Virus record (IMG/VR): IMGVR_UViG_3300020595_000062
Span: 1-45,647 of that record
Source: a virus
Reading direction: 5' to 3' (one strand)
DNA length: 45,647 nucleotides
Shown: positions 1-45,647 of the stretch, in pieces
Numbering within the stretch: position 1 is the first letter of the stretch
Layout: each line of letters opens with the position of its first letter
Notes under the pieces: model-generated
Database searches by the model: none
What the model was told of the DNA's origin: nothing
Seen by the model: only the letters and a program-made list of their open reading frames with translations
Made by a program: the position numbers and the translations under genes

Positions 1-127
1 AACATTTCATCTATTGTTGATTCGCTTAGATTCAGCCTAACTCTAGAGAAACTGCTATTTCTAGGACTCCTAAACATGGCTGTTAATTTAGTGACAGTGT
101 ACGGCCTATTCTGATCAGTTAATACTT
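1..127. repeat. Exact 127-nt direct repeat of the window end (45521..45647), read as circular-assembly overlap
   Basis: Bases 1-127 (aacatttcatctattgttga...cagttaatactt) match 45521-45647 base for base. The unique unit is 45,520 nt. Confidence 0.95.
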
Positions 128-950
128 CATTAGAATCGTTACTGTCAGATATAAAGAGTATTTCTCCGTGAGAACCTGCTGTTATGCTGAATCTAGTGTT
201 ATATGTATCTCCCGATATTACAAAATCGTTAATACTACTACTGGAAAAATCATCAGCTACTAACGCCTGTTGTGGATCATATACCCCTACGTCATTAAAT
301 AACCACTTACCTCCTGTTCTCCAGTCTGGCTTACCCGACACCAAGAATTTTTCCCAATCTAATGTTCCTCCTGATAAGTTCATTTGAGCGTTATTAGACT
401 TATATTGAATGTTAGCGACTTTTACTGTTTCTCCTAAAGGTGGGATCTTACCATTGGTGTCGTCTCCAAAACTTATCTGACCTCCTAAATTAATCCCTGT
501 GGCAGTTGTATCATGAGTGAAGACCTTACCTCTTTCGTCTCCAAAGTCGTTAGACATATCGTTAACTCTACCCCAATTAGAACTTCCGACTTTTACGTGG
601 GCTATTTCTTCGTATCTTTCTCCCGACGCATCTACGGGTAAATCGAATACCTGATTAGGAGTACCGTCGCTAGTACCTAATGTTATCCATTCACCTCTAA
701 CTATAAAGTTACCCCCTCCTAAATTAAAACTAGAAGATGAGTTTTGGGATTTCATGAATATGGGCGTATTGATGTTGGAATTGGCTAATCTTATAGCTCT
801 GGATAGGTTGTTACAATAATATATGTCGATTTCGGAAGTGGTCTGACTTATAGTTAAAGTCGCATCACCTTGCATATCTATAATGTCTCCATCTGTTATG
901 CCTACTAATTCCGAATAATCTGTGTCTACCGAAACGCTATATGTGGTCAT
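1..950 (-). CDS. N-terminal part of a 920-aa virion-associated protein (possible beta-helix spike or fibre) that wraps the junction and continues to 43708
   Basis: ATG at 950-948 is preceded by AGAGG. I read every minus-strand codon from 950 to 1 and found no stop. The frame matches ORF 43708..45597 once the overlap is removed (823+1940 nt = 921 codons). The protein starts MTTYSVSVDTDYSELVGITDGD. Confidence 0.85.
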   Translation of the reverse strand, partial: MTTYSVSVDTDYSELVGITDGDIIDMQGDATLTISQTTSEIDIYYCNNLSRAIRLANSNINTPIFMKSQNSSSSFNLGGGNFIVRGEWITLGTSDGTPNQVFDLPVDASGERYEEIAHVKVGSSNWGRVNDMSNDFGDERGKVFTHDTTATGINLGGQISFGDDTNGKIPPLGETVKVANIQYKSNNAQMNLSGGTLDWEKFLVSGKPDWRTGGKWLFNDVGVYDPQQALVADDFSSSSINDFVISGDTYNTRFSITAGSHGEILFISDSNDSNEVLTDQNRPYTVTKLTAMFRSPRNSSFSRVRLNLSESTIDEM

Positions 951-963
951 TCTAACCTCTTTA

Positions 964-1782
964 TCAAATGTTTATTATAGGTTGCGCAACACACCTACAT
1001 TGAATATCTTGCCCAGGATGACCAGTGTCGGCAGGAGGAGAATCCCATCTAAATATCTTGCCGTTCTTGCTATTGTGGTCTTCCCTTACTCTGGAGTCTC
1101 CTGCTGTTCTCCAGATATATTCTTCTACTCCTAAGTTTTTCTGACGTTGTTGGTTTAGAGCTGAATTTAATTTAGAACTCTGATCCCTAGCTATCAACTT
1201 GGCTCGTCTTGTAGTTACCTTACCTTGTTTTTGTATTTGCTTAATCATAGAAGAAGCTGTTCTACCTTGAGTGGTGTTGGTAAAAACTATAGATTCTATG
1301 TTTTTAAAATACTCATCAGGTATGGATTTTATCAAGGAGACATTTTCTCTAGTCGTAGCTACTAATATGTCTTCTAGGTTTTCGCTCCTAACTACAGATT
1401 GCAAATCCACCCCTACCGCTTCTTCCATTGCTTTGTAGAATCTACGCTTATTAACTTGATTAGATTCGTTAACAAATGAGTTAGACACAATAGCCGCTTG
1501 TTTACCCACGTTATCAAAAGAACGTCTCATTCTATCGAACACTTCTTCCAGTGACTTAGCGTAAGCATCTGTAACATACTCAGATTCAAACGCTTTGAGA
1601 GCGGGTATGAGATTACTATCGATTTCTTGTTTCAACTTTCGTACTAAGAAATCTAACTGTCGTCTGTATTTTATCTCAGGGCTTTTAGGACTCGATACCG
1701 CTCTCATCTTCCTCTTGTTCTGCTTCCGATGAGTTCTGTTCATTTCCAGTTTCAATTTCGTCGGTATCGGGTTCAAACTCAT
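964..1782 (-). CDS. Head morphogenesis protein, Mu F / SPP1 gp7-like
   Basis: The C-terminal motif YIWRTAGDSRVREDHNSKNGKIF...GHPGQDIQCRCVAQP is typical of the Mu F family. The track start 1788 is TTG. ATG 1782 has a GAGGA SD; ATG 1707 is an alternative start. Confidence 0.8.
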   Translation of the reverse strand: MSLNPIPTKLKLEMNRTHRKQNKRKMRAVSSPKSPEIKYRRQLDFLVRKLKQEIDSNLIPALKAFESEYVTDAYAKSLEEVFDRMRRSFDNVGKQAAIVSNSFVNESNQVNKRRFYKAMEEAVGVDLQSVVRSENLEDILVATTRENVSLIKSIPDEYFKNIESIVFTNTTQGRTASSMIKQIQKQGKVTTRRAKLIARDQSSKLNSALNQQRQKNLGVEEYIWRTAGDSRVREDHNSKNGKIFRWDSPPADTGHPGQDIQCRCVAQPIINI

Positions 1783-3109
1783 TATCAAGTTCCTCTAGTT
1801 CTTCTAGCTCTTTAATATCGTCATCTGTAATATTGGTATATGTGCCGTTTTGTTGTAGCTCTTTAGCTATCTGACTTTCCGTAACTACTCCCATATCGTA
1901 ATAGTTTTTATCACGAGTAGAGTTGTTCATATCTACTATGGATTGTTGTTCAGGAGTCATCTGGAATAAAGAACTGAACTTGTAAGCGTAGTCGTCATCT
2001 AAAGACAAGCCTAAACTGAGTATCATTATATCGTCAAAATAATCTAGTTTAGGTTTGTATACTGAGCGTTGTTTACTACTTATCATGTCGTAGTAATTCT
2101 TTAAATCTCCTTCTCCAGTGGCGTTTAAGCCAGTAGCTGACGTACCTAATAATCTTGTAGCAGGTATATCCGTAGCAGCGGCTAAAAACTTAGCAAATCG
2201 GTCTAATAAATCGGGTAAGCCTGCAAAGGTATTGGTCTTGGTAGTGAATTCTTCTTCGTTATCCAATAATAGCATGTTATTAAATGATTTGAGCATACCT
2301 GCTAATGTGAATCTCTTTCTAAGTAGGGCTTCGCCTTCTGGGGATTGTAGATAACCCATTAATCCCTTAACCTTAACGATGTCTACGTTGGTCTCGTATA
2401 CCATGCTTGCCGAACCATCTGCCGTAGTGTTGAAGTTGGTTATCGCTTCGTACAACCTATCTAATACTGAATCAGAAAAGTAATTGTTTTCTCGGAACTG
2501 ATTAAAGGGTAACGGTATTCCGTCAAACCTAATAACTCTGCTGTGGTGTATTTTTACGTTGGTTTCGTTAAATCTGTAAAATTCAGGGAAGCCGTAATTA
2601 GCATCCAAAGGATCACTAACAGGCTGTTGTTCAGCGTGGTTTATTCTGTGTCTATCCACTACTTTTATGTGACGCAGTGAGCCTTCTTTTATATTGTTGA
2701 TGTCTAAAGGTTTGTCTGGAGTTTGGCTATCGTCCACAGATAATATTATAAATGCAGTGCCGTACAACCTAGCCCATTTATGAGCTACCTCAAAACAATT
2801 AGAAAGCTGTAATCTTTCTTCTTCCTGAACTATCTTCTTAATTGTTTCTGGTTCTATATCGCCTGTGAACTCTCTCCACTCTCTAGTCATATCCTCGGGT
2901 ACAATATCAACTACCTTACCAGCTAACCAATCTGTTCGATATAGAGCATCTAATTCTGCTTCGTTACCTTGAGCCGATAATCGTTTAGAGTTTACAAATC
3001 TAGATTGACTACGTTTGTCTTGTTGAGTACCTAATTGAGCGACTAAGTTTTCTAAGCTGTCTTTCAATTTGGAATCTTCGTCTGTGAGTATTTTTGCTGG
3101 TTGAATCAT
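1685..3109 (-). CDS. Portal protein (DUF1073-like)
   Basis: 474 aa, located between terminase and MuF. The N-terminal motif LYRTDWLAGKVVDIVPEDMTREWREF and the acidic C-terminal tail fit a portal. AAGAGGA SD lies 6 nt upstream of the ATG. Confidence 0.85.
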   Translation of the reverse strand: MIQPAKILTDEDSKLKDSLENLVAQLGTQQDKRSQSRFVNSKRLSAQGNEAELDALYRTDWLAGKVVDIVPEDMTREWREFTGDIEPETIKKIVQEEERLQLSNCFEVAHKWARLYGTAFIILSVDDSQTPDKPLDINNIKEGSLRHIKVVDRHRINHAEQQPVSDPLDANYGFPEFYRFNETNVKIHHSRVIRFDGIPLPFNQFRENNYFSDSVLDRLYEAITNFNTTADGSASMVYETNVDIVKVKGLMGYLQSPEGEALLRKRFTLAGMLKSFNNMLLLDNEEEFTTKTNTFAGLPDLLDRFAKFLAAATDIPATRLLGTSATGLNATGEGDLKNYYDMISSKQRSVYKPKLDYFDDIMILSLGLSLDDDYAYKFSSLFQMTPEQQSIVDMNNSTRDKNYYDMGVVTESQIAKELQQNGTYTNITDDDIKELEELEELDNEFEPDTDEIETGNEQNSSEAEQEEDESGIES

Positions 3110-3120
3110 TGTGAGTCCTC

Positions 3121-3888
3121 TTAAATTGAATTGGGGCTATATATCATATCTTCAAACACTATCATGTCTTCTACTGCGTCCATGGTAGGATCTATCTGAT
3201 CGTCATGTTTGTGAGTCATCAACGGAGTAAATTTTCTAAATTCATCCTTGTAATCATGCACCCAATCAGCATCTAAAGGCAAGTGTATATAACCACTTGC
3301 AAAATATTTTACTACACCCATTGCGCGTAATACCTTATCTGTATTACGTTGTATAGGTTCTACGGGTATCAAATAGTCCTTCTTAATAGACTGTATTAAG
3401 CTAGATCCAGAACTTTTGTCCTCAATTTTAATAACTTGAGAACCTCTCGGTTTGAACTGAGTGGGTTTATGCTTATTCCAAAACTCTACCATCATAGACT
3501 CTAATTCTGGAGCTTCCCATTTACCTCGTACTTGATCTACCAAGAATATCCCCTTGGACATCGACCTAGCCCAAAATTGAAATACCGACCAATCATTACG
3601 TTCGGCAGTCTTCTGGGCTGTATCTCCGTATATACGCATTAAGTCTATATCAGCTGGTAGGACGTCATAATACTTCCAGTACTTATCTTTAAACATGCCG
3701 CCGCCTAGCGGACTAGGGTTTTGTTGCATCTGAGAAGAGGTAGTGTACGGATCACCTTCTTCTAAGGTACGGAACTTTTTACGGTCATGTTTAAACGGCC
3801 AGAGCATACTATCTGGGACTACTTGGTTTGGCATACGGGCAAGCATATCCATACTAAAAAGCATACTCAGAACCCCCATGCAATGCAT
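3121..3888 (-). CDS. terL: Terminase large subunit, C-terminal (nuclease) half, in the +1 frame relative to the upstream half
   Basis: Contains LWPFKHD, RIYGDTAQKTAERNDWSVFQFWA (first RNaseH-like strand with Asp), VIKIEDKSSGSSLIQ and a C-terminal DDQIDPTMDAV motif. It overlaps the ATPase half by 35 nt. Confidence 0.8.
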   Translation of the reverse strand: MHCMGVLSMLFSMDMLARMPNQVVPDSMLWPFKHDRKKFRTLEEGDPYTTSSQMQQNPSPLGGGMFKDKYWKYYDVLPADIDLMRIYGDTAQKTAERNDWSVFQFWARSMSKGIFLVDQVRGKWEAPELESMMVEFWNKHKPTQFKPRGSQVIKIEDKSSGSSLIQSIKKDYLIPVEPIQRNTDKVLRAMGVVKYFASGYIHLPLDADWVHDYKDEFRKFTPLMTHKHDDQIDPTMDAVEDMIVFEDMIYSPNSI

Positions 3889-4717
3889 CTAAAATACCAT
3901 TGAGATTTATAGGTATGCCGTGGGTGTAATCTTCAGGGTACGGCTTGGCTAATAATTCTTCACTAAAATGCGTAGGTATTACGAGGTGATGCCAAATATC
4001 ACCTGAACCACCTTTAAGTAGGAAGCCTGATAAATCATCTTCGTGAATACGCTGCATGATATTAATCATGGGTACTTCTTCTACTGCTAAACGGGAACGA
4101 TGAGTGTTGTTAAACCGATTATTAATAGCATTACGTTTTGGAGTAGAATAAGCATCGTCAGGTTTTAAAGGATCATCGTTTATGAATGCTCCTGTAAATC
4201 CAGGCTCCATTCTACCTGCTCGGAATCCTGTAATCTGCCCTCCAGATGCAGCCGCCATCATACCTCCACCTTGCTCGGTGAACCATCGTTTCTTACCTTT
4301 AGTATCGGTACGAGTTTCCATAGGCCAGAGTTCTTGAAATTCAGGGCTTTGTACTGTATCCTTAATCTTAGAAGAGTTTTCGTGGGCTAGATCACCAGAA
4401 TAAGAAGTATGTATGTATTTAGAACGAGAATTCAATGCCAAGCCACGACATATAAAATTCAGTACAGCTTGTTCTGTCTTGGTGTATCCTGGTGCTATAT
4501 TTATAATCAACCTGTTTATCTTCATATCTAAAACGGCTTGTAACACATAATCTATAGCGTAATGATGCCAATTAAGTAACATCTTATTACCTTCACGGAG
4601 CTTGAAGAAATAACGCATGAATTGCATACCGTCTTGCTCTAGCATATACTTGAGCATACGTTTCTCATTGAACGACCACTGATCTATATCGTCAGGTAAC
4701 AAGATATCAGAAGTCAT
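3854..4717 (-). CDS. terL: Terminase large subunit, N-terminal (ATPase) half
   Basis: Deviant Walker A NIAPGYTKTE, Walker B AFINDDPLKPDD and coupling motif MQRIHEDDLSGF. The track start 4744 is TTG. ATG 4717 overlaps the terS stop by 11 nt. Confidence 0.8.
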   Translation of the reverse strand: MTSDILLPDDIDQWSFNEKRMLKYMLEQDGMQFMRYFFKLREGNKMLLNWHHYAIDYVLQAVLDMKINRLIINIAPGYTKTEQAVLNFICRGLALNSRSKYIHTSYSGDLAHENSSKIKDTVQSPEFQELWPMETRTDTKGKKRWFTEQGGGMMAAASGGQITGFRAGRMEPGFTGAFINDDPLKPDDAYSTPKRNAINNRFNNTHRSRLAVEEVPMINIMQRIHEDDLSGFLLKGGSGDIWHHLVIPTHFSEELLAKPYPEDYTHGIPINLNGILDALHGGSEYAF

Positions 4718-5111
4718 CGTTGAATTTCTCTTTAAATAGCTCAATTTCTTCTTCTGTTAATGGGGCGTCAGCAGCGTTACTTCCTGCTCCTCCATCGCCT
4801 TTTATCTCTACTTGCTTGCGTTTAGCGTGTAGGTATTCAGCTAGAGTTTTAGCCGCCGACATAGACTCGCTAATAGGAACGGTATGGTATTTGTAACGAG
4901 CGGAAACGTGATCTACAATCTCAGCCCATTCTCCCTGACCAATATCGCCTCCAGTAAACGAATCTATTTCTAAGATTAATTCATAAATAGATGATAATCT
5001 GCGTGGATCTTGACCATTCATCACCGACTCTAAGAACACAAGTGGGTCTTTGGCTTCCCCCTTGTGTATGAGTTCTCTTAGGTCATCAATGGATAATGGT
5101 TTGTGTGACAT
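4707..5111 (-). CDS. terS: Terminase small subunit (putative)
   Basis: 134 aa, immediately upstream of terL and translationally coupled to it. It has the AAKTLAEYLHAKRKQVE motif typical of small terminases and an acidic C-terminus. Confidence 0.6.
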   Translation of the reverse strand: MSHKPLSIDDLRELIHKGEAKDPLVFLESVMNGQDPRRLSSIYELILEIDSFTGGDIGQGEWAEIVDHVSARYKYHTVPISESMSAAKTLAEYLHAKRKQVEIKGDGGAGSNAADAPLTEEEIELFKEKFNDDF

Positions 5112-5145
5112 GCAATTAATCTATATTTCCCGTAATATTAAGGGT

Positions 5146-5174
5146 AATATAATTCAATTTGTGTAATGTGTAAA
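5146..5174 (-). promoter_or_regulatory. Putative sigma70-type promoter upstream of terS
   Basis: The minus strand reads TTTACA-N17-TATATT (-35 at 5174..5169, -10 at 5151..5146) in the 65-nt gap before terS. Confidence 0.35.
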
Positions 5175-5176
5175 TT

Positions 5177-5467
5177 CTAGTGTGGGTGATTGGGGATTAT
5201 ATCTTCCAATTTTATAGGTAATACTTCTCCTGGATTGTAATGTTGAGCTTCTTGATAGCATTCCGCGTTGTTTATAGACTCCGATCCATTAGCTACGTCG
5301 CATCCGTTATTAGAGTTACAGTTACACCCATTACAAGAAGTACGCACATAAGTGTGATAAAATTCAACAAACGCAGACCCAGTGCATTTACCGCCTATCC
5401 TATGAGGGAATTTATAAGCCGAACAAAGACATACGGGTCTGCTGTCTTTACGTTTAGTCTTACGCAT
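5177..5467 (-). CDS. Cysteine-rich protein (putative zinc-binding), function unknown
   Basis: MRKTKRKDSRPVCLCSAYKFPHRIGGKCTGS...CNGCNCNSNNGC, with 10 Cys in 96 aa. The track start 5512 is GTG. ATG 5467 overlaps the stop of the upstream microgene (ATGCGTAA). Confidence 0.6.
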   Translation of the reverse strand: MRKTKRKDSRPVCLCSAYKFPHRIGGKCTGSAFVEFYHTYVRTSCNGCNCNSNNGCDVANGSESINNAECYQEAQHYNPGEVLPIKLEDIIPNHPH

Positions 5468-5627
5468 ACAACTGAGTTTGTAGTTCACGAATACGACGTC
5501 TAAGTTTCCCACACTCAGCGTTGAGCATAGCTACTTGCATAGCGTTTAAGTTGGGATCCGAAAAACCATCTTGTTTAAGAGATAGTTCTTTCTGCAACTT
5601 GTTTATTTCTTCTAATATACCTGTCAT
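5454..5627 (-). CDS. 57-aa coiled-coil protein (below the ORF-track cutoff)
   Basis: Hand translation gives MTGILEEINKLQKELSLKQDGFSDPNLNAMQVAMLNAECGKLRRRIRELQTQLYA. Its ATG directly abuts the upstream TAA (TAAATG). Confidence 0.55.
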
Positions 5628-5861
5628 TTAATTATTAGACCTTATAGTTATTAATTTTCTTACTGATTTTCTATTTTTAATTCTATTGAATGATTTTCTA
5701 TCACAATCCAATACCGTTATCAACTGTATCATGTTTCCGCTAATCGCATCTTTACTTGGTATTCCGTTTATTATAGCTGTTTTTATTCCCAATTTATTAA
5801 TTTCATCAATTATTGCGTTTGCGTCGTTTTCTTCTATGTTTATGTTGAATGAAATATTCAT
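5628..5861 (-). CDS. Hypothetical protein
   Basis: The ORF track gives 5628..5894 with a TTG start. ATG 5861 has an AAGGGG SD 6 nt upstream. Confidence 0.6.
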   Translation of the reverse strand: MNISFNINIEENDANAIIDEINKLGIKTAIINGIPSKDAISGNMIQLITVLDCDRKSFNRIKNRKSVRKLITIRSNN

Positions 5862-5934
5862 GTTGTTCCCCTTAGTTGATAAATTCATTATCAATCATAT
5901 CTAAGAGGAAAGCAAGAGTTATTTCAACTTATTT

Positions 5935-6798
5935 CTATAAATCGTCCTCATGTCTTTTACCTACTAACTTGCCAAAGCGAGGAACTCCGTCCTTGCTCAA
6001 CTCTTGATAGCGGAACGTATATAGATCACCTATGTTGTAACCTCTATTGTCCCATAACCCTTGTTTACGTTCGTCAGTCCATCCTGGACCAAAGCCTACA
6101 CGGAACTCTAATCCGTTCCAATTGAGTATACAAGATCCTGCTGTACCTGCTGGAACAAGGTTCTCTTTATGACTAGAGCGTTTAGCATTACCTAGTTCAT
6201 CTTGTTCTAACGCATTAGTATTATGCATCTTTTCTGTGACTTCTACAAGTGTAGCTTCGTCATCGTGGAATCTTTTAATCTTTAACAGGATGCCTTCTTT
6301 AACAGTAGATCTCCCGTGTTTATATTTACCGTTAGGATCACGAATCATCACTCCCTCGTACCCTTCAGCAATACACTTATCCATATATGCTTCTAACTCT
6401 TCTTCCGTATTAATTTCAACGGGAGTGAGTACACGTATACGAGGATCACCTTCACCCAATACAGAAGATAGTTCGTGAACACGATTATGATACGTATCAT
6501 CAGAACCGTAATGATCAAAAACATGATACAGAAAGTCAGGCTCGCCAGACCTAGACATAATACCACTTTGCACATCGTTATAATCACCATTGAGCATAAG
6601 CTCGCCATCCATATCATCATAACCGAATAACTCATCTTGAACAAAAGTGTTAGGGATGGGCTTCATACTACGGGACATCGCAGTACCTTTAACCATCAAA
6701 CAGCGAATACCGTCTAATTTAGGGGTAGCTAATACTGGATAACGAATCTTATCGTATTGAGCTTTAGTAGCTAATAAGGGTTTGATTACTCTAGTCAT
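5935..6798 (-). CDS. ATP-dependent DNA ligase
   Basis: Adenylation motif I ATPKLDGIRC (KxDG), plus EGVMIRD, LLKIK and a C-terminal OB-like region. GAGGAG SD present. Confidence 0.9.
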   Translation of the reverse strand: MTRVIKPLLATKAQYDKIRYPVLATPKLDGIRCLMVKGTAMSRSMKPIPNTFVQDELFGYDDMDGELMLNGDYNDVQSGIMSRSGEPDFLYHVFDHYGSDDTYHNRVHELSSVLGEGDPRIRVLTPVEINTEEELEAYMDKCIAEGYEGVMIRDPNGKYKHGRSTVKEGILLKIKRFHDDEATLVEVTEKMHNTNALEQDELGNAKRSSHKENLVPAGTAGSCILNWNGLEFRVGFGPGWTDERKQGLWDNRGYNIGDLYTFRYQELSKDGVPRFGKLVGKRHEDDL

Positions 6799-6967
6799 TC
6801 TGCTCTACTCCTCTGCCTATGCAATCCCAACTACCTTCTGATTTCAATTTATGGTAGACAGCTGATCTAGCATCCTGTTCATTAATCCCTCTCATTAATA
6901 TGGTTCTATGACACATACCTTTAGGATTGGGAAAACAAGAAAGCGCGAACAAAAATAATTTGCTCAT
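6791..6967 (-). CDS. 58-aa hypothetical protein (below the ORF-track cutoff)
   Basis: Hand translation gives MSKLFLFALSCFPNPKGMCHRTILMRGINEQDARSAVYHKLKSEGSWDCIGRGVEQND. AAGGAG SD lies 6 nt upstream, and the 3' end overlaps the ligase ATG by 8 nt. Confidence 0.55.
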   Translation of the reverse strand: MSKLFLFALSCFPNPKGMCHRTILMRGINEQDARSAVYHKLKSEGSWDCIGRGVEQND

Positions 6968-6968
6968 T

Positions 6969-7118
6969 TCACAACTCCTTATATTTAATAGTAAGGGTTA
7001 CAACCTGAGGTGGTTGCTTAGGTAAGGCTGATTTCTTTATATACAAAGTAGGAACCGCAACACCTTCCTCATCATTGGTGTATACGTGAGTACCCTTAGT
7101 GTTCTTAGTTAGTTGCAT
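6969..7118 (-). CDS. 49-aa hypothetical protein (below the ORF-track cutoff)
   Basis: Hand translation gives MQLTKNTKGTHVYTNDEEGVAVPTLYIKKSALPKQPPQVVTLTIKYKEL. It fills the gap between neighbouring genes, and its stop is 1 nt from the next ATG. Confidence 0.45.
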   Translation of the reverse strand: MQLTKNTKGTHVYTNDEEGVAVPTLYIKKSALPKQPPQVVTLTIKYKEL

Positions 7119-7138
7119 ATCTAACTCTATATGTTCAG

Positions 7139-7435
7139 TCATTGGAATGTTCCTGTAATGTTAACATCGTTAATTTCTCCTTCTATTTGATATTGAACCT
7201 CTAAGTTATGAGTCAATTGACCTGGATATGGGTCTTCTTGTATAACATAAGTAAGAGTATTGATCCTACCGTGTTTGACAAAGGAATAAGGTATATCCAG
7301 CTTGTCCGCTAATTCAGATAAAGACTTCAGGCTTATACTTACTGGTTCGCCACAATCAGAACAAGTTTCATCATAGTCTACGTTCACCTTATTACAATGT
7401 GGGCATATATCTGTGTTATGTGGTAATATGCTCAT
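7139..7435 (-). CDS. Zinc-ribbon protein, function unknown
   Basis: N-terminal CPHCN...CSDCG (CxxC-N13-CxxC). GAGGAA SD present. Confidence 0.65.
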   Translation of the reverse strand: MSILPHNTDICPHCNKVNVDYDETCSDCGEPVSISLKSLSELADKLDIPYSFVKHGRINTLTYVIQEDPYPGQLTHNLEVQYQIEGEINDVNITGTFQ

Positions 7436-7471
7436 TTCTTATTCCTCAATTATAATTAAGTGATGAATGAT

Positions 7472-7500
7472 ATTATGGGTCATCATTAGTACTAAGTAAA
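7472..7500 (-). promoter_or_regulatory. Putative promoter TTTACT-N17-CATAAT
   Basis: -35 at 7500..7495 and -10 at 7477..7472 on the minus strand, in the 73-nt gap upstream of 7435. The hexamers are the same as at 11984..12012. Confidence 0.4.
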
Positions 7501-7508
7501 GAACTAAT

Positions 7509-7742
7509 TTAACCTCGCATATAACTTTTACTAAACTTGTCATAATCTCTAATAACACACAATGGAACACAATCGTCACGAACTTTCATCCATTCGTTGT
7601 ATACAGTATATCGGAACCAGTGAATACCTCTTAAACTGTATATCATACCGCCTTCTAATTCACATCTATAAGTCTCTCTAGGGTCTAATCCTCCAGAAGA
7701 CTTAGTTATTCTCATCTTAGATACGTTATTTTCTGAATTCAT
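7509..7742 (-). CDS. Hypothetical protein
   Basis: ORF track 7509..7757. ATG 7742 forms an ATGA overlap with the upstream stop and is the preferred start. Confidence 0.6.
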   Translation of the reverse strand: MNSENNVSKMRITKSSGGLDPRETYRCELEGGMIYSLRGIHWFRYTVYNEWMKVRDDCVPLCVIRDYDKFSKSYMRG

Positions 7743-7954
7743 TTGTGATTCCACCATATTCTAATGCGAGTTACTGTTAGATGACCAAATCCATACAAGC
7801 TAAATAAACCACCCCATACCTTAGAGTGTTCAGTTTCTCCTATTACTAATAAGAGTATGCCTATCGTTATGAATGAGTAAGCTACTAACTTGTTAAATTT
7901 TAGCCGTTTGCTGGTTAACTGAGTTGTTACTAAGATGTTGTCTTCGTTATTCAT
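7739..7954 (-). CDS. Small membrane protein (two hydrophobic helices)
   Basis: Contains LVAYSFITIGILLLVIG and VWGGLFSLYGFGHL. AGGAG SD lies 7 nt upstream. Confidence 0.6.
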   Translation of the reverse strand: MNNEDNILVTTQLTSKRLKFNKLVAYSFITIGILLLVIGETEHSKVWGGLFSLYGFGHLTVTRIRIWWNHK

Positions 7955-8281
7955 ATTAAACTCCTGATATCTTGACTAAGGAATAAACTAACACAAAAGC
8001 AATAAATGACTTAGATGTTAATATTATTAGTAATAATCTCATTTATTAGTATCCTCATTGTAAAATGGTATCTTTTTAGGAGTTGCAAGTAACTCTCTAA
8101 TGTTATTTTCCAACTTAGCTTTAAGTTCTCCTACCGACCAATCCACAGTGCGGATTACATCACTATCTACACACTCCAAATGATCGACTATTGTTTTGGA
8201 TCTCAACAATGTTTCGAAAGTTCGTTTGATATCTTTACGTAACCTTTCTCAGAATGTTCTGATGATATTAATACTGCCATC

Positions 8282-8815
8282 TCACTCTCCTATTAGTTTG
8301 TTCCACATCATACAAGTGTATTGTGCCTGATGTAGAGCATCATCTAAAGCGTTATGCGCAACACCGCCAGACTTTTTACTAAAGCCTCCCCTTTGCGACT
8401 CGTACATATCCTTAATAGTTCTTACGTCACGTATGTTCCAGAACTTCCAAGGTATTTCTATATCGTGTTGATTGTAGGCGTCTTCCAACATAGAAATATC
8501 AAAGGTCGCTCCGTTACCCCACACTTTAGCGTCTTTAGGTAGCCAGTCGGCTAACTCTCCTAGAACTGGTTCTAAGTCTTCTAATCCGTCTAGAGCTTCC
8601 CTAGCTTGATCTGTTACGTTAGCGCTATACCACCAGTTAAGCGTACCAGCATCTATTTTTCTATTCTGAGTATCCCACTCTAACTCCCGATAGAAAGTCT
8701 TTCTACTTACCTTGTTGGCTCTTGGATCAAACACTACTGCTCCTATTGAGACAATAGCCGAATTGGGAGTTAACCCCATTGTTTCTAAATCTATCATTAC
8801 GTGATTAAGTTTCAT
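8282..8815 (-). CDS. DEDD-family 3'-5' exonuclease (Rv2179c-like)
   Basis: MIDLETMG (Exo I DxE), GNGATFDISML (Exo II) and HNALDDALHQA (Exo III, DEDDh). Confidence 0.8.
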   Translation of the reverse strand: MKLNHVMIDLETMGLTPNSAIVSIGAVVFDPRANKVSRKTFYRELEWDTQNRKIDAGTLNWWYSANVTDQAREALDGLEDLEPVLGELADWLPKDAKVWGNGATFDISMLEDAYNQHDIEIPWKFWNIRDVRTIKDMYESQRGGFSKKSGGVAHNALDDALHQAQYTCMMWNKLIGE

Positions 8816-8877
8816 AATTATTTACCTTTTAATTGTGAGTTCCTAAAACTTTGAGAGTTCTTTGTTCCAAATTACCA

Positions 8878-9106
8878 AGGGTTAGGAGGGTTAGTTTATC
8901 GGATCATACATAAGCCTATTAGAATTTAATTTTTAAAATTTAATTTTTCTACACATACATAGGGTATTAAAATTACTAACCCTTCTAACCCTGATCACCA
9001 ATTTCAAGAGGAGTGACGCACCAAACCACCTCCTAAAAACTAACCCTTCTAACCCTTACCCCAACACGCCACAAAACATCCCTTGTAAACTAACCCTTCT
9101 AACCCT
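8878..9106. repeat. Iteron array plus AT-rich tract; candidate replication origin or regulator-binding site
   Basis: ACTAACCCTTCTAACCCT occurs at 8975-8992, 9039-9056 and 9089-9106 as exact direct copies. An inverted copy, AGGGTTAGGAGGGTTAGT, sits at 8878-8895 with 1 mismatch. Tandem AATTTAATTTTT lies at 8923-8934 and 8937-8948. Confidence 0.6.
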
Positions 9107-9112
9107 ACCTAT

Positions 9113-11701
9113 TTACCAATCCTCATCGTTGGATTCAAGATCAACCAGTGTACCCCCATAGACTTTAAGAACATTACGCCCACCTATTTTAACAGTCAGC
9201 CCTAGATTGTTCAAGTCTTTAATGAAGTGCCCCTTACCTTTACGAACACGCTCATCTATACCGTTGTTCTCACACCATGTGTTGTATATAATCCCATAAA
9301 AGCTGGAAACATCGCCAAGACAGTCTTCCGCATTGTTAGTCTTAATAACAGTGTCGTTAACAAAACGCACTACGTTATTAGCTTCACCCATCCATTCTTC
9401 TTTAGCTACTTTACAAGACTCTGGTGACTGAAAAGATCCTCGGTTACGTAACCGCTGGAGACCTTCTAACATAAAGTTCAATACTCCAGACATCTCTTCT
9501 TTACTAGAGAGGATATCGTAAGCTCGGTCTATATCAGCTATTCCATTGGCATCAAACTTAGCGTTGAACGGAATAACGTTGGCACGACGAGTCATACCGT
9601 GGCTCAAGTCTCTAGTAGCAGGGAATCCATTACTACACATAATTAAATTGCCAGCATACATGAAAGGGAAGCGGTCTTTACCTTTATAGTTACATTCCAT
9701 TTTAGTGTTCTCACTGAACAACTTAACTCCCTCGTCCTTCAGCAAATGGTTAGCAGGTAGCTCTTCAATTACCACATTAAGCGCACCGACTAAAGACGTG
9801 GTGGCGTGGTTGTCACCATTGGAACTCCCGCTTGACAACAATTTAACCGTGGACATTACTTGAGCGTCCTGTAATATACCACCTAGGATTTTTAGTATGG
9901 TGGATTTACCGTCACCACCAGGACCACGGAACAGCCACCAGCTCGCTATATTCTTGTACGGCTGGATTGTGTAACCCATTAGCTCACCCATGTGGCGGAT
10001 CATGTCGTCGGTGTCGGGGAAATTACCGAATATACCTTTTAGCGTTTCCATAAATAGTGGGCATTCCGCTGAAGGATCATAATCCACGTTAAGGCAGTTA
10101 AGTAGATAACTACGATAGTTATGTGGTTTAAGAGTATGAGTGCCGTCTTTACCTAGCCATAGTTCTCCGTTATTACAGTTGACAACCGAAGGAGGTAGTT
10201 CTGTACGGTGAATACGATCCGTTAAGGTAGCTACTTGAATACGACTGAGTTTAACCGCTTGAGTTATGAGGCTGAGTTCCTGTACTTCCACTTTCATTTT
10301 CTGTTTTAGCTGAACCAGTACGTTTTGTATAAGTTTAGCTAAGAACTCGTCAGACATCTTCTTCCAGTGAGTGTTGTGGAAAGCCCATAGTATTCCATTA
10401 GGAGGACACGTTAGATGTTTACCACTGTTAAAAGTTTTCTCTAGAGTTTTCTGAGCTAATAACAAAGCTAGGTCGTCTACTATGCGAGCATCTAATTCTT
10501 TTAATAACTTATTGATACTAGATTGCTTTAATAGTTTCTTACCTAATAATATTTCCTGTGCTTTGGCCGACTCAAAACTACTAGCCGCCTTTATTAAGCG
10601 TAAACACTTCATCACTTCTTCTTGATTACTGGTAGGATGCAATCCATTAGCCGCTTGTATAGCGGAACCTTCAACTCCTCCCTCACCCGTTGGAGTGTGA
10701 TACATATCGTCGATGTCTATTTCGGAAGCTGCATCTTTACCTTCTTGTAGTAACTGAGCTTCTTCGCTATCTTCTTCGTCTGTATCGTCAAGATTAGGTT
10801 GATTGCTAAACGCTAGTACCGCTTTAAGATTAGCGGCATCTTCACCTTGCCTTTCCAATTCTCTTATTAGAGTACCTATTGTTACGGCTACGTCCTTTTC
10901 CCACAATGATTCCCAACGAGCACGTATGGTCGATTCTTCATCACTGTACTTAGTGTCTTGTATCGACCATTCTACAAATTCATCGCATCCGTTACCGTCT
11001 GTGGCATGGTGAGCAGCACATAATAATGGGAACCAAGAATCATTGTCACTATAATCAGCAGGATCCAACTTCTCTAATATGAGTTCCTGCAGTTGCAAGC
11101 CGGACAACGCACCAGCTCCGCTAGTGTAGTCCGCTGACCTCTCGACTCTTGGTCTTTCAATTTTCTCAAGCACACTTTGGGGTACAGTACGTGGTTCTGC
11201 TTTGTGCAACCACTTGTAATATTCTCCCGAGGGATGTTTTGAACCCGCACACAGGACTTGTCTACCTTTTCTTTTAAATTCGACACCAGGATACTCCTCT
11301 AATGTTTCTCGTAAGTAACGATAATCTATTTCTTCAGGTAGCAAGCAGTATATATGATAGCCACTGCCACCCGTCTTGACCGTAGGAAGAGTTTCCATGA
11401 GTTCTTCCCAATCGAAGAATCCAAAAAGCTCTGCAATAAGTTCTTCGCATTCTTCACCTTTATAATTGCGCGGATCCATGTCCACTATCAATTCATTGGC
11501 TGGTATGCGGTAGCCTAAGTTAAATCCAGATTCTATCCAACTATTGTGTTTACCAGATGGATACTGTTTAGTAGTCCAGTCTGAATGCAGAGGGGTTTTC
11601 CCTCTTACCTTACCTTTTATTTGTTTGTTCCAAGTGTGTACGGGTATTAGATCAGCATTGCGTTCTAGATACACACTCAGTTGAGTCTTGTCGTATGACA
11701 T
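9113..11701 (-). CDS. Bifunctional primase-polymerase (AEP/PrimPol) fused to a D5/SF3-type helicase
   Basis: N-terminal AEP motifs LIVDMDPRN (DxD), GGSGYHIYC (sGxH) and EFKRKG. An acidic linker follows. C-terminal Walker A FRGPGGDGKST and Walker B-like NVVIEE. Confidence 0.85.
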   Translation of the reverse strand: MSYDKTQLSVYLERNADLIPVHTWNKQIKGKVRGKTPLHSDWTTKQYPSGKHNSWIESGFNLGYRIPANELIVDMDPRNYKGEECEELIAELFGFFDWEELMETLPTVKTGGSGYHIYCLLPEEIDYRYLRETLEEYPGVEFKRKGRQVLCAGSKHPSGEYYKWLHKAEPRTVPQSVLEKIERPRVERSADYTSGAGALSGLQLQELILEKLDPADYSDNDSWFPLLCAAHHATDGNGCDEFVEWSIQDTKYSDEESTIRARWESLWEKDVAVTIGTLIRELERQGEDAANLKAVLAFSNQPNLDDTDEEDSEEAQLLQEGKDAASEIDIDDMYHTPTGEGGVEGSAIQAANGLHPTSNQEEVMKCLRLIKAASSFESAKAQEILLGKKLLKQSSINKLLKELDARIVDDLALLLAQKTLEKTFNSGKHLTCPPNGILWAFHNTHWKKMSDEFLAKLIQNVLVQLKQKMKVEVQELSLITQAVKLSRIQVATLTDRIHRTELPPSVVNCNNGELWLGKDGTHTLKPHNYRSYLLNCLNVDYDPSAECPLFMETLKGIFGNFPDTDDMIRHMGELMGYTIQPYKNIASWWLFRGPGGDGKSTILKILGGILQDAQVMSTVKLLSSGSSNGDNHATTSLVGALNVVIEELPANHLLKDEGVKLFSENTKMECNYKGKDRFPFMYAGNLIMCSNGFPATRDLSHGMTRRANVIPFNAKFDANGIADIDRAYDILSSKEEMSGVLNFMLEGLQRLRNRGSFQSPESCKVAKEEWMGEANNVVRFVNDTVIKTNNAEDCLGDVSSFYGIIYNTWCENNGIDERVRKGKGHFIKDLNNLGLTVKIGGRNVLKVYGGTLVDLESNDEDW

Positions 11702-11715
11702 AAGAGCGTATCCTA

Positions 11716-11952
11716 TTATTTTAAATCAGGGCGTAATTCTATAGCTTTGAACTTTTCTCCTAGTATGGGGTGATCTTCTACTAACTTAGCTCCTTCTTTA
11801 CTTATGCGCCCACGACTAACCCAACCCTGAGCCGTACTAGGTGATATCCCCAGCATTTTGGCTAAAAAGCTGTAGTTACCTGCTTCCTTTATTAATAGGC
11901 TGAGTTTAGCCTTGTGTTCTTTGTCTAGTGTTTCTTTAGTGAATATAAGCAT
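11716..11952 (-). CDS. Small HTH DNA-binding regulator (Cro/Ner-like)
   Basis: 78 aa with NYSFLAKMLGISPSTAQGWVSRGRIS (helix-turn-helix). It is the first gene of the minus arm, next to the divergent promoter region. AAGGA SD present. Confidence 0.7.
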   Translation of the reverse strand: MLIFTKETLDKEHKAKLSLLIKEAGNYSFLAKMLGISPSTAQGWVSRGRISKEGAKLVEDHPILGEKFKAIELRPDLK

Positions 11953-11983
11953 TGTAGCTTCCTTATTGTGAGTATCGCGTTGA

Positions 11984-12012
11984 ATTATGCGTTAAATAAC
12001 ACATCAAGTAAA
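11984..12012 (-). promoter_or_regulatory. Putative leftward early promoter TTTACT-N17-CATAAT
   Basis: -35 at 12012..12007 and -10 at 11989..11984 on the minus strand. AGGGTTA (12012-12018) abuts the -35. Confidence 0.4.
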
Positions 12013-12039
12013 GGGTTAATAATTAAATGGTAAAAGGGG

Positions 12040-12068
12040 TTGCTTTTTACAAAAGCATAACCCATAAT
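12040..12068 (+). promoter_or_regulatory. Putative rightward early promoter TTGCTT-N17-CATAAT
   Basis: TTGCTT at 12040-12045, a 17-nt spacer, and CATAAT at 12063-12068, 80 nt upstream of the first plus-strand gene. Confidence 0.4.
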
Positions 12069-12148
12069 GACCCCACTGGATAACACTGCTAAACAGATAA
12101 CCAGTAAAACAGAGAAACATTACTTACTATTAATAAAGGAAACGACAA

Positions 12149-12742
12149 ATGTCCAATACCAATTATGTTAATTATCAAGTGGCTTTATTACCTGAGAACG
12201 CTGCTCTCATCAATCAACTCAATGAACTACTTATTACAGGTTCTACCGTAAGCCCAAAGTCCGCAAAGACTGCCGAATCTGCAAATACTGCTGCACAGAA
12301 ATCTTCTGTCGAGGATGTTGCCCCTGTTGCTAACGGAACAACTTTAGCTCAAGTCAAAGAAGCCGCTAAAGCCGCTAAAAAAGATCACGGTGAAGATTTT
12401 GCCATGTCCGTTCTAGACGCCAACGGTGTTAAAGAGGCTGTTAGTTTGGGTCGTCGCATGGCTGCAATTGAAGAGTCAGCTTACGACACCATTATCGCAG
12501 CTTGGCAAGCAGGACCTCAAGAATCAGATGATTTAGATGACGATTTAGATGACGACGGTTTAGGTGAAGAAACTGCTGATGTTTCTCCAGAAGCCGTACA
12601 GACCGCTTTGAAGGCTTATTCTAAAGAAACTGGTCGTGCTGAAGCTAAAGCTATTATGACTAAACATGGTGCTAAAGCATTGAGCGATGTTCTTAATTGT
12701 ACTCCCAAACAACTAGCGGCTATGATGGCTGATTTAGTTTAA
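12149..12742 (+). CDS. Acidic early protein with an internal two-fold repeat, function unknown
   Basis: Two similar segments, TLAQVKEAAKAAKKDHGEDFAMSVLDANGVKEAVSL and SPEAVQTALKAYSKETGRAEAKAIMTKHGAKALSDV, flank ESDDLDDDLDDDGLGEE. It is the first gene of the plus arm. Confidence 0.7.
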   Translation: MSNTNYVNYQVALLPENAALINQLNELLITGSTVSPKSAKTAESANTAAQKSSVEDVAPVANGTTLAQVKEAAKAAKKDHGEDFAMSVLDANGVKEAVSLGRRMAAIEESAYDTIIAAWQAGPQESDDLDDDLDDDGLGEETADVSPEAVQTALKAYSKETGRAEAKAIMTKHGAKALSDVLNCTPKQLAAMMADLV

Positions 12743-12826
12743 CAAGTACATCTATAAACTGTTGAAGGGTTCCCTACCTGGAGGTAAGATGTAGACTCAG
12801 TTTCTAGTCTGAGTAACAAAACTAGG

Positions 12827-12924
12827 TTAACTCGTAAAGAACTCTATGAGACCGGAGTTCAGTAATCAACTGTTAGGTTAAGAGCCAAGCGTTCCGATAA
12901 TCCTTAGAGTTCTTTCCGAGTTAA
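12827..12924 (+). repeat. 20-bp inverted repeat (19/20 match) enclosing 58 nt; long RNA hairpin or MITE-like relic
   Basis: TTAACTCGTAAAGAACTCTA (12827-12846) pairs with TAGAGTTCTTTCCGAGTTAA (12905-12924). It lies in a 253-nt non-coding gap. Confidence 0.6.
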
Positions 12925-12931
12925 ATAATAG

Positions 12932-12960
12932 TTGTAATTTATATAAAGATAGGTAATAAT
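12932..12960 (+). promoter_or_regulatory. Putative promoter TTGTAA-N17-AATAAT
   Basis: -35 at 12932-12937 and -10 at 12955-12960. The conserved leader motif begins 8 nt downstream. Confidence 0.4.
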
Positions 12961-12968
12961 GATTCTAT

Positions 12969-12995
12969 CTTAAACAGTGAAACAGGTTGCCAGTT
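12969..12995 (+). promoter_or_regulatory. Conserved 27-nt leader motif, copy 1
   Basis: CTTAAACAGTGAAACAGGTTGCCAGTT followed directly by ATG 12996. Confidence 0.6.
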
Positions 12996-13703
12996 ATGAA
13001 TAACAAACGCTTAATTGAAAAGATGAAGAAACTCTTAGCCATGTCTGAGGGTACAGCTAACGAACACGAAGCAATGGTAGCGACTAAACAGTTACATGCC
13101 ATGTTAGCTAAACATAATGTCTCTATGTCTGATCTTAACGAACAAGAAGATATAGGTGAAGTTTATTTCACTTCTACATCACGCCCTTGGAAACGCTTAG
13201 TTGCAATGTACGTAGCTAAGTTGTATTTCTGTGAGTTCTATTATATCCATGGTGGTAGTAGAACTAAATTTGTATTAGTAGGTACGGAAGCAAATCGTAC
13301 TTTCAGCACCCACATATTACAAATGATTTTCAAAACTGTGGAACGAGAATCTCGCAAACAATCTAAAGCTCACTACGGTAAAGAAGTTTGCTCTTTTGTG
13401 AATTCATTTTGGACAGGAGCTTCCAATCGTATAAGAGTAAGATGTGAAGAAATGATAGGTAACGCTAAAGAAGGCTCAATGGAAGATGAGGAAGGGAATA
13501 AGCTACCAGCGTTGCTTTCTGTTTACGAACAAAACGAAATACTGATAAACGATTTCATGAGTAATATGAGTTTGTCCACCAAGCCATTGAGAACCAAAGT
13601 AACGGATAAAGCTGGGCATGTTGCAGGAATTAAAACAGGTAACGAAGTCCAGTTATCACGTACCATACAAGGTAGCTCTTCACCTAAGTTGTTGGGGAAT
13701 TGA
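12996..13703 (+). CDS. DUF2786-like protein
   Basis: The N-terminus KMKKLLAMSEGTANEHEAMVATKQLHAMLAKHNVS fits the DUF2786 consensus as I remember it. The track start 12987 is TTG, so ATG 12996 is preferred. Confidence 0.65.
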   Translation: MNNKRLIEKMKKLLAMSEGTANEHEAMVATKQLHAMLAKHNVSMSDLNEQEDIGEVYFTSTSRPWKRLVAMYVAKLYFCEFYYIHGGSRTKFVLVGTEANRTFSTHILQMIFKTVERESRKQSKAHYGKEVCSFVNSFWTGASNRIRVRCEEMIGNAKEGSMEDEEGNKLPALLSVYEQNEILINDFMSNMSLSTKPLRTKVTDKAGHVAGIKTGNEVQLSRTIQGSSSPKLLGN

Positions 13704-13704
13704 T

Positions 13705-13980
13705 ATGAGTAAATACCCTGATAGTATAGCTCCTAGTTATTTCGTAAGAGAAACAAGAACTTATAAACAATGGTGTTCGGTAACAGTATGTAATGGTTGC
13801 GGATTAAGAGGTAAGTATGAAGATCAACATCCAGTAGACCCATGTACTAGATGCGGAGCCAATCAAATAATAGAAAAAGTAGGAAAATGGGTAGAAATTC
13901 CAGAGCCGAGGTGGGCTTTCTGGAGAAGACCTAACGGCACATGGCTATTGAGATCGGAGATTAACAATGAACATGACTGA
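13705..13980 (+). CDS. Zinc-ribbon protein
   Basis: CNGCG...CTRCG. ATG 13705 follows the upstream TGA, with a GGGGA SD. The track start 13618 would overlap the upstream gene by 86 nt. Confidence 0.6.
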   Translation: MSKYPDSIAPSYFVRETRTYKQWCSVTVCNGCGLRGKYEDQHPVDPCTRCGANQIIEKVGKWVEIPEPRWAFWRRPNGTWLLRSEINNEHD

Positions 13981-14251
13981 TTCTGACTGGGCTAAATGGC
14001 TACACGCCGATGGTGATCAGCTTGAGTTAACGCCTAGCCCTACCCAAACAAGAGACACTTACTACAAAGAATATCTGTATAAAGAAGGAAGAGGAACACC
14101 TAAAGCTCAATTCTTTATGACTAGCGAGGGCATAAACGGTAGTTACGGTTTCTGGTGTCCTCGTTCAGCTATTATCAGTGATAATGGTAATACGGTAGAG
14201 ATATCTAACTGGTGCAAACTAACCGAAATTGAATATAATAGAGGAAATTAA
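13967..14251 (+). CDS. Hypothetical protein
   Basis: 94-aa ORF with a GGAG SD 8 nt upstream of the ATG. Confidence 0.6.
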   Translation: MNMTDSDWAKWLHADGDQLELTPSPTQTRDTYYKEYLYKEGRGTPKAQFFMTSEGINGSYGFWCPRSAIISDNGNTVEISNWCKLTEIEYNRGN

Positions 14252-14255
14252 TATA

Positions 14256-15539
14256 ATGTCAAATCTAATAGAAGATAAGTTCCATGCTCGTATAAGCCCT
14301 TCAGCTAGTAAACGCTGGATGACTTGTCCTGGTTCTGCTCGCTTAATAGAAGCTCTAAACATTCCTAACAAGCCAAGCAAGTTCGCAGCTGAGGGTACAG
14401 TGGCTCACGAAGTTCATGAGAAATGTTTATTCAACAATCAAGAAGCTAATGAATATATCGGTCAGACTTTTGAATCAGATGGTTTCAAATTCAAAGTAAC
14501 TCAAGAAATGGCAGACGCAGTTCAAGAAAGTCTAGATTATATCCGTGAACGCATCACTGAAGCCGAAGACATGGGTATGCGAGTAGAAGTCTTAGTGGAA
14601 GTATGGGCAGATCTAAAATACTTAGGTATAGAAGGGTTAGATGGAGGAACTAGTGATGTAGTGTTGCTATTCTGGGAAGACGAATCTCTTATAGAAATAG
14701 AAGTAGTAGATTACAAGCACGGAGCAGGGGTAGCAGTAGATGTTACCAATAATACTCAGGCTCTACATTACGGCTTAGGAGTAGTAATGAATCCTGAGTT
14801 CAATGGTCAAGGTATTCCAGAAGGGATTACTATTACTATTAGTCAACCTCGTGCTCATCACCCAGAAGGTCGTATACGGTCTTGGAATGTTAGTAAAGAA
14901 TACGTATTAAATTGGGAAGAGGAGGAATTGATACCCAAAGCTAAACGCTGTCATGATGAAGACGCTCCATTCGTACCTAGCGATGACGGTTGTCGTTTTT
15001 GTGATGCAGCAGGTCAATGTCCCGCATTATTCAAGCGCACTCAAGAAGTAGCTATGATGGATTTCGATGACGTAGAAGCTAAATTACCTGTAATAGAAAC
15101 CTTAACTCCAGATCAGAAGAGATTCATAATGGATCACGCTGGAGCTTTACGCTCATTTATAGTAGCTGTAGAAAACCAAATAAAATTAGAAGTAGATAGC
15201 GGTTCTCAAGATTACTCAGGTCATTACAAGTTAGTACGTAAGACTACCCAGCGTAAATTGACTGAGGACGCACTTGATCCCGATTTCTCCCCTCTATTAG
15301 ATTACATAGAGGAAGATGACATGTATACTCGTAAACCCAAAGGTATAGGTGAGTTGGAAAAATCAATTAAAGAAAAATTGAAATCTCAAGGCGTTAAAGG
15401 TTTCGTCAAGAAATCTAAAGAAATTATGGAAGAAGTAACTACCAAGCCTACTGGTGAATTGGTTATAGCTCCCGAATCCGACAAGCGTATGGGTGTTCAG
15501 CCTTCTATTGTCGGTGATTTTACAAATCTGGACTCTTAA
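14256..15539 (+). CDS. PD-(D/E)XK (Cas4/RecB-like) nuclease, DUF2800-like
   Basis: N-terminal HARISPSASKRWMTCPGS, DVVLL...VVDYKHG (D..D/ExK) and a C-terminal Cys cluster CRFCDAAGQC. It lies upstream of the DUF2815-type SSB, as in the conserved phage replication module. Confidence 0.8.
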   Translation: MSNLIEDKFHARISPSASKRWMTCPGSARLIEALNIPNKPSKFAAEGTVAHEVHEKCLFNNQEANEYIGQTFESDGFKFKVTQEMADAVQESLDYIRERITEAEDMGMRVEVLVEVWADLKYLGIEGLDGGTSDVVLLFWEDESLIEIEVVDYKHGAGVAVDVTNNTQALHYGLGVVMNPEFNGQGIPEGITITISQPRAHHPEGRIRSWNVSKEYVLNWEEEELIPKAKRCHDEDAPFVPSDDGCRFCDAAGQCPALFKRTQEVAMMDFDDVEAKLPVIETLTPDQKRFIMDHAGALRSFIVAVENQIKLEVDSGSQDYSGHYKLVRKTTQRKLTEDALDPDFSPLLDYIEEDDMYTRKPKGIGELEKSIKEKLKSQGVKGFVKKSKEIMEEVTTKPTGELVIAPESDKRMGVQPSIVGDFTNLDS

Positions 15540-15543
15540 TAAA

Positions 15544-15570
15544 CTTAAACAGAAAACAGGAAACAGTCTA
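15544..15570 (+). promoter_or_regulatory. Conserved 27-nt leader motif, copy 2
   Basis: CTTAAACAGAAAACAGGAAACAGTCTA followed directly by ATG 15571. Confidence 0.6.
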
Positions 15571-16140
15571 ATGGCTAAAATTATTTTACAAAATGTTCGT
15601 TGTAGTTATGTGTTCGTTAATGAGCGTCGCAAAAAAGACAATGGTGAGGAAGGTTCTTACTCAGTTCAAATCTTGTTGCGTAAAGACGACCCTCAAGTCA
15701 AGAAACTTAAAACGATGATTGACGAAACTCTCACTGCTAATTTTGGTGCTGACGCTACTAAGAAACGTGGTAAGTTTAAACTACCTATTCGTGATCCCGA
15801 ATCTGAACACGAAGATAAAGATGGTGAAGAATACGAAGGTGTGTACTTCATGAATGCTAATTCTTCTAAGAAGAAACCCGGAATTGTGAATCGCAATAAC
15901 GAACCTGCCGACCAAGACGACATTGAAGAATACTGCTATAGCGGTGCGTATTTCCATGTGTCAGTTAATGTTTATTCTTTCCCTGCTAAAGATGGCGGTA
16001 AACCAGGAATTGCGCTAGGACTTAACAATGTTATGCTACGCAAGAAAGGCGAACGTTTAGACGGTTCTGTAGCGGCGACTAGCGAGTTTTCAGATTTTGC
16101 TGAAGGAAGCGACTCTAGTTCAGAAGATGATGATTGGTAG
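15571..16140 (+). CDS. ssDNA-binding protein, DUF2815-like
   Basis: MAKIILQNVRCSYVFV is the typical N-terminus, and the tail SDSSSEDDDW is acidic. The track start 15493 is GTG and lies inside the upstream gene. Confidence 0.75.
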   Translation: MAKIILQNVRCSYVFVNERRKKDNGEEGSYSVQILLRKDDPQVKKLKTMIDETLTANFGADATKKRGKFKLPIRDPESEHEDKDGEEYEGVYFMNANSSKKKPGIVNRNNEPADQDDIEEYCYSGAYFHVSVNVYSFPAKDGGKPGIALGLNNVMLRKKGERLDGSVAATSEFSDFAEGSDSSSEDDDW

Positions 16141-16158
16141 GAGGAAGTAGTATTTCTT

Positions 16159-16186
16159 GGTGGTTTCGGCCACCTCGATTTATTTT
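16159..16186 (+). terminator. Possible intrinsic terminator after the SSB gene
   Basis: GGTGG-tttcgg-CCACC is followed by tcGATTTATTTTA. The stem is short at 5 bp. Confidence 0.3.
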
Positions 16187-16207
16187 AGATTTATTTTACG
16201 ATAACGC

Positions 16208-16236
16208 TTGCTTTCTAATTAGAGATGAACAATAAT
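16208..16236 (+). promoter_or_regulatory. Putative promoter TTGCTT-N17-AATAAT
   Basis: -35 at 16208-16213 and -10 at 16231-16236. The leader motif begins 8 nt downstream, the same geometry as at 12932-12969. Confidence 0.45.
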
Positions 16237-16244
16237 GAATTCAA

Positions 16245-16271
16245 CTTAAACAGAAAGACAGGAAAACAGCC
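16245..16271 (+). promoter_or_regulatory. Conserved 27-nt leader motif, copy 3
   Basis: CTTAAACAGAAAGACAGGAAAACAGCC followed directly by ATG 16272. Confidence 0.6.
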
Positions 16272-16775
16272 ATGAAAACATTAACAACTTATACCAAAAA
16301 CCAACTTGAAGAAATGAAGTTAACTGAGATAACTGATATCAATAACAGCTTCGCAAATGAGTTAGGTCTTAAAATTACTAAGCGTTTCGCATCTAAAGAT
16401 AAAGCTGTAAGCCGAGTAATGCAAAACCAAGATTTGTATTCCGAAGAATTTGCTGAGGAGCACAAAAAGAAAGCGACCAAGGCTGTAGCTAAGATTGAAA
16501 CAGCTAAGAAAAACGAACAAGCCAAAGAAGATAAAATTCACAACCTTACCAAGTCGGCCAAAGTTATCAGCGTACTGGATAAAGGTAAGGAGTGTTCTAT
16601 TGAGAATTCTTTGCATCACGGAATTTCTATTGGGGAAGATACCGTTGAAAAATTAGTAAATTACATAGTCAACAACCATAGACGCCCTCGTAGCGGCTTA
16701 GGTGTTGACGCTCAATATGCGACTCACAATATTAAGTGGTTCGTTAACAAAGGTCACTTGAAGTTGGAGGGGTAA
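16272..16775 (+). CDS. Lys-rich protein, paralogue A (shares a C-terminal domain with 16777..17403)
   Basis: C-terminal VEKLVNYIVNNHRRPRSGLGVDAQYATHNIKWFVNKGHLKLEG, with a central KKKATKAVAKIETAKKNEQAKEDK tract. Confidence 0.7.
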   Translation: MKTLTTYTKNQLEEMKLTEITDINNSFANELGLKITKRFASKDKAVSRVMQNQDLYSEEFAEEHKKKATKAVAKIETAKKNEQAKEDKIHNLTKSAKVISVLDKGKECSIENSLHHGISIGEDTVEKLVNYIVNNHRRPRSGLGVDAQYATHNIKWFVNKGHLKLEG

Positions 16776-16776
16776 T

Positions 16777-17403
16777 ATGTTTTACGCAATAGATTTTGAT
16801 AGTCGTAAGGTGGAATCAAAAAGTGAAAATGAAGAGCTGTTAGCAGCTTATATATTGGACAATGATTTGTCTCAAGCAGTAGCTCTTATAGATAGTGCTG
16901 ACGAATTATGTTTGCAATTCTCACTTAATGAAATGAACGAGTTGCATAAAAATATCTGCGAAACAGATGTAGCTTTGATAGATGACGAAGAATTATTAGC
17001 TGATGTAGTGTGGGAAATATTAGAAGAATCTAAAGATAACTTCCCAGATTTCACTCCCACACTTGGCAAGAAATTAATTAAGAATACTAATAAAGAAACA
17101 TCTCCCAAGCCTAATAAGGCTAAGAAACCTAGTGAACCTAAGACTTCTAGTCCTCGTGTTAATTTAAACAGAGATGATCCTATTTGCGTCATAGAAGGCA
17201 AAGGAAAATCAGGTAGTATATTAAGTACTATCTTAACCGCTATTGATGATGACTTGTGCGAAACAGTAGGTGAGGTGTTAGATTACATAACAACTAATCA
17301 CGTTATACCCAAAACTGGTGAATTAGCTGATGTTAAATTCGCTGAGCATAATATTAAATATTTTGTTAAGAAGGGTAATATAGCACTAGAGGAAGGATTA
17401 TGA
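16777..17403 (+). CDS. Lys/Pro-rich protein, paralogue B
   Basis: C-terminal VGEVLDYITTNHVIPKTGELADVKFAEHNIKYFVKKGNIALEEG, with a central NKETSPKPNKAKKPSEPKTSSPR tract. GGAGGGG SD present. Confidence 0.7.
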   Translation: MFYAIDFDSRKVESKSENEELLAAYILDNDLSQAVALIDSADELCLQFSLNEMNELHKNICETDVALIDDEELLADVVWEILEESKDNFPDFTPTLGKKLIKNTNKETSPKPNKAKKPSEPKTSSPRVNLNRDDPICVIEGKGKSGSILSTILTAIDDDLCETVGEVLDYITTNHVIPKTGELADVKFAEHNIKYFVKKGNIALEEGL

Positions 17404-18647
17404 ATATATTAATAACTCACTTCCAAATACAAGATTGGGGAGGCATAGTAAACTATAGCGAGTTTATGGCTCGTGGTTTAAAATCATTAGGTCACACCGT
17501 AAAGAGCGTCATGTTAAAGAATAAAGGCGTAACAGGTACACCCAAAACAAAAGATCGCAGTGACCAGCAAGGATGGGAATTCGGTGAAGGATTGGGATTA
17601 TGGATGCACCAGAAAAATGGATGGGATGGGATGTACCAACTCAATTATTACAACGATAGATTGACTTGGGAAGAGTGGAGTTCTGAATTCGACCTAATAC
17701 TCCATCATATATCTGTGCCCACTTGCTCCAAGGCGACCAAAGGAGATGATCAGTGGATTAAAATATTCAATCAATCCTTTGCTAGTCAGTTGGCGGTAGT
17801 ACATGATGGCAACATGAAAAAACTCTATCCTCACATATTGAATATATGCGATAAGATAGACGGTGTTGTATGTGTTCACGATGCAGCTTTTCATTCTTGT
17901 GAAGAACTACCTATTCGTAGAGCATTCATACCTAATCCTCATGAACAGAAAGACTGGATAAAAAGCATCTCTAATCGTGATGATGCTTTTGTTTCTTTAC
18001 AAACATTTAAGAGATGGAAACGTGTTGACGATCTAATACGAGCTATACCTTATATGGATGATTTTTCGGATAAATATATCTGCGGAGGTGGTATAGAATA
18101 TCATTATATGACTTCCAAAGAAAAAGTCAAACCCTGTTATTTAGAGGAAGACGGCTCCCGTATATGGGAAAACGCTTTATCTAGTGGAATGGAATATTTA
18201 GGCTACGTAACCACCAGTAAGAGAGATGAACTATTAGCCGATGTAAAACTATTGATAGATCCTAGTTGGTCTTTGAATTATTCTAAATTAGGTTGCCACT
18301 TCAATAGAGTTATGGTGGAAGCAATGGCTCAAGGTTGTATTCCTGTTTGCACCGATTTAGCCATGAAGAATAGTTTCTTTTTCAAAGCAGGTATAAATTA
18401 TATAGAAATACCTTATAATAGTAGTCCTCAGGAATATGCTAAAATAATAGATGAAGCTATGAGTAATGAAGAGCTACTAAGTAATATTCAAGAAAACAAT
18501 TTAAAATTAATGGAAGCGTTCGACAAAGTTAACGTAGCCAAAGCTATTATAGAATTTAGTGAAAGTAATGGCGGTTCAATAGGTATCCCATCTGAAAAAT
18601 TAATAGCAGATGCGGCTCGTAAAATGGAACACTTTGATGACTTCTAA
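17400..18647 (+). CDS. GT-B fold glycosyltransferase (group 1 / GT4-like)
   Basis: C-terminal EX7E-type motif HFNRVMVEAMAQGCIPVCT. 415 aa, with an ATGA overlap onto the upstream gene. Confidence 0.75.
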   Translation: MNILITHFQIQDWGGIVNYSEFMARGLKSLGHTVKSVMLKNKGVTGTPKTKDRSDQQGWEFGEGLGLWMHQKNGWDGMYQLNYYNDRLTWEEWSSEFDLILHHISVPTCSKATKGDDQWIKIFNQSFASQLAVVHDGNMKKLYPHILNICDKIDGVVCVHDAAFHSCEELPIRRAFIPNPHEQKDWIKSISNRDDAFVSLQTFKRWKRVDDLIRAIPYMDDFSDKYICGGGIEYHYMTSKEKVKPCYLEEDGSRIWENALSSGMEYLGYVTTSKRDELLADVKLLIDPSWSLNYSKLGCHFNRVMVEAMAQGCIPVCTDLAMKNSFFFKAGINYIEIPYNSSPQEYAKIIDEAMSNEELLSNIQENNLKLMEAFDKVNVAKAIIEFSESNGGSIGIPSEKLIADAARKMEHFDDF

Positions 18648-19503
18648 TATTAATAACGATTTGTTAGATTCTTTTTATTGGTGGATAGAAGAGAGACACA
18701 AGATATATCTCCGCAGATTAGCAGGTGAACCTAAGCCGTGGACACAAGATACTATCATGCAGGATTATAAGTTCTGCAATGTGTTTCGTGAACTAGATAC
18801 CACTACTATCTGGATCAAGGAAAACATTAGAGATCGTTGGGCTGACCATCCTTATTTGTGGTTCGCTTTATGTTTAGCTAGGAGAATAAACCTAATAGAT
18901 ACTATGGTGGATTTGGACGATTTACTGGTTAATTGGGATGCAGAAAAAGCTCATTCTATATTGAACAATCGTAAAGATTCAGACAAGCGTATATACAACG
19001 GAGCTTACATGATCACCACTGGTGGTCGTAAAGTTCCGAAGAACGAAGACACTTGCTGGAATATATTAGAACCTTTATGGGCTAAGCGAGAAGAAATAAC
19101 AAATACTCTAAAATACATAAACAGTATAGAAAGTGCGTTTTATATTTTTGCTAACGGTCATGTCGGATATAGTAATTTCTTAGCTTACGAGATAGTGACC
19201 GATATGAGACACACTAAATATCTGAGAGAAGCTACCGACATTTACACATGGGCTAATGCAGGACCTGGAGCGGTTAGAGGTTTGAATCGCTTACATAATA
19301 GGCCGTTAAACAGTAAAATAAAATCTTGCCAAACCAATGCAGAAATGCAACAATTACTCATAGACAGTGACTTATATCTCGATAATGGTTTCCCAGTTTT
19401 GGAAATGAGAGATATAGAACATTCTCTTTGTGAGTTTGATAAATATCAACGAGTAGGAACCGACAAAAGTTTCTTACGTCAAAAATACAACGGAAGAGGT
19501 TAA
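18637..19503 (+). CDS. aGPT-Pplase-like DNA base hypermodification protein (putative)
   Basis: ERHKIYLRRLAGEPKPWTQDTIMQDYKFCNVFRELDTTT matches my recollection of the alpha-glutamyl/putrescinyl thymine pyrophosphorylase family signature (PWT.D.I...Y.FCNV.RE.D..T). The start is ATG 18637 or ATG 18610. Confidence 0.55.
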   Translation: MTSNINNDLLDSFYWWIEERHKIYLRRLAGEPKPWTQDTIMQDYKFCNVFRELDTTTIWIKENIRDRWADHPYLWFALCLARRINLIDTMVDLDDLLVNWDAEKAHSILNNRKDSDKRIYNGAYMITTGGRKVPKNEDTCWNILEPLWAKREEITNTLKYINSIESAFYIFANGHVGYSNFLAYEIVTDMRHTKYLREATDIYTWANAGPGAVRGLNRLHNRPLNSKIKSCQTNAEMQQLLIDSDLYLDNGFPVLEMRDIEHSLCEFDKYQRVGTDKSFLRQKYNGRG

Positions 19504-19504
19504 T

Positions 19505-20515
19505 ATGTTAGTGATTAATGCAGATAACGTGAATGATGCTTTAACTCAAGGTATCGCTATTATGTGTGAACACGGAGAACCCTTAAATAGCCGAGCAGGG
19601 CAAACTCTAGAAATACCCATGCCAGTAGCTACGGTCTACCGCAAACCTTGGGAGAGAGTACTAATTAGTAGGGTTAGGGATGCTAATCCTTTCTTCCATC
19701 TTATGGAATCTTTATGGATTTTGGCTGGTCGCAAAGATGTTAAGTTCTTAAGTGAATTTAACAAACGTATGAGCGAATATAGCGACGATGGTAAGGTGTT
19801 CAACGCTCCATACGGATACCGATTACGCAATGGCATAGGTTACGACAACGATCAACTAGCTACCGTAATACGTACTCTCAAAAACGACCCTAACAGTCGC
19901 CAAGCTGTTTGTCAAATATGGGATGAAGAAGATTTACATAGACAGACTAAAGATAAAGCCTGTAATATGCAAATCGTATTTCGCATTAGATCTGGTTACT
20001 TGTATATGACCGTTAATAATAGATCCAATGATATGGTCTGGGGAGCTTACGGAGCTAACGTAGTTCAGTTCAGCATGATACAAGAATACGTAGCTGCTCA
20101 TTTAGGATTACCATTAGGTACTTATACGCAAGTCAGTAACTCATTCCACGTATACACTGAAGGTCCCGGAGGTGAAGTTTGGGACAGATTGATAAACAAC
20201 TTCGAGTTGCATGAATCGCCTTACGACAATGTAAATAATGCTACTTATATGGTTGAAGAAGACATGGATGATTTTGAATATGACTTAAAACAATTCTTCA
20301 ATATTTACGATGAATTTGGATTAAAAGAATTAGGAGAAATGAATTGTTGGAAGTCCCGTTATTTCAATGGTCTCATTTTACCTGTACTATGTTGTTATTT
20401 AGTACATAAATCTAGCGGTGCAAATCATGCTATTAACTATTTAACCCATATTGTAGCTGACGATTGGCATTTTGCTTGCCGAGATTGGTTACTTAACCGA
20501 GTGAAATCATTATGA
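19505..20515 (+). CDS. ThyA-family enzyme, likely a dUMP hydroxymethylase (a plain thymidylate synthase is not excluded)
   Basis: FFHLMESLWILAGRKDV (compare ELLWFLRG), the catalytic-Cys context DKACNMQIVFRI, and NNRSNDMVWGAYGANVVQF (compare RSxDxxLGxPFN). It has a ~70-aa C-terminal extension relative to ThyA. Confidence 0.65.
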   Translation: MLVINADNVNDALTQGIAIMCEHGEPLNSRAGQTLEIPMPVATVYRKPWERVLISRVRDANPFFHLMESLWILAGRKDVKFLSEFNKRMSEYSDDGKVFNAPYGYRLRNGIGYDNDQLATVIRTLKNDPNSRQAVCQIWDEEDLHRQTKDKACNMQIVFRIRSGYLYMTVNNRSNDMVWGAYGANVVQFSMIQEYVAAHLGLPLGTYTQVSNSFHVYTEGPGGEVWDRLINNFELHESPYDNVNNATYMVEEDMDDFEYDLKQFFNIYDEFGLKELGEMNCWKSRYFNGLILPVLCCYLVHKSSGANHAINYLTHIVADDWHFACRDWLLNRVKSL

Positions 20516-20997
20516 ATATTAAAAACATATTAAATAGTGGGGGAGTGGTTAGATTCCATCAGCAAGTAGGAGTCACTAAACAACAGAACTCAGAACATCA
20601 ATGGGGAGTCGCGCTAATAGTTCAACACCTTAACCCTAATTGTTCTAAAGATTTAATATTAGCGGCGTTAACTCACGATGCAGCTGAATCTTACACTGGA
20701 GATAGCCCTTTTCCAGTTAAGAAAGATCACCCAGAATTAAGTGCTATTTTACGCAAACTAGAAATGCAATGGGAAAAAGAAAACAATATTAATTTTAATC
20801 TAACTGATGAAGAAAAAGTAACATTAAAACTAGCTGACTCATTAGAGGGTATGTGGTATTGTTTGCAAAGATATAAGTGTGGAGAGAAGAACGCACTAAC
20901 ACCTTTTACCGCATGGAGAAAATTTATATGCCGCAATTTCACTTTGGATAACACGTATCTATTCCATTCATTAATCCAAGAAATGGAGGAATTATAA
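20512..20997 (+). CDS. HD-domain phosphohydrolase (YfbR-like 5'-deoxynucleotidase)
   Basis: SEHQWGVALIV...LTHDAAESYTGDSPFPVKK (H...HD...D metal ligands). ATGA overlap with the upstream gene. Confidence 0.75.
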   Translation: MNIKNILNSGGVVRFHQQVGVTKQQNSEHQWGVALIVQHLNPNCSKDLILAALTHDAAESYTGDSPFPVKKDHPELSAILRKLEMQWEKENNINFNLTDEEKVTLKLADSLEGMWYCLQRYKCGEKNALTPFTAWRKFICRNFTLDNTYLFHSLIQEMEEL

Positions 20998-21404
20998 TGG
21001 AAGCTAACGATTATCAAATAGGTGGGAACCATTACTCAGATACAGAAATTCAACATTGGGATTTTACTATGTTGAATCAACTGAATTATTTACTAGGTTG
21101 CGCTACCAAATACGTCATTAGATGGAAGAAGAAAAACGGAATTGAAGATTTACGCAAGGCGGTTCATTATATAGCCAAAGCTGAAGAACAATGTGCTTAC
21201 CATTATAAATTCGAGATACATAGTAAGTTGATGATTATGAACAAATCTTATATAGAATTTATAAATAGTATAGGAAATGATGAGAAAGATATAGTCATTA
21301 AAATACTTCAGAATAATCTATCTGGTGCTCAACATTCATTGGGCGAACTAATATCAGACATAGAGTTCGCTCCTGGTCGCACCTATGTAAATCCCGATCT
21401 TTGA
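20997..21404 (+). CDS. DUF3310 (SaV-like) protein
   Basis: GGNHYSDTEIQHWDF...GCATKYVIRWKKKNGIEDLRKAVHYI fits the DUF3310 consensus as I remember it. TAATG overlap with the upstream gene. Confidence 0.6.
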   Translation: MEANDYQIGGNHYSDTEIQHWDFTMLNQLNYLLGCATKYVIRWKKKNGIEDLRKAVHYIAKAEEQCAYHYKFEIHSKLMIMNKSYIEFINSIGNDEKDIVIKILQNNLSGAQHSLGELISDIEFAPGRTYVNPDL

Positions 21405-21411
21405 GGTAATT

Positions 21412-21957
21412 ATGTTATTATCATATAATAAGTTAGTAGAGCTAATAGAGTTAGGCGTGATAAATGCTCCATTAGAAAATGTGAATGGTGCTTCTATAGA
21501 CATAACTCTATCCGACACAGTAATGATAGAGGAAGTCACTCCAGCTAGAAAATGTGTGGATTTAAAAGATAAACATAATATAAAGATGCACGAGTTTATT
21601 ATGGATAAGGGTTCTTGTTTTCATCTGCATCCTAATCAATTCTTATTAGCTTCTTCCAATGAAGTGTTCAACCTACCTAATAACATAGCTTGTGAGTACA
21701 AGTTAAAGAGTTCCTTAGCTCGTAATGGTCTTCAGCACATGTTAGCTGGTTGGTGTGATCCAGGATGGAACGGTTCAACATTAACATTGGAATTTAAGAA
21801 TGTTACCCAATTCCACACATTGGTATTAGAACCAGGAATGAAGATAGGACAAATGGTATTCTTTGAATGCGATCCCGTACCAGAAGAGCATTCTTACGCA
21901 AGTAAGGGTCAGTATAACGGGCAGACTTCCACAACTCCTAGCAAAGGATTGAGATAA
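21412..21957 (+). CDS. dcd: dCTP deaminase (dUTPase superfamily)
   Basis: NGASIDITLSD near the N-terminus, then GWCDPGWNGSTLTLEFKNVTQF...GMKIGQMVFFE. Confidence 0.8.
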   Translation: MLLSYNKLVELIELGVINAPLENVNGASIDITLSDTVMIEEVTPARKCVDLKDKHNIKMHEFIMDKGSCFHLHPNQFLLASSNEVFNLPNNIACEYKLKSSLARNGLQHMLAGWCDPGWNGSTLTLEFKNVTQFHTLVLEPGMKIGQMVFFECDPVPEEHSYASKGQYNGQTSTTPSKGLR

Positions 21958-23870
21958 TGGATTACGAAAAAGTAGTCACTTTAGATATAGAATGTTATCA
22001 TAATTATCTGTTGGTTATGTTCCGTAAGGTAGTAGGTGGTAATATTATTTATTTTGAAAAGTTCAACGATTCAGAACTGAATATCAAAAACATATTGCAT
22101 ATCCTATCTAAATACACTTTAGTAACTTACAACGGTCTTAAGTATGATATGTGCATTTTAGAAGCCGCTACCGCAGGATTTTCTAACGCCTCTATAAAGA
22201 AGATAAACGATTCTATTATACCCAGCGATGAGGATAAGAAAGCTGGTATAATAGGATTACAACCTTGGCAAGTGAGAAAACAATTCGGTATAGCAGCGTT
22301 GAAGGTAGACCAAATAGACATAATGGAAGTCGCTCCCTTACAAGCTACCTTGAAGATATACGGTGGTCGTATCCATTGTCCTAAAATGCAAGACTTACCG
22401 ATAGAACCTAGCGCAACAATTGAAGAACATCAGTTGCCAGATATGCGTAAATATTGTGGTAATGATAACGAAGTAACCGCTCTACTGTTAATGCACATGG
22501 AGCAGGAATTAAAACTACGTCAATCTATGAGCGATGAGTACGGAGTAGATTTGAGATCTAAGTCTGACGCTCAAATAGCCGAGTCAGTTATTAAATGTGA
22601 AATGGAGAGCAGATACGGTATCACACCTAAAAGAACAAAAGTAGATACTGGTACTCAATATTACTTTCAATGTCCTGACAATATAGTTTTTCAAACGGAA
22701 TTACTAAAAGATGTTAAAAGGCAATATACTTCTTTACCTTTCACGGTAGGTAAAAGTGGTCACGTAGAGTTCAATTTTGAAATGAACGATACTGATAGAT
22801 TCAAATCAGGGAAGCGCAAAGGTGAATTACCAGATAAGAAAAGTAAATTGCAATTCACAATCGGTTCTACCAAATATACAGTAGGGACAGGAGGCATACA
22901 TAGTTGTGAGAAATCTATTCGTCACACCAATGAGCATCATATATTACGGGAGTGGGATGTTGCTACATTCTATCCTCGTATAATTCTCAATAATCGTTTA
23001 TTCCCTAAACATATTGGAGAACCTTTCTTAGATATTTACGAATCTATTGTAAATAGAAGGTTGGAGGCCAAAACAGAAGCTAAGAATGATAATAACACTC
23101 AAGCTGAAAAAGAAGATTACGCTGTTGTGAACGAAAGCCTGAAAATTACTATCAATGGTTCTTTCGGTAAGTTCGGTAGTAAGTGGTCGTTCATGTATTC
23201 CCCAGACCTAATGATGCAAGTTACTGTAACAGGCCAGTTATCGTTATTAATGTTGATAGAGAGATTAGAGTTGGCAGGTATATCGGTAGTCAGTGCTAAC
23301 ACTGACGGTATAGTAGTTAAGATACCTCCGGAAAAAGAATCCTTAGCTAACGAGATAGTAGAAGACTGGGAATTTGAAACTAATTACGACATGGAAGCTA
23401 ATGAATATTCCAGCTTAAATAGTAGAGATGTAAATAATTATATAGCAGTGACTACTAAGGGTAAGTTCAAAGGTAAAGGAGCGTACTCGGATCAAAGAGA
23501 ACATTTTTACAGTTTGAGAAGTAACCCTGCTAATGATATTTGCACGGAAGCTGTTAAGGCGTTTTTGAAAGACGGAACCTTACCTATAGAAACTATAATG
23601 GCGTGTAAAGACGTAACTAAATTTCTAACTTTGAGAACTGTAAACGGTGGAGCAGTATACGAAGGTCAGATTATCGGCAAGGCTATCCGCTGGTATTACG
23701 GCTGTTACGAGCTAGATATGATACGTTATAATACCAATGGTAATAAAGTTCCTCGCTCAGACGGAGCAGTACCTCTAATGGATTTACCAGAAAAATTTCC
23801 AATAGATATGGATTACGATTGGTACGTAAACGAAGCACACGACATTCTCAAGAAAATAGGTTACAAATAA
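21957..23870 (+). CDS. DNA polymerase with 3'-5' exonuclease domain and family-B-like motifs
   Basis: Exo I LDIECY, Exo II YNGLKYDMCIL and Exo III YCGNDNEVT. Motif A DVATFYPRII, motif B KITINGSFGKFGS and motif C SANTDGIVV. Confidence 0.8.
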   Translation: MDYEKVVTLDIECYHNYLLVMFRKVVGGNIIYFEKFNDSELNIKNILHILSKYTLVTYNGLKYDMCILEAATAGFSNASIKKINDSIIPSDEDKKAGIIGLQPWQVRKQFGIAALKVDQIDIMEVAPLQATLKIYGGRIHCPKMQDLPIEPSATIEEHQLPDMRKYCGNDNEVTALLLMHMEQELKLRQSMSDEYGVDLRSKSDAQIAESVIKCEMESRYGITPKRTKVDTGTQYYFQCPDNIVFQTELLKDVKRQYTSLPFTVGKSGHVEFNFEMNDTDRFKSGKRKGELPDKKSKLQFTIGSTKYTVGTGGIHSCEKSIRHTNEHHILREWDVATFYPRIILNNRLFPKHIGEPFLDIYESIVNRRLEAKTEAKNDNNTQAEKEDYAVVNESLKITINGSFGKFGSKWSFMYSPDLMMQVTVTGQLSLLMLIERLELAGISVVSANTDGIVVKIPPEKESLANEIVEDWEFETNYDMEANEYSSLNSRDVNNYIAVTTKGKFKGKGAYSDQREHFYSLRSNPANDICTEAVKAFLKDGTLPIETIMACKDVTKFLTLRTVNGGAVYEGQIIGKAIRWYYGCYELDMIRYNTNGNKVPRSDGAVPLMDLPEKFPIDMDYDWYVNEAHDILKKIGYK

Positions 23871-23966
23871 TCAGCTATTAGGCTTTACTTTTAATGGGGT
23901 ATAGCCCATACTGACTCTACTGGTTAATAAGGCCAGAAACTTTAACCGAACTTAACAGGTGATATT

Positions 23967-24320
23967 ATGTCGGAAGCACAAAACCCAGAAACAAAAACTC
24001 TTAGCAAATCTGAGCAATTGAAGCAAATTAACGCTGATAAAAAAGCCCTTGCCGATAAGCAGAAAGCTCTACGTGAAGAATTGAATGAATCTAAAGCTGA
24101 GCGTATTGCGGCTCGTAAAGTTCAATCTGAAGCTCGCAAGGCAGTACGTGAGCAGAAAGCTGAACTTCGTGATATGGCTGCAAAAGTTTATTCGACTTTC
24201 TCAGATGGCGATGCTAAAGCTGTTGAAGCGTTGGCAGACGGAGTAATGGAAGTAGCTAGTGAATTAGCAGCTACCATTCGTAAGTTCGCTAAAGCATCTT
24301 CTGAACTAGAAGAGTTGTAA
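23967..24320 (+). CDS. Coiled-coil Lys/Ala/Glu-rich protein, function unknown
   Basis: 117-aa ORF preceded by CTTAACAGG, a partial leader motif. Confidence 0.65.
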   Translation: MSEAQNPETKTLSKSEQLKQINADKKALADKQKALREELNESKAERIAARKVQSEARKAVREQKAELRDMAAKVYSTFSDGDAKAVEALADGVMEVASELAATIRKFAKASSELEEL

Positions 24321-24326
24321 TAGTGA

Positions 24327-24668
24327 ATGTCTACTTCAGAGTTCTTAACTCGCGCTACTAAAACATTAGCTAAAAAGTTAGAAATAAAAGAGGTAGACAT
24401 TGAAGATAAGTATTGCAAGTACGCTAAATCTAAACGCTGCGTAGCTGTAAAACTTATCTTCCTAAATAAAAAGGGCTTTCCCGATAGGACTACACTATGT
24501 CCTAAAGGTAGAGTCCTTTTTATTGAGTTCAAGAAAAAAGGTAAAACTCAATCTCCAGTACAAATAGTCGTACAGAAATTACTGGAGTCTTTAGGCTTTG
24601 AATATTATGTATGTGACGAAATAGGTCAGGCCGAAAAACACTTAGATGAGTTCTTAGAATGGCAATAA
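24327..24668 (+). CDS. VRR-NUC domain nuclease
   Basis: GFPDRTTLCPKGRVLFIEFKKKGKTQSPVQ (D...ExK...Q). Confidence 0.75.
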   Translation: MSTSEFLTRATKTLAKKLEIKEVDIEDKYCKYAKSKRCVAVKLIFLNKKGFPDRTTLCPKGRVLFIEFKKKGKTQSPVQIVVQKLLESLGFEYYVCDEIGQAEKHLDEFLEWQ

Positions 24669-26095
24669 AATGGGAACCTCACAATTATCAGTTAACCGCT
24701 ATATCCTTCTTAATTTCTAATCCTCGTTCTGGATTATTCTTAGATCCAGGTTTAGGTAAGACTTCCACCAGTTTAGCAGCAGCCAAAATATTAATAAACA
24801 GTGGGGAAATAAAAGGTACATTAATGATTGCTCCTTTGCGAGTAACTTATAGCGTTTGGCCTAGCGAAATAGAAAAGTGGATTAATTTTAATAGTCTAAG
24901 TTGTACCATATTACACGACGACAATAAGAGCTCGTTATGGAACAGCGATAAAGATATATACTTAATAAACCCTGAAGGATTACCTTGGCTCCATAAAGAA
25001 CTATTGAACGGTTTGAAAGGAGGCAAGAAATGCCCCTTCAATACTCTTTGGATAGATGAGAGTACTAAATTTAAATCTCACGAATCTAAGAGATTCGAAC
25101 TACTATGCGATATGTTACCTCTGTTCAAGCGTAGGCATATAATGACAGGTACTCCTTCTCCTAAATCTCTATTGGATTTGTGGTCTCAATTGTATATATT
25201 AGACGAGGGTAAAACACTAGGTCATAATTTCCATAAGTTCCGTGCTAAATATTTTCAGTCTGAGGACTGGGATAAATACAACTGGCAAATAAAAGATTTC
25301 TCAGCAGAAAAGATACACGAATTAGTAGCTCCTATGGTATTGGAGATGTCCGCTACCGATTACCTAGACATGCCTGATTTGTTGTATAACGACATTCTAG
25401 TAACTTTGCCACCCAAAGCCGAAAAACACTATAAAGAAATGGAGAAAGAATTCTTCATAGAGTTAGACGGAATGGAAGCTTCTGCAGAAGCCGCTGCTCA
25501 AGTTAGTATGAAGTGTCATCAGATAGCCAATGGTAATGTATATGAAGATATTCCAGACAACCTTGACGAAGATGAAATAAAAATATTCAGGCGTACTCGT
25601 AAAACAATACACATACATAACGCTAAATTAGAAGCCCTAGCTGATTTAATAAACGAACTTAATGGTAAACCTATATTAATAGCTTATCATTTTAAGCACG
25701 ATTTAGAAGCTCTCAGAGGCTTGTTAGGTGACGACGTACCATATATAGGTAGTGGGGTTTCCCCAGTTAAAGCTAAGGAACTGGAAGTAAAATGGAACGC
25801 AGGTTTAATACCAATATTGTTAGGTCATCCCGATGCTATGGCTCATGGTTTAAACTTCCAAGAAAGCGGTAATGATATATGTTGGTTCAGTTTAACTTGG
25901 AATTTAGAGAACTATATTCAATTTATAGCTAGAATATGGAGGCAAGGTGTTAAGGGTAGGGAAGTCAGAGTACATCACATAATAGCTAAAAATACTACTG
26001 ACGAAGCTATGATTATGAGATTAGGAGAAAGAGCTGAAAATCAAGAGGACTTAAGACAAGCCCTCAAGAGATACCGATTAAGAAGTAACCAATAA
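24659..26095 (+). CDS. SNF2/SWI2-family helicase
   Basis: Motif I DPGLGKTS, motif II LWIDESTKFK, and C-terminal helicase motifs including FIARIWRQG. Confidence 0.85.
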   Translation: MAIKWEPHNYQLTAISFLISNPRSGLFLDPGLGKTSTSLAAAKILINSGEIKGTLMIAPLRVTYSVWPSEIEKWINFNSLSCTILHDDNKSSLWNSDKDIYLINPEGLPWLHKELLNGLKGGKKCPFNTLWIDESTKFKSHESKRFELLCDMLPLFKRRHIMTGTPSPKSLLDLWSQLYILDEGKTLGHNFHKFRAKYFQSEDWDKYNWQIKDFSAEKIHELVAPMVLEMSATDYLDMPDLLYNDILVTLPPKAEKHYKEMEKEFFIELDGMEASAEAAAQVSMKCHQIANGNVYEDIPDNLDEDEIKIFRRTRKTIHIHNAKLEALADLINELNGKPILIAYHFKHDLEALRGLLGDDVPYIGSGVSPVKAKELEVKWNAGLIPILLGHPDAMAHGLNFQESGNDICWFSLTWNLENYIQFIARIWRQGVKGREVRVHHIIAKNTTDEAMIMRLGERAENQEDLRQALKRYRLRSNQ

Positions 26096-26479
26096 TATAA
26101 AATCTTTACCAGCTAACTCTCTTCTCATTTTATTAAGTCCGGACTTAGATCCTAATACCGCAGGTAATCCTCCTAACACTCCATGCCTAGAACCTACTAT
26201 GGTGCATCCCCTACTATGTTTTACCAAGTTACCTTGATGCCACAATATACCAGATCTATTTGGGACATTGATAACGTGCCATACTCTTTTATATTTACCA
26301 CTACCTGACCTAGCTAACCATTTAACCATATAAAAACCTTCTGGATAACAAGATATATTACTCTTGTTATCTAACCAAGGTCTTTCTATGGTTTTTATTT
26401 GGTTGCCGCTAGGTAATGTTACAGTAGCTAGAGTGCAATCCTTTTTATATTTTCGGTGCAGAGTTACGACGGGATACAT
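26078..26479 (-). CDS. DUF5675-like protein (last gene of the minus arm, possibly lysis-associated)
   Basis: CTLATVTL...TIERPWLDNKSNISCYPEGFY...NVPNRSGILWHQGNLVKHSRGCTIVG fits the DUF5675 consensus as I remember it. Confidence 0.55.
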   Translation of the reverse strand: MYPVVTLHRKYKKDCTLATVTLPSGNQIKTIERPWLDNKSNISCYPEGFYMVKWLARSGSGKYKRVWHVINVPNRSGILWHQGNLVKHSRGCTIVGSRHGVLGGLPAVLGSKSGLNKMRRELAGKDFILLVTS

Positions 26480-26984
26480 AATAGAAAGTCACCACGCTAG
26501 ATACTGTGAATGATAAGGTTGCAAATAAACCCAGTAATATTTCTTTACCTTCTTGAGCTGTTAGATCTCCTGAAAATTCTTTAAAAGCCCATATAAGCAT
26601 AGCAGTAAATAGAGCTGAAGCCCAAACTGCTAATGAAGGTCTAATAGAAGCTCTGAAGTTGTCCATCCAAGAAGAAGTATTTAAATTAGCGAACTCAGCA
26701 ATAGTAGCTTTACCCAATGTTTCTTGATGAGAAACTTCTATCTCAGCTTCAGATTCAGTCATCACTTTTTCTATTTCTAAGCGACCTCCCTTTTCTAGCA
26801 TAGCTAGGGAATGCTCTCTTTCAGCTTTATCGTTAGCGTACTCAGCAGCGTCTCTTTCCAATTCTATACGAGCCATCTCTACTCGTTCTTTACGTTCTTG
26901 GCTCTGTTTAAACAAACCGAAAAACCCACCTAATAATCCCCCACCAGCTCCAGTGGAAAGTGCTGTTAATATGCTTAATATCAT
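26445..26984 (-). CDS. Putative holin (three TM segments with a coiled-coil linker; resembles GTA-type 3TM holins)
   Basis: Gly-rich N-terminal TM ILSILTALSTGAGGGLLGGFFGLF, a charged coiled-coil, then SIRPSLAVWASALFTAMLIWAF and LLGLFATLSFTVSSVVTFYYV. ATGA overlap with the amidase gene. Confidence 0.5.
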   Translation of the reverse strand: MILSILTALSTGAGGGLLGGFFGLFKQSQERKERVEMARIELERDAAEYANDKAEREHSLAMLEKGGRLEIEKVMTESEAEIEVSHQETLGKATIAEFANLNTSSWMDNFRASIRPSLAVWASALFTAMLIWAFKEFSGDLTAQEGKEILLGLFATLSFTVSSVVTFYYVSRRNSAPKI

Positions 26985-27433
26985 TTTAAATACCTCTCGT
27001 TGAATTGTTTACCTTGCATTAACTCTACATCGTATCCCATATCTAAAAGTTTATCTATTATTGTGCCTCCGTCTTTTCTCATACCTAAGTTCAAATCAAT
27101 TCCTATTGATTTTAAAGACTCGTCTACCGCTTCAAAACAATATAACTTTTGAGCAAAAGAAACACCTAACCACCAAAATACTAATCCTAGTGTGTCGTAT
27201 CTAACACCTAAATTATTAGTAATCCAGATGCTCGGATCACCTTCTATTTCACAAACCGCTACAGTTCTAGTTTCTACCACTCCTTCACATTCAGAAAACT
27301 CACCTTTAATAAAAGTAGTATCGTACAACTTACCTTTGTTCCAAATTGCTCCGTGGCTATAACCTGCTCCAGTTACTAATGAACATATTACACTGAAGAA
27401 AGTTTTATTAGATTCGTAAATTACTACTTTCAT
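26981..27433 (-). CDS. Permuted papain-like (YiiX/C92, NlpC/P60-related) amidase; candidate endolysin
   Basis: His precedes Cys: GAGYSHGAIW ... QKLYCFEAV. It lies directly upstream of the holin. AAGGAG SD present. Confidence 0.45.
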   Translation of the reverse strand: MKVVIYESNKTFFSVICSLVTGAGYSHGAIWNKGKLYDTTFIKGEFSECEGVVETRTVAVCEIEGDPSIWITNNLGVRYDTLGLVFWWLGVSFAQKLYCFEAVDESLKSIGIDLNLGMRKDGGTIIDKLLDMGYDVELMQGKQFNERYLK

Positions 27434-27443
27434 TGTTATCTCC

Positions 27444-27812
27444 TTATTGGAAAAAGCTAAATCGGAAAGGTATCCAAGTTGCTTCGAATAGGCTTAAATT
27501 TTCAGGGCTTAATGTTAGTACGCTACCGTTAGAGAATTCAAAAGGAATAGGGTTACCAGCAACTATAAAGTTCCTAACTGAGCTCAAACCCCATTGGTCT
27601 TCTTTCAAAGCACTACACATTATACCTTGGAATTCAACTCCCAAATACATAAGTTCTGATCTACTTAGTTCGGAAACTACATAGGGTAATATTTCCGCAT
27701 TACCTCTACCTACTTCGTCCAATACATTGTTGTAAGCCCTATGACCCACAACAATGGTTTCTCCTGAAGGACTCAATAAGTTTCCAGATTCTAAGGTTAT
27801 ATACGTTACCAC
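27444..27812 (-). CDS. Tail fibre assembly/chaperone protein, paralogue 2
   Basis: C-terminal MCSALKEDQWGLSSVRNFIVAGNPIPFEFSNGSVLTLSPENLSLFEATWIPFRFSFF. The track start 27872 is TTG. GTG 27812 has an AAGGAG SD 6 nt upstream. Confidence 0.65.
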   Translation of the reverse strand: MVTYITLESGNLLSPSGETIVVGHRAYNNVLDEVGRGNAEILPYVVSELSRSELMYLGVEFQGIMCSALKEDQWGLSSVRNFIVAGNPIPFEFSNGSVLTLSPENLSLFEATWIPFRFSFFQ

Positions 27813-27825
27813 AATCAACTCCTTG

Positions 27826-28197
27826 TTAAATACTGAAGAATCCAGCTCTAAATGGGACCCAAACAGCTTCAAAGTCAGACAAGTTTTCAGGAGTCAATAA
27901 TAATGTGTTGCCGTTCATAAATTCAAACGGAATAGAATTACCAGCTATTATAAAATCTTTGATAGCGTTTAGACCCCACATGTCTTCTTTTAATGCACTA
28001 CACATGGTGTCGTTGAAGTTAATACCAGACATCATTGCTTGCTTTCTCAACTCCTCGACTGTTGGATCGGGAGGCGAATTATTAATAGTAAGCTGATCAT
28101 AAAATTCTTGCTCTGTTATTTCAGTCAAACTCGTATGGTTCTCAACAATAGGATCAATAAATAATTCATCTTGTGCGTTTTTGTAGTATTTCATCAT
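27826..28197 (-). CDS. Tail fibre assembly/chaperone protein, paralogue 1
   Basis: C-terminal MCSALKEDMWGLNAIKDFIIAGNSIPFEFMNGNTLLLTPENLSDFEAVWVPFRAGFF. ATG 28197 or 28194 follows a GAGGG SD. ATG 28224 would overlap the fibre gene. Confidence 0.65.
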   Translation of the reverse strand: MMKYYKNAQDELFIDPIVENHTSLTEITEQEFYDQLTINNSPPDPTVEELRKQAMMSGINFNDTMCSALKEDMWGLNAIKDFIIAGNSIPFEFMNGNTLLLTPENLSDFEAVWVPFRAGFFSI

Positions 28198-28205
28198 CTT
28201 ACCCT

Positions 28206-29195
28206 CTATCTTAGTTCGTACCATGAAACCGAAGATCCTGGTACAGTAATGCTGTAAGTGCTACCAGCAGGGACGATTACAGAGTGGGAGGCTGTAAAAG
28301 AGCTACCCCCATTATCAGCAATCGTACTAACTGTAAGGCCATCAACAAGCATCACATTAGTTCCAGTCGACATTAATCTAGATATAACAACCATTATTGC
28401 TTGGCCTGTTGTGTTTGTGTATGTTACTCCTGCAGTCCTACTCGCTGTTACATCAACCCAGCTCTGACCACTTCCTATTGGACCTGCTATAATTTCACCG
28501 CTTGATGCAATCTCAAATGTAGGGGAACTCCATGTTATTATGGTATCTGCCACCCCCGACACCGTTGAAACATAAAAAGAAATAGTACCCGCTACAGAAA
28601 CGCCTATTCTTGTTGCATATCCCGCTGTTTTAAATCGCCAGTCAACTCCATCATAGTAGAAGTTAAATCCCAATTCCCCGTTAGAGATACCAGACGCTAA
28701 TGATAAGATTTTTAAATCAACACCTGTGTATGATTGCCATCCGTAAAAATTATCCGCAATAGCCATATTACCGTTATCGTCAATAGCCACAATGCTATTT
28801 TGTAATTTTCCGTTTACCCCGTTGAACCTTGCTATAGCATTGTCCGAAGACGCGAGCAATGGGTTCACATTAGCCCAATCAGTAGGGCTAACGCTAGGCT
28901 CATTAGTAGGGTCGCCGCCAGATAATAGCTCGTAAACTTTACTATCTACTGTAGACCTTGCCCACGCACCTTCGGGGTAAGGTGTTGCTGTATCCCACTG
29001 CATAATCCCATACTCATTAGCATGAGCTAAGGCTTGGGTGAACAATTGCTGTAAGAAGTTAAAATTTTCAAAAGGTGGGATCTCAGCCGTCCAACCTGCA
29101 TCGAACTTACCAGGACTAGTTACGTCAGGATCTTCAATATTGGATGGAGGTGCTCCTTCTGCCCATACCCTGTTTAAATCAGGCTTAGTAGTCAT
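28206..29195 (-). CDS. Tail fibre protein
   Basis: N-terminal NRVWAEGAPPSNIEDPD...GWTAEIPPFENFNFLQQ is typical of fibre N-termini. It lies downstream of the baseplate genes and upstream of the chaperones. Confidence 0.7.
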   Translation of the reverse strand: MTTKPDLNRVWAEGAPPSNIEDPDVTSPGKFDAGWTAEIPPFENFNFLQQLFTQALAHANEYGIMQWDTATPYPEGAWARSTVDSKVYELLSGGDPTNEPSVSPTDWANVNPLLASSDNAIARFNGVNGKLQNSIVAIDDNGNMAIADNFYGWQSYTGVDLKILSLASGISNGELGFNFYYDGVDWRFKTAGYATRIGVSVAGTISFYVSTVSGVADTIITWSSPTFEIASSGEIIAGPIGSGQSWVDVTASRTAGVTYTNTTGQAIMVVISRLMSTGTNVMLVDGLTVSTIADNGGSSFTASHSVIVPAGSTYSITVPGSSVSWYELR

Positions 29196-29205
29196 TCTTG
29201 TTTCC

Positions 29206-29910
29206 TCAAGATATAATGGATGAAAATTTACCGCCTATTGACGGATCGTTAATTGAGCCGAACCCCTTACTGGTAGGAATTCCTCCAAATCCAAACGCGG
29301 ATTCAGACTCGTATTCTTGGTATCCTACTCCTACTCCTGCTACTTTAGGAACTAAATCCGTATTCAATAAAAATGCTTTTTCATTAACAGTTAACATTCT
29401 ACCGAATTGAACTGTATAGTGCATAGCACCGTCTGTAATTATGATTTGCTCAACTTCAAATAAAAATTTGAAAAAACTCAAGGTTTCTGGTAAATTCGGG
29501 TTTATAGAGTTTTTGATAATCCTAGCTCTAATGTACAAGCGATATTCTTCGTCAGTTAATTCCCTATTACCAGTTGTAGATTCTTCTTTACTTCTAAATC
29601 TACCGCCCAATGAAACATTAGAAACACTACCAAAAGAAGAAGCACCGCTATTAGGTGCAAATCCAAAATAACTAATTATTAGAGCGTCAACTAATATCCT
29701 AGGTTGACCTACAATAGAACCTATTATATCTAAGTTGATTCCTTCGGCAGTGTCTATCCAACGATCAGTCAATAGGCTTCTGAAAACTCCCTCAAGAGAA
29801 TCTGATTCCAATAAAAGAGCTTTAATATAACTTATTAAGTTTGTGGACTCTTTAAATTGAGTAGCTAATCTACTCTCAGCTAACTCTTTATGATCAATAA
29901 TAGATGACAT
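29206..29910 (-). CDS. Baseplate / fibre-attachment protein (DUF2612, P2 gpI-like)
   Basis: ESRLATQFKESTNLISYIKALL...DTAEGINLDIIGSIVGQPR. It follows the baseplate J gene. Confidence 0.65.
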   Translation of the reverse strand: MSSIIDHKELAESRLATQFKESTNLISYIKALLLESDSLEGVFRSLLTDRWIDTAEGINLDIIGSIVGQPRILVDALIISYFGFAPNSGASSFGSVSNVSLGGRFRSKEESTTGNRELTDEEYRLYIRARIIKNSINPNLPETLSFFKFLFEVEQIIITDGAMHYTVQFGRMLTVNEKAFLLNTDLVPKVAGVGVGYQEYESESAFGFGGIPTSKGFGSINDPSIGGKFSSIIS

Positions 29911-31089
29911 TTATGAGTTTACCGTTATGTTGGCTACGGTGAAATTAGAAACTTCCGATATAGCTATGTTTATGTCTGAGGTTTGATCAGCAGGATAACT
30001 AGTTTTAATGAACATGCTATCCACAGTGTGTCCAGGTACGTTGTTTATAGGAGTATATATTTCAGAATGAATCACGTTATCTCCTAAGAAAAAACCTCGA
30101 CCTTCTATCAAATTACCTTGAGCGTAATCCACAATAGCTTGTTTAATATTAGCATCCCCATCTGAGGGATAATTGGAGAAAGTAGTTAAATTGACTTCCA
30201 CATATATGTCTATTTCATCAGGTCTAGAAAAAGATACGTTATGTACTATACCTTGATCGTCATTCACAGGTACACTAGTAGTCCCAAACGAAGTGACTCC
30301 TAATGTCTTTTTAACAAAAATAGCATTGGCAATATCTTCGTCTTCTCCTCCAACAACTATAACGTGTATAGAGTGATCGGGTAGACCATTGGCGTCCGGA
30401 TTAATATTAGTGTCGTTCTCTAACACCGTAGTTTGAGTAACTCCAGGGACTGATCTAACTTCTGCAAATATAGCATCCACTAAGGCTTGAGCATCTCTAG
30501 CTACGGATCTAGCTCGTCTAGCTCTAAATTGCACATCAGTTTCTTCTTCCGTCCCTTCTACAGCATCTGAAACATTAGTAACAGAATCCCACCCAGAAAT
30601 AGGAGTATCTATATTTGTAAGAGTACCTGCTACCGCCGATATCACTCCTGTATCCACTGCATTGGCGATAACCGTTACAGAACCTCCAGAAGGAATAACA
30701 ACTTCCGATTGAGTGCTAAATTGAACATTAGTATCCGAAGTAGATATTAAGCTACCTTCAGGAATTATGGTAGATTGAGTTCCAGATAGAGTTAATAACG
30801 CAAAAGAAGAACTAGCTTTCAGTCTTATCAATCCGTTAAGTTGGTAAAGATTATCTTGAGTGACCCCTGTTACCGCTGAAGGATTAAAAGCATTATAAGA
30901 TTCCTCAGCTATTTCCCAAAGATTAGCATTGGACTCAGATATAACGCCGTTTATTTGACCATCTGGGGATTCTGGAGATACGTTAAAATTAGTACCGAAT
31001 ATAGATTTAACTTCAGAGTTTAAATCTTCTAATATACGATCTAATCTTTTCCTATTGAATCCTGTATTAGATATGCCGAACTCAGACAT
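29911..31089 (-). CDS. Baseplate J-like protein
   Basis: 392 aa, in the conserved order W/gp25-like, then J, then I-like. It contains the ...FRARRARSVA... segment typical of this family. Confidence 0.7.
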   Translation of the reverse strand: MSEFGISNTGFNRKRLDRILEDLNSEVKSIFGTNFNVSPESPDGQINGVISESNANLWEIAEESYNAFNPSAVTGVTQDNLYQLNGLIRLKASSSFALLTLSGTQSTIIPEGSLISTSDTNVQFSTQSEVVIPSGGSVTVIANAVDTGVISAVAGTLTNIDTPISGWDSVTNVSDAVEGTEEETDVQFRARRARSVARDAQALVDAIFAEVRSVPGVTQTTVLENDTNINPDANGLPDHSIHVIVVGGEDEDIANAIFVKKTLGVTSFGTTSVPVNDDQGIVHNVSFSRPDEIDIYVEVNLTTFSNYPSDGDANIKQAIVDYAQGNLIEGRGFFLGDNVIHSEIYTPINNVPGHTVDSMFIKTSYPADQTSDINIAISEVSNFTVANITVNS

Positions 31090-31447
31090 TGATGGTCACC
31101 TTTTCATTATCTATAGTGCCGTAAGTAGTTTCTGCAGAAAAAGAAACAGTAAGTAATCTAGAAGACTCACCTTGGTAATCCATAGAAAATTCCAATAATG
31201 ATTCTACTTCAGGAGTGCTCAATATTTTAGCCTTAAATATAGACTCAATATTAGCTAAGTTCGCAGGTTTTGTAAATACTTCTTGGAAATAAGGAATTCC
31301 CGATTCCAAATCCAAAAACCATTCTTCCATGTAAAATAATAATCTAGTCCTAACGTGCTGAACCGTTTCAGCTCCTTCGGATACTAATTTCAAAGAACCG
31401 TTCTCTATTACTAGATCATTGTTGGAATTTAAAGCTCTACCTATCAT
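31082..31447 (-). CDS. Baseplate wedge protein (gp25/gpW or XkdS-like)
   Basis: 121 aa with VQHVRTRLLFYMEEWFLDLESGIPYF. Position is upstream of J. Confidence 0.6.
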   Translation of the reverse strand: MIGRALNSNNDLVIENGSLKLVSEGAETVQHVRTRLLFYMEEWFLDLESGIPYFQEVFTKPANLANIESIFKAKILSTPEVESLLEFSMDYQGESSRLLTVSFSAETTYGTIDNEKVTINV

Positions 31448-32094
31448 GACTGAGGTACTCCTGTAGGTTCTTGGGTGTCCCCGTCTGAATCATTGGGTTG
31501 ATCGTGATAATGAATGTCGAATATAACTCCGTTAATGTTAAACTGACCGTTAGCTTGGAGCTCAACGAATCCGTTGGAGTTTTGCATTTTAATTGAAGAG
31601 TCCGGTTTAATAGAAATCACTGCTGATCCATCGTCTTTCCTCAATTGTAATTCAGAATTACTATAGTTTTCAATTTTATTAGGTATGGAAGAAAGACCTA
31701 CTATCGCGGTGGCGTCACTTAATGAGTGGAATCTCTTACCTAAAGGTTTAGAAACTTTGCCAGTGTTGTGCCAGTTATCTATAGATCTTTCTGAGAAATT
31801 TAACAAACACTCATCACCTTTAGCGACAGGCAATGTTATAGAATAACCTCCTCCTCTAGGGTATATAAAAGGCACATTAATAAGAATAGGTAAGTCGGTG
31901 GGTACTAGTATTTCTTTGTCACCGTCTCTAGTTACAAATATCCTACGTATAGCAGGTTGGACAGTTAGAGTCTGATTGCTAAAATCCACAGACTCTATTA
32001 TTCCAGGCATAGAAGTGTGAAGTTCTTTCATCCTCGCTTCTATACCGTTTTTAATATTAGAAGCCAACGTAGATAAGTTTTCTTCTTTACGCAT
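31444..32094 (-). CDS. Central spike / baseplate assembly protein V-like (OB-fold)
   Basis: PGIIESVDFSNQTLTVQP...PVAKGDECLLNFSERSID...HSLSDATAIVGL. Confidence 0.6.
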   Translation of the reverse strand: MRKEENLSTLASNIKNGIEARMKELHTSMPGIIESVDFSNQTLTVQPAIRRIFVTRDGDKEILVPTDLPILINVPFIYPRGGGYSITLPVAKGDECLLNFSERSIDNWHNTGKVSKPLGKRFHSLSDATAIVGLSSIPNKIENYSNSELQLRKDDGSAVISIKPDSSIKMQNSNGFVELQANGQFNINGVIFDIHYHDQPNDSDGDTQEPTGVPQS

Positions 32095-32953
32095 TTATAG
32101 TCCTACCTTTGCTTAACGAAAACCAATCTTTCTCTCTTGAGTCACCTTTGAATACGACTTCTTGAACCTTGTATAATCCTTCTGCATCTGTCTTTTTTAT
32201 CTTCCTAAAAGACAAGTTAGCCAACTGTACAGCCGCATTGGTAGACTCTATTTTGAATGCTCTGTTGGGCAACATATCTGGATTTAATAGTGTTCTAACA
32301 TCAGCACCTATTTCGGTTATTGTTGGAGAGCCTATCATCCCTGTGGAATTACTAACCAGTATAGCTTCGTCATTCTTAATAGGGTCTTCTATTGGAGTGA
32401 TTACTATTTGCTCATTCTGTATACTCCAGTTGAATGCGTATTCTTCAGCAAAATTATCCATTATATCTTTAGAAGATCCAGACAACGATTGACCTCTCAA
32501 TTTGTCTGCAACATTAGGAACACCTTCTACAGAACCTATTGTTAGATTTTTAAAAGTCTTAATGACTTCTTCCACCGCAGACTTGATAGTTACGTTGGAA
32601 TTGAATGTCTTATTGAATGTAGAGTTCTGCCAATCTCTTTCCCCATCACCAGCGTAAACAGTAGCAATACTATCTACTCCAGATCTACTTTTGAATGCGT
32701 TTCTTATCTCACCTTTAAACAATAGTTTTAAATTACCTTCGTATCCCGCATTGAATATTATTTTAGCGTATTTACTATTTATGGCCGACAAAGTTTGAAA
32801 ATTAGCATTGTATATGTTTATCTTAAATAAATTGGGGTAGCTCAGCAAGCTCTTGGTTATTTCGAAATTAACTCTCAAATTAGATATAACTCTTGCTTCC
32901 CCATTATCGGGAATTATAGTCAACTCGTAAGCTCTTTTATATTGCCTACCCAT
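32087..32953 (-). CDS. Baseplate hub protein (gpD/XkdQ/gp27-like)
   Basis: N-terminal YELTIIPDNGEARVISNLRVNFEITKSLLSYPNLFKINIYN. Position is between the tape measure and the spike. Confidence 0.55.
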   Translation of the reverse strand: MGRQYKRAYELTIIPDNGEARVISNLRVNFEITKSLLSYPNLFKINIYNANFQTLSAINSKYAKIIFNAGYEGNLKLLFKGEIRNAFKSRSGVDSIATVYAGDGERDWQNSTFNKTFNSNVTIKSAVEEVIKTFKNLTIGSVEGVPNVADKLRGQSLSGSSKDIMDNFAEEYAFNWSIQNEQIVITPIEDPIKNDEAILVSNSTGMIGSPTITEIGADVRTLLNPDMLPNRAFKIESTNAAVQLANLSFRKIKKTDAEGLYKVQEVVFKGDSREKDWFSLSKGRTINA

Positions 32954-33257
32954 TGGAAATTTCTTCTTCGGTTAATATGAATATCTTCGCAGAAATTCCC
33001 AGATCTATGTCTGGGTCTAGAGAGGAGTTTTCTAGATTGATAACATAAGCGTTAGATATACCTATATTGTATTGACCGAAAATATCTATCCCTCCTAATA
33101 AAGACACTCCTCCAACTATGTTAATCCCCAAACTAGATAAAGATATAGTCCATATACCAGTTCTGGAGTTTAACATTACCACGCAATCGTAAGTTGTTTC
33201 TCCTAAGATTATAGAGAATGACTGTTCTGGCTCTGAGTTTAATGGTATTTCAATCAT
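32946..33257 (-). CDS. Small baseplate/tail protein
   Basis: 103 aa, translationally coupled on both sides within the baseplate block. Confidence 0.5.
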   Translation of the reverse strand: MIEIPLNSEPEQSFSIILGETTYDCVVMLNSRTGIWTISLSSLGINIVGGVSLLGGIDIFGQYNIGISNAYVINLENSSLDPDIDLGISAKIFILTEEEISNG

Positions 33258-33258
33258 A

Positions 33259-33870
33259 TCAACCTACCCAGTCTAATACTGATTTCAATACAGACTTATT
33301 AGTAGTTTCGTCAGGTGTCTTACCTTCTTGCCTACCTCTATTGTCTGCTGAAGAACCTTGAGTTCTAGTAGATCCCGATTTTAATCTTTTAGGATCTAGC
33401 TTTATAATCTTAGATTCAGTTATTATAGCTTCTTCTAACGAGATATTCATCAGTACTATTTTGGAAGTGTCCTTGTCCTGAGTAGTGCCTAAATTGGTTA
33501 TCATCATGTTCTTGTATAGCTTTAACTTAGTTTGCACATTTATAGGTTCTAGTTGTTCCATCAATTGTTCCATGGCGTTATATGCCGCATTACTACGGGT
33601 TAAATTGCCGCTAGTGGCTGTTCCAAATAAGCCCGTTACCAAATCTATTATTTGACCAAAAGCCGCTGAACCTAAAGGAGTGTCGCTAACTTGAGCTATA
33701 ATATTTAGCTTTTTAGGCTCTATTATAGCATGGTCGGTTATGTCAGCTCCTAACTCTATCGGGTTTTTAGTGAGCCTAACTTGATTACTATGAGTTTCAC
33801 TTATAACCGCGTCTAACTCTATACCACCTATAGACTTCTTAGTTCTTATAAATAAATTTTCAAAAGCCAT
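33259..33870 (-). CDS. Tail-tip/baseplate protein downstream of the tape measure
   Basis: 203 aa. The call rests on position only. Confidence 0.45.
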   Translation of the reverse strand: MAFENLFIRTKKSIGGIELDAVISETHSNQVRLTKNPIELGADITDHAIIEPKKLNIIAQVSDTPLGSAAFGQIIDLVTGLFGTATSGNLTRSNAAYNAMEQLMEQLEPINVQTKLKLYKNMMITNLGTTQDKDTSKIVLMNISLEEAIITESKIIKLDPKRLKSGSTRTQGSSADNRGRQEGKTPDETTNKSVLKSVLDWVG

Positions 33871-33871
33871 A

Positions 33872-35254
33872 TTACTGATCCACCGCGCTATTTAGATCTT
33901 GAGAAGTTTGCTGGAAAACATTGAACACGGCATCAGCTATGTTCTCAGCTGTGTCAGCTCCTCCTTGAATGAGTATCTCAACTTTATCAACTACTGTGGA
34001 GGCTCTATTAGATATGGAATTGCCTAGTTCGGGTATAGTTCCGCTACCGTCTGCGTTGTATATACCAGTCACGTCTCCTAAAAATCCAGGGAGATTAGAA
34101 GCTACTTCTTTAATGTTATCTATGGAGAACTTATCAAATAGGTCTATTATTTGAGACCATCCATCGAATATCATGTTGGTTAAATCACCAATAGTGGCGA
34201 ACAATGCAGCGATAACTTTTATTTCGTCAGCCCACTTAGGGTACTTTTCTAACATTTCTCCTATGAAACTTTCGCCTCCCTCGAAAAATACCTTAGAATC
34301 TTCTACCAGAGCTACAAAAGCTAAGGCTATAGCTCCTATTAGGGTAGGTAATAATACCGCACTAGCGTTAAATAAGAGCATCCCTTTGACCAATTTGAAT
34401 ATCAACGCACCCATTATAGTCAAATTAGAAAGTAACTGGAAAGTTAGAAAACTAGCTACCGCTAAGGCCGCTAGTTTAAATGCCTTGGCTAAATTCTCTA
34501 CCCATTCTGGTAATCGCTGTTCTATCAATTCTCTATTGGATTTCCACCAATCAGTGAATGTGTTTACTAAGTCGGTGAGTACGGGTGCTAGTTGACGGCT
34601 TATAGTTCTGGATACTTGTTTGGTTATAGCCCACAAATCGGTAAGTGAGTCTTGGAAATCCGCAGCTATTTTAGCATCTTCGGCAGTGGTTACTCCTAAC
34701 GCTTTAGCTTCTTTTATTAATTCTTGTATTGCTTCTGGACCCTGCTGAAGCAATCTAATAGAACCTCTTAAACCTAGCTTGTCAGCTAGTTCTATTTGTT
34801 TTGCCCTACTAAGACCTTGGAATCTTTGAGAAACTTGAAGTAGTAAAGAGCTGAGAGGTTTCAATTCTCCGCTTACTCCAGTTGCAGATATGCCTAATAT
34901 ACCTAATGCTTCTAACGCACTACCTGTTCCCCTAGCCGCTTCCGCAGCCCTTATTGAGAAGTCTCTTAAGGAGCTTGTCATCTCCTCAGTGCTTCCTCCT
35001 GCTCTTTGTTGAGCAAATTGGAGAGCAGCTATATTATCTACTGTTTCCCCAATTTCGTCTGCTAATTTTCCTTGTTCGTCACTGGCTTTGGTAGACGCCA
35101 CTGTTAGTCCAGTTATAGCCACTGCTCCTGCAATAGCTGCACTAGTTAAGCCCTTTAAGAGTTTAACGCTATTGTCTAGGTCTTTTTTAAAATCCTTCAT
35201 TTCTTCAGGATCGTATTCAAAACCTAACTCTACTAACAGTTCGTCTAATTTCAT
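33872..35254 (-). CDS. Tape measure protein
   Basis: 460 aa, Ala/Leu-rich and helical with central hydrophobic segments. It follows the chaperone pair. Confidence 0.8.
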   Translation of the reverse strand: MKLDELLVELGFEYDPEEMKDFKKDLDNSVKLLKGLTSAAIAGAVAITGLTVASTKASDEQGKLADEIGETVDNIAALQFAQQRAGGSTEEMTSSLRDFSIRAAEAARGTGSALEALGILGISATGVSGELKPLSSLLLQVSQRFQGLSRAKQIELADKLGLRGSIRLLQQGPEAIQELIKEAKALGVTTAEDAKIAADFQDSLTDLWAITKQVSRTISRQLAPVLTDLVNTFTDWWKSNRELIEQRLPEWVENLAKAFKLAALAVASFLTFQLLSNLTIMGALIFKLVKGMLLFNASAVLLPTLIGAIALAFVALVEDSKVFFEGGESFIGEMLEKYPKWADEIKVIAALFATIGDLTNMIFDGWSQIIDLFDKFSIDNIKEVASNLPGFLGDVTGIYNADGSGTIPELGNSISNRASTVVDKVEILIQGGADTAENIADAVFNVFQQTSQDLNSAVDQ

Positions 35255-35493
35255 CGGGTTTTTGCTTTACCTTTATTTGATGAATGAGCCTTTAAATCTA
35301 ACAACTCGTTCATCATGAATAAGTCTTCTATAGAGTAAGTTCCATCTTGCAAATCCTTTAAGCTACACATTGGTGGCTCACATAATAGCGGCCTGTGTAA
35401 AAACGGATCCACATTAGGGAATTTATCTTTCTCTATAGGTGATCCTTCATTTTGGCCAGAAAGTTTTCGGCTAACTGGCCTTTGAACAAATTT
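35251..35493 (-). CDS. -1 frame extension of the tail assembly chaperone (G/GT-type frameshift product)
   Basis: The -1 frame is open from 35498 down to TGA 35253-35251, which overlaps the tape-measure ATG. The formal heptamer A_AAT_TTG sits at 35493..35487. The 178-nt gap has no other ORF. Confidence 0.5.
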   Translation of the reverse strand, partial: KFVQRPVSRKLSGQNEGSPIEKDKFPNVDPFLHRPLLCEPPMCSLKDLQDGTYSIEDLFMMNELLDLKAHSSNKGKAKTR

Positions 35494-35858
35494 GAGTAAT
35501 TAACCTGAAGCACGAATATGAAAACTTTATAAACTTCTACCAAGTCGTCACCGGAAAACAACTCATTGAACGAAGTGTCTGTTATACGCTTACCATTGCA
35601 AGCTGTACCTAACACACACGTTTTCATGAGAGCCACTAATTCTTCAGGTGAGTTGTTATCGAAAAATACAGAGATGATTTCAGAAAATGCTTCTGCTTCA
35701 GAATCCTTTTTATCCTTAGAGCTTCTCATCAAAGCAGCAATAGAGGTTCCGAAAGTTTTACCTAATTTGAATTTCATCAACATAGATTTCTCTGCTGGCC
35801 ACTGTGTAACGCTGTATTCGTTATCGCCTATATCTTTTGTTTCTGTTCTACACGCCAT
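35433..35858 (-). CDS. Tail assembly chaperone
   Basis: It lies between tube and tape measure. The track start 35894 is GTG. ATG 35858 has a GGAG SD 7 nt upstream. Confidence 0.7.
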   Translation of the reverse strand: MACRTETKDIGDNEYSVTQWPAEKSMLMKFKLGKTFGTSIAALMRSSKDKKDSEAEAFSEIISVFFDNNSPEELVALMKTCVLGTACNGKRITDTSFNELFSGDDLVEVYKVFIFVLQVNYSNLFKGQLAENFLAKMKDHL

Positions 35859-35902
35859 AATAAACTCCGACCAATTGATTATGATTTCCGACACATTATG
35901 GT

Positions 35903-35964
35903 TTTCCTAGGGAGAGTGCTCTTATGGTGTCGGGATCACAAGGCACTCATCCCTCCCTAGGAAA
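35903..35964 (-). promoter_or_regulatory. Large imperfect hairpin between the tube and chaperone genes
   Basis: TTTCCTAGGGAG (35903-35914) pairs with CTCCCTAGGAAA (35953-35964), and AGTGC (35915-35919) pairs with GCACT (35943-35947). No U-tract follows. Confidence 0.55.
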
Positions 35965-35968
35965 CTTA

Positions 35969-36388
35969 TTAACCTCCTAAATGTAAGAGGTCTAATCTTT
36001 CAACAACAATACTCCATTCTTGATTTCCGGGAGCAGTACCTCTAGTCATACCTGCTGGTTTAGGGATATAACCTTGAGTTCCCGAACCTAAATCATTACC
36101 TCTAGTGTCTTTAAACTGAGCGAAAATAGGAACGAAAATTCCATTTTCTTGAGCAGTAATTAAACCCGACATATAAGAATTAGAGTCTGAAGTCTGCATC
36201 AATCTGAAAACTATTGTTCCAGATCGGTCAGCACTTAACCCAACTGTCATTTCTCCGTCAGTACCTATTTTATGGGAAGCTGAGTCGTTAAGTCTATCCA
36301 AAGAAATAACATCATCGCCTTCATCGTACCCTGATATTTCAACTCCATTCACTAGGAATATTGTATCTAAGAAACTATATTCTTTCAT
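35969..36388 (-). CDS. Tail tube protein (DUF3277-like)
   Basis: MKEYSFLDTIFLVNGVEISGYDEGDDVISL...GTDGEMTV...SGTIVFRLMQTSDSN. It lies downstream of the sheath gene. Confidence 0.75.
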   Translation of the reverse strand: MKEYSFLDTIFLVNGVEISGYDEGDDVISLDRLNDSASHKIGTDGEMTVGLSADRSGTIVFRLMQTSDSNSYMSGLITAQENGIFVPIFAQFKDTRGNDLGSGTQGYIPKPAGMTRGTAPGNQEWSIVVERLDLLHLGG

Positions 36389-36400
36389 TGTATTATCCTC

Positions 36401-37879
36401 TTATCTTTCGAATACGCCGTTGATTTGAACACCATGGATAGCCCCCGCTCCTAATACTACAAAGCTCAGGCCAGGATAAAATCTAGCTTCTTTATCCGAC
36501 TGATTAATATCTTCAACTGGAATAACAATAGTTTTATAACCATTAGCTAAGAACTCACCGTCTATTGTTTCTCCTGGAGCTATTAATCCGTTTCTAACTG
36601 CTTCGTCCAGTGCCTTAATAACTTGTTGCTCTAAAGATGCTACGCCTTTATTAGTGTAAGGAACTTTAGTTGTTCGTGTTAATAAGTATCCAAAAACATT
36701 AGTCTGGATAGCGTTTTCTAACCAATCAATACCATGAACTTCATCGAAGAAAGTACCATTAGCCATGAATGATTCAGCGAACATATCGCTATCGCCTACC
36801 TCAATAAGAGCATTGGCTTTTTTGCTGTCCAATACTGCCTTTTGAGACTGAGTAAGATTCTCTACTGAAATAGTAGGTAACTGTTTAAACTTAAGAGTCA
36901 ATGTGCTGTTAGGCTGATTGAAATTAACAGTAAATGCTCTACCTAATATAGAGGCTGAAGGATACTGGTTAGGGTAAGAACTATAAGTAGTGATACTTCT
37001 TCTTAAGTTTTTACCTTCCAGTAAAGAAGCGATATCGTTGGTAGTAACACTGTCCAATACGTCCAAATCATTGCTGGTATTGCCGAACACTTTAATACGA
37101 GCTTCACACCAATCGGCAGCAGCTTCTACAGCATCTTCACCATTGATTTCAACTCCGTCACGAACTTCTTTAGTGAACAACAAGCCGTACCAATCTGGAT
37201 TTACATTTTGAATAGCATTCAAAGAAGCAGTGATTGTTTCCGCCTCAATACCGTCAGTTTTGGTTCCTTCTCCTTGCTGCATCTGTAATAGAGAGGATAT
37301 ATCTGTTCCTGAAGCAGGATCCACTGGAGTTAAAAACTGAACAGTAGACGAGATACCCGTAGTACCTGAATTGATGTAGAACCTAGATCCATCGTGAGTG
37401 CAAGTAGCTGAAGTGTAACCTCCAGTTCCTACCGCTTGTAATGCTGATTGTATAGAAGCAGCTATGTCGTCAAGAGTAGTTTCTGAATCGCTAAAATCAA
37501 GCCCCGTGATATCCTCAGTACCACTATCAATACTGATAGTAAAGCTACCGTCAGAAACAGCTAGTAGAGCAGTGGCGTCGGTAACGGCTCCTCCTCTTAA
37601 CTGAGCTGCCTGAGCAGTAGGATAACGAGTGGAAACTCTTAACGAAGTAGGCTTAGGTTGTTGGCTAAAATAAGCCGTAGCCGCTTTAACGACTTCGGTG
37701 TTAGCACCCCAATCGGCGGTCACTCCGTCTAAATTTACATAAGAACGAATTCGCTCGGCAATACCGATAACACCTGTCTCAGCTGTAACGATGTTAAGAG
37801 TGCCAAAGCCTTTTCTGGCTGGGAATGTTGCGCCAATGGCGATAGCAACATTGACTACAGTAGAAACGGGTATTGTCAT
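36401..37879 (-). CDS. Tail sheath protein (DUF3383-like)
   Basis: 492 aa with N-terminus VVNVAIAIGATFPARKGFGTLNIVT. It lies upstream of the tube gene. Confidence 0.75.
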   Translation of the reverse strand: MTIPVSTVVNVAIAIGATFPARKGFGTLNIVTAETGVIGIAERIRSYVNLDGVTADWGANTEVVKAATAYFSQQPKPTSLRVSTRYPTAQAAQLRGGAVTDATALLAVSDGSFTISIDSGTEDITGLDFSDSETTLDDIAASIQSALQAVGTGGYTSATCTHDGSRFYINSGTTGISSTVQFLTPVDPASGTDISSLLQMQQGEGTKTDGIEAETITASLNAIQNVNPDWYGLLFTKEVRDGVEINGEDAVEAAADWCEARIKVFGNTSNDLDVLDSVTTNDIASLLEGKNLRRSITTYSSYPNQYPSASILGRAFTVNFNQPNSTLTLKFKQLPTISVENLTQSQKAVLDSKKANALIEVGDSDMFAESFMANGTFFDEVHGIDWLENAIQTNVFGYLLTRTTKVPYTNKGVASLEQQVIKALDEAVRNGLIAPGETIDGEFLANGYKTIVIPVEDINQSDKEARFYPGLSFVVLGAGAIHGVQINGVFER

Positions 37880-37880
37880 G

Positions 37881-38417
37881 TCATTGCACCTGTATATCTA
37901 AGTTATAAATTAAACCGCGAGCTTGATATTCTCCCGATATATCCACACTCTGTATAGAGCGTATTATATCTGAGTCAGTTCCCACAGCATTCAACACAAT
38001 ATCAAATTGTGATCTCTTCTCCCAACCGTTTTCCAGTGGTTCAGAAATTTCTCTTACTTCAGAAGTACTAATAAATCCTAGTTTAGCACTTCTTAATAAT
38101 TCTTGTATAGACTCTCTAATGAATCCAATTCTAACCTTATTAGCGTTATCTACTGCTTCTCCTCGGAAGAAAGATAGAGACATCATTATACTTCTCATAC
38201 CTTCTATTTCTTCGGTTATGTCTAGGTCAGATTCATTATCTATATATTTTCTAGTTTCCCATCCTAATCTGGAATTACTAATAGTATCTATTTCAGCGTA
38301 TTCGGTACTAGGTCTAGGAGCGTTTATCTGTTTAGCCTTTATAGCATATCCAGGAGAATCTAGTAATAAACCAACTACGTCTCTAATTAATTTATTAATA
38401 GTTTCTTCTAATATCAT
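37881..38417 (-). CDS. Neck/tail terminator-like protein
   Basis: 178 aa, immediately upstream of the sheath gene. The call rests on position. Confidence 0.5.
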   Translation of the reverse strand: MILEETINKLIRDVVGLLLDSPGYAIKAKQINAPRPSTEYAEIDTISNSRLGWETRKYIDNESDLDITEEIEGMRSIMMSLSFFRGEAVDNANKVRIGFIRESIQELLRSAKLGFISTSEVREISEPLENGWEKRSQFDIVLNAVGTDSDIIRSIQSVDISGEYQARGLIYNLDIQVQ

Positions 38418-38767
38418 TCTTTGGCTCCATACGCTATGTTGTGACCAAACGTAGACCAGTTAGCTAAACTGATTATCTTGTATCTAGCGTTGTCAAACAA
38501 TATTACGTCGGCTATCAAATTGTTTCTATCGTCAGCTGTCCTCAGTTTTCTTTTAGAAACGAACATCATTATGTTCTTATCTCTTTCTCCCTCAGGTAAT
38601 ATTTGCAACTGTTCAGGGGTAGGTTGCTGAGGACTTATTAAACTCTTAAACGTGGAAATAGAACCTGCTGAATATATACCGTCTATATAACCCCCAGAGG
38701 CTGTTCTCTCAACTGTCAACTTCAAACACGTGTCCAAGTCCAGGGCTTCGGAAACAGATATAGTCAT
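38414..38767 (-). CDS. Head-tail joining protein
   Basis: 117 aa, coupled to its neighbours by overlapping start and stop codons. Confidence 0.5.
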   Translation of the reverse strand: MTISVSEALDLDTCLKLTVERTASGGYIDGIYSAGSISTFKSLISPQQPTPEQLQILPEGERDKNIMMFVSKRKLRTADDRNNLIADVILFDNARYKIISLANWSTFGHNIAYGAKE

Positions 38768-39219
38768 TAGTTACCTACCTTGTATATTATAGACTGTCTT
38801 AAATGACCAGTATCTACCAAAGGGTTTCCATCTCTAGATTTCAATTCCGGACTCTTAATATCTGTAATCTTTTGAACTACGTCCGATTGAACTTTAAGTC
38901 CTATTAAGTTCAACGCTTTTTTCTTGTTCATTTTACCTTGTATTATTTTCTTAGATAGAGAAGCGAAAAATCTTAAGTATTTCTTTCTATTCTCTTTCAT
39001 GGTAGATCTAAGAAAACTTCTCTGAGGTATGTTTTTAGAAGGGGATCCGAACTCGTGAACCGCTCCTACCATAACAACTGAAGTCCCATCGGGATAATCA
39101 TTACTGCCTTTGGGGAGACCTACTTTTACCGAACTATCCCCCCTCATTGATTTGTTTATCTTTTCCAATTCCTTTATGGCTTTGTCAGGTTTAGATTTGA
39201 TTCTTGTTTTGGATTTCAT
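38767..39219 (-). CDS. HK97 gp10-like tail/neck component
   Basis: VGAVHEFGSPSKNIPQRSFLRST motif. ATG 39219 forms an ATGA overlap with the upstream stop. The track start 39252 lies inside the upstream gene. Confidence 0.6.
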   Translation of the reverse strand: MKSKTRIKSKPDKAIKELEKINKSMRGDSSVKVGLPKGSNDYPDGTSVVMVGAVHEFGSPSKNIPQRSFLRSTMKENRKKYLRFFASLSKKIIQGKMNKKKALNLIGLKVQSDVVQKITDIKSPELKSRDGNPLVDTGHLRQSIIYKVGN

Positions 39220-39608
39220 AATCTGTTTGCTACTATACCACCAGCAAAACACAAATTCCTAATATTTAGGAACTGTTGACCGTAAGAAGTACCTATGTAA
39301 AAATCATCTAAATCGGATCGGTCTTTAGCGACTATTGATTTAGATACCGATACTCCTCCTGCAGACTTAGATTGTATTGTCCCAGAACTAGATGATATAT
39401 CTCCCAGTTCTGTTTTCTCAGCCGATATCAATAAATGCGCAGACAAATAAGATTGAGCTAGGTTATATTTGCTTCCCCACCTTAACTCATCCGTACCTAT
39501 ATACGCAGTAGAGTCCTCTATAAACAACAATATCCTAGGATCCGAGTATTCAGCTTCATCTGAAAACTCGGGAAACCTAATTCTAAAGTCTGAAACAGTA
39601 ATACTCAT
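39216..39608 (-). CDS. Head-tail connector (DUF4054-like)
   Basis: FRIRFPEFSDE...RWGSKYNLAQSYLSAHLL. Confidence 0.6.
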   Translation of the reverse strand: MSITVSDFRIRFPEFSDEAEYSDPRILLFIEDSTAYIGTDELRWGSKYNLAQSYLSAHLLISAEKTELGDISSSSGTIQSKSAGGVSVSKSIVAKDRSDLDDFYIGTSYGQQFLNIRNLCFAGGIVANRL

Positions 39609-40045
39609 TATGAACCCTTAGTGAGTGTGTAAACCAATATCGCGCCTAATATACCAGACGCCCATTTAAAAATTTCCTTACTTATGTCTCGTTGACCCTT
39701 ACGTATGTTTCCGTTAGACTCAAGATCTTCTATCTTAAGTCTGGTCTCATGTAATTCCTTTTTTATTGAGGATATTGTTCTCTCCAACGAAGATTTATCT
39801 CCGTAACTAGCTTGCCATATTTCCGAGTCGTGTATTCGTTTATCGTGAGTGTCTAACCTATTGCCGTATCTAGAAAGAGCTTGTTCATGACTATTAACTC
39901 TTTCTTCTAATCTAACTACTTCTGCGAGTCTTTCTTCTATAGTACCTAGTCTTTCTGAGATATTGTCTAAGGTTTTCCACAGTCTAGCTTCTGATAATTC
40001 GTTCACTGTAGAAAGCCCTTTACTAGTTATCTCATTAATAGCCAT
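39608..40045 (-). CDS. Coiled-coil protein with a C-terminal transmembrane anchor
   Basis: Heptad-rich residues 20-120, ending in IFKWASGILGAILVYTLTKGS. Confidence 0.7.
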   Translation of the reverse strand: MAINEITSKGLSTVNELSEARLWKTLDNISERLGTIEERLAEVVRLEERVNSHEQALSRYGNRLDTHDKRIHDSEIWQASYGDKSSLERTISSIKKELHETRLKIEDLESNGNIRKGQRDISKEIFKWASGILGAILVYTLTKGS

Positions 40046-40053
40046 AAGATGAT

Positions 40054-40129
40054 CTCATTCTAATTGTGCATTCCCTACGTTAAGTATGTACAATTAGAAT
40101 GAGCCTCGAAACAAATCAAGGCTCATTCT
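40054..40129 (-). promoter_or_regulatory. Two mutually exclusive hairpins (14 bp and 11 bp) sharing an 8-nt segment
   Basis: Hairpin A pairs 40054-40067 (CTCATTCTAATTGT) with 40090-40103 (ACAATTAGAATGAG). Hairpin B pairs 40096-40106 (AGAATGAGCCT) with 40119-40129 (AGGCTCATTCT). Confidence 0.6.
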
Positions 40130-40138
40130 TATTACTTA

Positions 40139-40435
40139 CTACTTGTCAATCTTTTTAGCCTTTGGAGCTGATACAGATTTAGACTTAGACTTAGTGTCTG
40201 GGTCTTGATCTAGTTCCTTGTCGTCTTCCTCTTTACCAAAAGAAAGTTGACCTTTCTTTTTGAGTTCAGCGACGTAAGGGTCAACTTTCTTACCATCTTT
40301 AGAAACAAAAGAAGCCCAGTGAGAATCTTCAACCACGTTAAATCCTGGTGCGATTCTAACGGTAACTCTACTTCCGTTATCATTGATAGTTTTTAAGTTA
40401 AATTGACGAGCAGTGTTATTTGTGATCCCAGACAT
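40139..40435 (-). CDS. Hypothetical protein with a Lys-rich tail, downstream of the capsid gene
   Basis: 98 aa with C-terminal DTKSKSKSVSAPKAKKIDK. Confidence 0.65.
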   Translation of the reverse strand: MSGITNNTARQFNLKTINDNGSRVTVRIAPGFNVVEDSHWASFVSKDGKKVDPYVAELKKKGQLSFGKEEDDKELDQDPDTKSKSKSVSAPKAKKIDK

Positions 40436-40437
40436 GA

Positions 40438-41484
40438 TTAAATCCCCGTAGCAATAGCAAGTGACATTGGATAATAAATATTCAGTCCAGCTAATCGAGA
40501 ACGACCTGGAACAACAAATTCCAAATTTTTCTGCTGGATAGGTAACATTTCCAATTCAACTGGAATTTCCAATTGAAGTTTATCAGGGTTGCGATCATAA
40601 GCTACCATCGCATCCGTAGACAATTCCGGATTGTTAGCTGCGGAACATTCGTTGACAGGGATCATATCTTCAATGCTGTTTAGATACGGGCTGTTGTTCG
40701 CCAAGTACTGAGCAATAGTAGTGTCGCTATTGCTAGAACGAGGAGTAGACATAATATAAGACCACTGAGCAGGAGGCATAAGTAACGTATTACCCTGCTC
40801 AACCATGTTAGTTGTCTCAAAAATGTCAGCGAACAAATCGTTAACGTCAAATAAGATTTGATCCGGAGTCTTGTTAACCCATTCAGTACCAGAACCAGGA
40901 TTGACTACCGCACCTGTTGGGATATTAGGATTGCTAAATAATCCCGGAAGATTAGATTCAGCGTCTCCGAAGAAAGCCACATCATTAACAACTTGTTCAT
41001 TAGAACGACGAGCAGCATTGGCACGACGTTGATCTAATGACATACCTGTCAACTGAGAAGCTTGAATCTCATCCAAGTTATAACCGTAAGAAATACCTAC
41101 TGAACGAACAGGAATGGTAGTTTCCTTACCTGCTACATCTGCACGAGGCAAATCATCAGCATAAGCATTGATGATTTTAGCAGAACCAGCTTGATCGTAA
41201 GTACGATAAGTAATAGATGTGATACCTGCGCCACCTTCGTTACTAACAGGGAACAAGCTACGAGCTTTTAACTCAGCATACTTAACATCATAACTACGAG
41301 CTTTAATATGCTCTAGTTGGCGTTGGAAGAATACCGCGCCATCTGCATCCATGATACCGTTACCAATAGCCATAGAAATAGCTACGTCTAGATGCACTTG
41401 TCTAGAACTAGGACCGCTAGTGTGAACTGCGCTCATACCGTCCATGACCAGAGTCGAACCGTCTTTCAATTTAATAGTTTTCAT
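40438..41484 (-). CDS. Major capsid protein (DUF2184 / HK97-fold-like)
   Basis: 348 aa with FFQRQLEHIKARSYDVKYAELKAR...ITYRTYDQAGSAKIINAYADDLP. GGAGG SD present. It follows the scaffold and decoration genes. Confidence 0.8.
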   Translation of the reverse strand: MKTIKLKDGSTLVMDGMSAVHTSGPSSRQVHLDVAISMAIGNGIMDADGAVFFQRQLEHIKARSYDVKYAELKARSLFPVSNEGGAGITSITYRTYDQAGSAKIINAYADDLPRADVAGKETTIPVRSVGISYGYNLDEIQASQLTGMSLDQRRANAARRSNEQVVNDVAFFGDAESNLPGLFSNPNIPTGAVVNPGSGTEWVNKTPDQILFDVNDLFADIFETTNMVEQGNTLLMPPAQWSYIMSTPRSSNSDTTIAQYLANNSPYLNSIEDMIPVNECSAANNPELSTDAMVAYDRNPDKLQLEIPVELEMLPIQQKNLEFVVPGRSRLAGLNIYYPMSLAIATGI

Positions 41485-41497
41485 AATTATCCTCCGA

Positions 41498-41980
41498 TTA
41501 TGAACCAGCCGTTACAGCGTCAGATTCTAGACGAAGAACTGCCAAACCACCAGCCGAAGCAGTAGTTTCCCAATTTGCGCCATCTAGTTGAGTTTCACCA
41601 GCTCCTGCAGAACCAGCATCCAGAACTCCAGTGTCATCAGTGTACTTTACTGAATCTCCAGGATTGCAACCCGTAGGACATACCGCCCATACATAACCTT
41701 TGCGCATAACTCCAGCTGTTTCATAACGACTGTAATTAATAGCTCCAGTATTAGCACTAGCTTCTCGATCCAAAGATCGAAGAGTAATACCTACAAAATC
41801 AGCACTACCAGCTAGATCACATTGTTGTTCTGAATCGGTTCCTCGTTTAACTGCTACTGCGAATCCAATGCCAGCTACGGTTTCTACAGCGAAAGAAGAA
41901 ATATTATGAGGAGCTTGAGCATATAACATGCCTGCATAAGCTACTGCTTGATTGATTGAATATGAAGTTTGAACACTCAT
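41498..41980 (-). CDS. Head decoration/cement protein (DUF2190/Gp24-like)
   Basis: 160 aa, located between scaffold and capsid genes. Contains AGVMRKGYVWAV. Confidence 0.55.
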   Translation of the reverse strand: MSVQTSYSINQAVAYAGMLYAQAPHNISSFAVETVAGIGFAVAVKRGTDSEQQCDLAGSADFVGITLRSLDREASANTGAINYSRYETAGVMRKGYVWAVCPTGCNPGDSVKYTDDTGVLDAGSAGAGETQLDGANWETTASAGGLAVLRLESDAVTAGS

Positions 41981-43128
41981 TATTCTTTACCTCCAGATTT
42001 CCATGCGTTTTGGCTGTCTTTCATCATCTTTTCACGAGCGATAATGTCAGCAGGGCGATTGTCGATTACTTTACCTTCTGAGTCAGTAACCTGAGTTACA
42101 AAGGCTTGGTCTAAATGATGTTGAGGATTAGCTGTAGCCGATTCAACTAACATATCGAATCGAGCTTCAATGTAATCTTCAGAAGCTGAATCTAATTGAA
42201 CATTAGAACAATTAGCCGCTACCACTTCTTTCATTAGAGTTTGCTTATCCTTGCCATCCACTACAATGTTAGGTTGGATCTTCTTAACCGAATCCACCAG
42301 TTTAGTTCTATCAGAAACCATCTGATCGATAACTTTAGCAGTAGGGACTTTAGAAACAGCATCATCTAACTTAGCTTTTAAAGAGTCTTCGGATTTCTTG
42401 GCTTCTTTTTCAGCCTCCTCCATTTCATCTTCTTTCTTCTTCAGTTCTTCGTCTTTCTTTTCGGCTTCATTTTCCGCATCAGTAAGTCGCGTCTGTACTT
42501 TATTAACAGCTTGAGCAGCTTGATCTGACACTTCGTAATCCACCCCATCAATTGTGATTTTAGCCATTTTGACTTCTCCACTTTCAGGTGAGTTATCGGC
42601 CACTCGACAGGAAGATCCTGCGCGACCACGTTTGACAATCGCAATGTGATTGCCCTTTATGTTCCTCTGGATTGCGTCGTACTGCTCGCCTTCCGGAGTA
42701 ACTCCTGGAGTCCAATCTATGTCGGCGGTATAGCCGTTGGACAATTCTACTTTACCCGACTCAATATTCTTAATAGCCTCTTCGTCAGTTATATTTAATA
42801 TAGCTGTTACGAAATCTCCGTCCCGAGTTATCTCAGGATCTGACATTCCTACTGAATATTGTTTTGAATTTGAAGGGTTGACCAATTCTGGAGGATGGTT
42901 ATCTGTAACTGGTTTTCTAGAAAAAGAAGCTAGTGAAATATCTGAAAACACTTCTTCAGGGGAACGATACACTCTCACCTTATCATTGTGTTCTTTACCA
43001 GGAGCATCTAATTCTATGGCTAGGTATTCCTGTATTCCAGTTCTAGATATTCTAGCTGGGACTTTCAAAAACCCTTCGTCAGTATATTCTCTCTGACTAG
43101 CTATTTGTAGTCTGTCTTTTAAAAGCAT
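41980..43128 (-). CDS. Scaffolding / prohead protease-like protein (DUF2213-like)
   Basis: N-terminal YTDEGFLKVPARISRTGIQEY, with a central charged coiled-coil (EAEKKDEELKKKEDEMEEAEKEAKK). The track start 43155 is TTG, so ATG 43128 is preferred. Confidence 0.7.
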   Translation of the reverse strand: MLLKDRLQIASQREYTDEGFLKVPARISRTGIQEYLAIELDAPGKEHNDKVRVYRSPEEVFSDISLASFSRKPVTDNHPPELVNPSNSKQYSVGMSDPEITRDGDFVTAILNITDEEAIKNIESGKVELSNGYTADIDWTPGVTPEGEQYDAIQRNIKGNHIAIVKRGRAGSSCRVADNSPESGEVKMAKITIDGVDYEVSDQAAQAVNKVQTRLTDAENEAEKKDEELKKKEDEMEEAEKEAKKSEDSLKAKLDDAVSKVPTAKVIDQMVSDRTKLVDSVKKIQPNIVVDGKDKQTLMKEVVAANCSNVQLDSASEDYIEARFDMLVESATANPQHHLDQAFVTQVTDSEGKVIDNRPADIIAREKMMKDSQNAWKSGGKE

Positions 43129-43194
43129 TAAAATAACCCTAACTATTTTTCTCAATCATAACTAATGTTTCGTATTTAGTAAAGTTATTTGGCG

Positions 43195-43515
43195 TTAATA
43201 GACCCATTGTTTCACAATTTTAATGTAGCTCAATGATTCTTTAGATTCCTCAGTTGTAGCATTGGATATCTGAGCACCCAACACGTATTCTCCTTCAGGT
43301 ATATTCAAATCTGAAGGGGTAAGATTTACTACGAATTTAGTATTAGATTCTATAGTATCGCTTATTAGTCGGTCTATAGAATTGACAACTTCCGAATCAG
43401 ATTTGGATCTCAACTGTATTCTCAGTTCGTAACCTGTTAGGTCTCTAGAATCAGCGAAAGAATAGTGTTTAGTATAGTTGCTCTCTTTAACAACATTCTT
43501 GAATTGTATCGTCAT
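43195..43515 (-). CDS. Hypothetical structural-module protein
   Basis: 106-aa ORF that looks beta-rich. Confidence 0.6.
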   Translation of the reverse strand: MTIQFKNVVKESNYTKHYSFADSRDLTGYELRIQLRSKSDSEVVNSIDRLISDTIESNTKFVVNLTPSDLNIPEGEYVLGAQISNATTEESKESLSYIKIVKQWVY

Positions 43516-43708
43516 CTGTCTTATCCTCTATTTTATATTCTTCGATAGTTTCTCCAATAGAAACGTCTATTATTTCTTCATCTATCTGTTCGGTTTTTAC
43601 ATCTATACTTATTATTTCTTCATCTGCTTCAGTGTCTATTATATCACCTTCTTCTGGTATCAATATTACAGAAGCTCCTCCGTATACATAAAACTCTAAT
43701 TTCCACAT
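43487..43708 (-). CDS. Highly acidic 73-aa protein
   Basis: Asp/Glu/Ile-rich (EEGDIIDTEADEEIISIDVKTEQIDEEIIDV). TAATG overlap with the 920-aa gene. Confidence 0.6.
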   Translation of the reverse strand: MWKLEFYVYGGASVILIPEEGDIIDTEADEEIISIDVKTEQIDEEIIDVSIGETIEEYKIEDKTDDDTIQECC

Positions 43709-45647
43709 TACGGTTCCTCTGTTAAGTCTAGACTATCGTTACCATCTCTTGTGACCGACTTTCTCAATAATACTTGAGAAGTACCTTTTAACAATTTAGT
43801 ATATGATTCAGGTCTAAATTGTTCGTCCCCTTCTAAAATGTCCCCTGTTCTAGTTGTCTGCTGAGTTAGCTCTAATGTTTCTGTTACTAGGCTTGCTATA
43901 GTGTCTGACAAAGTTATCAATTCTGAATTTATACCACCTACAAAACTGACATCCCCGTTACTCCCATCTACTGGAGTTTTTTGGGTATTTTCTATATGAC
44001 CTTGTACTCCTGAGTTAGAATAAGAAGAATTAGCTCTGCGTACTCTAATATTATCGCCTGTGAATAGAGCTAATCCCAATCCAGGTAAATCATCGTGCTT
44101 ACATACTGATTCTTGTTGATAGTGCCACGCCATGCCTATTTCGGTTACTAAAGCTCTTTCAAACTTATCAAATATCGCCTGAGGAGAAACTTGGATATCT
44201 TCTATGTCTATAATAGCTAACGGAGACAACAAATCGAACACAACAGAAACATCGTTACTATTTGTATCTGTATACATAGCTTGACCTCCTGCTCTAAAAT
44301 ATCTATTCAAAGAAACAGGTATTATAAGATTCGTATTAGTTGTTATTTCAAATGAACCTTTATTAGGAGAATATCCTTTTCTAGCTACTACATAAGCCCA
44401 CGTTTCCCCTTCATTGATACCATCTATTTCAAATGTCTCAGTGGTGGAAGATACCTGTTTGTAAAACTGAGTATCCCCTGCATCGTCCTGTATTCTAATG
44501 TAGTCCCCGATTGTCAAATTATTAAAGGTTATTAGCATCTCTCCTAAAGTACTAACTCTAAATGTAGGATCAAAAGTACATCCTATAACTATACCTTCTA
44601 TTCTGGTAGAGCTTATGCCGCCTTGGGTTTTTCTAACTCTATACTTAATTACTAATCCTTTGTCCGAATCATAACCTACTAATGCCGATAAAGAGGATTG
44701 TAAATTAAATTCATTCATTTCTAAAAACCCACCACTATAAGAACCACTAGCTGTTCTCATATCGTAAATTATGTGAAAGTGAGAAGTGTTAGATCCACCT
44801 ACAGAATAAGAATCTATAGATATAACCCCTCCTATAATATTAGTTTCTATTTCTATTTCTGTCACAGTGTCAGAAAGATGAAATCTAGTCATAGTGAATA
44901 AATAAGAACTACCTACTCCAGATACAAGAGAAGTCGCTGGGTCATTTTCATCGTAATAAGGCTGCAAACCTATATACCCTTGAGTACCCGTATTATTACT
45001 ACGAGTGGTTATTGATCTGGTATTTCTACCTATACTCGGAATATTACCTACCAAATACATAACTTCCCAATTCATATTAACTGACGCTTGATTACCACAA
45101 TCCGTTTCGTCAGGCATTATTATATTCTTAAGAGTAACTCTTAAATTGGAAAAGGTATTTATGTCCCTAGCTCCAGTGTCGGATATAGTACCGTTTATTA
45201 CCCAGTTCTCGCCAATGAAAGACGCTCCCTGAGCTACTTCCAATAATCTACCAGCTGAGAAATCTGAAGGTGTTTCCCAATTGGATAACTTCAAATTTAC
45301 TCCTGCTATATTACGGATAGGTCTTAATATTTCAGATTGAGATTCATCTCCGTAATGAACCAAGTTATTTATAGTCATATTAGAACATTCTAATGCAGCT
45401 AAGTATATACCGTACAAAACTACTTGGTTCCTGAGAGCTCTAGTGGAATAAGTCAATGTTCCTATAGTACCATTGCTTTTATCTCCGAAAGAAATAGAAA
45501 CGTCGTCACCAGACCATATAAACATTTCATCTATTGTTGATTCGCTTAGATTCAGCCTAACTCTAGAGAAACTGCTATTTCTAGGACTCCTAAACATGGC
45601 TGTTAATTTAGTGACAGTGTACGGCCTATTCTGATCAGTTAATACTT
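43708..45647 (-). CDS. C-terminal part of the 920-aa junction-spanning protein
   Basis: The frame stays open to the window edge, upstream of the ATG at 45597 chosen by the track (...VLTDQNRPYTVTKLTAMFRSPRN). It continues from 950..128 after removing the overlap. Confidence 0.85.
   Translation of the reverse strand, partial: VLTDQNRPYTVTKLTAMFRSPRNSSFSRVRLNLSESTIDEMFIWSGDDVSISFGDKSNGTIGTLTYSTRALRNQVVLYGIYLAALECSNMTINNLVHYGDESQSEILRPIRNIAGVNLKLSNWETPSDFSAGRLLEVAQGASFIGENWVINGTISDTGARDINTFSNLRVTLKNIIMPDETDCGNQASVNMNWEVMYLVGNIPSIGRNTRSITTRSNNTGTQGYIGLQPYYDENDPATSLVSGVGSSYLFTMTRFHLSDTVTEIEIETNIIGGVISIDSYSVGGSNTSHFHIIYDMRTASGSYSGGFLEMNEFNLQSSLSALVGYDSDKGLVIKYRVRKTQGGISSTRIEGIVIGCTFDPTFRVSTLGEMLITFNNLTIGDYIRIQDDAGDTQFYKQVSSTTETFEIDGINEGETWAYVVARKGYSPNKGSFEITTNTNLIIPVSLNRYFRAGGQAMYTDTNSNDVSVVFDLLSPLAIIDIEDIQVSPQAIFDKFERALVTEIGMAWHYQQESVCKHDDLPGLGLALFTGDNIRVRRANSSYSNSGVQGHIENTQKTPVDGSNGDVSFVGGINSELITLSDTIASLVTETLELTQQTTRTGDILEGDEQFRPESYTKLLKGTSQVLLRKSVTRDGNDSLDLTEEP
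45521..45647. repeat. Second copy of the 127-nt terminal overlap
   Basis: Identical to 1-127. Confidence 0.95.

Follow-up and report, generated by a model that had tools for sequence, protein, structure and literature searches.

A kinase-less phage gene cluster with a candidate glycosyltransferase for 5-hydroxymethyluracil in DNA

The closest described counterparts of the locus analysed here are the thymidine hypermodification clusters of M6/Yuavirus, PaMx11, ViI, PhiW-14, and SP10 (Lee et al. 2018; 2021, PMC8989533). Common to M6-type clusters are the hel gene (M6 gp55), a dUMP hydroxymethylase, an HD nucleotidase, a DUF3310 protein, a polymerase, and a C-deaminase, and they also have the P-loop 5-hmdU DNA kinase (5-HMUDK) and the AADT pathway. 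The catalytic amino-acid:DNA transferase is a clade-2 aGPT-Pplase (M6 gp51), and a Glu-x3-Cys dyad is essential in this enzyme and in ViI gp247, whereas the clade-1 protein M6 gp55 is dispensable for glycine transfer in vitro. The DNA studied here, a viral stretch of 45,647 nt (IMG/VR record IMGVR_UViG_3300020595_000062; hereafter the window), has the same core in the same gene order, and this synteny with the M6/Yuavirus module supports its earlier assignment, from sequence alone, to the thymidine hypermodification type. In place of 5-HMUDK and the AADT pathway, however, it has a glycosyltransferase (GT) of the GT-B type, which occupies exactly the kinase slot of the M6-like phages. The PLP, rSAM, and FAD tailoring or donor-forming enzymes of M6-type clusters were absent from the window ORFs scanned, and the base expected as product would carry a sugar rather than an amino-acid-derived group.

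A kinase-less module is also present in the cultured Alphaproteobacteria phage PhiJL001 (AY576273; gp19-gp28), in the order hel, TAGT glycosyltransferase, Nmad5, ThyA, HD, DUF3310, polymerase, with the ThyA protein annotated as similar to the SPO1 dUMP hydroxymethylase. It differs from the window in that its glycosyltransferase has the GT-A fold (TAGT, PF20691), its polymerase belongs to family A, and its backbone is another one; no report on the chemistry of PhiJL001 DNA was found in the literature searched. In work on phage TET/5mYOX-associated DNA glycosyltransferases (Burke 2021; Pyle et al., preprint of 2023, published 2024), Pyle et al. moreover reported that GT and ThyS genes co-occur in metaviromes; their preprint mentions neither HMUDK nor Pplase. 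Given these two precedents, the kinase-less GT architecture is neither unique nor unprecedented; no demonstration of the chemistry of the GT-type branch was found in the literature searched.

Several known routes to glycosylated DNA share part of the predicted scheme. In the TET/5mYOX systems, too, GT-A or GT-B enzymes attach a sugar, by O-glycosylation after replication, to a 5-hydroxymethylpyrimidine of phage DNA, but in the characterised ones a dioxygenase converts 5mC to 5hmC, whereas here the hydroxymethyl base would come from dUMP at the nucleotide level, and the clade-1 aGPT-Pplase partner is, unlike in those systems, always present. Base J resembles the predicted product in being an O-glycosylated hmU in DNA; JBP dioxygenases and the GT-A enzyme JGT produce it from thymines of the DNA, while the window has a GT4-like retaining GT-B and a ThyA-type hydroxymethylase that would supply hmU. 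The T-even hmC system also combines pre-replicative synthesis of a hydroxymethylpyrimidine by a ThyA homologue with later glycosylation of the DNA, but the T4 base is derived from C and that of the window from U (as judged from Asn185 of the ThyA homologue), and T4 has no hel-type partner. The SPO1-type phages with plain hmU have the same dUMP hydroxymethylase subtype as the window; SPO1, which served as a control, has neither a full-length hel nor any GT, TAGT, kinase, or clade-2 enzyme.

The cluster spans 16272-23870 on the plus strand, with no intergenic gap larger than 7 nt. Read directly from the sequence, the ORF coordinates and overlaps agree with those reported before: ATGA overlaps at 17400 and 20512, TAATG at 20997 and 21957, and an 11-nt overlap of the GT and hel genes. 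A terminator-like hairpin (16159..16174, plus strand) lies 3' of the SSB gene and is followed by a 131-nt gap; it is probably the upstream limit of the operon, judging from a consensus match in a region where the counts of such sites were not above those in shuffled controls.

Six-frame profile searches of the window with filters off detected neither a 5-HMUDK nor a clade-2 aGPT-Pplase (AADT) (all E>1), nor was a kinase found among the other window ORFs scanned. In a six-frame scan, Walker A was found only in the primase-helicase, with SNF2 bearing DPGLGKTS, as the sequence-only reading had noted. That reading was right about the missing DNA kinase; its picture of a canonical pathway minus one step was not upheld, since both known effector enzymes are missing, the clade-2 transferase as well as the kinase.

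We then determined how GTs and kinases are distributed among 41 hel loci. A GT (GT-B family or TAGT) without kinase or clade-2 enzyme was found in 19 of the 41, a count partly biased in that nine of these 19 either had been fetched with the GT or are the window itself. A kinase was present in 17, of which 14 also carried a clade-2 enzyme, and no locus combined GT and kinase (0/41). The unbiased, hel-seeded set contained 12 GT-type loci, 13 kinase-type loci, and 5 with neither, and the kinase-less GT branch looks common in marine phages. In a sister contig with the same backbone (L006), two TAGT-family genes replace the GT-B gene; TAGT relatives are known to glycosylate 5hmC in DNA. Because of the strict GT/kinase split and the exchange of the GT for TAGT homologues, we lean toward the first of the options raised from sequence alone, namely that the virion DNA carries an O-glycosylated, base-J-like hmU, probably alpha-linked, a reading that draws on gene content and structural models and in which we place moderate confidence. 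The window is ~0.3-0.8 kb shorter than related contigs, which was counted against this reading.

What the analysis shows is which genes are present, their synteny and co-occurrence, and the residue signatures and folds of their products; from these we infer every enzymatic step of the pathway, in which thymine would be replaced by 5-hydroxymethyluracil before replication and the base then glycosylated in DNA, with no phosphorylated intermediate. The dCTP deaminase would provide dUTP, from which a host dUTPase, or else the deaminase itself, might form dUMP, and the ThyA homologue would convert dUMP to 5-hmdUMP while the HD nucleotidase depletes the competing dTMP. Host kinases, possibly with the DUF3310 protein, would raise hmdUMP to hmdUTP for incorporation by the phage polymerase, which must accept it. 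The GT would then move a sugar from an NDP-sugar onto the 5-CH2OH group of hmU residues in double-stranded DNA, giving the base-J-like O-glycosyl-hmU, probably in alpha linkage. The hel protein, with its DNA-glycosylase fold and intact Glu-x3-Cys dyad, would be a conserved partner of the GT that also works on the flipped-out base.

The hel product (18637..19503, plus strand) is an M6 gp55 homologue, matching PF18723 (HMUDK_hel, formerly aGPT-Pplase clade 1) at 2.3e-50 with ~41% identity to the M6/Yuavirus protein. Profile searches thus confirm the relation to the aGPT-Pplase family proposed earlier, except that the protein belongs to clade 1, not to the catalytic clade 2. The stretch PWTQDTIMQDYKFCNVFRELDTTT includes the family-invariant W35, F46, N48, R51, D54, and T57, and an invariant dyad, Glu261-x3-Cys265, corresponds to the Glu-x3-Cys pair essential in clade 2; hhalign related hel to clade 2 at E=1.4e-4, with IEHSLCEF aligned to VETILCKW. 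The AF2 model (pLDDT 93.4) resembles an HhH DNA glycosylase (MjOgg, 3FHF; Foldseek probability 0.99). The family comprises 5,527 representative clusters, and hel partners with every O-derivatising enzyme class: kinase, TAGT, and GT-B.

The presence of hel counts against simple glycosylation, since T4-like glycosylation alone would need no such protein. The GT could instead perform an activation step, replacing the kinase and putting a leaving group on the 5-CH2OH, so that the final base would not be a simple glycoside. The Cys/Glu dyad of hel would form an exocyclic methylene, as clade 2 does on 5-phosphomethyl-U, and hel would transfer another nucleophile or reduce part of the sites to thymine. 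We regard this as unlikely, even though hel retains the clade-2-essential dyad and many other invariant residues, has a glycosylase-like, base-flipping fold, is paired with kinase, TAGT, and GT-B alike, and has a relative, M6 gp55, not needed for glycine transfer in vitro. On chemical grounds a glycoside should be a far poorer leaving group than phosphate, and the ORFs scanned held none of the PLP, rSAM, or FAD enzymes that would form or tailor a donor. Three loci (L006, L013, and L014) carry two GTs or sugar-nucleotide genes, L013 having also a HAD phosphatase and a sugar-1-P nucleotidyltransferase, and these resemble glycan-building pathways rather than steps of activation.

The GT (17400..18647, plus strand) is a GT-B fold enzyme of the retaining GT4 type (Glycos_transf_1, PF00534, 3.9e-9, exceeding the gathering score), which we propose as a candidate hmU-DNA glycosyltransferase in the 5-hmdU DNA kinase slot. 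We infer DNA as the acceptor, and likewise which sugar is added and in which anomeric form; an alpha linkage would be expected from the GT4-like retaining GT-B fold. The EX7E-like motif described earlier is half there: the second Glu (E307) is invariant, and the first position is Cys/Ala, not Glu. No sequence-level relative of the GT was found among solved structures or cultured phages, and this, like the lack of the first Glu, was weighed against the glycosylated-hmU reading. The Foldseek matches of its AF2 model (pLDDT 92.3) in the PDB were HepE, BshA, TarM, MshA, and T4 alpha-glucosyltransferase (AGT), the last being a comparable GT-B fold with the top TMq (0.63) among the matches listed and no sequence-level similarity. 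In BFVD, the SP-15 GT ranked 2, as the second-best viral neighbour, and ranks 5 and 8 were annotated "DNA alpha-glucosyltransferase".

The usual acceptors of GT4 enzymes are lipids, small molecules, or wall polymers, and the top PDB matches are enzymes of that sort, which counts against DNA as the acceptor. The GT might act on something other than DNA, such as a component of the host envelope, a protein of the virion, or a metabolite, leaving plain hmU or a hel product in the DNA, a possibility favoured by the Pfam and JGI names (a cell-wall-type group 1 glycosyltransferase), by the best PDB matches, HepE, BshA, TarM, and MshA, and by the fact that most phage GT contigs have no neighbouring base-modification enzyme (Pyle et al.). 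We consider it quite improbable, however, because the GT is translationally coupled within a nucleotide-metabolism operon, its slot is taken by TAGT genes elsewhere, GT and DNA kinase are mutually exclusive, and in 7/7 distinct contexts examined, on unrelated backbones, the GT adjoins hel and ThyA. Distant members of its 274 homologues are included here: the triad of GT, hel, and ThyA survives on PolA/AEP/UvrD backbones, where GT identity is 40-49% and the gene order is shuffled.

The ThyA homologue (19505..20515, plus strand; Thymidylat_synt 1e-22) is a predicted dUMP hydroxymethylase that would make 5-hmdUMP. Its best PDB match was the MilA hydroxymethylase (2e-24), with TS at 6e-14 or weaker, and a profile comparison put it in one subtype with the SPO1 enzyme (E=3.4e-73). 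At the diagnostic positions (after PMC13326640) it has Asp150 (=L143), Cys153, Asp176 (=D169), and Asn185 (=N177), the same residues as SPO1 gp29 and the M6-type (Yuavirus) enzyme; the Asn suspected at the base-specifying position is thus in place. An ordinary dTTP supply by a divergent thymidylate synthase and dCTP deaminase, with canonical DNA, is what the Pfam and PHROG labels would suggest, but it is highly improbable, because the protein scores far under every TS equivalog cutoff (NCBIfam), has Asp for Leu at 143, lacks the Trp80/Trp83 motif of TS, carries the SPO1 dUMP hydroxymethylase signature, and is tightly linked to hel, for which the listed cultured phages are hypermodifying or uncharacterised, not SPO1-type.

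Two paralogues upstream, of 167 aa (16272..16775) and 208 aa (16777..17403), both on the plus strand, share a C-terminal domain of ~75 aa; the stop of the second overlaps the GT start (ATGA), and the first lies upstream of the module also in L003, L006, and L007. The first had no Pfam, PHROG, or NCBIfam match and no Walker A, and homology of the second to position-equivalent proteins of distant loci was unsupported (hhalign probability 29%). The paralogues are not unrecognised DNA kinases, having no P-loop and no family match.

For the remaining genes, all on the plus strand, Pfam matches agreed with the earlier domain calls. The DUF3310 protein (20997..21404; PF11753, 1.1e-8) was rejected as a stand-in for the DNA kinase, since kinase-type loci carry DUF3310 too. 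The T7 gp1.7 nucleotide kinase bears this domain at residues 122-184 (4.5e-23), with no significant pairwise similarity between the two proteins beyond it, and the protein may be a kinase at the nucleotide level, for hmdUMP, or an accessory factor. The YfbR-like HD 5'-deoxynucleotidase (20512..20997; PF12917, 1.5e-9), under the NCBIfam YfbR equivalog cutoff, follows ThyA in nearly all loci compared and would serve to rid the nucleotide pool of dTMP or of other dNMPs. The dCTP deaminase for dUTP/dUMP supply (21412..21957; PF22769, 4.9e-33) passed its NCBIfam equivalog cutoff (TIGR02274, 116.8 bits against 92.8), and its gene is translationally coupled, through a 1-nt overlap, to that of the replicative DNA polymerase (21957..23870), which is divergent family B-like (phrog_1252, 6.5e-181; weak PF00136).

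All the ORFs named in the sequence-only reading were found in the window, and its domain calls were right by Pfam, PHROG, and NCBIfam. On the plus strand, two tandem paralogues (16272-16775 and 16777-17403) are followed by a group 1 glycosyltransferase (GT, 17400-18647), an HMUDK_hel protein (hel, 18637-19503; PF18723, E = 2.3e-50), a ThyA family protein (19505-20515), a YfbR-like HD protein (20512-20997), a DUF3310 protein (20997-21404), a dCTP deaminase (21412-21957), which scored above its equivalog cutoff (TIGR02274, 116.8 versus 92.8; NCBIfam), and then a divergent B-family-like polymerase (21957-23870). The overlaps claimed for this cluster could be read off the sequence, ATGA at 17400 and 20512 and TAATG at 20997 and 21957; the GT and hel genes overlap by 11 nt, and gaps are no longer than 7 nt throughout 16272-23870. 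A 131-nt gap containing a terminator-like hairpin lies upstream of 16272, and since promoter and terminator counts in the cluster region did not exceed those of shuffled controls, it constitutes weak evidence for an upstream operon boundary. The window is apparently a phage genome, about 46 kb in size and almost complete. Identical hel proteins recur on contigs as long as 45,972 bp, a contig whose proteins are 96% identical measures 46,428 bp, and the composition flips with the coding strand, a plus-strand replication block (about 12-26 kb) being flanked by minus-strand blocks.

We searched six-frame translations of the window (stop-to-stop segments of at least 40 aa, all filters off) with profiles of 14 homologues of 5-HMUDK, the P-loop 5-hmdU DNA kinase, and of 11 homologues of the clade-2 aGPT-Pplase, the amino-acid:DNA transferase (AADT). 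The best E values were 1.1 for the kinase and 1.3 for the transferase, and a six-frame scan located Walker A motifs in the primase-helicase and SNF2 proteins only. The earlier statement that the kinase step is missing was thus borne out by the kinase profile and the motif scan, and no P-loop kinase hidden elsewhere in the window was disclosed by that scan or by either profile. As neither profile found a match, the window lacks both effectors of the canonical pathway, not the kinase alone; in phage M6 these are gp54, the 5-hmdU DNA kinase, and gp51, a clade-2 glycine:DNA transferase (Lee et al., PMC8989533). Scanned with Pfam, the remaining early-region ORFs and a portion of the structural module comprised SSB, PD-(D/E)XK nuclease, primase-helicase, ligase, exonuclease, portal, terminase, and Mu-F proteins, with no kinase, PLP, rSAM, or FAD enzyme among them.

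The ThyA homologue carries Asp150, Cys153, Asp176, and Asn185 at the diagnostic positions. According to published work (PMC13326640), Asn177 of ThyA selects dUMP and Asp in its place dCMP, Leu143, which keeps water out in thymidylate synthase (TS), is replaced in hydroxymethylases by Asp or Glu, and D169N is the mark of 5-hydroxy-dCMP synthases. The Asn reported earlier at the base-specifying position is indeed there (Asn185 is the N177 equivalent), Asp instead of Leu occupies the TS 143 position, and the 5-hydroxy-dCMP synthase marks D169N and N177D do not occur, Asp176 and Asn185 being kept. The TS Trp80/Trp83 motif IWxEWAD is replaced by SEYSDDG. The protein fell far short of all TS (EC 2.1.1.45) equivalog cutoffs in NCBIfam (84.6 versus 174.55 and 70.7 versus 327), and its best solved structure was the hydroxymethylase MilA (2e-24), true TS enzymes matching at 6e-14 or weaker. 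The same four residues are found in the Yuavirus enzyme and in SPO1 gp29, which is annotated as a dUMP hydroxymethylase and matches the ThyA profile at 3.4e-73. We therefore predict from sequence that the window ThyA is a dUMP hydroxymethylase producing 5-hmdUMP. The residues also recur in all hel-adjacent homologues that cover the active site, in kinase-type and GT-type loci, with the exception of four (L023, L024, L026, and L031 among the loci compared with the window), which differ only in having Asp at position 177. These four combine hel, a dCMP-type ThyA, and a GT-A glycosyltransferase of the TAGT family (PF20691), at L023 1228-3151, L024 6504-8876, L026 2824-8792, and L031 7127-8825; the hel family thus also occurs in hmC-type contexts, not in those of 5-hydroxymethyluracil (hmU) only.

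Comparison of gene orders placed the GT in the slot of the missing kinase. In the Yuavirus PAC9, the order is PLP enzyme, rSAM enzyme, P-loop kinase, hel, Nmad, ThyA, HD, DUF3310, and polymerase, and in the window it is paralogue 1, paralogue 2, GT, hel, ThyA, HD, DUF3310, dCTP deaminase, and polymerase. The window arrangement is kept in the related IMG/VR contigs L003/L005, L004, and L007, while the sister contig L006, with the same backbone and the same two paralogues, has two TAGT genes in the GT-B slot. TAGT, whose relatives glycosylate 5hmC in phage DNA, also adjoins hel in the distant kinase-less loci L012, L013, L014, and L029. Some kinase-less hel loci carry further genes: a HAD phosphatase and a sugar-1-phosphate nucleotidyltransferase with TAGT in L013 (5507-8008), and a GT-B-like ORF and a radical-SAM/SPASM protein with TAGT in L014 (5157-7980). 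L011, in which neither GT nor kinase was recognized, has a radical-SAM-like ORF (8202-9200).

We annotated 41 hel-containing loci with local profiles. A GT (of the window GT-B family or TAGT) without kinase or clade 2 was present in 19 of the 41, nine of which had been fetched with the GT or were the window itself. Kinase and clade 2 without a GT were present in 14 loci, the kinase only in three (L001, L022, and L032, the latter two short or cut at the contig end), and neither was recognized in five; none of the 41 had both kinase and GT. The 30 loci fetched with hel only, an unbiased sample, split into 12 with a GT, 13 with a kinase, and five with neither, so the kinase-free branch is seemingly about as common as the kinase branch. 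Given this near-even split and the lack of any locus with both, GT and kinase plus AADT behave as alternative effector arms, which sit on a conserved hel and ThyA core.

The window GT matched PF00534 with 36.7 bits (cutoff, 26.4), and its AF2 model (pLDDT, 92.3) showed a two-Rossmann GT-B fold. In Foldseek, the model had 348 PDB matches at an E value of 1e-3 or lower, HepE among them at 1.8e-14, and was nearest the retaining GT4 enzymes HepE, BshA, TarM, and MshA. The top query-normalized TM-score among the GT matches listed (0.63) was that of T4 alpha-glucosyltransferase, and one of the matched PDB entries of this enzyme contains HMU-containing DNA. Among viral models, the SP-15 GT ranked second, and proteins annotated as DNA alpha-glucosyltransferases ranked fifth and eighth. 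DNA as the acceptor fits this fold likeness to the T4 and SP-15 enzymes and the gene context, which falls short of proof, and the retaining fold predicts that the product would be alpha-linked, unlike base J. In the EX7E motif, E307 is invariant and the position 8 residues upstream is Cys or Ala.

No sequence match to the GT was found in the PDB, and tblastn gave none among 50,697 cultured-phage records; the 274 homologues found in metagenomes are mostly on phage-sized contigs. Members with 49%, 43%, and 40% identity have unrelated backbones, those of a 79-kb contig and of PolA/AEP-primase/UvrD phages 57-61 kb long, and all still adjoin HMUDK_hel and Thymidylat_synt genes, in changed order (e.g., hel-SNase-GT-ThyA). 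Since the GT-hel-ThyA triad survives both the change of backbone and the shuffling, it represents a functional module rather than synteny by inheritance. The GT-type loci of the PolA backbone have a staphylococcal-nuclease-like (SNase) gene between hel and GT (L038 7570-8001 and L039 3422-3856). The GT-B-like proteins of L025 and L014, considered as relatives of the window GT, showed no significant relation to it (hhalign probability, 3.5%) and were left out of the GT counts.

On the basis of context, residue signatures, and folds, we lean, by a modest margin, toward the view that the cluster encodes a kinase-independent, glycosyltransferase-based branch of thymidine hypermodification yielding O-glycosylated hmU. 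The window shares a predicted dUMP hydroxymethylase with the canonical 5-HMUDK and AADT pathway but has neither the kinase nor clade 2, and the known thymidine hypermodifications proceed via a phosphorylated intermediate and amino-acid transfer. Base J is made with a JBP/TET dioxygenase and the GT-A enzyme JGT, whereas the window GT is GT-B, and no TET_JBP domain was detected in the 29 window ORFs scanned with Pfam, a set holding a minority of the structural-module ORFs. SPO1, which contains plain hmU, shares the ThyA subtype, yet has neither a full-length hel nor a GT, TAGT, kinase, or clade 2. A marginal match to the hel profile in its gp23.1 region (L046 2136-2543, a 110-aa ORF; E = 0.005, 12.3 bits) is probably due to chance; the adjoining gp22.1 is annotated as a "possible HMdUMP kinase." The oligosaccharide-thymidines of SP-15, YerA41, and Carin-5 belong to another chemical class, one that has a pentyl linker and a phosphate.

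The cultured phages with hel are the M6-like, PaMx11-like, Bordetella, PhiW-14, and SP10-like ones, along with a few that are uncharacterized. RHph_TM26 is of the kinase type and PhiJL001 of the GT type, the latter encoding hel (gp19), TAGT (gp22; 2.7e-53, annotated as "glucosyl transferase"), Nmad5 (gp23), ThyA (gp24, annotated as similar to the SPO1 dUMP hydroxymethylase), HD (gp25), DUF3310 (gp26), and PolA (gp28), with no kinase within the 13-kb stretch examined. The branch is foreshadowed in outline by this annotation and by metavirome surveys; Pyle et al. found ThyS to neighbor about 28% of their GT-B contigs, with HMUDK and Pplase unmentioned. The literature searched contained no characterization of the window GT-B family or its fixed partnership with clade 1, no demonstration of O-glycosylated hmU from such a module, and no report of it in phage DNA where the hydroxymethylase is of the ThyA type. 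Together with its numerous relatives, the window cluster defines a GT-based branch free of the kinase; if its chemistry is confirmed, a base-J-like modification would join phage biology, new enzymes to tag hmU in DNA would become available, and there would be a bearing on the restriction and CRISPR resistance of such phages and on genome sequencing.

The role of hel offers a different reading. The protein matched PF18723 with 172 bits (cutoff, 25) over profile positions 3-276 of 281 and shares about 41% identity with the M6/Yuavirus protein. The GenBank Yuavirus homologue bears two names, PF18723 HMUDK_hel being the family formerly called aGPT-Pplase clade 1, and by position in the Yuavirus locus, directly after the kinase gene, the counterpart of the window hel is gp55. 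The earlier assignment to the aGPT-Pplases therefore held for the superfamily, but the member is of clade 1, the gp55 type, which has no demonstrated function. The family is extensive: clustering at 90% identity leaves at least 1,952 clusters and, at 50% identity, 5,527 representatives, and stand-alone proteins make up nearly all of it. About 20-35 residues are invariant, including Glu261, Cys265, Glu266, Asp268, and Lys269 in IEHSLCEFDKY, and the Glu261-x3-Cys265 dyad is invariant across 37 hel sequences. In hhalign, this motif fell on VETILCKW of clade 2 (E = 1.4e-4, 98 columns, probability 52%), whose Glu and Cys in that alignment are the residues whose mutation abolished the activity of M6 gp51 and ViI gp247. 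The AF2 model of hel (pLDDT, 93.4) had one meaningful PDB neighbor, the HhH 8-oxoguanine DNA glycosylase MjOgg (3FHF; probability 0.99, TMt 0.50, E = 0.053), with AGOG further down the match list; an HhH DNA-glycosylase-like fold is what had been predicted for aGPT-Pplases. Because the invariant dyad aligns with clade 2 and the model resembles a DNA glycosylase, hel probably flips out bases and has a thiol-based active site, rather than being a passive "helical domain." Among 10 long representatives searched for Rosetta-stone fusions, none contained a kinase, GT, TAGT, or Walker A motif, and a second informative domain was seen in one only: the metagenomic homologue P0307 (420 aa) has at its N terminus a base-excision fragment of HhH-GPD (PF00730, 2.1e-7), which agrees with the glycosylase-like fold.

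It is conceivable, though we would bet against it, that hel is a Cys-dependent enzyme acting on O-derivatized hydroxymethylpyrimidines in DNA, such that in the window branch a sugar and not a phosphate would activate the 5-CH2OH group, or that it would turn part of the sites into another base, e.g., thymine. If so, glycosylation would open a new way of activation, leading to a thymine derivative not known so far, and a catalytic function would await discovery in the partner common to all these pathways (5,527 representative clusters). In the reactions of Lee et al. (PMC8989533), N-alpha-glycinylthymidine was still formed without gp52, gp53, and gp55, and the kinase domain of SP10 gp186 was active alone, after a C-terminal deletion. 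The protein named "kinase helical domain" in Pfam stands alone, is highly abundant, has retained a catalytic dyad, and is partnered with kinases or glycosyltransferases, and its function is a well-defined and directly testable question.

A replacement kinase had also been sought among the neighboring genes. DUF3310 proteins come after ThyA and HD in nearly all hel loci, and T7 gp1.7 (L035 267-857), annotated as a nucleotide kinase and not known to have a Walker motif, has DUF3310 (residues 122-184) as its sole Pfam domain. The window protein shares only this domain with gp1.7, a full-length likeness being not significant (BLASTP E = 0.038 over 18 residues). Since the domain occurs in a protein annotated as a nucleotide kinase, the window DUF3310 protein may act at the nucleotide level, e.g., in hmdUMP phosphorylation. 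It does not stand in for the DNA kinase, as DUF3310 is found together with 5-HMUDK in M6-like, Sonora, and RHph_TM26 loci. The paralogues at 16272-17403 did not prove to be a hidden DNA kinase either, having no P-loop and no Pfam, PHROG, or NCBIfam match. They have a C-terminal domain of about 75 aa in common and are both conserved upstream of the module within the window clade, and an iterative search retrieved close relatives only. Proteins at the equivalent position upstream of hel in L011, L012, L013, L025, and L041 have a similar C-terminal motif, with a profile-profile probability of 29%, which is not significant.

Outside the cluster, the large terminase subunit is seemingly split into two overlapping minus-strand ORFs (3121-3888 and 3854-4744). 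Terminase_6C matched the downstream ORF only, the upstream 296-aa ORF giving no Pfam match, and the split could reflect a frameshift, an error in sequencing, or an ATPase domain that escaped detection. Also encoded in the replication block are a DUF2786/DUF7168 protein (12987-13703), a DUF2800 PD-(D/E)XK nuclease (14229-15539), an Enc34-type SSB (15493-16140), and a weak VRR-NUC match (24327-24668), a recombination set common to M6-like and NP1-like siphoviruses.
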